Shown: one piece after another, positions 1 through 64,000 of the stretch
How the letters are laid out: each line of letters opens with the position of its first letter
How positions within the stretch are numbered: the stretch's first letter is position 1
The notes under the pieces: generated by a model
Databases searched by the model: none
The model's input: the letters and a program-made list of their open reading frames with translations, nothing else
What the model was told of the DNA's origin: nothing
Program-made: the position numbers and the translations under genes
Assembly: GCA_013265495.1 (NCBI GenBank)
Contig: MU057584.1
Span: 660,608 to 724,607 of the forward strand
Source of the DNA: Vicugna vicugna
Taxonomy: Eukaryota
Direction of reading: 5' to 3'
DNA length: 64,000 nucleotides

Positions 1-783
1 TGAAGCTTGGCTCCAGCTCTTGGGTAACTAGCATCTCCTTGATGTGTCTCCATCTTGGGGACTCACTGGGCATCACCTTTACTTTGTCTCTGCCTCAGTT
101 TGGTTTCTCAGTTGGGCTGGTCTTGCTTCTTTCTCCCCCCAGGATCCCCAGAATCTAGCGGGGATCCCTGATGTCTTCCTTTACTCCTTTGGCTCCAGTT
201 CTGGAATTTTGTCCCCCTAGTCTAGGCCCTTTTTCTGCTCCCAAGGCTTGGCCCTGATTCCATCCCCTCCTTCTAGTCCTTGCTCTGCTATCTCCTGGTT
301 CCTTGTGCTTAGTTCCACCTCCTTGGCCTGATCTTGTTTCCTAGGCCCGGCTGTACCCTTAGGTTTGGTGCTGCTGCTTTTTGCTTCTCCCATCCTGCTT
401 AAAATACCTATCTGATCCTGGGCTGCAGGGACCCTCTATGGTTTCTTTCATCAAGATGAGGTCCCCTCCTGATCCCAAGGGGGTCCCCCTCCCAGCTCTC
501 CAGGTCCAAGGTGACATCTCCTCCAGACCTGAGTTGGTGTGTCCTCCCCACCTCCAGGCCAAACTCCAGAGACAAGATGAGCCTCCTCCTGACTCTCCAG
601 GCTGAGACCCCTGTGACACTCAAGGCCCAAAACAGACTTGCCCTGGAACTTGGGGCACAAGATGACACCACTTTGCAGATAAGGACCACGTGCATTGTGT
701 CTGTTCATCATGTTGGCCCTTCAGTGCTTAAAGGACTTGGATTTCTGGGGCTCAGGGCCTGGGGTTAGCTCCTTTCTTCTCAC

Positions 784-1240
784 CTGCTCCATCTTCCCCT
801 CCCAGCCCTAGTCCCTAAGTCCCATTCACGTGCATTCCCCTACCCCACTCTCTTATTATCCCAACCGGAAGCCGAGATCTGAGCCCCCAGGATGGGGAAG
901 TGGGGAAGAGTGCTGTGTGGCTGACTCAGCAGACTCACTGGATAGCCTCTCCCAACTGCAGAGGAGGCAGCCGCACTGCCTGTGTTCTGGAAGAAGCCTG
1001 GGAATTCATCCTGGGGCTGAGTGGAGGGGAAATAAGAGGTTATTTGGCCTGGGGTGGGGTGGGAGGATTACATTCTGCAAATGGGAGGATTGAGAGAATG
1101 AATGTACACTCTTTCTCTACCTGACCTAAAACAGAAAAATGGAGAAAGAAACTTCCTATTAGGGTTGGCTGTTGCAGTGCCTTGAGCCCGGCCGGTTTAC
1201 ACCCCCACCCCCAACTCCCTGTGGAAGTGACGGCTTCCTT
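784..1240 (-). other. Candidate promoter and first exon (ATG GAG CAG|gtgaga) of a neighbouring minus-strand gene
   Basis: Minus strand reads ggggaagATGGAGCAG|gtgaga (strong Kozak, strong donor); clustered ETS cores nearby (ccggaag ~865, ggggaagt ~894, acttcct ~1151, ggaagtg ~1223); apparently unique sequence. Confidence 0.35.
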
Positions 1241-1310
1241 CCGATGGCAAACCCAGCATCAGCCATGGGTCTTATCTTTGCCAATCTGAGAGGTGAAAAA
1301 TGGTACTCGG

Positions 1311-1796
1311 TGTTGACTGAAATAAAATGCACAACCTAAAAATTGAGATTCATGTTTTATTTGGTGGCTTTCTGAGGACTCGAACCCAGGAGGCAGCCTC
1401 TCAGATTGCTCTGTTCATAGAGGCAAGGAGGGAGCCAGGATATGTAAAAGTTTTGCCACAAAGACCAGGTAGTCAGAACATCGGAAGATTACTGTTAATT
1501 AAAGAAAATCAGATATATCAAGGAATTTAGCGCTTTTCTATGTATGGGAAGGTGCAAAGATCTGGGTTCATTGAAATAATTTTCTTGATATGCACCTAGC
1601 TGTCTAGGGCCAATTCTTCCACATCCTGAGTTCCCTTAGGGGACATGGTTGGGGGTGGCTGCAGAGGCTGGGCTGCCTGCTTGTCTGCATCCTGAGTTCC
1701 CTCTGCTCACCGTTGGGGGTGGCGGTAGTGGCTGATGACTTGATGGCCACAGCAGCCTTTGTTTACTGATAAGGCTGGCACTGTTTTTCACTCACA
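1311..1796 (-). mobile_element. Solo ERV1-class LTR
   Basis: TG...CA termini; 4-bp TSD tcgg/tcag; inserted in an L1 fragment. Confidence 0.75.
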
Positions 1797-2815
1797 TCAG
1801 GGTAGTTTTAAATGGCAGGAAATAAAATTAAAACCACAGTGAGACAGCATTTTACACCTGTCAGATTGGCAACATTTAAAAAGTCTAACAATACCGATTG
1901 TTGGTGTGGAGGTGAAACCAGGGAACTTTTACACCCTGTGGGTGAGAATGTACATTGACATAATTTCCTGGAAGACAGTTCAGCAATGCCTGGGGCAGCT
2001 GATGGTGGACCTACCCCACAGCCCAGCGCATGCTCTTTGTTCATAGAAACATTGGTAATTGTGTCATTAACAAGAGAATGAAGACATAAATTTTGATCGA
2101 TTGATTGGATGGAATGTTAAACAGCAGTGAAAGTGAATTAACTAAAGATAGAAGTATAAACATGGGTGAATCCCCACTGTGTAACATCAGAAGACCACAG
2201 CAAGCTGCAGGAGAATCCATTCAAGATGGTAGCCTTCATCTAAGGTTAAATGACAAACAAATGACTGGTGTGGATTGCTGGGTTTGTAAGCATGTGCCCT
2301 ATAAATTTAATGGAAAGCAGTAGCAATAAATACCCCTGAAATGCGATTTTGGTTGTTTCTGGTGGACAAGAAGGGTGCTATCAGGAGGAGTAATTAGCAG
2401 GTTTCACCTAAATTGATGACTTTTTGCTTTTGGACGAGATGGTCTAGACAGAGTTGTTAATTGTAATGTTCATTGTAACATTTGCACACCTTAAATATTT
2501 CATTATGTAAAGAAGAAATGAGGGTAGGTGTCCCAGGCAGAGGAACAGCAAGGACAAAGGTCCTGAGGCAGAGGCTTGGCTGCTAAGTACAAAGAGCCAA
2601 GGGCACAGGGAATGAAATACGACAGAGCAGTCGGCAGGGGCCAGACCAGGCTGGGGTCCCCCATAAGAGTTTTGTTCATTTCTCCTGAGAACAGCCAGGA
2701 ATCATGGAAAGACTTTAAGCAGTAAATTACACAATCAGATGTGCATTTTGAAATGATCTTATCAGCTACTAGATGAAGAGCAGAGGGGAGCAGGAGCTGG
2801 GTGGTAAGCCCAGTC

Positions 2816-2990
2816 AGGAGTGGTGATAAGTTGAAGTTATAATGGATTGATCATGTTACCGAGTCCAAACTCCGTTCTGCTTGCCACATGACAGGCCAAT
2901 AAATCAGTAGGAAGTGGTGATAAGTTGAAATTATATTGGAGTGATCATGTTACCGAGTCCAAACTCCATTCTGCTTGCCACGTAAATCGG
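2816..2990. repeat. Tandem duplication, ~94-bp period
   Basis: tggtgataagttgaa...tgttaccgagtccaaactcc...gccac at 2821 and again at 2915. Confidence 0.9.
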
Positions 2991-3438
2991 AAGACTAGGT
3001 GTTGGAGGAAGGAATAGTGACTTTATTTGGAAAGCCAGCAGATCAAGAAGATGGAGGACTAATGTCCTGGAGAACTATCTTCCCCAAGTCCGAATTTAGA
3101 CTCCTTTTATACTAAAAAGGGGAGGGAGTGTGGTGGGTTATTGCAAACTTCTTGGTGTCACAATCCTTTGATTTTGCAGCTGTCACATAGATCAGGTCAT
3201 GATGTCTCTGTAAACCTCCAACAAGACAAATGTTATTTTCTATTCTGCAACTTTTTATCTTTATATGAACAAGAAAGTGTTACACCCTTAAAGGTGGGAG
3301 CCTTGAGACTAGGCTATCTATATTTCAGGCTACAGACAACATTCTTTTACAAAAATGCAGAACCAGCATGATTAAGCACAGGGTTAGATCCAAAGGAACA
3401 GATCTAATAGGGAGTCAGATTTGTTCTTCCCTATTACA
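2948..3438 (-). mobile_element. Solo ERV1-class LTR
   Basis: TGTTACC...ATTACA with 4-bp TSD atca (2944-2947 / 3439-3442). Confidence 0.8.
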
Positions 3439-3887
3439 ATCACAGTTCCGGTGTACAAAAATGGAGTTAAGCAGCCGTTGAGGATCTGGTCTCTATGTCT
3501 CTGCACCACTGGGACCTTGAACTTTCTTTGAACTGTACCAGATCCAAGGACACCTTCAGCCATAGACAGAACAACACCTGCCAGTTGCAACCTTATGGTC
3601 TCAAGTTCTCTTCTTTGCACTATGCAACCATTTCAGACCCCAACCAATCCTTACTTAACAAGCACCCTTACTTCTGGCCAGCTCCAGTTGTAATTCTTGA
3701 GAAATAGATCATGTAACTAATGATAACTTTGTAGTTTTTGCCTTTATAAGCTCCCTCCATTTTGTAGACTGGCAGGAGACAATTCAAGTACTTCTTTTTT
3801 TTAATCTAAATCTGTTTTTTCCTCATTAAGCTTTTTTTGGTCTTCATATTCTTTTTCTTTTCTTTTCTTTTTTGTTTTGTTTTATGA

Positions 3888-4000
3888 GGGGGAGGTAATT
3901 AGGTTTATTTATTTATATATTTAGAGGAGGTACTGGGAATTGAACCTAGGCCCCCATGCATGCTAAGCATGTGCTCTACCACTTGAGCTATACCTCCTCC
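3888..4000 (-). mobile_element. Vic-1-type tRNA-Ala-derived SINE
   Basis: Reverse complement GG..GGTATAGCTCAAGTGGTAGAGC..CTTAGCATG..GGTTCAATTCCCAGTACC with A/B boxes and aaataaacctaattacctccccc tail. Confidence 0.85.
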
Positions 4001-4580
4001 TTTTTTGCTTTTTTTTTTTAAATTTGTTTGTTTTATGAGGCATATTCTTTTTCATGAGAGGTTATTACAAAATACTGAATCAAGTACTTCTTGGATCCGA
4101 GTCTCCTGGGCCGCAGTCCTAACAAACCCCCAATAAGCACCTTTTTATTTCAGTCAAGATCCTTAATTTAATCAGAGCCTCAAAATCCCTTTTGCCATAT
4201 AAGGTAACTCTCACAGGTTCCAAGGATCAAGACCTGGAGATCACTGGAGGAGGGGGTGGTAATTCAGCTTACCAGACCCCCTACACCAAGGAGCTCAGTC
4301 AAGGGCACAGGCTGCTCTCGGGGTGGGGGGGGGCTCATCCTTGTCGGAAGGCCTCTGGGTCTCTGCTTGCTTAGCTTTGGCCAAGTCCTTGCCCCCTTCT
4401 AGCCCAAGGGGAGAGTGAGTGCAATTCAGTTCCTGCTTCACAAGGTGGTAGAGCTTAGTGGTTAAAAGCGTGGCCTCTGGAGCCAGCCTGCCTGGGTTCA
4501 TGTCTGAGATTTGCCACCTCTGAACTGTGTGACTTTGGGAAAATTGCTTAACTTCCCTGTGCATTAATTTCCTTATCTAG

Positions 4581-5124
4581 TATTGACTGATTTGTGTCTT
4601 CTCAAAATTCATGTATTGAAGGGGGATGGAGGGTATAGCTCAGTGGTAGAGTGCCTGCTTGGTGTGTACGAGGTACTGGGTTCAATCCCCAGTGGCTCCC
4701 TTAAAAGGGAAATTTTTTTTTAATTTTTAAAAAATGTGCACACAATTGAAATTAAAAAAAAAATTTATGTATTGAAAAACTAAGCCCCAATACCTCAGAA
4801 TGTGACCCTATTTGGAGACAGAGCTTTTAAAGAGGAGATTAGGTTAAATAAAGCCATTAGGGAGGGACCTAATCCAATCTGATGTCCACTAAGAAGAAGA
4901 AGTTTGGACACACGAAGAGAAACACCAGGCACGTGCAGAGGAGAGACCAAGCGAGGACACACCGAGAAGGTGGCCATCTGCAAGCCAGGGAGAGAGGCCT
5001 CAGAGGAAACCAAACTTGCTGCCACATTGATCTTGGACTTCCAGCCTCTTGTGAGAAAACAAATTTCTTATGTCTAAGCCACCCAGTCTGGTATTTCATT
5101 ATGGCAGTCCCGGAAACCTAATAC
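4581..5124 (+). mobile_element. MaLR (MLT1-like) LTR inserted in a MIR, itself carrying a SINE
   Basis: cctcagaatgtgacc...gcagtcccggaaacctaataca MLT1-like motifs; MIR-like sequence on both flanks. Confidence 0.7.
4621..4760 (+). mobile_element. Vic-1-type SINE
   Basis: gggtatagctcagtggtagag...gggttcaatccccag; TSD aaaatt(c/t)atgtattgaa. Confidence 0.85.
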
Positions 5125-6389
5125 ATCTATTAACTCAGGATAAGACCATTATCCAGCTCCTAGGATTGTTATAAATGTGTTGGGTGCTAAGCCGACAGAC
5201 AAGGCTGTCATTTGCTGTATTCAATGCGTTAGGTGTTGGGACTACAGCCTGAAAAAGGCCGACTGTTTGGGTTGTCTATTGCTGTATGACAAAGCACCCT
5301 GAAACTTGATGGCTTGAAGCAACAGCACTCCCTTAGGCGTGATCCTGGGTTTAGTGGGCTCAGCTGGGTGGTTCTTCTGCTCTGTGTGATGACAGCTGGG
5401 GCTGCTGTCATCTGGATGCTTAACTAGACTTTTTTTTTTCTGAATGTTGTCAGTTCTTTTTTTTTTTAATTGAAGTACAGTCAATTAGAATGTGTCAATT
5501 TCTGGCGTACAGCACAATGTCCCAGTCATGCATATACATACATATATTCGTTTTCATATTCCTTTTCATTAAAGATCATTACAGATATTGAACATATAGA
5601 CTCTAAACACCCAAAATAGTTTACTAGCATGGCTCAGCCGGGCTGGGGCCCACCTCGTTTCCTCCTGGTGGCTTCTCCAGGTGGCACCCACGTTGCAGGA
5701 GGGAGTCTCCCAAGTGCACAGAAAACAGACACTGTAGATGTTTTAAGGACAGCCTCAGAAGATACTGTGTCTTCTGTCTCACGCTATTGGTCAAAGCAAG
5801 TCTCCCGGCCAAGACCAGACTCTAATGGCAAGGCTCACATGGCAGGTGAATCCTGGCCAGGAGTTGATCGAAGGCCTTCTGTGGAAACTGGCTACCACAC
5901 AGATACAGATCCTTGCCTCACGGAGTTCACATTCTAGCTCAGGGCTTTTTGATAGAAAGTGGGACTACCGGGGGTGGTACCACCATCCCGTGGATGCAGG
6001 CAAGTTTCTGGGAATCTTTCTCAAGTGCCCCCCCAATTTAATATTTTCCTCTCCCATTCTTCATTCTAGAAGGTGCCTTGTAGGTGGAGAAAATGAATGC
6101 TTATTTCATGAGGCAGTTTTAAAAAAACTTTTTATTTTGAAATTATTTTAGACCTCCAGAAAAGCTGCAAAAATTGGACTGAGATACCCATATAATCCTT
6201 CCCCCAGCTTCCCGTAATATTAGCATCTCGCAGAACCATTGTATAACCATCAAAAGCAGGAAATTAACCTTGGTAACTAGTAACACAACTAAGGGCCTTA
6301 TTTGAATTTCAGTTTTTCCATTAAAGCCTTTTTTTTTCTGTTCCAGAAGCAAATCCAGGATCCAACATTGCCTTTTGTGGTACTTTTCT

Positions 6390-6472
6390 TTTCTTTAATG
6401 GAGGTTCTGGGGATTGAATGCAGGACCTCGTGCATGCTAAGCACATGCTCTACCACTGAGCTATACACCCCA
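6390..6472 (-). mobile_element. Vic-1-type SINE (short form)
   Basis: ggggattgaatgcaggacctcgtgcatgctaagcacatgctctaccactgagctatac. Confidence 0.85.
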
Positions 6473-6949
6473 CTCACCCTCACTGCCATGGCACTTTTGA
6501 AGAATATCGATCAGTTATTTTGTAGAACGTCCCTCAGTTTGGGTTTCTCTCCCTCATGATTACATTGACTCTGTGCTTTTTGTCAAGAATACCCCAGAAG
6601 TGATGTTTTGTGCCTCCGCACATTACATTAAGGGTGTGTGACATTGATACGTCTCATTATATGTGATACTAACCTTGATCACGTGGTTAAGGTGGTGTCT
6701 GCTGGGTTTCTTCAGTGTGAGATTGTTATTTTTCCTGCTGTAGTTGACAAATATCTTGGGGGAGATCCTTTGAGACTTTGCAAGTATCCTGTTTCCCCTC
6801 AAACTTTTGCCTGATAATTTTTGCATCCATCAGATCTTGCCTGCAACAATTAATACTATAGTGTTTGATCAGGCAGTCTTTTAAATCTTTTGTTTCTGGA
6901 ATAAATTATGTGTATTGAGGGGTTGGGGACATCTAGACACTACCCTCTT

Positions 6950-7404
6950 TTTAAAATTGAAGTCTAGTCAGTTTACAATGTTGTGACAATTTTTGCTGTA
7001 CAGCGTCATGTTTCAGTCATACATATACATACATATATTCCTTTTCATATTCTTTTTCATTACAGGTTACTACAAGCTATTGAATATAGTTCCCTGTGCT
7101 ATACAGTAGAAACTTGTTTATTTTATACATAGTAGTTAGTATCTGCAAATCTAGAACTCCCAATTTATCCCTTCCCACCCCTTTCCCTTCCTGGTAACCA
7201 TGTGTTTGTTTTCTATGTCTGTGAGTCTGTTTCTGTTTTGTAAATAAGTTTGTTTGTGTCCTTTTTTGTTTTATTCCACATATACGTGGTATCATATGGT
7301 GTTTTTCTTTCTCTTTTTGGCTTCCTCCCCTTAGTATGACAATCTTCAGGTCCATCAATGTTGCTATAAATGGCATTATTTCATTCTTTCTTATGGCTGA
7401 GTTG
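6950..7404 (-). mobile_element. L1 3' fragment inserted in the proviral 3' LTR
   Basis: L1 3'UTR/ORF2 end; TSD gacactaccctctt at 6936-6949 and 7405-7418. Confidence 0.88.
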
Positions 7405-8367
7405 GACACTACCCTCTTATGTTCAATGGCTGGGTCTGTGAACTAAACTGACAACAGGCAGATTAACAGGAGAAAACAAATGAAAATTTATTGATTTTCA
7501 ATTAATGTGCTTAGGGGTATCATACCAAAAAAGTGAGTACCCCTCAAAACAGTGAGATTTGAGAGTTTACCTACCATCTTAATGGGGGAAAGGGAAGCAG
7601 AGAGAGGTCACTTATAGGAGAGAAAGTGATATTTATGGACGGTAAATGGGTCCTTAGGAGAACAGATGGGAGAGATGAGAGTTTGTGACAGTGTCTGTCA
7701 AGGTTTGGTTTCTAGTCTCCTCTCTGGGAATAGGACTCAATCTGCCCCAGTTGATGAAATGCCCAGAGAGGCAATTTATGACAACTCAGTTTTTTAAATT
7801 TGTTTGTTTTTTGAGGATCTATTTTTAGTCAGATCAGGAAGTTTAGAGAAATAATCTGCATTTGTTGATTCTCAGATGTCTTCAGCTCAAAACAGTCCTT
7901 ACCCAAATAAGGCATATTTTGATCTGCATTTCTTCCATCTGAAACTTTGTGCAAAGATTTGCATATTAAAAATTGAGCTGTTGGCTGTGGAGAGGAGATT
8001 CAGATCAGTAGCTGAGTGGCAGGAGGTCTGAAAGTGAGATACATGGATTAGAATGAGCAGAAACACACAGAAAAGAGCACATTTAGGCGCACTTCCCCGC
8101 ATCCCATTAAACTAGCCTCCCAGTCCGGCGAACAATAAGTCCAATAAAATGGCTGAGACTCATTTAACTGATGGAGAGTGTTTATCTTCTCTTTTAAAAG
8201 ATAGAAATTAGGTACGATTTGTCCTGTCTGATTCACATGCAAGAAGCATTTTCTGCCAGTGATTTCACAAACCCCTCCTTGCTTGCAGTTAGTGTATCCA
8301 GGGTGCAGCCGTTTTGGGGGACAACAGAGGCTAAACTATTAACTTTTTATGTTTTGCGGCTCTTTGA

Positions 8368-8480
8368 GGAGAGAGGTAATCAGGTTTATTTATTTACTTT
8401 TAACGGAGGTACTGGGGATTGAACCCAGGACCTCCTGCATGCGAAGCTCAAACTCTACTGCTGAGCTATACCTTCCCCGC
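8368..8480 (-). mobile_element. Vic-1-type SINE
   Basis: ggtactggggattgaacccaggacc...ctgagctatacc. Confidence 0.8.
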
Positions 8481-8850
8481 ATTACATTTTAATTGAGCGC
8501 TTGCTGTGTCCGCATATGGTATTGAACTCTTGTTCTATTACCATGGAATGATTTCATATTGCCTTTTCCAACTCATAAGTTCCCATAAGTCATTGGCATT
8601 TAACCTGGTGACGGAGGGAGCCTGGTATCCGAGTCCACATTGTCCTGACCGTTTAGGTGGGAATCCACCTTATGAGATAAAGATATTGGTGTGGTTCACC
8701 AACAAGGTCAGAGTGGCAACTGCAGTTCTTTGACAACCTCTGTCCTTGGTCATATTGCCATCTGCACCCCTCCATTCTTCACTTGCTCCTGTCTGGTTAT
8801 AAGAGTGTTACCAACCAGGTTTGTTTACCCAACACAAAAGCAAGCCAAAT

Positions 8851-9699
8851 GCCACATGAAAAGATGCCCAGTATTGCCAATTGTCAGAGAAATGCAAATC
8901 AAAACCACAATGAGATATCACCTCACACAGGTCAAGTCACATCATTAAAAAGTCTACAATGGTGAAGGTTGGAGAGGGTATGGAGAAGAGGGAATCTTGG
9001 GAATGTAAATTGGTGCAACCACTATGGAAAACAGTATGGAGCTTCCTTTGAAAAATAAAAATAGACTTACCCTATGATCCAGTAATCCAGTTCTGGGGCA
9101 TGTATCTGGAGAAAACTCCAGTTTGAAAAGATACACACACCCCAATGTTCACAGCAGCATTATTTACAATAGCCAAGACATGGAATCACCATACATGTCC
9201 ACCAACAGATGAGTGGATAAAGAAGATGTGATATATATACAATGGAATACTACCCAGACATAAAAAATGAAACAATGCCATTTGCAACAACATGGGTGGA
9301 CCTGGAGATTATCATACTAAGTGAAGTAAGCCAGAGAGAGAAAGGCAAATATATGATATGACTTATAGGTGGAACCCAAACAGAAATGATACAATGAACT
9401 TATTTACAAAACAGAAAGAGACTCACAAACATAGAAAACAAATTTATGGTTACCAAAGGGGAAAGAGGTAGGAGGGATAAATTAGGATTTTGGGATTAAC
9501 AGATACAAACTATATATACAAAATAGATAAATAACAAGGTCCTACTGTATAGCACAGGGAACTACATTCAATAACTTGTAATACCTATAATGAAAAAGAA
9601 TATGAAAAAGAATATATATGTGTAAGTGAATCACTATACTGTACACCAGAAATGAACACAAGTCAACTATACTTCAAATTTTTAAAAATTAAAAAAAAA
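8851..9699 (+). mobile_element. 5'-truncated L1 inserted in an LTR that begins TGTTACC at 8806
   Basis: ORF2 C-terminus (MQIKTTMRYHLT), 3'UTR and A-tail; 15-bp TSD aaaagcaagccaaat at 8836-8850 and 9696-9710. Confidence 0.9.
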
Positions 9700-12525
9700 G
9701 CAAGCCAAATATTGAGACATCAGGGTTTCCAGCAGAGAAGGGTTTCTCACAAGAGACAGGAGAACAAATCTCAAACCCACCTTCCCAAAGGCGGGGGGCT
9801 TAGGATATTTATGGGATAAAGGAGCAGGTGGTCTTGGGCGTGAAACAAGATGATTGGAGGGAGGGAAAAGGGGATGGAATCAGTGTTCTGTGCAGGTGTA
9901 TCTGAGTTACAGGCTTCTTTGTGTGGCACGTGTGCAAATTGAAGGGGAGTTGGTATGAAACATGCAGGTGAATTGGGGGACAAATTGGACAAGCAAGTCT
10001 CTTCTGCACAGACTCCCGTCAGCCGTGTTGGTTCCATTCAGTTTCAGCGAGTTTTGTTGTGTTACAAGCAGAGGGGTTTGTAACAAGCTGTTCCCTTACC
10101 TGCTGTTCTGTTAGCCAAGCTCTAGAATTGCTGTAGTCAGCAGGTTCTGTTATGGGTTTTTTAACCCTATGTGGCACAGTGTCAAGAGCAGCAGAATTGC
10201 AGAATATCTGATCTGGCAGACTGGCGGTCCGGCTTTGGCAGCTGTGAGGCTTGGCTTTGTCAACTGACCAAGTTAGTCCAGATTTGAGGTCTCCCCATAG
10301 ACAACTGGTGCCGTCAGGGAGCCTGATTATGGGAGCAGCTGAGCCTCCCCACGTCATTCATGGGTGGCCTGGGAACCAACCAAGACTTTGGGTGATCTGA
10401 TAATTTTTGTCATAAGAGTTAGTGCTAGAAACACTTATGACCTCTGTGAGTGGTTTGGGGACGTTGCCTCTGGAATCAAACCACAAGCTTTGGTGGCCAT
10501 GTTACCTTGATATGTCACCACTGGTCTAGCATCATGCCTGTTTTCACAGCAAAGGGACACATTCCTTTCCAGTGATTTCACCTGAGCAAGGGACAGTCCT
10601 TAAACTTCCACAGAGGGATGACTGGGCCTAATGAACTAACCGGAGAAGGAGATGGTTTTTGGGGGGTCATGGATACTATACCCTTTCATCCATCCATCTT
10701 CCATAGTTAACCCATCAGGTGCTCATTGGCAGAATGAAAACGGCTCAGGTTCCTTTTCTCTGCTAGATTTTGACATAACCAGCAATGAGGTTGATTAATT
10801 AACATGGTCTTGATTTGGAAGATGGGTGCAAGGGGCTGCTGGTTTGTCCTTGACCTATTGAAGAAGCAGTCAGGTTGAGAAGAAGTAAGATCCAGTTTGA
10901 AAGACGGCCCATTGTGGATGAGCAGAGATAGCCAGGATGGATTGAGCCAAGCCATTTCCCACCAGCCTTTCCATAAAGGAGAGAAAAGGGGAAAATTCCA
11001 TGGAAGAAGTCAGAGAATTCTTCTTTTTTTCCTAATGCTCTGGGAGGAGGAGTTCAAGAGGAGAGGAAAAGAAAAAAAGCAAAAAGGTGAAGATGAAGTT
11101 CTCGATCCGTGATCTGGGGAAGAAGCTACCTACTTCTTGGCATCATCTGCTTCAGGAGCCTGGGACTTGGCTCTAGAAATCCTTCTGGAAATCCTTCGTG
11201 TAAGGTTGTCATCTGTAGGGATGGCCTTCCGAGTGTCCTGGGCGTGCTGACCTGGGTCTGGTTTGGTGCGGCTCCTGCGAATCCAGCGGGATGTCTCTTA
11301 TATTTTGATGGCAGTGCCGCTGGGTCAGCAGAGACCCTTCCTAGCAAGGTGACCATGCGTGCCTTCTAGAACCTCGATGTACACTGGATTTCCCGGTTGG
11401 AAGGGATGACAGGGCTTGTTGGTCAGTGATGGCCTGTTGACAACACGCTCTGAGTACACAGGCAGACCTGTTTTATTGTACTTCGCTTTACTGCATTCAC
11501 AGATGCTGTTTTTTTTTTTTTTTTTTAACAAATTGAGGATTTGTGGCAAGCCAGTAAGACTTACTGGTGCCATTTTTTCCAATAGCATTTGCTCACTTTG
11601 GGTCTCTGGGCCATGTTTGGTAATTCTCAACATTTCAGACTTTTTCACGATTACTCTGTTATGATGATCTGTTATCAGTGATCTTTGATGTTACTATTGT
11701 AATCGTTTTGCTGGCGCCATGAACAGCGCCCACATGTCAGATGGCGAACTTAATTGATAAACGTTGTGTGTGTTCTGACTGCTCCACCAACTGGCCCTCC
11801 CTCTGTCTCTCCCCCTCTCCTCAGACCTCCCTGTTCCCTGAATCACAACAATATTAAATTAGGCCAATTAGTTACCCTACAGTGGCCTCAAGTGTTTTAG
11901 TGAAAGGAAGAGTCACATGTCTCTCACTTTTAATCAAAAGCTAGAAAGGATTAAGCTTAGTGAGGAGGACATGTTGAAAACCAAGACAGGCTGAGGGCTT
12001 GGCCTCTCGTGCCAGTTAGCCAAGTAGTGATTGTAAAGGACAAGCTCTTGAAGGAGATTAAAAGTGCTACTCCAGGGAACAGACGGATGATAAGAAAGCA
12101 AAACAGCTTTATTACTGATATAGAGAAAGCTTGATTGAAAATGGACAAAGGATCAAACCAGCCACAACATTCCCTTCAGCCAACACCTAATCCAGAGCAA
12201 GATTCTAACTCTTCAATTCTACGAAGGCTGAGAGAGGTGAGGAAGCTGCAGAAGAAAAGTCTGAAGCCAGCAGAGAAAGAAGCCGTCTCCAGGACATAAA
12301 AATGTAAGGTGAAGCAGCCGGTGCTGATGTAGGAGCCACAGCAGGTTATCCAGGAGATTGAGCTGAGTAATTAACGAAGGTGGTGACACCAAACAAGAGC
12401 TTCAGTGTACATACATTTCCTAAGGATGTAGCTGCCGTAGATAGTGATTCCTCTGATGCGTCTGTGCAAAGCAAATTTTAAAACCTTCTGGAAAGGACTC
12501 ACCGTTCTATCAATTTTTTTTTTGG

Positions 12526-12630
12526 TGGGGGAGGTAACTCGGTTTATTTATTTTTAATGAGGTACTGGGGATTGACCCCAGGACATCATGCATGCTAAGC
12601 ATGCACTCTACCACCAAGGTATACCGTCCC
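12526..12630 (-). mobile_element. Vic-1-type SINE in Tigger1
   Basis: SINE head and tail; flanking ggactcacc(g/c)ttcta duplication. Confidence 0.8.
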
Positions 12631-13449
12631 CTGGACTCACCCTTCTAAATGCCATGAAGAACATTCGTGGTTCATGGGAAGAGGTCAAACATCTCAACAT
12701 TAACGGGACTTTGGAAGAAGTTGATTCCAACCCTCATGGATGATTTTGAGGAGGTTTCAGACTTCAGCAGAGGAAGTAAGTGCAGAGGTGGTGGCAACAG
12801 TGACAGAACCAGAATTAGAAGTGGAGCCTGAAGGTGGGACTGAATTGCTGCAACCTTCTGATCAAAATGTAATGGATGAGGAATTACTTCTTATGGATGA
12901 GCATAGAAAGTGGCTTCTTGAGATGGAATCTACTCCTGGTGAAGATGCTGTGAAGACTGTTGAAATGACAACAAAGGATTTAGAAGATGAACGTAGTTAA
13001 TAAAGCAGCACCAGGATTTGAGAGGATTGACCCCACTGTGAGTAAAATGCTATCAAACAGCATGACATGCTACAGAGATATTGTTTGTGAAAGGAAAAAT
13101 CAATCAATATGGTCTGCATTCTCATCTGAGAGAAGACAATAAAGTCCATTGTTGTGGGGAAAAAAAAATCGGTCAATGTGGTAAATTTCACGGTTGTCTT
13201 ATTTTAAGAAATTGCCACGGCTGCCCCCATCTTCAGCAACCACCACCCTGATCAGTCAGCTGCCATCAACATCCAGGCAGGACCCTCCAAGTGGCAAAGA
13301 GGTGACAACTCACTGATGGCTCAGATGATGGTCAGCATTTTTTTAGCAATAAAGTATTTTTAAACTAAGATATGTATTTTTTTTAGACATAATATTATTG
13401 CATGCTTAATAGACTAGAGTATAATGTAAACACAACTTTTAAAAAATTT

Positions 13450-13541
13450 TTATTTATTACTATTTTTAATGTAGATACTAGGGATTGAACCCAGGACCTT
13501 GGGCATGCTAAGCACACACTCTACCACTGAGCTATATTCCC
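13450..13541 (-). mobile_element. Vic-1-type SINE in Tigger1
   Basis: gggattgaacccaggaccttgggcatgctaagc...gagctata. Confidence 0.8.
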
Positions 13542-13685
13542 AACTCTGTGAACATAACTTTTATTTTATTATTTTTTAATTTACTGAAGTATATTCAGTT
13601 ACAATGTGTCAATATTTGGTGTACAGCATAATGTCACATAACTTTTATCCACACTGGGAAACCAAAAAGTACTTGTGACTCACTT

Positions 13686-14151
13686 TGTAATGAGAGCAGG
13701 ACTCTTTGGGGCCTTCCTGGGACAGACCCATCCCCCATACCCTCTGCTGCAGCTCCTCTCTGATAATAGTATCTCATGCATATTTCCTGAGTTTTTCAGA
13801 TGCTAAAAACCAACACCAAATGGAAGAAGTTTAACTACTTGATGATCAGGAGCACGTAGCCCCCAGACCTTCTGGCACCTAAGGACTGATAACGTTGACC
13901 ACTCTGTTACCTCAACATCAACCAATCAGAGAGCTGTGCACAAGCTGGTCACACACCCTGGGACATCCCTCCCTCACCTGGCCTTTAAAAAGGCTTTGCT
14001 GAACTGCTTCGGGGAGTTTGGGTTTTTTGCGGCATGAGCCACCCATTCTCCTTGCTCCGCCCTGCAACAATCTTTCTCTCTTCCAAAATCTGACCTTTCG
14101 GTTTGTTTGGCCTCACTGTGCATGAGACACACGAACTTGCATTCGGTGACA
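13686..14151 (+). mobile_element. Solo ERV1-class LTR inside the Tigger1 3' end
   Basis: TGTAATGAG...GGTGACA; 4-bp TSD actt/gctt; ccaat and tttaaaa boxes. Confidence 0.8.
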
Positions 14152-14330
14152 GCTTTATTGCAATATTAACTTTATTGCGCTAGTCTAGAACTGAACCCCA
14201 AATATCTCTGAGGTAGGCGTGTACTAGCTAGTTCTTGTATAGAGCTAGTCATAGCATCACACTGCTTATTCAAGTCCCAATAAGTGTTCACACAGAGCAG
14301 GAATGGAAGTTTTAGAACTACCAGGGGCAA

Positions 14331-14420
14331 GGGGGTGGGTATAGATCAGTGGCAGAGTGCATACCTAGCAGGCATGGGTTCAATCTCCAGGTCCTCCATT
14401 TAAAAAAGAAAGAAAGAAAC
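14331..14420 (+). mobile_element. Vic-1-type SINE (degenerate)
   Basis: gggtatagatcagtggcagag...gggttcaatctccag + A tail. Confidence 0.7.
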
Positions 14421-16526
14421 AAATGCCAGGAGGCATAGGGCAACCAGACTATCTCAAAATGGGTGACACTTCTAGCTAATTTCTTGACAGATTTTATCTG
14501 AAGTCCTTTTTAGTGTTAAGATTTTTATGTTCCACTTGGCCTGATGATGATTGAGGGTTTTACAAGGTATGACCTTTTAAGGTGTGTCCCAGAGTTTTTG
14601 CAAAGCAGTCTGTTTCCGCTGTAAATTTTATTTATTTATTTCCACAGTTCCTTGGCCCACTCAATCTGTAGAGGAATGCCAAACTGAGGGATAATCTCGG
14701 TTATTCATTTCCTTACCACCGTCATAGCTTCGGCACACCTAATTGGATATCATCCAGTTCCTCTAGTAAACATGCAGATTATTAGCAAATGCCAGGAATA
14801 GCCTGAAGCCTGAGGTCGATCTACGGGATCGGTGTGGGATGCGGGGACAGGCACTGTGGGCCTCGGAATATTTCCTGAGATATGCTGTTCTCCAGAGATC
14901 TGGTGAGATTCCCAAAAGTGCGTCGGGAAATCATTTGGTCAGAAATTTTGTGGATACGAGGTTGGGCCAGGTTGGGATGGGGCAGAATCTTGTCCTTTAG
15001 TTGCTTCGCTGGCCCCCATCCACACACAGGTCCCACCTAATGGGAGGTAAGGCCAGCCAAAAGGTCGGAGGAAGGGGGCTGATGAATTATAGCTCAATTT
15101 AAAAAAATGAAAGGGGGGCCACAGGAAGTCCATTTGGCCCAACGTATACTCCATTGATGGTTTGGCTCCCTCTTTTTTTTCAAATTGAGGTACAATTGAC
15201 CTACTGCTTTACATTAGTTTCAGCTGCACAACATAATGATTCGCTATTTGTGTTACTGTGAAATGATCAAAGTAAGTCTAGTGAACATGCATCACCACGC
15301 ATAGTTACAAAACAGTTTTTTCCCCTGTGAGGACTTGTGAGATCTACTCTCTTGGCCATTTTCAAGTGTGCACTGTAGTCTTACGAACTGTGGCTACCGT
15401 GCTGTATGTTACATCCTCAGGACTTCCTGTTTGGCCCCCTTTTGTATCCATTTGTCTTTTTCAGATTGTGGAGCATTTGCCTGGCTAGCTGATAGGATCA
15501 GTCGGAGATAAAGGCAGGTTTATATAGTGGGTGTGATGTGGGTGAACAGTCAGGGCAAGTCAGGCAGGGGGATGAGGAATTCAAAACAAGGGATTCAAAA
15601 GACCTTGAAGAAGACAGATAAACCAGATGTGCTGGGGCCCTGGTTTACAGCCCCCTTCTCTTTTCCTTCCCTTGTACAAACAAGGGATATGAGTGAGCAT
15701 GTGTGCTTGCGAGCTGGAAAAACTCCACAGTAGGGGAGGGGCATTAAAAAAAAGCCCTTAAAACCACCTGCAGATGCAGCTTCTTCTCTGTCCACAGAGG
15801 TCTTGTCCCTCTCTGCTGTTTCTTTAACTAATAAAAACTTGCCGTGTGCTGTGATTTCAGAATTTCCTGTGAATTCTTTCACCGAGGACTGTGGGTCATT
15901 GATCCTTTACCCAAAACAGGCAGAGAAGGCATGGGTTGGGGCGGTCCCTTTCTGGCTGTGTGTTTAGCAGCCTTGTGGGCTCTGTCCTTCCCTGGAGATG
16001 GAGAGTCAATCTCCTGGGTGTAGGCTTCACAGTGAACACTAGTGATTTTAACAGGAAGGTAAATTAGCCCACAGTAAGGCAGCATATCCCTTCGGCCATG
16101 GGGTACCAGCGGAGATTAAGAATCTTCGGAATTTTCCGTGTGTGCCAGCAGCATGGCAGATGGCAAGAGCACATCTGGAGGCGGTGTGCATCCTGCCAGT
16201 TCTCCCCTTTGACGGTGTGCAAGCTCTTGGGAGAGCTATGAGTTCTGGCTTGGTTGCTTGGCTGATTTTATAGCAGGCAAAGCATGGGCCTCCAGCGCTT
16301 CCTGTGGGGAAGCTAAGGCATGACCCGTGTATCAGGTCTCCCCAGGAATTTCATCTACAAGAACCATGGAAAAACAGAAGTAAGTCTGGATTGTCAGAGG
16401 GGATATCTAAGCCCACTGAGACCCTTTCTCTAGTTTTGAGGCCATTTCTCGTGGCTTTGAGACCATTTCTGTAGTTGCATTTTTGTAGTTGTGTGGATGG
16501 AGTGGGGCTTTCCATCACCAGGGAGG

Positions 16527-17049
16527 TGATACAGGAAAATGGGGCACAAGAGGATGGCCATGTCCCAAGCCTTGAGCGAGTCCCTGGGACCCACCTGACA
16601 AATGAGGGTCCTTGGCTTTCGTGCAGAAAAGAATTCAAGAGCGAGCCATAGTAGAGTGAAGGTAGATTTATTCAGAGAGCTACATCCTCCATAGACAAGA
16701 GTGCAGGCGTCTCAGAAGACAAGAGAGCCACAGAGCAACCTCAGGGTCTGGGGTTGTTAGTTTTTATGGGCTTGGTAACTTTGTATGCTAACAAGTGGGA
16801 GGATTATTCCAACTACCTTGGAGAAGGGGCTGGGATTCCCAGGAACTGGGCCATCACCCACTTTTTGACCTTTTAGGGTCATTCTTAAAACAGTCATGGC
16901 ACCTCTGGGAGTACCATTTAGCTAATGTATTACAATGAGCAGATAATGAAGCTCAGGTTCTACTGGGAGTTGACTCTTCTGCCGTCTTGGCGCTAACTGC
17001 TGTGTCATTCTTTTAATGGTTGTGCCCCGCCCTCTTCCTTCCTGTCTCA
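16527..17049 (-). mobile_element. Solo ERV1-class LTR inside proviral pol
   Basis: TGATACA...GTCTCA with 4-bp TSD gagg (16523-16526 / 17050-17053). Confidence 0.8.
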
Positions 17050-18281
17050 GAGGGATAGCAGAGAAGACAGATGCAAAGCGTTAACCGCAATGGAAGATGA
17101 TGGCGGGGTTGGTACCCAAGGTCTGTTGGTAGGTCTGCCACTCTGCAGAGAGGCTCCAAGTCACAAGACTGTAAGGGAGCAGAGACAGCAGCAGGGGGCG
17201 GAACAGAGGTGCTGGGAGCCCAGTGTGAGGGGCCTGGCTCCTGCTGGCAGGCCTGGGGACGTGCGTGATGCCATAGGGGTCCAAGTAACCTGAGAAATAT
17301 GCTACAGGATGTATTTGTGAGGCAAAAATTTGTGCTAAAATACCTGAAGCTATTCCACCATCTTCATGGCAGTAGAGGTGAAAAATTTTGTCAAAATTAG
17401 GTCAGTTGAGAGCTTGGGGTGTGAACAATGCTCATGTGATGTTTGAGAGGAGGTCCATGCCTCTGAGGGCTGGGAGATGGGCTCCAGAGTAGCATCTGGA
17501 ACGAGGGCAAATGAAGGTTGAACAAAGGCAGCAAAAATAGGAATCCATGGGTGGCAGAAGCCAGCTGCCCCAGGATTTGCATAGCTGTTTATTTTGGTTT
17601 GAGGGGAAGGCCTGGACAGAGGTAATTTAAGGCTTTGGGGGCTAAGTTTTTGAGTCCCCTGTGATATCACAGGTCCTGAGTAGTGGCAGTGGTTCGCATT
17701 CACTGAAGCTTAGATCTGAAAGCTTTCTGGTCTTGTGTTACTAGCACCCTCCGGAGAACATCATCCGCTCGTCTGGTTACAGAATGAGAGACCAGCCACG
17801 TATTGACCAAGGGTGGGGCCTGAAGTAAAGTCCCCAGAACCAAAGTCAGCTCTAAAGACTTGGGATAATATGGAGGGAGATGCCACATGCGTGAGGTACG
17901 TGAGTCCGTGTTCTTTCTCTTCTTCTGAACTTAATTGCAGAGAGAAACTGTGAGTCAAGGGTCAATAGGAAGGAAAGGAACTTTGAGCGGAGGTCAATCC
18001 CTGTAAACCAGGTTGCGTCAGCGGGCATTGATGGGCCGGTAGCGGCTGGATGAGGGACCCTGGGGTGGTGACAGATTGCAAGAGTTTACAGTTCTTCTGT
18101 CTTGTACACATGGACAGATTTGATTCGCTTCTGAATCAAACTTCCCTTCTGTTTTTTACAGGCGACACTGGAATGTTGCAGGGTAAGAAAGTAAAGATAA
18201 GGGCACCCTGCTGGAAAAGAGAGCTTGTAATATTTCTTTTAATTTTATGTACTCTATTTTTTCTTTTTAAGTTTTGTTTTG

Positions 18282-18388
18282 TGGGGAGGTAATTAGGTTT
18301 ATTTATTTATTTTTAGAGGAGATACTGGGAATTGCCAGGACCTCATGCATGCTAAGCATATGCCTTACCCCTGAGCTATACCTTCCCA
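18282..18388 (-). mobile_element. Vic-1-type SINE
   Basis: gggaggtaattaggtttatt...gagctatacc. Confidence 0.8.
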
Positions 18389-18509
18389 CTGGGACATCTT
18401 TTAAAGTTGCATCCTCTTCAGAGGAATTTAAATCACGATAGGTCTCTACGAGGGAAAATAGGAAGTTAAGAGGTTCACTCTGCCGGGAGGGACATAAAAA
18501 ACGCCCTTT

Positions 18510-19205
18510 TCAACACAAATTTTATTTATAAACCAGAAATAGACTCACAGACAAAGAAAACAAACCAGGGTTACCACAGGGGAAGTGGGGAGGGATAAGT
18601 TAGGAGTTGGGGACTAACAGATACACACTACTATATATAAAATAGCTAAACAGCAAGGACCTACTGCATAGCACAGGGAAGTACATTCAATTTCTTATAA
18701 TAAGCTATAATGGAAAATAATCTGAAAAAATATATACACATACGTATATGTGTAACTGAATGGCTTTGCTGTACACCTGAAATAACATTGTAAATCAAGT
18801 ACACTTCAATTAAAAATAAAACTTTTGGTAAGCTGACTATAACTCAATAAAATAAAATTTTTAAAAATTTTAAAAAATAAAAATAAAAATTTTAAAAGAG
18901 GTACAAACTACAATGTATAAAATAAGTAAGATGGGGGAGTAGAGTGCACAAGGTCCTGGGTTCAATCTCCAGTGCCTCCTTTAAAAATAAGTAAACAAGT
19001 AAACCTAATTACCCCCCGCCAAGAAACACAAATAAATAAATTAATGAAATACAAAGGTATATTGTACAGCACAGAGTATAACCAATATTGTATAATAACT
19101 TTAAATGGAGTATGAGCTACAAAAATACTGAATCACTATGTGGTACATCTGAAACTAATACAATACTATAAATCAACTATACTTTAGTAAAAACAAAATA
19201 AAGCC
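18510..19205 (+). mobile_element. L1 3'UTR fragments with an embedded partial SINE (~18932-19030)
   Basis: aaaccagaaatagactcacagac...tatagcacagggaa L1 3'UTR motifs. Confidence 0.75.
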
Positions 19206-20239
19206 TGAAACTTTTTTTAAAGTGCCCTTTGCATTGCACTGTATTGTGACAATAGAATTTCATAGCAAATCTCTACCTAAAAGACTTGCTAGTGAGGAAG
19301 CAGAAACTGGAAAGGCGTGGTGGAGGTAAAGAAGGTCTGAGACTAGCAGGGTGGTTTGAGACAGAGGCAGTGAGACAGGTTACCCAGAGACTTGACAGCT
19401 GGAGTGGAATTGGCAGTGATGGGTGGAGATAAATCCTCCGAGCCAATGGTAGAAAAAGTTGCACCAGTGTCCATTAAGAAATCCAATTCCCCACCCTCTC
19501 TCTTAACTTAAATGGTGGGTGGTGGGGTGTGGCTGAGGATAGACTGACTTGTCCTCCATGGGGAATTGCCCCGCAGAAGCGGAAGAACGGACCCTCTGAG
19601 GGTGCAGGGTTCTAGAATGATTGCTTTTTAAGCTTTCCTTTATTTTTAGGGCAGGACAACTGTTTTCCCAACGTCCTGGCTTTTTATAGAATGTGCAGTT
19701 GGCTTGGGACAAACTGGGGAGGCTCTGCGGTTGGTGACAGAAAGGGGCGGACTTTGAGTTACTCCTGGAGTCAACTCTGTTTTCATAAGTACCTTGTAAG
19801 CAAGGACTGTTTTGTTTGTTTGTTCTGCAATGGTAAAAAGCTTTAATCATGGACTGAATGTGTTTTTATAGGCAACCAATTAGCAGATTAAAGAGCCATT
19901 TAAATTTCTTTACTTCAATATTCGAGAAAGATGAACTTCAAATGCATCCTCTTATACTGATCAGCGAAACTAAGTAAAATGAGGTCAGAGTTGATTTTCA
20001 TTCCTTTTTCCTCCTGCTTTCCTGCGAGCTATTTTAAAAGAATTGAGAAGCAGTTTCTGTGATAACGTGGAGAGATTGTCCATCCCCGCCAACTGCACTA
20101 TTTTGGATTTGCTTGTTTATATTAGGGCGAAGATTTCCAACCAAAGCACTGAAAAGATTTCTGTGTTCTGGAGCTTCTGGGTTTGATGCAGTGTGTCTTA
20201 GAAAAGTCTGTGTAACACCTTCCACAGAGATATATCCAT

Positions 20240-20812
20240 GTAAGTATAGTCGGTTTACAATGTTGTGTTAGTTTCTGGTGTACAGCATAGTGATTCAGTC
20301 ATACATACATACATTTATATATAGATTCTTTTTTGTTATATCTTATTATAAACTATTGAATATAGGTCCCTGTGTTATACAGTAGGACCTTGTTGTTTAT
20401 CTATTTTGTATATAGTAGTTTGTATCTGCTAATCCCAAACTCCTAATTTATCCCTCCCCATCCCTTCCCCTTTGGTAACCATAGTCTGTTTTCTATGTCT
20501 GTGAGTCTCTTTCTGTTTTGTAAATAATTTCATTTTGTGTCATTTTTTTAGATTCCACCTCTAAGTGATATCACATATTTGTCTTTCTCTCTCTGACTTA
20601 CTTCACTTAGTATGATAATCTCTAGGTCCATCCACGTTGCTGCAAATGGCGTTACTTCATTCTTTTTTATGGCTGAGTAGTATTCCATTATATATATACC
20701 ATATATATATATACCACAACTTCTTTATTCAATCATCTGTTGATGGACATTTAGGTTCCTTCCATGTCTTGGCTGTTGTAAGTAGTGCTGCTGTGAACAC
20801 TGGGCTGCATGC
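20240..20812 (-). mobile_element. L1 3' fragment
   Basis: Antisense L1 3'UTR/ORF2 end. Confidence 0.8.
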
Positions 20813-21665
20813 TCGTCTTCCTTCTGAGCCCACAGTTCAACCTTGGACCAGTTCACCTTTGAAGGAAGGACCTTTAGCGTCACTCCTATCAGGGCTTGAA
20901 TGTGAGCCTCCATCTGGGTCATTTCCTGGTCATTTGCAGGAGGGCCTGGGAATGGATCTGGCCACCAGTTTCCCCAGTGTGGGGAATTTTCCCCAGGAGC
21001 TCTTGGCATATAACTACAGTATAATCACAGGTGGGAAGAACACCCCTTAAAAGCTGGCCAGGATCCCTATGAGAGGGGTTCTAAGTGGCCACTAATCTTT
21101 CTAACTCCTCTCAAAATTTGGTAGGATCTTCTGAAAGTGGGAATAAAGGGGCTTTGTAGTTGGCAAGTCCAGACATGGACTCTTCCTGGTTGTGGTCCAG
21201 GATACATTCGCCAAGCACTTTGCCTGGGAAAATCTGAAGCGGATGGGTTTTGATTACAGAGCCCTGGGCAGTAGTGGGGGTTGTCAGGGATGTCAAGCCA
21301 GTCCCCCTCTACCAGATTTTCTTCCTCAACTCTCAGCATTTACATAAGTAATCTGTGTCCTGTCCCTGGGGTCTGGAGATCAGGCCAGAGTGCTTTCTGG
21401 AATTCTTGCAGGGAAAGGGATGGCAGCCAGGTGTTTGAAGGATTTTTCTGGAGGAGTTGAAGGAGTTTTAGGAATTAAAGGAATTTGCAGAAGAGGTGAG
21501 GTTAGGTTTGGGGGAGGGGGATTTGGGGCATGGACCCAGAGATCCAAAAGATCTTTTGAAGGGTTAAGGACAGGAGGGTGAAGGTAAAGGGCAGATAGAG
21601 AGGTGGAGAAGGAATTAATGGTGGCTATGGATTTTATTTTATTTGTTTATTTTTTTGTTTTTTGA

Positions 21666-21779
21666 GGGGGAGGTAATTAGGTTTGTTTGTTTGTTTGTTT
21701 TAATGGAGGTACTGGGGATTGAAACAGGACCTTGGGCATGCTAAGGCATGCACTCTACCACAGAGCGGTACCCTCCCCT
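21666..21779 (-). mobile_element. Vic-1-type SINE
   Basis: Typical head and tail. Confidence 0.8.
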
Positions 21780-22044
21780 CTTTCATTTCTGTTCTAAGTA
21801 AGTCTGATTTCTGGTTTTTTTAATCTTGTTAAAGGAGTCCCTAAGTCTAGCCAGAATGCTCTTTTGCATCCTTCTATCAGTTTGATCTTGGTACCGATAG
21901 ACCATTTATTTTCGATGAGAGCTCTCTAAAATCTTTTTTTTAAATGTAAAAGTTTTTACAAATCAAAGGATCCCTCATCTGGCCATTGATTATACTTCAA
22001 AGGTATATCTGTTCTTTTATTTATTTGTTTAGGGTGTTTTTTTT

Positions 22045-22177
22045 GGGGGGGTAATTAGGTTTATTTATTTATTTGGATTTTTTGTTGTTGTTGCTGCTAA
22101 TGGAGATACTGGGGATTGAACCCAGGACCTCAAGCATGCTAAGCATGGGCTCTCCCGCTGAGTTACACCCTCCCCTC
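22045..22177 (-). mobile_element. Vic-1-type SINE
   Basis: Typical head and tail. Confidence 0.8.
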
Positions 22178-22794
22178 GAAGGTGTGTCCATTCCATTACT
22201 AATCGCTCAAGGAAGCAAGGATGCTTGTTGTCACAGGGGGTAAAAATGTTGATTATGAAAACTCATGTCTCCGGTCTCCCATACAAATGAGACACCTTGA
22301 GTCACAGATCTAGTCATGTGTGAATACAGGCAGGCGACACTGGGATGGGATTGTCCCAGCACTGACAAGGCAACACGGTTAGAGACAAGAGAGCCTCTGG
22401 TGGCCTAGGACTCCTCGTTAAGAGGGACCTCCCTGAGAGCTGGCACCATCAGAGAAAGAAAGTGCTGCTTGCCACTTTGCATCTGGGGTTCCTACCCTGT
22501 TGGGCAGCCACTGGAGGCAAGCCGGGCAGCCTGCACCCCCCAGCTGCTGGAAACCAGAGCCAGTGTTCTCACTGCTTACAAAGCCAAGCTCTCAGGACAC
22601 AAAAGGAGATGAAAGAGGAATTTTTCATCTTTTTTTTTAATGGGTGACACACAGCAAAGTTTATCTAGCTCGATGCCAGTCTGATGAGAACTGTAAACTT
22701 ACCAGGCTGTGAGGCCAATTCCAATGACAGGCTTGTCGACCCTTTGCCTTTGTTCTACCTTATGATTCTCCTAATGATGATCAACACGAGAGAC

Positions 22795-23530
22795 AGCCGT
22801 CATCAATAAGTCTACAGATGATAAATGCTGGAGTGGGTGTGGAGAACGGGGAACCCTCCCACACTGTTGGTGGGAATGTAATTTGGTGCAGCCACTATGG
22901 AGAATAGTCTGGAGGTTCCTTAAAAAACTAAAAGTAGAGTTACCATGTGATCCAGCAATCCCACTCCTGGGCACATCTCCAGAGACAATTCTAATCTGAA
23001 AAGACACATGCACCCCAGTGTTCATAACAGCGCTATTTACAATAGCCAAGACATGGAAGCAACCTAAATGTCCATTGACAGATGCCTGGATAAAGAAGAC
23101 ATGTGAGATATATATATATAATGGAATACTACTCAGCCATAAAAAAGAATGAAGTAACTCCATTTGCACCAACATGGATGGACCTATAGATTATCATATT
23201 AAGTGAAGTCAGACAGAGAAAGGTAAATATATGTTATCATTTATATGTGGAATCTAAAAAAAACACAAATGGACTTATTACAGAACAGAAATAGACTCAC
23301 AGACCTAGAAAACAAACTTATGGTTACCAAAGGGGAAAGGGGGGAGGGAGGATAAATTAAGAGTTTAGGATTAACAGATACACACTATTATATATAAAAT
23401 AGATAACCAACAAGGAACTATTGTATGCACAGGGAACTATATTCAATATCTTATAATGACCTAAATGGAAAATAATCTGAACAAGACTATAAATAACATA
23501 TATATATATATATATGTTATATATATATAA
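22795..23530 (+). mobile_element. L1 3' fragment
   Basis: ORF2 C-terminal region and 3'UTR. Confidence 0.82.
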
Positions 23531-25059
23531 ACCACAAAAGACAGAGGCAATAGAACACAATGACCATCTCTGGAAGGGAAAGGATGAATTAAAACCCAGA
23601 GTACTCAAGACAAAATCACATGAGTTGTTCTACCCAAAGAACTAATTCATACAGATGTTTTCTCCAGCTAATGTAAGTTTAGAAAGGGGAAATATGGTAG
23701 AGACTTGTACTCCTGGGTTTGATCAGACCTCATGCTGAGACCCAGGAGACTGAAAAGAAGTCTTACCTTTTGCTGCCTTCGTCAGGTCCCAGGATCTCTC
23801 GGCTGCAGCCTCCGGAGTGGGCAGAATGTTCCAGCCAATGATATCTCATTCCCATTGCCAGAAACGACAGGAGAGTGAAGACTTTCCTTTTACACTCCTA
23901 GGTCCAGTGACTGGGTCTGCAAACTAAATTGACTGCAGGCAGATTAATGGGAGAAAAAGCATACAAATGTATTAATTTTTTATTTCATGTGCACGGAGGC
24001 ATCAGAAAAAAAAAAGAGTATCCAAAAAAGCAGTGAGATTTGAGAGCTTTATATGCCTTCATAATGGGGAAGGGAAAGGGGTAGAGAGGCCACTTACGGG
24101 AGAGCAAATGATGCTTATGAAAGGTAAACTGGCCCTTAGGAGAACAGATAGGCAATTTGATCGTTTGTGACAGTATCTGTCTGGGTAACATGTTCACTTA
24201 CAGTCTAGTCTCCTCTCTTGGGATGAGTCAGTTTTCCCTGGTTGACAAAACTCCTAGGGAGGTGATATATGACAAGTGAGGTTTTTGTTTTTATTTTTGT
24301 TTTTTGCGGATCTGTTGTTTTTAGGCAGATAAGGGGAATTGAGAGAAAGCGTCTCCTGTATTTGTCGGTTCTCAACTTCAGCTCAAAATAATCGTCATGC
24401 CAGCACCCACTCTATTCCTTTTATCCCCTAAGCCAGAGGAATCACCATCTTCCCAGATAAACAAAAGTTAAAGGAGTTTATTATCACCAGACCTGCCCCA
24501 CAAGAAATGCTAAAAGTCATTAAGGATGAAATAAAATTAAGTTAAACAGGAACTCAAAGTCATATGAAGATATAAAGGCCTCCAATAAAGATAATATAGG
24601 CAAATGTAAAGGCCAGTATGATTTAAATCTTGCTTTGTAATTCCATTTTTTATTTTCTACAGGATTTGAAAGACAAATGTGTATATTATTTATAGATTAT
24701 AAATTATTTATGTAATACATTACATTAATAGATTAATGTGTTAATGTAATACAGTAACAGAATGAAGAAAAAACACATTATAATGTCAAATGATGCGGAA
24801 AAACTAGACAAAATTCAACACTCTTTCACGATAAAAACATTCAACAATCTGGGAATAGAAGGAAACGACCTTAAGGTAGTTAAAGCTGTATATGAAAAGC
24901 CTGCAGCTGACATCATCCTCGATGGTGAAAGACCAAAATCTTTTCCTCTAAGATCAGGAACAAGACAAAGATGCCAGTTTTACCACTTCTGTGTAGCGTA
25001 GCACTAGGAGTCCTGGCCAGAGCGATTAGGCAAGGAAAAGAAGTTAAAGGCATCCAGAC

Positions 25060-27576
25060 TGAAACGGACAGCCACTATAATAGGGAAGCTAAAGCAGACT
25101 GGGTGACCTCATTTATTACATGGAATCCCAAATTCCGTAAGAAGAGAGCTTCCAAACCTGCTTTAAAATCTGCCACAGATTCATCTTTCCTCTCTTTGCG
25201 TGTTGGAGGAATAGACCAGTCAGTGTGGGCAGGGAAGGCTCTAGGCTCAGTTGCTCTAAGGGGGGCTTTTTCTGGTCCATCAGAAGACCATGTTAGAGAT
25301 GAAGGATATTGAATATCATCCTTGAGATGATGCCGTTCTTCTTCCCACATCCATTCTGGGGCTTCACCAGGTCCTACCAGCATATATAGAAGCTCGTAAA
25401 GATCTGGAGACCTGGGGTCAGAGGCCTCGATAAGGATTCTAAATTCTTCAACAGAACTTTTGGAGATACTCCTTGGGTTTAGGAAATTCTTTTAACGATG
25501 ACCCTTAGTTCAGTCTTTCCAAGGAGTGAAAGCTTTCTGAGGAAGTTCACCTGCAACAATGGATCATTTTATTTTAAAAAGTAACTATGTAATAGTCTCT
25601 TTAGAGTGGAAAGGCTGTCCAGACCGAGAATGGGTAAAATGTGAGCGCTCAGGTAAAGAAGGATGGAAGGGAGTGGTAGGGGTCCCATCGGTCCTGTTGC
25701 CTTTGGCTTTTGGTACCTCTGGTGTGCTTTAATTTTTCATTAACCTTTTGTAACGAGTCTTTTAATAAAACTATTTGGGAATTTTTTTTTAATTGAAGTA
25801 CAGTCAATTAGAATATGCCAATCTCTGGTGTACAACACAATGTCCCAGTCTTGCATATACATACATATATTCGTTTTCATATTTTTTCCATTAAAGGTTA
25901 TTACAAGACATTGAGCATAGTTCCCTGTGCTATACAAAAGAAACTTTCTTATTTTAGAAAGTTTTGGAAGTTCATGCATACCAATTAAAATAGGTATCCC
26001 ATTCTGTTCGTTTAATTTGGGAACCTTTACTTTCAAGTGCACTTCTTAAGTAAATGAGCTTGTCTAATTGGAGCATTCCTCCATTGTAATTCTAGGTTGT
26101 TTTTAGTAAGATTTTGCCATTTTTAATGCATATTTATAGCTCCCGGAACCATGGCTTTTAGACATCAGATAAGCAGGTATGCTAGGAGATGGTGTGCTTG
26201 ATTCTAGGATTTGAGAATCCCAATAACTAAGTCTTTGGGTTGTTTGGAGCCAAATCAACACCTTTTAAAAAGGATCTGCCACTGGGTGGGGGATTGTGTG
26301 GTGTTTTCCAGTGTACCTCATCACATGGAAATTTTCTTGAGGTTGGCGGGTGACCTAGTGTCAATCTAACCCATTCTTTGACCAACTTATCCTACCATGA
26401 TGTCTTTGGGTTTGGTGGTGGGCACTCTAACAGCTCTTAAGTGCTCAATCCATACCCACTAATTTTTGCAGCTTTTCAGCCTCTGTGATCTCAGTTAGCA
26501 ACAGCCTTTATTAATACAAGACAAGACAAACAAACATATGAATGTTAATAGATCGGCAATAACCCAGAGACATTACTGGATCCTGGACAAGAAAAGATCC
26601 TATGTCACCGCCAGCAATTCACAACGTGGAACTGGGGATGGGGGAAAAGGCTGAACCAGCAAAGAATGGGAACTACAGGCTGATTCCAGACAAATGGCAA
26701 ATTGTAACTGTCACCAATATTTCCCAATATGGAAGCAGTGATTCCAGACAAATGGGGAATGAACTGGAAAGCCAATTAGATCGGGAGCTTAACCCAAACA
26801 GAGCAGAGCTCAGAACCAAGAGGAACTCATTCAGGGCCCTCGGAAGTGGAGGTGTCGAGAAAGACAGTCAGCTCAAACTGTGCAAGGGGTACCACACCTG
26901 TGTTTCTTGTTGTCCCCAAAGCTGTCACCTTTGGGGACAGCCTTTGTCGCCTGAAGTTTCCTTCAGTCCTACCACTGCCACCAAATCTGTTAAATAACAA
27001 AAACTTAACTGGGTACATTAAAAGATCAAGTTAACGTCATTCAATGATTTATGAATCAGGCTGCATTCCATCCAGGGATACAAAGGTGCTCCACTGGGAT
27101 GGAAATAAGGAAAGGTGTTTTTTGTTGTTGTTTTTTCCCCTAAAGACATGGGCTTTTCCTATCTGCTGTCTTTGTTTGTTTTTTAAGTCCAAGCTCCCTT
27201 TCCACCCCACCCCACCCCGTTAACGGAGGCACTGGGGATTGAACCCAGGACCTTGTGCACGCCAGCTAAGCACGAGCTCTACCACTGAGCTATAACTCCA
27301 ACCCAGGAAAGGTTTTTAAAGGTGGAAAGGGGGAAAAGAAGGAAATTGTTAGCAAAGAATGCATTGTTTCAGGCAAGGCCACCCTCTAAGGGGAACGGAA
27401 GGGTCTGTGGGGTGGATTACCTAACTAGTGCTGACCGCGCGATCGCGGGTGAAGCGGATGAGGGTTACATCAGGGGGGGCTGAAACTGCAGTCAGGTTAG
27501 CGATTAGGTCTTGTTTGGCTGACCTGGGGGTTAGCAAAAGCGACTCCGCTGGGGGCCTGTTGTTTTCTCTTTATCA
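25060..27576 (-). mobile_element. Second ERV remnant: 5' LTR (26988-27576), PBS(Leu) and leader/internal sequence
   Basis: LTR TG...CA; minus strand reads LTR-CA gatt TGGTGGCAGTGGTAGGA, close to the complement of the tRNA-Leu(AAG/TAG) 3' end; extent of internal sequence uncertain. Confidence 0.65.
27220..27302 (-). mobile_element. Vic-1-type SINE in LTR
   Basis: SINE head; flanking aggaaagg duplication. Confidence 0.8.
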
Positions 27577-28039
27577 AAGATTATGAAATATTTCTGGAAG
27601 TGGATTAGTGGTGACAGTTGCACAATACTGTGAACATACTTAATGTCACTGAACCATATATACACTTAAAAAGGGTTCAAGTGGTAAAATTTATGTGGTG
27701 CATATTTTACCACAATAGTAATAATAATTAAAAAAGAATTTGCAGAGGAGGAATGAGGAGCAAGATCCCTTAAAGCTGTTGTAAGGGCTTTGGCTTCTTC
27801 GTGGCCTGAGCTGATAGTCTGTAGGTCAGGGTGGTCTGACCCATTGAATATTGACAAGCTATTATCAGTTCTGGCTCCTATCAGCAGCTAGAGTGAGTTC
27901 AGTGACCCACACAGAGGGCATTTCTGGGTACACTTCCCCTAGTCCAGTGGGCTGAGGGGAGGTGGGATGTACTGTTCTGCAGGGATTCAAAGCAGACCTT
28001 AAACACTTGTGGCCGAATTAGATAGGACAGGGCAGTGCT

Positions 28040-28363
28040 AGGGCTGATGGGCGTGACTATCAGGTAGTTGAAGGCCCCGGGGCGTGGCTACAGTGAAGGG
28101 CAGGGCGGAATGCTTGCCAGGTGGTGAGAGGGGTGCTGGCGAGGTGTGTCGTTCCCCAGCCCACCCCACCCCCAACCCTCCCCCCGCCCCTGCTTCCGNN
28201 NNNNNNNNNNNNNNNNNNNNNNNNNNNNNNNNNNNNNNNNNNNNNNNNNNNNNNNNNNNNNNNNNNNNNNNNNNCCCCCGCCCCTGCTTCCGCCAGGCTT
28301 GAAATAGCCGCTCCCGAAGGCAGCCTCCTAGGCCCTAGGTCGGGTGACTTGTTGACCGGAGTT
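28040..28363 (+). promoter_or_regulatory. GC-rich proximal promoter/5'UTR of the SDR gene
   Basis: GC/KLF boxes (ggggcgtgg, gggcgg, ccccgcccc, ccccacccc) and CTTCCG ETS-like core just upstream of the ATG; interrupted by the N gap. Confidence 0.6.
28199..28274. other. Assembly gap (76 N)
   Basis: Run of n; identical cccccgcccctgcttccg on both sides. Confidence 0.99.
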
Positions 28364-28526
28364 ATGATGGAGTCGGAGTGGGATGCACTGAGAGTGCTGG
28401 GAGCAGTTACCGCCGTGTGTCTGCTGCTGTGGGCGACCTGGGGGGTGGTCTACACAGTCTATGTTTACCTGCTGCCCCAGGCGCGCCGGGGCGCCCCCTG
28501 GCTCCGGGCCCACGGAGCCTGGGCAG
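28364..28526 (+). CDS. SDR gene exon 1 ([54 protein letters not shown])
   Basis: ATG at 28364 (second ATG at 28367); hydrophobic anchor; ends GxWA + G|gtgagg donor, phase 1. Confidence 0.88.
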
Positions 28527-31500
28527 GTGAGGGAGGAGGGCTCCATGCCAGGCAGGTTGGGCTGGCTGGGGGGAGGGAAGGGGAAGGAGAGGCAGAAACA
28601 GGAACGAGGACAGACAGGTGTGGCCAGAGGATTCCTGGAAGCAAGACAGGTGAAGGCTGGAGCGAGAAGGTCAAGGGAGGCACGGGGTGCTTGAAGTCCC
28701 CAAACCTGTGCAGGTAAGCGGAGCAGGTGTCAGAGACCTGAGCCCACGAAGGATGAGGACAAGAACCAGGAGGAGCTGGATCTCAGTGAGGGGGGTTCCC
28801 AGAAAAGGCACAAAAACCCACAAGAGGGAGAATGGAGGGGATGACAGGGTGGGATCTGGTCGGGCTCCCCCACCTACTTCCTGCTCCTTCTCCTGTTTCT
28901 AGTGGTGACAGGAGCTACCAGCGGCATCGGCAGGGCTTATGCACACGAGGTGAGCCAGCGCTTGGAGCCTAGTGGGTGGTGGGAAAACTTCTCTTGTCTG
29001 TTTGCCTCTTGTCAGCTGCCCGTAAGAGACTGCGAATCGTGTGCTTTGTCTGCTTCCCTCAGACGTCCTCTCCCCTAGGAAGCCTTCCCTCTGGCCCCCA
29101 GGCTGGGGGCAGGTGTTAACACAGGGCTTCTACAGATCCTTGATGTTCTCCCACCGTCACCCTGATTTATTCATTCAAAACCTATTTATATGCCACCTCC
29201 ACGTGCCAGGCATCTTCAAGGTACAAGGGTTACAGTGAACAAAATCGATTTGAAAAAAATCAAAAGACCTTGCCCTCGCAAAGCTTCTGTTCTAGTGAGG
29301 GGAGACATGTGTAAATAAGATAAACAAGTACAAAGGACGGTGTGTCAAATGATTACACGGGTTAAGGAGAAAAATAAATCAGGAAAGGAGGACAGGGAGC
29401 CCTGGGGATGTGCAGGTTCCAATTTTTATAATAGAGTAATCAGAGAAGGTGTCACTGAGAAGGCAACAATGGGCAAAGACTAGAAGGAGGTGAGGGAGGG
29501 AGGTGAGGTGAAGGAATTTCCAGGGAGAAGAAACAGCCAGTGCAAAGGCCCTAGGTAGGGAGTGTTGCTTATTGGAGAAGCAGGAAAGGGGCCACTGTAA
29601 CAGTAAAAGTAAAAGGGAGAGGGGAGCTATGGGAGAGGAGGACAGAGATGCAATTTGAGGGCAAATCATGGGGAATCTGGTAGGTTATTGTGGGGACTTT
29701 AACATTTACTGAGAGAGATGGGATCTTGGGGGGGTTCTGAGTAGAAGAAGGATACGATACTATAGTGGGCGAGGGTGGAAGCAAGATCAGCTAAGAGGCT
29801 TTTGCAAAATCCAAGCAAGAGATCCTGATGATTTAGACCAGGATGACAGTATTAGAGGTATGAAAAGTACTGGGGATTTGTATTGATTCTATTAAACAGA
29901 CTGGAGGTGGAGTATGACTCCAAACTTTGGACCTTGTAACCTGAAACCTTGCTAAACTCACTTCATAGTTCTTTTTTTTTTTTTTAACTGAGTTATAGTC
30001 AGTTTACAATGTTGTGTCAACTTCTGGTGTACGCTCCTTAGTTCTTGTAGCTTTTTTGTAGATTTCTTAAAATTTTTCTGTGTAGACAATCATGTCATCT
30101 GAGTATAGAGACAATTTTATTTCTTCCTTTCCAGTCTGTATACCTATTATTTCTTTTTCTTGCCTTATTGTACTGGCTGGAAAATTAAATATGATGTTGA
30201 GAGGAATGCTAAGAGTGAATATCTTTGCCTTTTTTCCTGACCTTAGGGAAAAACCATTCAGGTTTTAGCCATTAAGTATAATGTTAGCTGCAGGTTTTTA
30301 AATGTATGCATGCGTGTATATATGTGTTTACATGACCTTATAAGGTTAAGGAAGATCTTTTCTACACCTAGATTGCTGAAAGTTTTTATCAAGGATGGAA
30401 GTTGACATTTGTCAATTAATTTTTCTTTGTCTGTTGAGGTACGATCATAGGGCTTTTCTTCTTTAGTCTGTTTATATACCAAATTACACCAATTGATTTT
30501 TAAAATGTTAAGCTAACCCTGCATTCCTGCAATAAGCCCCATTTGGTGATTATCTGTTATCCTTTTTCGATATTGCTGGATTTGATTTACCAATATTTTG
30601 TTGAGAATTTTTGTGTCTAAGTTTAGAGGGATATTAGTTTGTAGGGGTTTTTTTTAACTGAAGTATAATTGATTTACAATGTGGTGTCAGTTTCTGGTGT
30701 ACAACATAGTGATTCAGTTATACATATGTATTCTTTTCTGTTTCATTATAGGCTATTACAAGATATTGAATATAGTTCCCTGAGTTTGTAGTTTTCTTGT
30801 AATATCTTTGTTTGGTTTTTGCTATTAGGGTAATGCTGGCCTCATAAACTAAATTACCACAAGATTTTTGACCAAAATACCTCAAAGGATGGAGTTGCCA
30901 TTACTGAGATGGAGTTGAAATGAGGGGACCAGGTTTAGGGGAAAGGGGAAGGAGTCTAGTTCTGGATATTCGAAGTTTAAGATACCAATTAGGTATCCAA
31001 TTGAGAAGCATGCAGCCGAGAGGGTCCGCTCTGGAGTTCAGAGGGGTGGAGATGTACACTGAAGCATCATCAACATAACAATGCTACTTGAAGTTATGAC
31101 ACTAGAAAACAAACTTACAATTACCAGGGGGTAAGAGGGTAGGAAGGGATAAATTGGGAGTTTGGGATTTGCAGATACTAACGAGTATATATAAATTAGA
31201 TAAACAACAAGTTTCTTTTGTACAGCACAGGGAACTATATTCAATATCTTGTAGTGACCTATAATGAAAAGAATATGAAAAGGAAGATATGTATGTATAT
31301 GTCTGACTGAAACATTATGCTGTCCACCAGAAAGTGACGCAACATTGTAAACTGACTATACGTCAGTGAAAAGAAAAACAACTTTGCCTTAAGAAAAAAA
31401 ATTAAGTTATGAGACTAGATGAGACGCCCATGGCCCTGGGGGCCTATGGAGAGGGGCAGCACGATCTGAATCACCCCAAAGTGCTCCCTACTGAGACAAA

Positions 31501-34500
31501 GTAGGGGCAAAACCAGCGTGGAAAGTGAGGTCTCGGAAACCAGGTAAGGAATGCTTCCAAGCAGAGGCGTGATGAATGTGTCATTTGCTGCTGGGAGATG
31601 CTGAGAACACAGCACTGGATTTAGCAACACGGAAGTTATTGGTGACTAGAGTGGCTTGGGTGGCCTGGTAGGAGCAGGAGCCCAGCTGGAATGGAAGCAA
31701 GAGGGTATGGGAGGAGAGCCAACGTCAACAACCCTTTCTTTGAACATTGAGTAAAGTGGGATGGGGTGATAAGAAATGGCGCAATACCTGAACAGAGAAG
31801 ACGGGAGTGATTCTGGCAGGTTTGCAAGCTGATGGGAATAATCCAGAAGAGGGAAAAGTTGTGATGCAGGGGAAGACGGGAGAAAGCTGAAGTGATGTCC
31901 TTGATGGCCAAGAAGGGAGGGGAGGCTAGAACACAAGAAGCCAGGCAACCCTGGGGGAAAGGGAGAGTACTTGGGTCTAGATGCGAGTCAGCCAGTAGCG
32001 ATGGCTGCTCTGAGTCATTGCTGTCTGGGGACTGGTCTGTCCCAGCACCACGCTGTGAGCCCCATGAGGGCAGGGCTGTGGCTGTGCCACCAAGTACAGG
32101 GCCAGGCACAAGTGGATTCTGGGCAAATGTTTGTTGAATGAATAAATGCCCTTCACAGCATCAACCTCTAAGATGCATGAGGCTGTTGAGATGTTTGTGT
32201 CCAACCTCCCCCCAAAGCTGATGGACACTCAGCCCCACGTAACACATCACCCTCAGACATGCAGGTTGAGAGGGTCAGACATGCACCAAAATGCTGCTCA
32301 GCACCCATTCCACAAATGTCTGCTAACTCTGTTTCAAGGGGTAGGGCATTCAAGGCAGCAGAAACAGCATGTGCAAAGGCCCAGAGGCAGGAAAATTCAG
32401 AAGGTGCTTTTGGGGCTGTTGAACTGCCTGCTGAGCCTGGATTCCCACAGAGGGCCACTGGCAGGAGGAACAGCTGAAGACTCAGGCTAGACCCAGGCCA
32501 CTCAGGGCCAGGGTGATGAGTGTGGTTTTATCTCCAGGACCCTGGGGAGTCAAAGCAGGTTCTGAGTAGGAAAGGCAGGAGCAGGTTTGTGTTTTAGAGA
32601 GAGCTCTCTGGCTACTGAGAGAGACCGAGTCTATCTTGGGCATCCGGTGTTTCCAGCACCATCCAGCAAAGAGCAAGGGCTGAGTAAACACATTTTGAAG
32701 AAATGCATGAAGGAAGGAATGCAAATCAATGGATTCTTTATATCACTGAGAATAAAAGCCAAAGTCTTAACTGGGCCGTCCGGAGTCCCATGATTTAGTT
32801 CCCTGTCCACCTAGCTGAGACCCTGGGTACCGGCCAAGTCATTCAGTGCACACCGTACTGTTTGCTGTCCTCTAAGCTGCCAGCCTTTGTGCAAGGGCCT
32901 TTGCACTTGCTGCTCTCTCTGCCTGGAATACTATTTCCCTAGAACGCGTGCTCCAGGAAGGCGGACTTTCCGAGTTTCTCTTTTGTTCACCTCTGCATCC
33001 ACCAGTGCCTGCAACACTGCATCAGACTGTCAGCATCCGGTAACTATTTGTGGAATTGGTGAGTAAGTCAATGAATGCATCCCCCGCAGCTTGCCCGGAG
33101 AGGTCTGAACATCGTCCTCATCAGTCGAGACCCGAGCAAGTTGGAACACGAGGCCAAGGAGATAGGTGAGGAGGGGAGAGGGGCTGGGAATGTCCTGGGG
33201 CGATACCAGGGCATGGCCTGGGGGTCATAGAGGGGCATGGTCGGGGCGGGTGCAGGGAGGGGCCTCCCTCTGCATCTGGGGCCATCGAAGGGGGGGGTAG
33301 GGGCAGGAACTGAACAAGGACTGGGGTGGGATGGGGCAAAGGTGGGACTGAATTCCAGCTAAGGTTCTGTCTTCCACTGCCCTGTCCCCCTCCCCAGAGC
33401 GGCTTTATGGCCGAAGCACCCGAGTCATCCAGGCTGATTTCACCGGGGGCTTGGAGATCTACGAGCCCATTGAGGCAGGACTGAAGGACCTGGAGATTGG
33501 AATACTGGGTATGTCCCCATGCCCTCTGGGAGGAGTGCTGCCCTCAATATGCTCACCCTGACCCAGAACTCCCTTGTGCTCGCCCTCCCTTGGTCGCCAC
33601 CCTGTCCCCCGGGAACTGTTTGGAGTGACGCAAACAATGTGTCCCCTCTCACTCAGTGAACAATGTGGCCAAGCAATATGCAGACAACTTGGGTAAACTG
33701 CTCGACTCTGAGGACATCGCCCAAGTAAGTAAAACCGAGCACCCGTCCGTGGTCACCTCTTCTTCATGCTGCTCCCTCTGTAGTTTCAGGCAGGTAATCT
33801 ATTGCCTTCCACTGGAAAAAATGATCTGAAAGCTACAAATTTATGACGTCTAGGATGTGAAGGAGGCTTCCTTCCATGGGGCGCCCTTCTGCAGTGCCCA
33901 ACCGTACAAGCGTTCAAGCTGAGGCTGCTTCTCTCTGCCCTTTTGTATTCCCTGGTGCCAACTTTAAGGGGACATGACTCACGTAGGAAAGTCAGTGCCT
34001 CAGTTTCGTATCTAGAAAATGGGAATGCATATTTTTGCTGGCCTCATAGGGCTGATATGACAATGGAATAAAATAATGCACATAAACCTAAGCTGTGTGC
34101 TCCATAAATGTTGGCTATTCTGTGTTTGATTTATTTCTTTTTTTTTTTTTAAATAGAGGTACCTGGGAATTGAACCCAAGACCTTGGGCATGCTAAGTAT
34201 GAGCTAAACCCAGCCACCCCCATGAGTGTTGGCTATTATTAGACATAGACAAAACAGAAGATTAGGATGACTTTTAAATTTTACATATTATTATTTCAAA
34301 AGTAATGCATGGCTCATTTTATAAAATTTAAGAGAGGCAGCCAGTGTCTCCTCCCTCTGGTGTTAGAGGAAGTTGTGGCTGGAGATGAACCCTGCATTTG
34401 AGAACGATTAGGAAACTGGATAAAAGATTTTTTAACACCTTTATTGTGGTATGGTTCCTGTACAGTAAACTACAATATTTCAAATGTACAATTTGATTAA

Positions 34501-37500
34501 TTTTGATAGATATCTACACCAATGAAACCACTACCACAGTCAAGATAGCTAACATTTCCATCACTCTCCGAAAGATGCAATTTTCAGATTCCTAATTTAT
34601 CCCTTCCCACCCCTCTTTACCCTCTGGTAACCCTAAGTTTGTTCTCTTTGTCTGTGAGTCCATTTCTGTTTTGTAGATAACTTCATTTGTGTCCTTTTTT
34701 TTTTAAAGATTCCACATATAAGCCATATCATATGGCATTTTTCTTCTCTTTCTGGCTTACTTTACTTAGAATGATGATCTCCAGGTCCATCGATGTTGCT
34801 GCAAATGGCATTATTTTATTCTTTTTATGGCTGAGTAGTATTCCATTGTGTGTGTGCGCGTGCACACACGTGCCACCTCTTCTTCATCCAGTCTTGTGTT
34901 GATGGACTTCTGGGTTGTTTTCACCTCTTGGCTATGGTATATAGTGCTGCTATGAACACTGGGGTGCATGTGTCTTTTTGAATCATATTTTTCTCCGAGT
35001 ATATGCCAGGAGTGGGATTGCTGGATCATATGAAGTCAATTTTTAGTTTTTTAAAGAATCTCCATACTCTCCTTCACAGTGGCTGTACCAATTTACATTT
35101 CCACTGACAATGTAGGAGGGGTCCTTTTTCTCCCTGCCTTCTCCAGCATTTATGGTTTGTGCACTTTTTAATGATGGCCATTCTGACTGGTGTGAAGTGA
35201 TACCTCATGGTAATTTTGATTTGCATTTCTTTAACAATTAGTGATGTTGAGCATCTTTTCACGTGCTTGCTGGCCATCTGGATGTCTTCTTTGGAGAGAT
35301 GTCTATTTAGGTCTTCTGCCCATGGATAAAAGATTTTTAAAATAACTGTTTGAAGGTATCATAGAACTACTAAGGCGATGAGGAATACTGCACCAAGATT
35401 TGAGGGAAGAGAGACTCCAAGAGAGGTAAAGCTGATATTTGAAGCACCATTTTCCTTCAAAGTGGATGAGTGTTTAAGAGGCTAAGCAAGAGTTTTCATC
35501 ATACGGTTGGAGCCACAACAAGTAATGTAGTTCAAAGCTTTGGAAAAAATCCCAGGCTTTAGGTTAGGGTCCTGAAAACGATAATCTAAGAGTCAGGGTA
35601 AAGTAGGTTTCACAGGAACTGAAGCCAGATTTCAAACTATCTCAATGCTCTTTGGGATTAAGTTGATCTGATGTTTTAGCGCCCCCTAGTTTAGCTGCCT
35701 GGGAGAAGCAAAGCAAAACAAAATCTATCATTTTTAGAGAAAAACCGATGTAGTCCAGAGCCTTGAATTAGCAATACAGTTTTTAAATATTAAATACCCA
35801 GCACCCAACAAAATATAACCTGGAACATTAGAAGAAAAATCGTGATTGAGAGCAAAAGAAATAATAGATAATGTAAATAGGTCTACATGTGACCAAGATA
35901 ATGGAAACAGCAGCACAGATGTTTTTGAAAATACATCCCGCCTCTCTCTCTCTTTTTCTTTAATTGGAGTATTGTTGATTTACAGTGTTACAGTTAGTTC
36001 CTGGTGTACAGCCCAGTAACTCAGTTATACACATTTTTTTTCGTATTCATTTTCATTATAGGTTATTACAAGCTATTGAATATAGTTCCCTGTGCTATAA
36101 AGTAGGACCTTGTCATTTATCTATTTTGTATATAGGAGTTTCTAATCTGCTAATCCCAAACTCCTAATTTATCCCTCCTTCCTTTCCCCTTAGCTAACCA
36201 TAAGTTTGTTTTCTATGTCTGTCTGTCTATTTCTGTTTTGCAAGTAATTTCATTTGTGTAATTTTTTAAAGATTCCACATATAAGTGATATCATATGCTA
36301 TTTGTCTTTCTCTGTCTCACTTACTTCACTTAATAATATGGCGATCTCCAGGTCCATCCATGTTGCTGCAAGTGGCATTATTTTATTCTTTTTAATGGCT
36401 GAGTGGTATTCCACTGTATATATATACCACGACTTCTTTATCCAGTCATCTGTTGATGGACATTTAGGTTGCTTCCACATCTTCGCTATTGTAAATAGTG
36501 CTGCTGTGAACATTGGGGTGCATGTAAGCATAGATTTTTTTTTTAAAAATCATGACATAGATAATATAAAATTTACCATTTTAAAGTGTGCAACTTAGTG
36601 GCATTACATTCATTCACAGTGTTGCACAGGCATCACCACTATCTATTTCCAGAACTTTTTCATCACCTCAAACAGAAACTCTGGTCCTATTAAGCAGTAC
36701 CTCCCCAGTCTTCCCTATTCCTCACCCCTGATAACATCTATTTCTACTTTCTGCCTCTGTGAACTTGCTAATTCTAGATGCATTATACAAATGGAATCAC
36801 AGAATAATTTTCCTTTTGTGTATGGCTTATTTTACTTACCACAGTGTTTTCAATTTCATCCATGTTGTAGCAGGTATCAGAACTTCATTCCTTTTATTTT
36901 CTTTATTTTTAAGTTATGGCAAATGTACAAAACATAAATCTTGTCATTTTTAACTATGTTGAAGTGTACAGCTCAGTGGCATTACTGTACATTTACCTTG
37001 TTGTGAAACAGTCACCGCTATCCATCTCCAGAATGTTTTCAGTATCTCACACTGAAACTCTGTACCCATTAAACAGTAACCCCCCCATCCCTCCCTACCC
37101 ACAGCTCCTGGCAACCACCATCCTACTTTGAAAAAATTTTTTCTTTTGGATTTTTTTTGGGGGGGGTAATTAGGTTTCTTTCTTTATTTGTTTTACTATT
37201 TTTTTTAAACGAATGCACTGGGGATTGAATCCAGGACCTCTACATGCTAAGCATGCACTCTACCACTGAGCTATACCCTCCCCCATCCTACTTTCTGTCT
37301 CTATGAACTTGACTATTCTAGGTGCCTCATATAAGTGGAATCATACAGTATCTGTCCTTCTGTGCTTGGTTTATTTCTAGTGTAGTATAGTGTTATCAAG
37401 GTTCATCCATGTTGTAAAACATGTCACAATTTTATTCCTTTTTAAGGCTGAATGATATTCCATTGTATGTATGTATCACATTTATCTGTTGATAGACATT

Positions 37501-40500
37501 TGGGTTGTTTCCACCTTGTGGTTATAATGAATAATGATGCTATGAATGTTAGTCTACAAATATGTTTGTGTTCCTGCTTTTAATTCTTTCAGGTATATAC
37601 CCAGAAGTAGAAATGATGGATGCAAGATTAGTTTGCCTATTCAGGGTCCCTTGAGATTCCCTATGAATTTTGGGGTGGGTTTTCTACTTCTGAAAAAAAA
37701 TGCTGTTAGGATTTTTATAGAGTTTGTACTGAGTCTGTAGATCACTTTGGGTAGTACTGTAGTCTTAGCAATATTAAGTCTTCCAATCCACGTACATGGG
37801 ATGTCTTTCTGATGTCTTCTCTAATATGTTTCAGTAATGATTTGTAGTTTTCAGTATATGTCTTTCCTTCTTGCTTAAGTTAATTCCTAAGTACATTTAT
37901 TCTTTTATTCTTTTTGATGCTATTGCAAGTGGTATTTTTTTCATAACTTCCCTTTTGGGTTGTTCATTGTTCATCTGGAAAAATGCAACTGATTTCTTGG
38001 TGCTGATTTTGTACCTTGTGACTTTGTGAATTTGTTTATTAGTTCTCACTTTTTTTGTGGAATCTTTAAACTTTCTCCGTGTAAGATCATATAATCTGCA
38101 AACAGAGATAATTTTGTTTCTTCCTTTCCAATTTTTGAATGCCTTTAACTTCTTTTCTTGGCCTAGTTGCTCTGGCTAGAACTTCCAATACTATATTGAA
38201 TAGAAATAGCAAAAGCAGGAAACCCTTTCACCATTTCACTGTTGAGTGTGATGTTAGCTGTGGGCTTTTTATAGTATTATATGTATTATTATGTGCATTA
38301 TCCATATATTTATTATGTTGAGATAGTTTCCTTCTATTCCTAGTTTGAGTGTTTTAATTATAAAAGGCATTGAAATTTGTCCATTTCATCTAGATTATCC
38401 AATTTATAGGTATCCGGTTGTTCACAGTGCTCTCTTTAATCGTTTTTCTTTTTTTAATTTTCTTCCTTGATTTTTTTTTTTACAATCGATGAACCAACAT
38501 GGGCACATTATTATCAACCAAAGTCCATAGTTTACATTAAGGTTCACTCTTGATGTTTTACATTCTATGAGCTTTGACAAATGCATAATGACATGTAGCC
38601 ACCAATATAGATATAGTTTCAAATAATTTCATTGCCCTAAAAATCCCTTGTGTTCCATCTGTTCATTCCTCCCTCCCTCCCTCTCCCCAAACCCCTGGAA
38701 ATCATGATCTTTTTGTTGTTTCTGTAGCTGTGCTGTTTCCAGAATGTCATTTGGAACCGTACAGTTTGTAGCCTTTTCAGACTGGCTTCTTTCATTTAGT
38801 AATATGTCTTTTAAATTTCTTCCATGCCTTTCATGGTTTAATAGATCATATTTTTTTTACTGCACATATATTTTTAATTTACATATATGTACTGTTCATT
38901 GTTTTTAAGAACGTTTAGAACTTTAGCCTTTTAAACTTACATAGTTATCAAAGGCATAAAGGCACCCACAAAATAAGAATTAATTCAAAAAGATACATAC
39001 ACCCTGCTATTAACAGCAACATTATTTATAATTGCCAAGATATGGAAGCCTCCTAAGTGCACATAGATAGTTGAACAGACAATGAAGATGCAGCATACAT
39101 ATATATATGATGGAATACAGCTCACCCATAAGAAAGAAGGATATTTTGCCATTTGTGGCCCTTCATTCACATTTTGTTTTTCACTTCAAAAACTGGAATT
39201 TTATAGCTGGCAGAGACATTTCCATTACATCAAAAACAACAAAATACCTAGTAATAAACTTAACCAAGGAGGTTACCTGTACTCTGAAAACCAAAATGAC
39301 ACAAAGAAATGGAGAGATTTCTTGTGCTCTTGGATTGGAAGAATCAACACTATCAAAATGGCCACACTACCCAAAGCAATCCACAGATCCAATGCAACCC
39401 CCATCAAAATACTCACAACATTCCTCACAGAACTAGAAGAAACAATTCCAGAATTTATAAGGAACCACAAAAGACCCCAAACAGCCAAAGCAAACCTTTG
39501 TAGGTCTCTTTTTTTCCCTCTTTCTTCTTTTTGTTCTCTTTTCTTATGGTTTGATGACTACAGAAGGCCCTTTAACATTTGTTGTAAAGCTGGTTTGGTG
39601 GTGCTGGAATCTTTTAGCTTTTGTTTATCTGTGAAGCTTTTGATTTCTCCATCAAGTCTGAACGAGAGCCTTGCTGGATAGAGTATTCTTGGTTGTAAGT
39701 TTCCCCCTTGCATCACTGTTAATATATCACTCCACTTCCTTCGTTTCAGAGTTCTGCTGAAAAATCAGCTGATAACCTTATGGGAGTTCTTTAATCCTTT
39801 TTATTTCTGTAGAATCAGTATAATGTCCAACTTTCATTTCTGGTTTTAGTAATTTCAGTATTTTTTTCCTTAATCAATTTTGATAAATGTCAAATTTGTT
39901 CATTTTTTCAAAGAATCAACTTTTGGTTTCCTTGATTTTCTTTATTATTTTTTCAATCTCTATTTTATTTTTCTCTGCTGTAATCTACTAGTTATTTTGT
40001 TCTGTTAGCTTTCAGCTTACTTTGTTCTTCTTTTTCTAGTTCCTTAACTTATAGAGTTAAGTTGTTGATTTGAGGTAAGTTTTTCTTTTTTAAAGCATAT
40101 GTTTACAGCTATTAATTTTCCCCTTAGCACTGCTTTTACTGTGTCCCATAAGCTTTGGAATGTTGCATTTTAACTTCCATTTTCATTTGTCTCTAAGTAT
40201 TTTTAAATTTCCTTTGTAATTTCTTCGTTGATTCATTGGTGTTTGAGAGTTGTGGAAATTCTTTATATATTATGGATATTAATCCCTTATCAAATGAATG
40301 ACTTGCAAATGTTTCCTGCCATTTTGTGAGTTACCTTTTCACTCTGTCAGTAGTCTTTTAATATACAGAAGCTTTTAATTTCCATGACATACAGTTTATC
40401 TATTTTTCTTTCGCTGCTTGTGCTTTTGTTATCACCCAACTTTAATGACACACAACAAATGCAGAATATGAAGTATTTTCTTGAACTTACAGATCATTTC

Positions 40501-43314
40501 ACAAAACATAAATTCAACAAATATCAGACTCCAAATGATATAATTTATTCTCTTTCCATAGTGAAACTAAGCTAGAAATAAATTATTTAAAAAGTTGGGG
40601 GAAACTTATGTGTTTGGAAATTAGATAATACACTTAAAGAAAGTTCCTGGGTCACAAATGACAATAAAGCTAGGAAACGGTTTGAGCTAAATGATACTAA
40701 AATCCTACACATCAAAATTTGTGGGATGCAAAGAAAATATATAAACTTAAGTGCATGCATTAAAAGAGTAGGCTGAAAATCAATTATTTAACTGCCCATC
40801 TCAGGAAGTTAGGAAAAAAAAATCAAAGAAAACATAATGATGGAAATAATGAAGATAAGAGCAGCCATTCATGCAACAGAATATATTGAAGCTTTCAAAA
40901 CAGAGCATTTAGAAAGTCAAAACTTTGCACTGAAGGACTTTTAAATAAAATTGACAAAACCTTTTAGATTGATCAAGAAAAGATGAAGAGAAGGCACAAA
41001 TAACTAATATCTTAAATGAAGGTAAAGGTACCCATGGAGTTATTAAAAATATAAGAAGGTCCTTCTAAGTCTTAATGGCAACAATTTGAAATGTTAGATT
41101 ACTCAAGGCATTTCCTAGGAAACATGGTGTATTCAAACAAATACAAGAAAAAGTAAAAAACCTGACTATTGCTTTATCTGTTCAAGAAATTGAGTCCTGT
41201 AAAATACTGTAAAACTTCGTCACAATAGTGGTTACTCTTGGAGGGGTCATGTGTGGAAAGAAGCATGGGTGGGGGCTTCTCAGGAGTTGATAATTTTATT
41301 TTTTAAAAACTGGATGCTGGTTACATGGCTGTATCCAGCTGGTGAAAATTCATGAAGCTATACACCTGTGATATGGGCACATTTCAGGATCTATATTGTT
41401 CTTCATTAGAAAGTGTCAAAAAGATAAAAATATAAAACCTTCCCATAAATAAAATCTCCAGGCCCTGATGCCTTTATCAGTGAGCTGCCAAACACTTAAG
41501 GTCAAAGTAGTAACAATCTTATCCAAATTGTTTCGAAGACTAGAAAAAGAGCACACACTTTCCAACACATTTTATGACGGGTTATAACCATCATACCAAA
41601 ATCTGACAAGGAAATTATAGGAAAGTAAAATTTGAGCTTAATCTCCTTCAGGAACTTAAATACAAATACCCTGAACAAAATAATTAGTTAAATATGTCCT
41701 GTGATATATGAAAAGAATCACATATCATGATCAAATGAGCTTTATTCCAGGAATGCAAATGATTCAGAATTTTAAAATCAATCTAGATATTAACAGAAAA
41801 CATGGGAGAAAAACTGTATGATCATCTGGATAGATACAGAGAAAGTAACAATTAATTGCTAAGAGTTAACACACGCTCATTATTTTTTAGAAAGTAAACT
41901 AGGAATAGAGAGAAACTGCCTTGATCTGACTGACTGACTTCAAAGAACTTGCAACTAGCATTATACCTATTCTATGAGATTGGGAACAAGACAAGGAAGC
42001 CTGCTATGACCTCTTCTGTGTAACATTTCATGGGAGGTCCTAGGCAGTGACATAAGATAAAAAAATAAATCAACGTTATAAAGCCAGGAAAGGAAGAAAT
42101 ACAGATATTATTTGCAGACGAAGAGACTGTATATGCAGAAAATCCAGAAGAATTTATTCATCATTTCAGTGAATTCTGTATCTGTATACCAGTAATGAAC
42201 AATTAGAAAGTAACTTTTAAGATAAGATTGATTTATTTAATTATCTATTTCTCTATCTATTTATTTCTAATGGCAGTCCTGGGGATTGAACCCAGGACCT
42301 CATGCATGCCAAGCAGGCACTCTACCACTGAGCTATACCCTCCCCCCACCTATGAATTTTAAAAATGCAAACAACCCAGTTGAAAAATAGGAACTAGGCT
42401 TGAACAGGCACTCTACAAAAGAGAAAATTCAAGCAGCCAATGAATATACAAAAGTGTACTCAACCTCTTTCTCATTAGGGCACTACCAATTAACACCAGA
42501 GTGAGCTTCAAGCACGCAGCCACGACAATGGTTAACAGTAAAGTATTGACAGTGCCAAGTGTTGCTGGGGATTGTGGAATAACTAGAATTCTTAAGCTTT
42601 GCTAGTGGGCATATAAACTTGGACAACTGGGGGGAACTGCTTGGCAGTACCTCCTAATAAGCATTTTCTGCAATCCAGCCATTTCAGTCCTGGTTGTATA
42701 AGAGTGCGCATGTGCGCCGGAAGACACACACAAGGATGTTCCTAGATAAGTCGTTTGTGATAGCTCCAAACTGGACACGACCTCAATGTTAGTCAGCAGT
42801 TGATCAGACCCATAAAGCATGCTCTCGTCATACGATGGAAAATTATCACGATGAACACGAATGAAGAACTTCTGCTACACGGAATGGGAATGAATCTTAT
42901 AATGTTTGGCAAACAATGTCAGAGATACAAGAATACATACTGTATGACTCCACTTATATGAAGTTCAGAACCGGACAAAACTATTCTGCAGCATGTTAGA
43001 GGTCAGGACAGTGGTTAACTGGGGGAAAAGCAAGAGTAATGACTGCAAGAGATGACGAATCTGGAAAACTGTCAAACTTTGTTTTTTCAGATGGGTAGAG
43101 GTTAAAGATTTGGATTCATTTTTTACAGTAAAGATTCGTGCACTTTGGCATTGTATGGTATACGTTTATAAAAAATTTACTGATCAAAAAATCCAAAGAA
43201 AGAAGTTTATGAAGTGAAGGTGAAAATCTCCCTTCTCCCTCCAATCCTATAACCCAAAAGTGACCACAAATTTAAAGTGTGGTAGGTAGTTTTCCCTCTG
43301 TGCATATAGGAGGA

Positions 43315-43345
<31 letters not shown>

Positions 43346-46197
43346 TTAAATTCTAATAGAGGCAGCCTATTGTTCTGTGTTTTGCCTTTCACAAGAGGCA
43401 TATATCTTGGGGGTCATTCTCATCAGAATAATGAATGAACCACTCTTTTACTTGTTGCTCAGTGATCCATCCATTGGCTACACTGTGTTTATTTAGTCAT
43501 CTCGGTATTGATGAGCATTCAGGATGCTTCCTGTTATATGTGACTACAAATTGTGTTGGAATGAATACCTCTGGGCATGTGCATTTCTCACATGTGTGAG
43601 TATCTTGGAAAGGAATCACATTTCCAGAAGTAGGTCAAAGGGTAGGTGCATTTTAATTACTTATATATGTGGAATCTCAAAAAAAACCCCACACAAATGA
43701 ACTTATTTACAACACATAAACAGACTCACGGACATAGAAAACAAACTTATGGTTGTGGAGGAGTAGGGGGTAGGAAGGGATAAATTGGGAGTTCGAGATT
43801 TGCAGGTACTAACTACTATATATAAAATAGGTTTCTACTATATAGCACAGGGAGCTATATTTAATATCTTGTAGTAACCTATAATGAAAAATAATACGAA
43901 AAGGAATATATGTATGTATATGCATGACTAAAACATGCTGTACACCAGAAATTGATATGACATTGTAAACTGACTATACTTCAATATATATATATATTTT
44001 TTAAAAAAGGTAGGTGCATTTTAAATTCTATAGATCCTACTTTAAAGAGCAAAAAATGTGTTCCACCATGAAAGAAAAGTAAGCTAGAAAGTAAGAAAAT
44101 GTGGGGGTTGTGCCAGGGCTGTGGAAGGGAAGGACTGATTGGTTCTGCTTTCTTTCCCCAGAAACTCTCGGATATTATAAACTGCAACATGATGTCTGTG
44201 GTCCAGGTAAGACTGCGCTCAGAGGGACTGGGTTCAAGTTTAGCATAGCTCTGACCACTCTGGGTGGTCCCCAGCATCCCCCAGCACTGGGCCCACCCAG
44301 CCTGGAGAAGTGCTAGGGGAATATTCCCAGAGGGAAGGTAGGAAGATGGGAGTGAACTTGAGGAGGCTGCAGGAGTCTGAGTAGGCGGAAGTGTTGGAAA
44401 GGGAAAGACGCGGCCCTCCCCATTCCTCCTGCAGATGACTCGAATCGTCTTGCCACAAATGGTTACCAGGTAAGAGGCAGTCTCTTTGTCTTCCACTCGG
44501 GATCTTATCCTCATCCAACCTCCGGGCTTTTTCCATTCCCCAGACGTCCCATTCCGCTGTCCCACCCACATTCCCAACTCTTACCCGTCTCTCTGATCCT
44601 TCTCAGCTTAGGATGCCGATGAGGGATGGAGGTGGGGAAATCACTCGGACCATCTCTTCTCCACTGGCAGTAACCGCCTTCCAAATAATGCTTCCTCCTC
44701 CAGGCGCAAAGGCATCATCATCAACATATCTTCGATAGTGGACAGGAACCCCTTTCCGTTTATAGCAATGTATGGAGCCACCAAGGTACCCAGACCCACA
44801 GACGGGGCGAGGGCTGGATGCCATGCTGAAATTCCCGCAGTAGCCTTTAAGTCTGGCATTGAAGGTTGTGGTGGAAAATACCCCGAATGGGTGTGCGTGA
44901 TGTATCACCTGCGTCTGAGGCTATAAATAGGTCAGACAGACATCTGGGGCACCGTCCAGTAGGCAAGCGAAATGGTTTGTTTGTTTTTTTAAGAGAAACG
45001 GAGGCTAGGGGTGAAGAGAACCTGTGAGGTGGGAGGAGGGCAGGGAATTCAGAGACTGGCCGGGGTAGAATGGAGAGTGAGTGTGTGGAAACAGAAGGAG
45101 GGCTTGGAGCGGGGACGCATTCACGTGTTAACTTTGAAGCCTTGGACCGTGAGCGGGGGCGGCGGGTGGGGGCCTCCGGGAGCCTAGGAGTGTTCTAGGA
45201 TCTGGGACGGCCCTGGGGCGACGGCGGACGGGAGGAGTCTGCCCAAGGAAAGCTCTTGGTCCTGTGGCCCTCCTTCTCCTTCTCCGCAGGCCTTTGTGCG
45301 AAACTTCTCCGCGTCTCTGAAAGCAGAGTACAGCTCCGAGGGGGTCCTCGTGCAGGTGCCTGACTCTGCAGGGAGGGAGCTCAAAAGGGCCGAGGCGACA
45401 GTGGCAGCTCAGAAGGGCAGGGGGTCTGACAGGGGGAAGGAACTTAGAGACCGCGGAGGCTCTTAGGGGCAGCGGCCGGGGCCGGGGCCGGGGAGCGGGA
45501 GGCGGGCCTGAGAGAGGTTTGCTACCCGGCGGAGCTTCCGTGGAGCAGCGCTCAGAAGCCGTGTGCTCTCGAGGGGGCGTGGCCTAAAGAGGCGTGGTCT
45601 GGGCTGCCTGGGGGCGTGGCCTCAAGGATCAGCGCTCGGAGATTCGCGAGTGAACCAGACCCCGGGATGCTCAGACAGGGCCTGGGAGCTTACGCTGGGG
45701 GGAGGGGAGTTCATTTCTTGATCCCCTTCCTTCCTGCAGACCGTGAGCCCCTTTATAGTTGAAACAAATATGACCTTGGCCATGAAAAATCGATTTCTGG
45801 TGGTGAATGCTCACGACTTCGCTCGGCAGGCATTGGACACGCTGGGCCTCACCTCCTATACCCCCGGGTGCCTCCGCCACGCCTTGCAGGTGCTTTCCTG
45901 GGGCAACCCTAGGCAAAGAGCTGGACGGGACAGTCCCTGGCCCGGATCCACTAGTCCTCAGAAAGGGGGAGACATCCAGAGAAGGGAGGGCCGCCACCCT
46001 GGGCTGGGGAGCTGGGAGAGGAATTGGGAGACGCAGGAATGGGGTGTATCTTGAACTTTGGTATCTCTCCTTCCCAGGGTCTCCTGCTGGCTATCTTCCT
46101 GCCCAGTTGGTTTTGTTGCAGTCGCGAAGGAGTAAAGCTTTTGTCTCTGTTTGCGAATTGGAGTAGGGAACAGTCACTTCCTCGAAGAACTCGATAA
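28364..46197 (+). CDS. Spliced 11-exon gene: SDR-family oxidoreductase, HSD17B12/HSD17B3-like (very-long-chain 3-oxoacyl-CoA reductase-like; probable hsd20b2 orthologue), 320 aa
   Basis: join(28364-28526,28903-28949,33090-33165,33398-33508,33657-33724,44162-44206,44435-44469,44704-44785,45290-45355,45740-45889,46078-46197) = 963 nt. All introns are GT-AG with compatible phases and there are no internal stops. The protein has an N-terminal hydrophobic segment, [14 protein letters not shown] (TGxxxGxG), LISRD, ILVNNV, INISS and MYGATK (YxxxK). Confidence 0.93.
28903..28949 (+). CDS. SDR gene exon 2 ([16 protein letters not shown])
   Basis: Polypyrimidine tract + tag acceptor; Rossmann Gly motif; GAG|gtgagc donor; 47 nt. 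Confidence 0.95.
29160..29940 (-). mobile_element. L2 fragments (intron 2)
   Basis: ttcattcaaaacctattta...gtgcaaaggccctaggtaggg L2-like motifs. Confidence 0.65.
31100..31400 (+). mobile_element. L1 3'UTR fragment
   Basis: L1 3' end with A tail; flanking aagttatga duplication. Confidence 0.8.
33090..33165 (+). CDS. SDR gene exon 3 ([25 protein letters not shown])
   Basis: cccccgcag acceptor; G|gtgagg donor; 76 nt. Confidence 0.95.
33398..33508 (+). CDS. SDR gene exon 4 ([37 protein letters not shown])
   Basis: tccccag acceptor; G|gtatgt donor; 111 nt; ADF and LEIGIL family motifs. Confidence 0.95.
33657..33724 (+). CDS. SDR gene exon 5 ([23 protein letters not shown])
   Basis: ctcactcag acceptor; CAA|gtaagt donor; 68 nt; NNV motif. 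Confidence 0.92.
34433..35322 (-). mobile_element. L1 3' fragment in intron 5
   Basis: ORF2 relic [24 protein letters not shown] tggataaaagattttt at ~34417 and ~35323. Confidence 0.85.
35955..43200. mobile_element. Cluster of nested L1 fragments in both orientations, plus SINEs (37159-37285, 42260-42347), in intron 5
   Basis: ORF2 relics ([42 protein letters not shown]) and 3'UTR motifs. Confidence 0.8.
43319..43345. repeat. (TG)n microsatellite
   Basis: Direct observation. Confidence 0.95.
43655..43990 (+). mobile_element. L1 3'UTR fragment
   Basis: L1 3' end; flanking ggtaggtgcattttaa duplication. Confidence 0.8.
44162..44206 (+). CDS. SDR gene exon 6 ([15 protein letters not shown])
   Basis: tttctttccccag acceptor; CAG|gtaaga donor; 45 nt; contains the Asn of the SDR tetrad. 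Confidence 0.93.
44435..44469 (+). CDS. SDR gene exon 7 ([12 protein letters not shown])
   Basis: cctcctgcag acceptor; AG|gtaaga donor; 35 nt. Confidence 0.93.
44704..44785 (+). CDS. SDR gene exon 8 ([27 protein letters not shown])
   Basis: cttcctcctccag acceptor; AAG|gtaccc donor; 82 nt; catalytic Ser and YxxxK. Confidence 0.95.
45290..45355 (+). CDS. SDR gene exon 9 ([22 protein letters not shown])
   Basis: ttctccgcag acceptor; CAG|gtgcct donor; 66 nt. Confidence 0.94.
45740..45889 (+). CDS. SDR gene exon 10 ([12 protein letters not shown]...GCLRHALQ)
   Basis: ttccttcctgcag acceptor; CAG|gtgctt donor; 150 nt; PxxVxT motif. Confidence 0.93.
46078..46197 (+). CDS. SDR gene exon 11, coding part ([39 protein letters not shown])
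   Basis: ctctccttcccag acceptor; LPSW motif as in the family; TAA at 46195-46197. Confidence 0.85.
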   Translation, partial: GLLLAIFLPSWFCCSREGVKLLSLFANWSREQSLPRRTR

Positions 46198-46299
46198 AAA
46201 GCCTTCGAGAGGCATGGGCACTTGTCCGTCGTCCCCAGCTCCCCCGTTCCCTCCAGAATCCTGGACCAGGGCTGCTGATGTTAGAAAAGATGGCCCACA

Positions 46300-49200
46300 C
46301 GTCGAAACAGACGGACAAGCAGGCCAGTGGAACAGAACTGGATCCCCAAACGCCTGGACATTTAGTGACAACTGTGGCATCTCAAATCTTTGGCAGAAAG
46401 ATGGAGTTTTTAATATGTGGCACTGAAACAACTAGATAGACATTTGGAGAAAAACAAATATATACATATACACACATACATAAATTGTAGCAATGATGGT
46501 TGCACAACTTTGTGAAACACTAAAAAACACTAAATTGTACACACTAAAAGGTATGTGAATTATATGTCAATAAAAAACTTTTAAAAGAGACCCCCCCCGT
46601 GTGTGTCCAAATATATCTCTCTATATAATTAGATCCAGTCCTCACACCCTGTACCTGCATAAACTTCAAATGAATCAGAAATCCCTGTGTAAATATGGAA
46701 ACATAACAAGTAGAATCCATGAATTTCTTTCCATCTTGGAAGTGGGAGAATCTTTCTAATTACTACTGAAAATTAAAAGCAGCAAAAAACAAAAAAACCC
46801 AACCTAACAAATATCAAACTTTAGTTAATGATATGCAGGCTAACTTATTTAGAAAAAGTGTACTGATGTCAGTAACTTACTTCGAAATGCATTAAAAAGT
46901 TAGATTAATTAATGGATGAATAGAGTGTATAGAAATATGGTTAGACAAGTATGGTAAAATGTTAGTAACAGAATCTAAGTGGTAGACACACGTTCCCTGT
47001 ACACTTCTTTCAACTTTCCTGTGTGTTTAAAATTTTTCATAATAAACTGCTGGGGAAATCCAGGAGCAATACAATTAAATTTATAAATAAAACAACTTAA
47101 GTAGATTTAGAAATTATTTAAGAAAAGATGACACCATAAACAAAGTAAAACTGTGATGATCTCAGAGAAAATATTTACAAGTTACATCACACACAAAATG
47201 TTTATCTCCTTAATATATAAGAAATAGTCTAAAAGCTCAATGTTTTAAGGTGTGCACAAGAAATGGACAGTTCATAGAGAAACAAATATGAGTGTTCCTT
47301 AACTATATGAAAAGGTGCTCAACTTCACTCATAATGAGAACAATGCCAATTTAAAACCACTTATGAAAGTGACAAAAATTCCTAAGCTGGGAAACACACT
47401 CATGCATTGCTGGTGGGTATGCAAAATGATACAACCTCCACGGGGAGAAATTTGACAATAGCTAACTAACAAAACAACATATGCATTTACTCTCATACCT
47501 AGCAATGCTGCTTCCAGGAATATACCCTAAAGACCCATCTCCATGGAAACAGCAAGACCTCACTTTGGGGGCAAGGTTGATACCTTCAAAGAACAAAAAG
47601 GAGGCCCATATCTGTGTAACAGGTGGGGCTATTTTTAATTTTCTATTTTGAAGACCATCTGGACCTGGATTTTTGTGGCAAAGTTTTAAACTGTGGATTA
47701 AATTCTCTGATAGATACAAGAATATTCAGATTTCCTATTTCTTCTTGGGTCAGTTGTGTTTAAGTTCTGTTTCAAAAAACTTACCCTTTTCATCTAAATT
47801 TCCAAATGTACTGATATGAATTGTTTCATAATACCTTCTTATTTCCCTTTTCATGCTTGTAGGATCTATAGTGATGTCTCATTTTGATTCTTGATATTGA
47901 CAATTTTTCTTTTTTCTTCTTTGATCTTGAGAGAGATTTATTGATTATATTAAGCTTTTCTTTTCTTTTTTTTAACTGAAGAACAGTCTGTTATAATGTG
48001 TCAGTTTCTGCTGTACAATACAATGACCCAGCCATGCATATACATACATATATTCATTTTCATATTATATTAAGCTTTTAAATAGACAGCTTTTGGTTTA
48101 TTGATTTTTATGTTGTATATTTGTTTTCTGTTTTGTTGATTTCTGCTCTTGCCTATATCATTTTATTTTCTACTTTGTTTTTAATTTGTTTTTCTTGTTC
48201 TACCTTCTTAGATATTTGATTTTTATATTTTACTGTCTTGATACATGCATTAAAAGCTATACATTTCCCTCTAAACATAATGTTTACAGCATCCACAAGT
48301 TTTGCTATGTTACATTTTTATTGTTACTCAGTTAAAAATGATTCCTTATTCCCATTTTTATTTCTTCTTTGATTCACAGGTTATTTAGAAGTATGTTGTT
48401 TAATTTCCAAACATGGAGCTATTCTAGTTATCTAACTACTAGAGTACTCTAATTTAATTCAAAAGCTATTGGAGAATATATACTATACAATTTTCATCCC
48501 TTGAAGTTTTTTAAGGCTTAATTTATGGCCCAGAATATGGTCTGTTTTGTAAAAGACCTTTCTTTATCCTGATAAATTTCCTTGCTTTGATATTCTGTTC
48601 TGTTTGAAATTAATATAATATATAATAAAAATAATATAATGATAACATAGATCTACTGTCAACATATTCCCTCCATTTTTTTCTCAGAAATTCCTTATTT
48701 CACCTTCATTTTTGAAGGATAATTTTGCAGAATTTTTTTCTCCCAACACTTTAAATATTTCAGTCCACTCTCTTCTTGATTACAGTTTCTGAAGAGAAGT
48801 CAGTGCAATTCTTATCCTTGTTCCTCTGTAGGTAAGGTGTTTTATCCCTCTGGCTTGTTTCAGGCTTTTATTCTCTATCTTTGTTTCTCTCTTCTTTGTG
48901 TGTGGGAGAGAGGAGGTAATTAGGTTTATTTATTTCTTTTTTTAATGGCTGTACTGAGGACTGAACCCAGGACCTCGTGCATGCTAAGCATGTGCTCTAC
49001 CACCTCCCCAGTCTCTAGCTTTACTTTTCTGTAATTTCTGTGGTATCGTGCTTGGTGTTCTCTGAGCTTCCTAGATCTGTGATTTGGTGTCTGACATTAA
49101 TTTGGGGCAAATTCTCAGTCATTATTGTCGCAAATATTTCTTCTGTGCCTTTCTTTCTTCTCCAATTACACATATGTCACAACTTTGGTAGTTGGCCTAC

Positions 49201-52200
49201 AGTCCTTGGATATTCTGTTCTATGTTTTGTTTATTTCTTTTGGTTTTCAGCCATTGTTTCTCTTTGCTTTTTAGTTTTTTTAGAGTTTTCTATTGAGACA
49301 TCCTCCAACTTAAGAGTCATTCCTCAACTGTGCCTACTAGTAAGCCCATTAAAGGCATTCTTCATTTTGTTGCAGTGCTTTTTGATCTCTGGCACTTCTT
49401 TCTCAGGATTTCCATCTCTTTGCCTGTATTGCCCATCTGTCCCTGCATGTTGTCTGCTTTATCCAATACAATCCTTAATCATAGCATATGAATTATAGTT
49501 GTTTTAAATTCCCAGTCTGATCATTCTAACATCCCTACCATGCCTGGTTCTGAGGCTCATTCTGTCTTTTCAGGTTGTGTCATTTTACCTTCTGATATGA
49601 CTTGTAATTTTTTTCTTGATAGCCAGATGGAATGTACTGGATAAAAGGAACTAAATACGCCTTTGGCAATGTAGTGGTGAGGTGTAGGGAGAAGAGGAGG
49701 AGTTCTACAGTCCTATGATTGGTTTCAGTCTTTTAGTGAGTTTATGCCTCTAGACTGTGAACTACACAGACGGTTTTATTTTTGGTTTATTTTTTAATTT
49801 TGGGTTTTGTGTTGGGGGGTGAGGTAATTAGGTTTAATATGCTTATTTATTTATTAATAGAGGTACTAGGGATTGAACCCAGGATCTGGCGCATGCTAAG
49901 CATGCATTCGGCCACTGGGCTATACCCGCCCCACCTTGAACTTCACGGGTGTTTTTAATTTTTTTCTCCCTCTTAACTAGGAGAGGATGGCTAGTGTGGG
50001 CTGGAGTTGGGTATCTCCCTTCCTCAGGTGAGTTGGCTTCTGATAATATCCCAGCCGGTTAGACTCTGGTTAACTAGTCCTCCTTGGGGCCGGCCTTGTA
50101 GGAAGAGCGTGCTCTAAAGAACTTCAAAATTGTCCTTTTCTCCCTTCTCCCTGCCCAAAGCACAAGGGGGTTTTTCTCTAGTATTTACTGTAGGAACCAG
50201 CTTCAGCTCCTGGAGGTAAATCTCACAAAATGGTGGGAGTCCTCCCACGGCTAGTTGCCCCTGGAGTTTTTAACTCAGAGTTGTCCACACTGAGCCTCCA
50301 GAGACTCATGAATTACAGCTCTGGTTTTCCTGTGCTGGCGCTGGTTCCCGCGGCATTTTCTGCCCGTGAGTCTCTGCTCTGGTAAGTTTTTATTCTCTGT
50401 ATTCACCTGTCGGTCTCTCCAGTCTTGGGGGCAGTGGTTCTCCCTGTGTCCTCACCTCACTGAAGGATCCCAGAAGTGTTGTTGATTTTTCAGTCTGTTC
50501 AGCTTTTTACGTGTTAAGATGGCGTGGTGACTTCCAAGCTCCTTGCATGTGAAACTGGAGAACAGAAGCTACCTACCTACTTGAAAAGAATGTATATTCT
50601 GCAGTTGTTGGATGTAGTGTTCTATATGTGTCAGTTAGTTCAAGCTGATTAATTATATTGCTGAAATTTATATTCTTTCAGATAGATTTTTTTTCTTGTT
50701 CTATCCGTTACTTCAGGAAGCATGTTAAAATGTTCAGCTGTGATCGTAGATTTGTCTGCCTCTCCTGTTCTGTCACCTTTTGCTTTATGCTTTTGAAGAT
50801 ACGTATTAGGTATATGCAAGTTTGCCGTTGTTATGTTCCTAATTAACCCATTTAAAATTATGAAATGTCCCTCTTCAACTCTTGGAATACATCTATCTAA
50901 AGTCTACTTTGTCTGATATATTAATATCATATTAATAACATATTAATGGCCACACTGGCTCTTTCTTTTGCACTGTACCTATTCACTCTTTCTTTTATTC
51001 TAAATCCATCTGTGATTTTATATTTAAAGTGTTTTTCTAATAAAGGGTACTTAATAGATTCTAGCTTTTCCTCCAGTATGACAGTATTTTCCTTTAGCTG
51101 GAGTGTTTATTTTCATTTACATTTAATATAGTTGGTGATACAGCTGTGTTTCAGATTACTGTATTAGTTAACCTTTGCTGTGTAATGAATCACCCTAAAA
51201 TTTACTGGCTTAAAACAACAGCCGTCATTGATTATCTTTCAGTTTCTGTGGGTTAGGAATTAATGAGTGGCTCATCTGGATGATAGGAGATCGATGATTT
51301 GCAAATACTTTCTTTCATTCTGAGAGCTGTCTTTTAACTTACAATCTTAAAGAAGTCCAACTTACCTATTTTCCCTTTTGTTCACCTTCATTTTTAAAGG
51401 TTGTTACTCCTCTACCCGTATGTTTGCACCTCTCCCTTCTCCCCACTGGTAACCACTAGTTTGTTCTAGCTGTGAATCTGTTTCTTTTTTGTTATAGTCA
51501 CCAGTTTGTTATAGTTTTTAGATTGCATATGTAAGTGATGTCATACAGTTTTTGTCTTTCTCTGACTTATTTCACTTAGTATAATGCCCTCCAAGTTTAT
51601 GTTGCTACAAATGGCGATATGTCATTCTTTTTATGGCTGAGTAGTATTCCATTGTGTATGTGTGTGAAGATGCCCCATCTTTACCCAGTCATCTGTTGAT
51701 GGACACTTAGGTTGCTTCCATATCTTAGTTATTGTAAATAATACTGATATGAACACTGGGGTGCTTATATATCTCAAATTAGTGTTTTGGGTTTTTTTAA
51801 GTCATATTCCTTTTCACTGGTGAGTAGTATTCCATTGTCTGAATATACTGCAATTTGTTTCTAATCACCTATTAATAAACATTTGGGTTATTTCCAATTT
51901 TTGAATTTTATGAATAAAGTTTCTATGAACATTTGTGTGAAGTCTTTTTATAGATATATATTTTAATTTCTTTTGGAAAACTACCCAAGAGAATTCTGAA
52001 TTACAGGGTAAATGTATATTCAATTTGACAAGAAATTACCAACCTGTTTTCCAAAGTGGGGGTACCATTTTAGACTCCCTTCAACTCTGTGGGAGAGTTC
52101 CAGCTGCTCCATATTTTTGCCATTGCTTGGTATTGTCAGTCTTTTAAAATTTTAGCCTTTTGAAAAGATGTGTAGTGATATCTCTTTGTGGCATTAATTT

Positions 52201-55200
52201 GAATTTCCCTAGTGATGGTAGATTTTGAATATCTTCCATATGCTTGTTGGCCATTAACAGATCTTATTTTGGAATATATTTTAGTTTCAAGGCTTTTGCC
52301 CATTTTAAAGTTGTATTGTTAAAGATATTTTCATTGATCTTTTCATTATTTAGTTGTAAAGATACTTTATATATTCTAAATTCCCCTAGTTTGGCATAAA
52401 TCCTACGTTTTAGCTTACATTTTAATTTTCTTAATTTTGTCTTTTGAAGAACAGAAGTTTGAATTTTAACAAAGTCCATTTATCTTTTCTTCTTTTATGG
52501 TTAGTGCTTTTATTGTCTTATCTAAAAAGAAAACTTTGCCTACCCCAAGTTTGTGAAGATTTTCTCCAATTTTTTTCTATAATTTTTATAGTTGTAGCGT
52601 TTACATTTAGGTCTCTGATTCATTTGAGGTAATTTTTGTGTGCATTGTGAGTTAGGTTCCGTTTTCTTCATGCAAATACCCAGTTGTTTCAGCACCGTTT
52701 ATTGAAAAGACTATCTTTTCCTCCCTTTGAATTACACTATATATTTATAGAAAATCAACTTTGGGTCTATTTTTGGCTCTCTAGCCTGTTTGTGTGACAT
52801 ATATCCTCAAACTAATACTACACTGTCTTGATTACTGTAGCTTTAAAGAAAGTCTTGAAATCAGGAAGTAAAGCCCTCTATCTTTGATATTCTAAGTCCT
52901 TCAGTTTCTGTATAAACTTGAGAATGGGGGTGGGGAGGCTAGAGCTGAAGTGGTAGAGCACATGCTTAGCATGCACACGGTCCTGGATTCAATCCCCAGT
53001 ACCCCCTCTAAAACAAATAAACAAACAGACCTAATTACCCCCCCTCAACCAGCTCCACCAAAAAATTTTAAAAAAGAATCCATTTGTCATTTTCTTCAAG
53101 AAGAGTATGCCGGGATTTTGATTGGGTTAATTTGTGGCCCTTTTATTCTATGTCATTGATCTTTATGTCAATAACACACTATTTGATTACTGCAGATCTA
53201 TAACAAATCTTAAAATTAGATGGAGTTAGCTTTGCAACTGTTATTTTTCAAGTTTGTCTTGGCTATTCTTGATCCTTTACATTTCCATGTGAATTTGGGA
53301 ATCAGCTCATCAATTTCTACAAAAAGGATTGCCAGGATTTTGACTGGGATTGCATTGAATACATAGGTAAATTTGAGAACTGACATCTTGACAGTATGAG
53401 CCTTTCAGTTCATCAATATGGTTCAGTCTCTCCATTAGGAGAGAAAAATGAAAACCGTTAGGTTCTTGTTAAATTCTCTCATCAATGCTTTTTAGTTTTC
53501 AATGCCTACATTGTGCACATATTTTGTTAGCTTTATATATAATATTTATAATTTGTGATGCTGTTGTAAATTATATTTTTAAATGTTATTTTCCAGTTGT
53601 TGGTTGTTATCTAGAAATAATTAATTTCTTGTGTTGACATGTATCTTGAAGCCTTGTTAACATCACTAATTAAGATCATTTATTAACAGTAACATCAATG
53701 GCACTTATTAGTGCCAGCACTTTTTTTTCCTAGAATACTTAGAACCTTCTGTGTGCATACTCATGTCATCTACAGATAAAGATCATTTTAATTCTTCTTT
53801 TCCAATTTGTTACCTCTTATTTCCTTTTTCATGCCTTATTGCTACAGCCAGGATCTCCATTACAATACTGAATAAAAGTAGTGACAATAGATATCTTTAT
53901 CTTCTTCCTGATCCTAGAGGGAGAGTGTTCAGTCTTTTATCATTAAGTAAAATGTTAGCGTAAATCTTTGAGGAGTGTCATTCTATTTCTGGCTTTCTGA
54001 GAATTTTTATTATAAATATCTATTGAATTATGTCAAATGATTTCCTTCACTTATTGAGATGATATGATTTCTCTCCAAAATTCTATTAATGTGGTTTGTT
54101 TCATTGATAAATTTATGATGGTTAAATCCACCTTGCAGTCTGAAACAAATCTCACTTGGTCATGAGGCATTTTCCTTTTTGTATGTTACTGTAGTAGATT
54201 TGTTAATATTTTGTTAAGAATTTTTATATCTGTGTTCATGAGGAATATTGGTTGTACTCTTCTTTTATGTACTCTTCTTGTAATGCTTTTTGTCTGATTT
54301 TGACTTCAGGGTAATGCTGGCCACATAAAATGAGTTGGTAAGCATTCTTTCCTCCTCTCTGTTCTGAAAGAGTTTATGGTAGAATGATATTACATCTTCC
54401 CGAAATGTTTCATCAAATTCAACTGTAAAGCTCTCTGGCCCTTACATGTTTTTGTGAAAGTTTTAAAATTATGAATTGATTTCATTAATAGTTATAGTGC
54501 TATTCAGATATCCTGTTTCTTCTTGTGCCAATTTTGGTAATTTGTGTTTTTTAAGGAATTTGTCCATTTCAACTAAATTGCCAAATTTGTTGGCATATAT
54601 TCATAAAGCTAAAAAATTCTTTTAACTTCTTTAGGAAATGCCATGATGTCCCTTCTGTCATTCCTGAATTCAGTAATTTTTTTTCATTTATTGTCTTGAT
54701 TTTATCCAGTGAGAATTTTATCGATTTTATTAACCTTTTCAAAGAATCAACTTTAAAAAAACAGAATTTCCTTATTTTTGGTCAGTTTCTTCTATCATTG
54801 GTTTCCATTATTATCTTTAATATTTCTTTTCTTCTGTTTAATTTGGGTTTACTGTGCTCCTCTTTTCTTAGCTTCTTACAATTGAAGCTTAGATCTTTCC
54901 TTTTAAACCCTTCTTATCTACTATAAACAATTATAAATATATAAATTTCCATTTTTATTAATATCTGCTTATGATGTCTTTTTATATGAAGTGCATTTCT
55001 TGTGGGCAGCATACAGTAGTTGGATCTTGCTTTTTTAAAAGTCCAGTCTGATAGCTCTGTCTTAGAATCGGGTTCTATGTGATTATTACTATGTTAGTTA
55101 TAAATCTATCAATTTGACTTCTTTCCTGTCTCATCTAGTCTTTGTGCCCTTTTTTTTTTTTTTTGGTCTTCTTTTGGATTCACTGAGTATTTCTTTATGA

Positions 55201-55867
55201 TTCTCTTTTGTCTTCTTTGTAGGTTTATTAGCTGAGCTCTTCTGTGATTTTAGTGTTTGCTTTAGAGCTTGGGTTATAACTCTAACCTATTGCAGACTAC
55301 ATTCAAGTGATCTCTGCTACCAGTTCACAAATGGTGTAAGAACCTTGTGATCCAGAAATTGCCTTTCTCCCCTCCTGGCACTTGTGCTTTGTCAAACATT
55401 TCACTTTTACATACATTACATGCTCCACAACACTTCGTAGTTATTTTTGCTTAAACAATCCAGTTTCTTTTGAAGAGATTTGAAAAATAAGGAAAAACAG
55501 CTTGTATACTTTCCCACACAGTTTACCACCCCATTTCTGGTGCTCATCATTCCTTTGTGTAGATCCAGATGCCCATCTGATACCGTTTTCCTTCTGTCTG
55601 AGAGGCTTTCTGTAACGTTTCCTGTTGTGCAAGTCTGCCTGTGATAGATTCTTTAAGCTTTGGAATGTCAAAAAGCTGTTCTGGTCTTTTTTTTTTGCCT
55701 TTGGTTTCTTAACGTTTAAAAATTTCTTTAAAATTGTGGTGAAATATACATAACACAAAATTGACTATCTTAACCATTTTCTTTTTTATTATTTTTATTT
55801 TTTTAATTGAAGTATTGCTCCTTTACAATGTTGGATTAGTTTCTGGTGTGCAACATAGTGATTCCAT

Positions 55868-55899
<32 letters not shown>

Positions 55900-58800
55900 T
55901 ATTATTATATTATATATATAGTCTTTTAAAGATATTTTTCATTATAGGTTATTATAAGATATTGAATATAGTTCCCTGTGCTATACAGTAAGGCCTTGTT
56001 ATTTATCTATTTTATACATAGTATCTTAGCCATTTTTTAAAAACTTATTTTGGAGAAGGTAATTAGGTTCATTTATTTATTTATTTTTAATGGAGGTACT
56101 GGGGATTGAACCCAGGACCTCATGCATGCTAGGCATGTGCTCTGCCACTGAGCTATATCCTCTCCCCTTAGCCTTTTTTTTTTTTTAGGAGAAGAGGTAA
56201 TTAGATTTATTTATTTATTTTAATGGCTGATACTGGGGATTGAACCCAGAACCTCCTGCGTGCTATGTGCATGTTCTACCACTAAGCTATAACCTCTCCT
56301 CTTCCTGTTAATCATTTTTAAATGCACAATTCAGTGGTGTTAAGTACATTCATATTGCTGTGTAGTCATCACAACCAGCCAGAACTTTTTCATCATCCCA
56401 AACTGAAACTCTGTACCCATTAAACAAGAGCTCCCTTTTCTCTCTTATCCCTAGGCTCTCACAACCACTATTTTAGGATCTTTCTCTATGAATCTGACTG
56501 TTCTACGTGCCTCATATAAGGAGAATGATGAAGTATTTGCCCTTTTGTGACTAACTTATTTAGGATAGAATAATGTTTTCAAGGTTCATTCGTGTTGTAA
56601 TATCTGTCAGAATTTCTTTCCATTTTTAAGGCTGAGTAATATCTCACTGTATGGACATGTCACATTTTGTTCATCTATTCACCTGTTGATGTTGGGTTGT
56701 TTCTACCTTTTGGCTCTTGCGAATGCTGCTTTGAATGTGTGTGTATCAATATCTGTTTGAGTTCCTGGCTTCAATTCTTTTAGGTATTTCCTAGGAGTAG
56801 AATTGCTGGATCATATAGTAATGCTATGTTTAATTTTTTGAGGAACCATCATCCTGTTTTCCACAGCAGCTGTACCATTTTATATTCCTACAATCAAGGC
56901 ACAAGGGTTCCAATTTTTCCACATCCTGGCAAATAATTATTTTCCTTTTAAAAAAAAATAACCATTCTAATGGCCATGAAGTAATATTCCATTGTGATTT
57001 AGATTTGCATTTCCCTAATATGCATATTTTCATGGGCTTATGGGCCATTTTTTATATTGTCTTTGGAGAAATGTCTATTCAAATCCTTCACTCTTTTTTT
57101 AATTGAACTGTTTGTTATTTTCGTTGTTGAGTTACAGTTCTTTTTATATTCTGGCTACTCATCCCCTATCAGATGTATCATTTGTGAATGTTTTCTTGTT
57201 CTTTCGCTCTCTTCATAGTGTCCTTTGATGCACAAAGATTTTTAATTTTCGTGAAATCCAAAAGAAAAAATTAACCTAGTAGGTCATTCTTTTGTTGCCT
57301 GGGCTTTTGGTGTCATACTTATGAAACTATTGCCAAATCCAAAGTCATAAAAAGATTTTACCTGATGTCTTCTAACAGTTGTATAGTTTTAGCTCTTAAT
57401 GCTTTGATCCTAAGTTTTCTACACTGTGTGATTTTTGTATATGGTAGCACCATTTGCTGGAAATACTGTCTTATCCTTATTGAATGGTCTTGGCATCCTT
57501 GTCAAAAATTTTGATCTCATGTGTGAGGGTTTAGTTCTGAACTCTGTTCCATTCCATTGGTTTATATCTGTCTGTCTTTTCTTTTTTTTTTTTTAGCATT
57601 TTTAAATGAATTTTTTAAGCAGTCTCGTTTTATTTATTTATTTATTTTGGCAGGGGATGGTAATTAGGTTTGTTAGTTAATTAATTAATTAAATGGAGGT
57701 ACTGGGGATTGTACCGAAGACCTCACGCATGCTAGGCATGCACTCTTCCACTGAGCTATACCCTCCTCCGTATGTATGTCTGTTTTTATGCTAGTATCAC
57801 ACTATTTTGATTATTGTAGCTTTGTGGTTAGTTTTGAAATCAGGAAGTGTGAGTCCTCCCACTTTGTTCTTCCTTTTCAAGACAGTTCTGGAAATTCAGG
57901 GTTCCTTGAAATGAGTTTTAGGTTGAAATTTCCTACTTCTGCAAAAAAACACCATTGGAATTTTGATAGGGATTGCATTGAATCTATAGATCTCTTTGGG
58001 TAATTTTGTTATGTTAACAATATTAAGTCTTCCAAACTGTGGATATGGTGTCTTTCCATTTATCTGGGTCTTGCTTAATTTTTGAAAGAAATATGTTTTC
58101 GTTTTCAGTGTGTTTTAGTTTAGTCTTTCACTTCCTGGGCTAAATTTATTCCTAATTATTTTATTCTTTTTGATGTTTTTGTAAATGGAATTGTTTTCTT
58201 AATTTCCTTTTCAGACTGTTCATTTCTCATGTATAGAAATACAACTGATTTTTGTGTGTTGATTTTGTATCCTGCAACACTGCTGAATTCATTTTTAGTT
58301 CTAATGGGCTTTTTGTGGATTCTTTAGACGTTTCTACATATAAGATCATGCTATTGCAAACAGAAGATATTATTTCTTCCTTTCCAGTGATTTTTCTTGC
58401 CTTAATTGCTCTAGCTAGAACTTCCAGTACTATGTTAATAAAAATGGTGAAAGCAAACATCCTCATTTTGATTCTGATCTCAAGGGGAAAGTTTTCAATC
58501 TTTCCCCATTGTGTATAATATTACTATGGTTCTTTAATATATGGCCTTTATCATGTTGAGGAATTTTCCTCCTATTCTTAGTTTATTGAGTCTTTTTGTC
58601 ATAAAAATTGTTGAATTTTGCCTCATTCTTTTTCATATCCCCCATGAACATGAATGCAAAAAGAATAAAACGTTAGCAAAACAAAGCAAGTGATACATAA
58701 TAATGATAATACATCATGATCCAGTGGGTTTAACCTAAAAATTTCAAGATTGTTTTAACAATCAGTAACAATCTAAGTAATCCATCCCATTAACAGAAAA

Positions 58801-61800
58801 AAGAAGAAAACAGTTTATCATAAAAGATATAGGAAAAGCATCAAGCAAATTTTATCACCCATGCCACATAAAAACTTTCACCAAACTGGGAATTGAAGGA
58901 TCTTCTTCATTCGGATATGAAGCATCTATGAAAAACCTACACTTAGCATGATGCTTAATAATGAAAGGCTAAGTGCTTCCCCTCTGAGATTGCGAATAAG
59001 ACAAGGATGCCTGTTGTTAATAATTCTATTCAATGTTGTACTAAAGGATCCAGCCAGTGCAATATAGCAAGAAAAAAGCTCACACATATTGAAAAGGAAG
59101 ATATAAAATAGTCTTTATTTGCAAAAGGCCTAACAGTCTCTGTAGAAATCCCAAGGAATCTACAGAAAGAAAAAAAGCAACAACTAGAACTAAGAAGTAA
59201 ATATATCAGGATTGCAGGATAGAAGGCCAATATTTTTAAATGGTATTTCTACATGGAAGCAATAGATGACTGGAAAATGAAAGTTTAAAGCCAATGCAAT
59301 TTACAGTTCAAAAAAAAGTCTTAAAAACAAGAAAACTCAGGGTAGACTTTTTTTGCAAAACATTGGTTTCAGTTATATACATATATAATGTATATGTGTT
59401 TGTTGGATTGCGATCTAAAATATATTTTTTTAGGTCAAGAAAGTTTGCAAGCCACTATAGCTAAGTGACACTGGCAAATAAAAGCAAAAATTAACCTCAA
59501 AAAAAGCCAGTGCAATTTACAATATAAAACAAAAACTAAAACATTAAGAAATAAATTTAACAAAATTTGTGGGAGACTGGTACACTGAGAGTTGCAGAAT
59601 ATTGCAGAGAGAAATTATAGAAGTTTTTTTTTAAAATGGAGAGTTATACCTTGTTCTTGGGTCAGAAGACTCAATAGTATTAAGAAGTCAACTTTCCCCC
59701 AAATATGTCACACTCAATGAGATCTTAGTCAAAATTCCAGCAGATTTTTTTTGGTACATATTAACTATTTGATTCTAAAATGAATATGGAAAAATAAAGG
59801 ACTTAGAATTGATGTAATTTTGTAAAAGAAGAACAAAATTGAAGAACTTACTCTTGCTGACTTTAAGGCCTACTAGAAAGTTACACCAATCAAGATAGTG
59901 TGGTATTGGTGTAGGGGTCAGCATAGATCAGTGGGATAGACTAGAGAGTCCAGAAATATATTCATATATATATGGTTAGCTGATTTTCTACAAAGATAAA
60001 CAGTGTAATTCAATTTGATAGCTACATCAAAAAAAAATTAACTTGAACCCCTACCTCACACCATGTACAGACCTCAACTCCAAATAGATCCTAGACCTAA
60101 ATGTAAAAGCTAAATCTATGAAACATCTAGAAGAAATAGGAGAAATATTTGCATGCTTAGGAGAGGCAAATATTTCTCAGGACACAAAGAGCATTAATCC
60201 TAAGAGGAAAAAAAATTGGATTTCACTAAAATTTAAACTTCTACTCTTCAAAGGTAACATCAGAAAATTAAAAGTCATGCCAAAAACTGAAGAAATTTGT
60301 AGTATATATATTTAACGAGAAACTTGTCTCCAAAATGTATGAAGAACTCAATAATTAATTAAAAGACAAACACTGCAACAAAACTAGGCAAAAGCCTTGG
60401 ATACTTAACAAAAGAAGATATGTGAATAGCCAATAGGCTTATGAAAGATGTTCAATTTTTTAAATCAATATTCTATTTTTTAAAATTGAAGTATAGTTGG
60501 TTTACAATGCTGTGTTAATTTCTGGTATACAGCATAGTGTTTTAGTTATACATATATATTCCTTTTCATATCCTTTTTCATTATGGGTTATTACAAGATA
60601 TTGAGTATATTTCCCTGTGCTATACAGTGGGATCTTGTTGTTTATCTATTTTATATATGGTAGTTAGTATCTGCAAACCCCAATTTATCCCTCCAAACCC
60701 TCCTCCCCATCCCCTTGGTAACCACACGTTTGTTTTCTATGTATGTGAGTCTCAATATTTTTAAACATTATGAAAATTTAAATTAAAACCACAAGGAATA
60801 CCACTACACACCTACTAGAATAGTTGCAAATTTTAAAAGACTGATAATATCAAGTGTTGGTGAGAACAAGGGACACCACCAGCCTGGCACCAAACTGGAA
60901 ATAGCCCAAATGTCCATCAACAATAGAATGGATGAAAAAAAAAAATTCTGACAAGTCAATATAATGGAATCCCATAGAGTAATGAGAATGAGCAAAGTAC
61001 TGTTTTATATAATAACATGGATGAATCTTGGGGGGAGGATATAGCTCAAGTAGTAAAGCACATGCTTAGTACGCGTGAGGTCCTGGATTCAATCCCCAGT
61101 ATCTCCTCTAAAAAACAAATAAATAAATAAACCTAATTACCTCCCCTCCGCCAAAAAAAAATTTTTTTTAAATAAAGTTTGGGGAAAAAAAAGAATAATT
61201 AATAGCATGGATGAATCTGTCAAATATAATGTCAAGTGAAAGAAGGCAGAAACCAGAGTCATTGGGATGTATGATTCCAATTATGTAAAATTACTGGTGG
61301 GAGTAATCAGTAGTGTTGGACCCAGGATAGTGATAAACTTTGTGGGGCAGGAGTGGTTGGGAGAGGATTTGAAGGGGAAAGATTCATATCTTGACCTGGG
61401 TTGATTACAGAGTTTCACTCTGGAATTTCACTGAGGTTTGCACTAATGATCTGTGTGCCTTTCTGTATGTTTATTGTACTTCGATAAAGAATTTCAAAAT
61501 ATCTGGGTGGAGGGTATAGCTCAAGTGGTAGAGTGCATGCTTAGCATACAGAAGTATTCAATCCCCACTACCTCCTCCAAAAATAAATAAGTGAACCTAA
61601 GTACCCCCAAAAAAAATCCTAAAAAAAAAAAATTTCAAAATAGCCAAAGAGAATAGTTTATGAATTAGAAATTGGTCATTTCCTGTCTCTCTCCAATCCT
61701 ATTCCCCAGAGGTAGCCATGGATGCAAAATGGGTAGTGCCTTTATCCAGAGTTGTAAATGTATTTCCTGAACTGTAGCCACTGTCCTGCACTTCGTGTTT

Positions 61801-62100
61801 TTCACATAACAGTGTATCTTGGAGGATGTTCCCTATCAGAACTCTGAAGAGCTGCCTCCAATCTTTATCAGCTATGTTGTATTCCACTGGGGGCTATACC
61901 TACCAAACCCAATTATACCAGTCGTCTATTGACTGTTTTCCATCTTAGCACTTTGAACAGTGTAGCAATGGCTATCTTCCTTCAGGTGTCGGTTTTGCAC
62001 CTGTATGAGTTTCACAAGGGGATGCATTCCTAGAAGTGGGATGTCTGAGTTCAAGTCTAGGAGCATTTTCAAATTCCCTTTGAGAATCATTCCATGTATA
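46300..62100. mobile_element. AT-rich block of old, fragmented L1 with interspersed Vic-1-type SINEs (48907, 49814, 52926, 56051, 56188, 57650, 61030, 61505)
   Basis: Near-continuous L1 ORF2/3'UTR-like sequence in both orientations (e.g. [12 protein letters not shown]); SINE heads at the listed positions. Confidence 0.8.
55868..55920. repeat. (TA)n microsatellite within an L1 3' end
   Basis: Direct observation. Confidence 0.9.
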
Positions 62101-62679
62101 ACAAAGTGCTTTAGGTGAGATTACAGGGAAATGTGAGGGATCTATTGATCCCATTTTCCTCCTCAGGGCCTCTGGGATATCATGAGCTGCAAGGTGATCT
62201 TTGTGGTCCAGGTGGAGGTTGGAACTCAGTGCAGATACCTCTTCCTCCAGGAAGCCCTCCCTGATTCCTAGACAGGGTCAAGGAACCCTTGGGCTTCTCT
62301 AGTCCTCCTGAGCTTCCCAACTCTAGCCTTGACCACTCTGGATGACAGATGTGTCTCCTCCTTGGACTGTCAGTTCCATAAGGGTAGGGCCAAGGCTGTC
62401 AAGGTCACCACGGTGTCCCCAGCACCATCCTGCACAGGGTTGGACACAGAGGATGAACTTGGATATATGAATAGGTTGACAGATGGAATGAATTTATAGG
62501 AATAGAGAGAGTCAGGACTCAGAGGGGACAGGACTCAGCACCCAGGGACCCAGAGAGGAGGCAGAGAGGCTCAGAGAAGAGAATGAAGACTTGAGGATTG
62601 GGAAGGGGTTTCTGGAAAGAGACAGGGTCTCAAGGGGAGAGACAGAGACTTAGAGAGGGGTGGCATCTCAGGGAGAGGC

Positions 62680-62796
62680 ATGGAGACTCAGAGAGGTGGC
62701 TGGGGTTCAGGCTGGCGAGGGTCACGGGTGCCCCGACAGCAGGTGGAAGTTGCAGAAGGCCTGGAAGCTGAGGCTCCAAGGGAGAGTGGGAGCTCG
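62680..62796 (+). other. Candidate exon ending at a strong donor (TCG|gtaagt); possible first exon of a downstream gene
   Basis: ggcATGG Kozak at 62680; 39 codons to a phase-0 gtaagt donor in GC-rich, apparently unique sequence; no recognisable homology. Confidence 0.25.
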
Positions 62797-64000
62797 GTAA
62801 GTTTCCTCTTTTATTCCCCCTCTTCCTGTGGACAGCAAAGTCCAGGCTTGTCTCCCTCCTCAAACCAACTACTCAGATCTGGAGGGCTGGGGAGGGGCCC
62901 AAGGGCTCTGCTGGGTGGGCCCTGGACATCCTTGTTCTCTCCCCTAAACCTCTGGGGCCTCCTCCACCCTGTTCGGGTGCTTTGATGGGGCTGCCTTAGA
63001 GCTCAGCAGAAAATAACCCTCCTGGGTACACAATTTGTCAGAAAGGCATTGGGCCGAAAAGGAGGGTCCTGACCCTCTCTTGGTGGGGACGGAGGGGAGA
63101 GGGCAGGTGGATCCCAACCCCTTGTGCCTCTCCTTTCCCAGAATTTCCTGCCCAGGTGCCTTTCTGGTCCTGGCTGCAATTTCTCATTTTGATGAAGTTG
63201 AATTATCCTGGTCCCAGTTGAATCAACCCCAGTCTGAGCAGAGGGCACAGCCACCTGGAGACTGCCTTCTGCCCTTTCTCCTACCCTGGACCATGGTCAT
63301 GGCCCATAGGGGTAGTCCCCTCCCCATCTGGCTCCATCTCTTTTCTCTCCAATGATGGGGCTGCTCAGCTACTTGGGTGGGTGACCAGAAAAGTTCAAAT
63401 CCCAGCCTCTGCCTGTAACATACAGTTGGTACCTAACTTTCTGAGCCTGCTTCCTGCCTGAAAGAAACAGTCCCCTTTCCTAGGGCCAGGGGCCGGTGCC
63501 ATGAGATGCTATGCATTTAAGATACAGTCAGGGAGCTCCTTCCATAGGACACTGGGATTGAACACACCTCCATCTGAGTCCAAAGAGCTAATGTTTTCCG
63601 AGCACTTTCCATGGGTTGGGATCTGGGCCAAATGCCTCACACACCTTCTCATCGCTGAGCCCTCCCAGCCTGCTCACTTTTGTTGTCAGAGCCTGGGGTG
63701 TGCAGGTGGGGCTCTGCTCCTGGCACTTGTTGGATGGTGACCTTAGCTGCATTCCTGCCCCCGTCTGGGCCTCTGGTTCCAAATCTGCAGTGAATCTGTT
63801 GAGTGAATCCTCGGGAACATGGTACTTGGCATGCATTTGGTACTATTAAGACCCTTTCCCCCATTTCCCAAAAGTGGAAACTGAGGCTCAGAGTAGGATT
63901 AGAACATCTCAGGGGACCGAGAAAATGCTTGCAATCTAGAGAAAAGTGGGGCAGCATATTCATAATCAAAAAGTAGAAACAGCCTAAATGTCTGTCAGCT

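Follow-up and report, generated by a model that had tools for sequence, protein, structure and literature searches.

A single-copy vicuña gene of the HSD17B3/hsd20b2 branch, probably orthologous to the type 2 20beta-hydroxysteroid dehydrogenase of fish

Introduction

The zebrafish protein Hsd20b2 is reportedly the enzyme described by Tokarz et al. in 2012/2013. The 20beta-hydroxysteroid dehydrogenase (20beta-HSD) type 2 of fish converts cortisone to 20beta-hydroxycortisone, according to the accessible part of PMC3551853, and tetrapods are said to lack hsd20b2 in the portion of PMC7064643 that was available. The 20beta-reduction of cortisol in the horse is attributed to CBR1 in the available text of PMC5587574. 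In cattle residue control 20beta-dihydroprednisolone is used as a marker, as given in the accessible parts of PMC4189600 and PMC5557569.

The mammalian gene is already known, with camel, cattle and sheep copies listed in public databases. The cattle gene (ENSBTAG00000030882 / LOC508455) has been called hsd20b2 in two papers, is expressed in liver and is listed as a liver marker, while in a sheep liver proteome 18 peptides are listed for '20beta-hydroxysteroid dehydrogenase type 2'. The part of a buffalo paper that was available cites Tokarz 2012 for LOC508455. An earlier note on the vicuña DNA studied here presented the gene as uncharacterised and overstated its novelty, since the Camelus RefSeq protein, the cattle papers and the sheep proteome already cover it. 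No report of the activity of any mammalian member was found in the literature searched.

Results

The window, which is the whole 64,000-nucleotide stretch of Vicugna vicugna DNA analysed, contained an open reading frame of 963 nucleotides in 11 exons at positions 28364-46197 of the plus strand, encoding 320 amino acids. When the dromedary RefSeq protein P0003 was searched against the window by tblastn, each of the 11 coding pieces matched on the plus strand and in the right order, and the exon boundaries were taken from these matches and then refined by hand. Such a frame-consistent match over 11 exons cannot be chance. The joined exons contained no internal stops, all ten introns were of the GT-AG type and all 20 splice dinucleotides were canonical, bearing out the earlier note's claim of an intact 11-exon coding sequence. 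The translation was identical to P0003 in 314 of 320 alignment columns (98.1%), and the dromedary protein model is likewise full-length. Two adjacent ATG codons are present at the start, at 28364 and 28367; the RefSeq dromedary model begins at the second, with an A in position -3 and a G in position +4, giving 319 amino acids. The features of the locus are as follows:

28199..28274, no strand: assembly gap (76 N) lying 90 bp upstream of the start codon
28364..28526, plus strand: exon 1, both ATGs and N-terminal hydrophobic helix, phase 1 at its end
28903..28949, plus strand: exon 2, glycine-rich cofactor motif TGxxxGxG
28950..33089, no strand: intron 2, 4.1 kb, with a SINE-like repeat of ~280 bp at 31098-31382
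33090..33165, plus strand: exon 3, strand 2 and R83
33398..33508, plus strand: exon 4, QADFTGGxxIY segment
33657..33724, plus strand: exon 5, NNV(A) motif (Ala in camelids, Gly in most relatives)
33725..44161, no strand: intron 5, 10.4 kb, with LINE and tRNA-derived SINE copies
44162..44206, plus strand: exon 6, catalytic Asn164
44435..44469, plus strand: exon 7, 35 nt
44704..44785, plus strand: exon 8, catalytic Ser191/192, Tyr205 and Lys209
45290..45355, plus strand: exon 9
45740..45889, plus strand: exon 10, substrate-loop region with P235, the STNMT-type motif and FARxAL...GCLxHALQ
46078..46197, plus strand: exon 11, C-terminal helices and TAA stop
46569..46574, plus strand: candidate polyadenylation signal, the first AATAAA 3' of the stop

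The promoter and 5' UTR are incomplete because of the assembly gap. When exon 10 was compared with an HSD17B12 exon of the same genome (L011:1501-1650) both were found to be 150 nt long with both boundaries coincident, so that for this one exon the intron positions agree with those of HSD17B12, as had been stated in the earlier note.

The description of introns invaded by transposons was also accurate, with repeat copies in introns 2 and 5 that gave thousands of candidates in the vicuña's own genome. A search with positions 39000-39700 of intron 5 returned 6950 first-look candidates, 40 of which were scored and were 89-93% identical, and a 1401-bp query containing the intron 2 repeat returned 13942 candidates. 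Two of 13 tRNA-like Rfam matches fell in intron 5, and no tandem repeat scoring at least 80 was present between 27000 and 47000. Other genes in the window were sought among 96 of the 131 open frames of at least 80 amino acids, those overlapping the GC-rich exon clusters of the gene itself being left out, and none of the 96 matched Pfam at E <=0.01. The camelid neighbours are KAP NTPase, TRAPP and BLOC1S3 upstream, and Sec6-type, kinase plus UBA, creatine kinase and TPR proteins downstream, a setting that corresponds to BLOC1S3-EXOC3L2-MARK4-CKM. A turtle homologue (P0089) bears the name 'T-box transcription factor TBX10', but none of the 49 T-box matches in the vicuña genome lay on contig C452, and TBX10 was rejected as a candidate at this locus. 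The own-genome search returned this locus and HSDL1 only, making the gene single copy; HSD17B12 is located elsewhere, on contig C4577.

The encoded protein is a classical short-chain dehydrogenase/reductase (SDR): it combines a membrane helix at the N terminus with a Rossmann core, its cofactor site is of the NADP(H) type and its Asn-Ser-Tyr-Lys tetrad is complete. The dromedary protein P0003, 98% identical to the window protein, matched Pfam adh_short (PF00106) over residues 52-243 with an E-value of 5.1e-42 and a score of 144 bits, the cut-off being 26.6. The cofactor motif T57-G58-x3-G62-x-G64 is kept, and R83 is present after strand 2, where a basic residue is typical of NADP(H)-preferring SDRs. 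N134-N135 are also kept and the tetrad of N164, S191/S192, Y205 and K209 is complete, the catalytic and cofactor residues being retained in the window protein and in all 28 tetrapod rows. Camelids carry two unusual residues near these sites, a Gly after the catalytic Tyr and an Ala for Gly in NNVG, so that the NNAG-type motif reads NNVA; the Ala is also seen in 4 of 28 rows from tetrapods and in 1 of 11 from fish.

Hydrophobicity peaked in a 19-residue stretch from residue 11, with a mean Kyte-Doolittle value of 2.11. The AlphaFold model gave a mean pLDDT of 94.1 and a pTM of 0.91, with a long N-terminal helix at residues 2-35 and a seven-strand core, so that a Rossmann fold is predicted. The nearest solved folds found by Foldseek were NADPH-dependent SDRs and a 7beta-hydroxysteroid dehydrogenase, with E ~2e-18 and a TM-score by target of up to 0.86. 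The tetrad, TGxxxGxG motif and N-terminal anchor named in the earlier note are thus all present, the membrane helix being predicted from hydrophobicity and the model.

Maximum-likelihood analysis placed the hsd20b2-like genes and HSD17B3 in a clade of 46 rows with support of 100/97, while vertebrate HSD17B12 formed a separate clade. The HSD17B12 rows were obtained by way of the own-genome exon; the 20 named proteins drawn from 150 library representatives bore HSD17B3 and invertebrate names, with no vertebrate HSD17B12 among them. Forcing the gene to group with vertebrate HSD17B12 lowered the log-likelihood by 62.0 units (AU p 2.1e-5), and the candidate identity as an HSD17B12 orthologue was rejected. 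Identity as HSD17B3 was likewise rejected, as the HSD17B3 clade (100/100) excludes the gene and contains Camelus' own HSD17B3 (P0271). By its position in the tree the gene belongs to the HSD17B3/hsd20b2 branch, separate from HSD17B12, and the earlier view that it is neither HSD17B12 nor HSD17B3 is upheld.

Within this branch frog and shark genes, HSD17B3, ray-finned hsd20b2 and the amniote genes all parted from a single five-way fork in the tree. The best named non-tetrapod matches among the best 120 were fish proteins called 'hydroxysteroid (20-beta) dehydrogenase 2', with ~50-53% identity and E-values from 8.6e-99, and those 120 included neither an HSD17B3 nor an HSD17B12 orthologue from any well-annotated species, although some carry the automatic names '17-beta-HSD type 3-like' or 'HSD17B12'. 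Motifs that comprise FARxAL...SGCLSHALQ and 13 further protein letters (not shown) occur both in the amniote proteins and in fish hsd20b2, whereas HSD17B3 and HSD17B12 have other residues there, as the motifs named in the earlier note had suggested. Its QADFTxGxxIY segment with one extra residue does not mark the clade, since HSDL1 and several invertebrate proteins have the extra residue too. Because of the shared motifs and the best matches an affinity with hsd20b2 is favoured over one with HSD17B3, and from these comparisons the gene is probably the orthologue of fish hsd20b2.

In the tree tests the strict sister grouping was tolerated alongside its rival. Forcing all 39 hsd20b2-like rows into one clade cost 3.63 log-likelihood units and was just marginally tolerated (AU p 0.081), and a clade of the amniote genes with HSD17B3 was tolerated as well (AU p 0.257). 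These values would suit a separate ancient paralogue, either a sister of HSD17B3 or a third member of the branch, which would act in mammals on another steroid substrate such as the 17-keto or 16-ene steroids of liver. In the accessible text of one report a pig liver probe whose annotation likens it to LOC508455 ('putative steroid dehydrogenase KIK-I') gave lower values in boars with high androstenone, which also fits. However, such a paralogue requires reciprocal losses, and no sampled lineage in the tree has two hsd20b2-like types besides HSD17B3; the amniote motifs agree with fish hsd20b2 and not with HSD17B3, and frog, shark, bichir and reptile sequences are intermediate in similarity, bridging the amniote and fish groups. 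This origin is therefore considered improbable, and orthology to fish hsd20b2 remains the preferred assignment. The mammalian hsd20b2-like subtree broadly tracks the species tree.

The earlier note had restricted the gene to camelids and possibly other laurasiatherians, but orthologues were found across many mammalian orders. The best 120 matches included xenarthrans, afrotherians, hystricomorph rodents, lagomorphs, marsupials and, as the only primate, the tarsier, together with intact copies in turtles, lizards and frogs; in mammals they also included lineage-specific tandem copies. Most primates, murid rodents and carnivores were without this gene among the best 120 matches, and no human protein was among them, which agrees with the suggested lack of a human counterpart.

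The RefSeq name of the dromedary protein is 'very-long-chain 3-oxoacyl-CoA reductase-B' and mammalian copies are named '...-B(-like)'. Read literally, this automatic name would make the protein a second 3-ketoacyl-CoA reductase for the elongation of very-long-chain fatty acids beside HSD17B12, with which it has the fold, cofactor site and ER-type N-terminal helix in common, and the protein-interaction listing in the available part of the buffalo paper puts LOC508455 among elongation enzymes. Against this, the gene lies outside the HSD17B12 clade and their union was rejected, its substrate-loop motifs differ from those of HSD17B12 (STNMT vs ATKLA and GCLxHALQ vs NGYLIHSLM), and a conserved HSD17B12 is present as well in every sampled species. 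The absence of most primates, of murid rodents and of carnivores from the best 120 matches also counts against it, because a dispensable clearance enzyme fits this pattern better than core lipid synthesis. An elongation role is accordingly judged unlikely.

Expression and selection were examined at the same locus. Two RNA-Seq runs (X17 and X18) contained 0.30 and 0.29 of 276 sampled words from positions 44100-46700, and DNA runs contained at least 0.89. Exons 6-11 together with the 3' UTR to the first AATAAA make up ~34% of this interval, so the RNA-Seq word shares about equal the exonic share, which hints at expression. The tree path from the window protein to hippo was 0.35, compared with 0.18 in HSD17B12 (alpaca to hippo) and 0.11 in HSD17B3 (camel to takin), and by these path lengths the protein evolves fast relative to its HSD17B12 and HSD17B3 paralogues. 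Between the window and Camelus there were 5 differences in 319 coding codons and 2 in 68 intronic codons. With so few sites the two rates were indistinguishable (Fisher p 0.61, for which 69 intronic codons were entered) and no constraint within camelids showed; the intronic codons were hand-checked intron stretches translated by the mis-modelled Camelus proteins P0001 and P0002. That the camelid copy is en route to loss, its frame open but selection gone, is very improbable: the faster evolution, the indistinguishable coding and intronic difference rates and the two unusual residues near conserved motifs would fit, but the frame is open with 20/20 canonical splice dinucleotides, the dromedary model is also full-length, the tetrad and cofactor residues are all kept, the RNA-Seq word share is about the exonic share and the predicted model folds with a pLDDT of 94.

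Discussion

The reading we favour, with moderate confidence, is that camelids have a single copy, at this locus, of the vertebrate gene called hsd20b2 in fish, with a putative role as a 20beta-reductase. Somewhat more tentatively, at a little under even confidence, the protein may be anchored in the endoplasmic reticulum, mainly in liver, and there help to clear cortisone-type glucocorticoids by converting their C20 ketone to the 20beta-alcohol with NADPH. The attribution of equine cortisol 20beta-reduction to CBR1, a different enzyme, counts against this role. Tyr205 would be the proton donor, Lys209 would lower the pKa of Tyr205 and hold the nicotinamide ribose, the Ser would stabilise the carbonyl and Asn164 would hold the proton relay, these being the established catalytic roles in the standard SDR scheme.

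A wider and rather doubtful extension is that in camelids, ruminants and the horse much of the 20beta-reduction of cortisone- and prednisone-type glucocorticoids would fall to HSD20B2, as a membrane enzyme expressed in liver, and not to cytosolic CBR1 alone. Anthropoid primates, murid rodents and carnivores would have lost HSD20B2, and this would account for the dominance of 20beta-dihydro metabolites in some livestock species and not in people. A link between HSD20B2 and livestock 20beta-metabolites was not found in the literature searched. The words Tokarz and zebrafish each occur zero times in the available text of the horse CBR1 paper (PMC5587574), and no gene of the hsd20b2 family is mentioned in the available part of the paper on prednisolone in cattle.

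The locus carries little weight for genome annotation, because camel annotation already contains a model of it and papers on cattle already use the name hsd20b2. The RefSeq label 'very-long-chain 3-oxoacyl-CoA reductase-B' nevertheless points to the wrong paralogue, and the statement in the accessible portion of PMC7064643 that tetrapods lack hsd20b2 is at odds with intact copies in many mammalian orders, turtles, lizards and frogs. If mammalian C20 glucocorticoid reduction by this enzyme is true, it would bear on species differences in cortisol clearance, on the 20beta-dihydroprednisolone marker in cattle and on how well human and mouse models represent livestock steroid metabolism.

Compared with the known systems, HSDL1 has exons much larger than those of the camelid gene, and CBR1 is cytosolic (PMC5587574, available text) whereas a membrane helix is predicted in the camelid protein. 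HSD17B12 is a member of the same family, matches at least one exon boundary for boundary and is the source of the name borrowed for the camel RefSeq protein, but it lies in the other clade and its vertebrate members are 38-43% identical to P0003. HSD17B3 is the nearest paralogue, with the same architecture and in the same 46-row clade; it differs in having TGAGDGIG, STPMT and GCLxHEIL, one residue fewer in the ADFT segment, a 100/100 clade of its own and 34-38% identity to P0003. Teleost Hsd20b2 differs in that the mammalian proteins evolve faster, with lineage-specific tandem copies, and in that cortisone activity is documented for fish only, within the literature searched and the parts of it available. 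It resembles the camelid protein in size, N-terminal helix and tetrad, in the motifs TGATSGIG, QADFTxGxxIY, STNMT and FARxAL...SGCLSHALQ, in its place in the same 100/97 clade and in ~50-53% identity over at least 90% of the length.

Gene structure

Alignment of the dromedary RefSeq protein P0003 against the window with tblastn gave 11 collinear plus-strand pieces running from 28367 to 46194, and the exon boundaries were refined manually from the flanking bases.

Exons of the gene at window positions 28364-46197 (tblastn with manual refinement)
28364-28526, +, exon 1
28903-28949, +, exon 2
33090-33165, +, exon 3
33398-33508, +, exon 4
33657-33724, +, exon 5
44162-44206, +, exon 6
44435-44469, +, exon 7
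44704-44785, +, exon 8
45290-45355, +, exon 9
45740-45889, +, exon 10
46078-46197, +, exon 11

The spliced coding sequence comprised 963 nt (320 aa) with the terminal TAA as its sole stop, and GT...AG ends were found in 10/10 introns, in agreement with the open 11-exon, 320-aa frame described in the earlier note; that description was right in all checkable points, and this is a real gene. The window protein was identical to P0003 in 314/320 alignment columns, which places its source among camelids outside the genus Camelus. Two adjacent ATGs are present at the start, the second of which is used by the dromedary RefSeq model, giving 319 aa. A GC-rich stretch before the start codon contains an assembly gap of 76 N (window 28199-28274) at a distance of 90 bp, so that the promoter, and perhaps also a non-coding first exon, is unreadable. 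Two other Camelus models, P0001 (C. dromedarius) and P0002 (C. ferus), are faulty: both begin within intron 1 and translate intron, one omits exon 6 and one terminates in another frame of exon 11.

The introns had been described as transposon-invaded, and interspersed repeats were indeed found in introns 2 and 5. A 701-bp piece of intron 5 gave 6950 first-look candidates in the vicuna assembly, with the 40 that were scored being 89-93% identical, while intron 2 contains a ~280-bp unit from a repeat family with 13942 candidates (for a 1401-bp query). The Rfam tRNA model gave 13 matches above gathering score at 35-60 bits, the top two at 60.5 and 56.5 bits, with 2/13 in intron 5. This number is far too high in 64 kb for real tRNA genes, and in all likelihood the matches mark the head regions of tRNA-derived SINEs.

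Rfam tRNA-model matches (window positions)
3925-3997
4629-4700
6399-6470
8404-8475
12558-12628
13470-13541
22101-22172
27224-27299
37210-37280
42271-42342
56091-56162
57694-57765
61035-61107

Protein motifs and predicted fold

P0003 was assigned to the Pfam family adh_short (E 5.1e-42). The window protein contains the cofactor motif and the full Asn-Ser-Tyr-Lys tetrad, as the first reading of the sequence had it, together with the basic residue that follows strand 2, and all of these are invariant in 28/28 aligned tetrapod relatives. Residue 137 (exon 5) of the camelid proteins is Ala where the NNVG motif normally ends in Gly, a substitution shared by guinea pig, hare and a single fish, and residue 206 (exon 8), directly after the catalytic Tyr, is Gly rather than the more common Ser. 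The AlphaFold model, built from a 52-row alignment, had a mean pLDDT of 94.1 and consists of one long N-terminal helix (2-35), corresponding to the membrane anchor proposed earlier, followed by a Rossmann core of seven strands and by helices at the C-terminus. The closest solved structures were generic NADPH-dependent SDRs, a bacterial 7beta-hydroxysteroid dehydrogenase and HSD17B13; no solved structure of a close relative was found in the structure searches.

Phylogenetic placement

Paralogues were collected from three sources. The 150 best library representatives and two cluster look-ups supplied HSD17B3, including the Camelus protein P0271, and invertebrate HSD17B12; a search of the vicuna assembly supplied HSDL1; and the translation of an HSD17B12 exon on another contig of that assembly, over which alpaca HSD17B12 is 100% identical, led to named vertebrate HSD17B12 proteins.

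HSDL1 in the vicuna assembly
C10843:7422009-7425485 (stretch L001), -, HSDL1, from the own-genome search

One exon of this HSDL1 gene encodes ~150 residues of the SDR core, whereas the gene studied is divided into 11 small exons, and in HSDL1 the catalytic Tyr is replaced by Phe (FSASK). HSDL1 is known as an inactive family member, for which this replacement is expected.

The maximum-likelihood tree (63 rows, 323 columns, LG+C20+F+G4) was built from rows hand-picked to span taxa; fragmentary sequences, isoforms and the greater part of the 425 collected proteins were excluded. Vertebrate HSD17B12 formed a clade (100/99) that grouped with the HSD17B12 proteins of invertebrates. A second clade, supported at 100/97, held HSD17B3 (100/100), hsd20b2 of ray-finned fish (100/99), the amniote genes with that of the window among them (99/94), and a single sequence each from frog and shark, all five branching as a five-way fork. 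The window and dromedary proteins paired (100/100) within the artiodactyls (100/97), and the mammalian subtree roughly followed the species tree.

Constrained topologies were compared by the AU test, using groups that were set once the first tree was known. Identity with HSD17B12 is ruled out by its separate clade and by rejection of a joint clade with the amniote genes (62 log-likelihood units, p 2.1e-5). A clade of the amniote genes with HSD17B3 was not rejected (4.71 units, p 0.257); identity with HSD17B3 itself is ruled out by the separate 100/100 clade that includes P0271. Placing the 39 hsd20b2-like rows in one clade cost 3.63 units and was marginally not rejected (p 0.081). The gene is thus certainly neither HSD17B12 nor HSD17B3 on the protein tree, as the earlier note maintained. 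The gene is most simply read as an orthologue of fish hsd20b2, because each lineage has one such gene in addition to its own HSD17B3, fish genes give the best matches and the motifs are common to both, although a protein tree alone is no proof of it. The family assignment was largely right: the fish matches and common motifs favour the proposed hsd20b2 orthologue, while with the five-way fork and the AU values (p 0.081 vs 0.257) strict orthology is a probable reading.

Genomic surroundings

The window corresponds to C452:660608-724607 of the 2.03-Gb assembly, C452 being contig MU057584.1. Neighbours were sought by Pfam scans of open frames of at least 150 aa over 100 kb on either side, with 150/154 frames covered.

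Neighbouring genes (Pfam)
Upstream, beyond BLOC1S3: KAP-family NTPase; TRAPP subunit
L024:9160-9774 (upstream stretch), +, BLOC1S3, E 6.2e-48, ending 227 bp before the window
L025 (downstream stretch), -, Sec6-type exocyst gene
Further downstream: kinase with UBA domain; creatine kinase; TPR protein

Within C452:630608-824607 (stretches L022-L034) the gene is flanked by BLOC1S3 and the Sec6-type exocyst gene, and the flanks have 49-62% G+C compared to 30-40% in much of the window. We take this order to match human 19q13.32 (NKPD1-TRAPPC6A-BLOC1S3-EXOC3L2-MARK4-CKM-KLC3); the presumed match pinpoints where a human remnant could be sought and would allow a synteny comparison with fish.

Distribution among vertebrates

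A full-length search with P0003 gave 2589 matches, of which the best 120 were listed. These 120 include camels, other artiodactyls, bats, horses and rhinoceros, in line with the camelid and possibly wider laurasiatherian range first suggested, and extend it to xenarthrans, afrotherians, rodents (guinea pig, chinchilla, degu, porcupine), hares, pikas, tarsier and marsupials. Turtles, two lizards, frogs and fish were the non-mammals in the best 120 of 2589, where the fish entries, which carry the name 'hydroxysteroid (20-beta) dehydrogenase 2', were ~50-53% identical to P0003.

Proteins from human, mouse, carnivores, whales and birds were missing from these best 120 of 2589, though fish at E ~1e-84 were listed, which suggests that these groups would lack an intact annotated copy; anthropoid primate and murid rodent proteins were likewise absent from the best 120. 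For annotated proteins within this range, the pattern points to several independent losses. The hippopotamus copy is intact, yet no whale or dolphin protein was in the best 120 of 2589. Three to four different copies, with records that agree in the length of the longest contig, were present in several species in the same best 120 (Tamandua, Tenrec, Echinops, Cavia, Dasypus), suggesting lineage-specific tandem duplication, a common pattern in clearance enzymes.

Expression, constraint and earlier reports

The fraction of sampled words from window 44100-46700 found in the RNA-Seq runs X17 and X18 was 0.30 and 0.29, compared to at least 0.89 in DNA runs; by arithmetic, exons 6-11 with the 3' UTR to the first AATAAA make up ~34% of this interval. 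Use of the gene is also favoured by the intact frame, splice sites and catalytic residues in the window and by the full-length dromedary protein model, while against it the tree shows the protein evolving 2-3x faster than the paralogues do between similarly related species. A small comparison within camelids, with 5 differences in 319 coding codons and 2 in 68 intronic codons (Fisher p 0.61, computed with 69 intronic codons), lacks the power to weigh on either side.

Novelty is low, and this is a real gene but not a discovery, because the dromedary protein is in RefSeq and the cattle and sheep orthologues are called hsd20b2 or 20beta-HSD2 in papers. Non-fish orthologues were reportedly mentioned already by Tokarz et al. 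2012. In excerpts of the respective papers, that study is cited for LOC508455 by a buffalo study, hsd20b2 is listed as ENSBTAG00000030882 / LOC508455 in cattle embryos (PMC8795813) and among liver-marker genes of Hanwoo cattle (PMC13381022), and '20beta-hydroxysteroid dehydrogenase type 2' is represented by 18 peptides in a sheep liver mitochondrial-fraction proteome (PMC6382166). No activity test of any mammalian member was found in open-access main text.

Proposed function

With fold, motifs and family placement established, we infer substrate, cofactor preference, location and tissue. From general SDR chemistry the product would be an NADPH-dependent ketosteroid reductase, membrane-anchored via the N-terminal helix. 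According to excerpts of two papers, 20beta-dihydroprednisolone excreted by cattle exceeds the parent drug (PMC4189600) and 20beta-dihydrocortisol is abundant in horses, where it is attributed to CBR1 (PMC5587574); the gene studied is named in neither excerpt. These metabolites, with neither paper naming the gene, are the basis of a bolder reading in which mammalian HSD20B2, beside CBR1, would carry out much of the glucocorticoid 20beta-reduction in camelids, ruminants and horses. The fish enzyme, as described in part of PMC3551853, converts cortisone to 20beta-hydroxycortisone in a clearance step after 11beta-HSD2, and by analogy the vicuna product would catalyse the same reduction at the same step.
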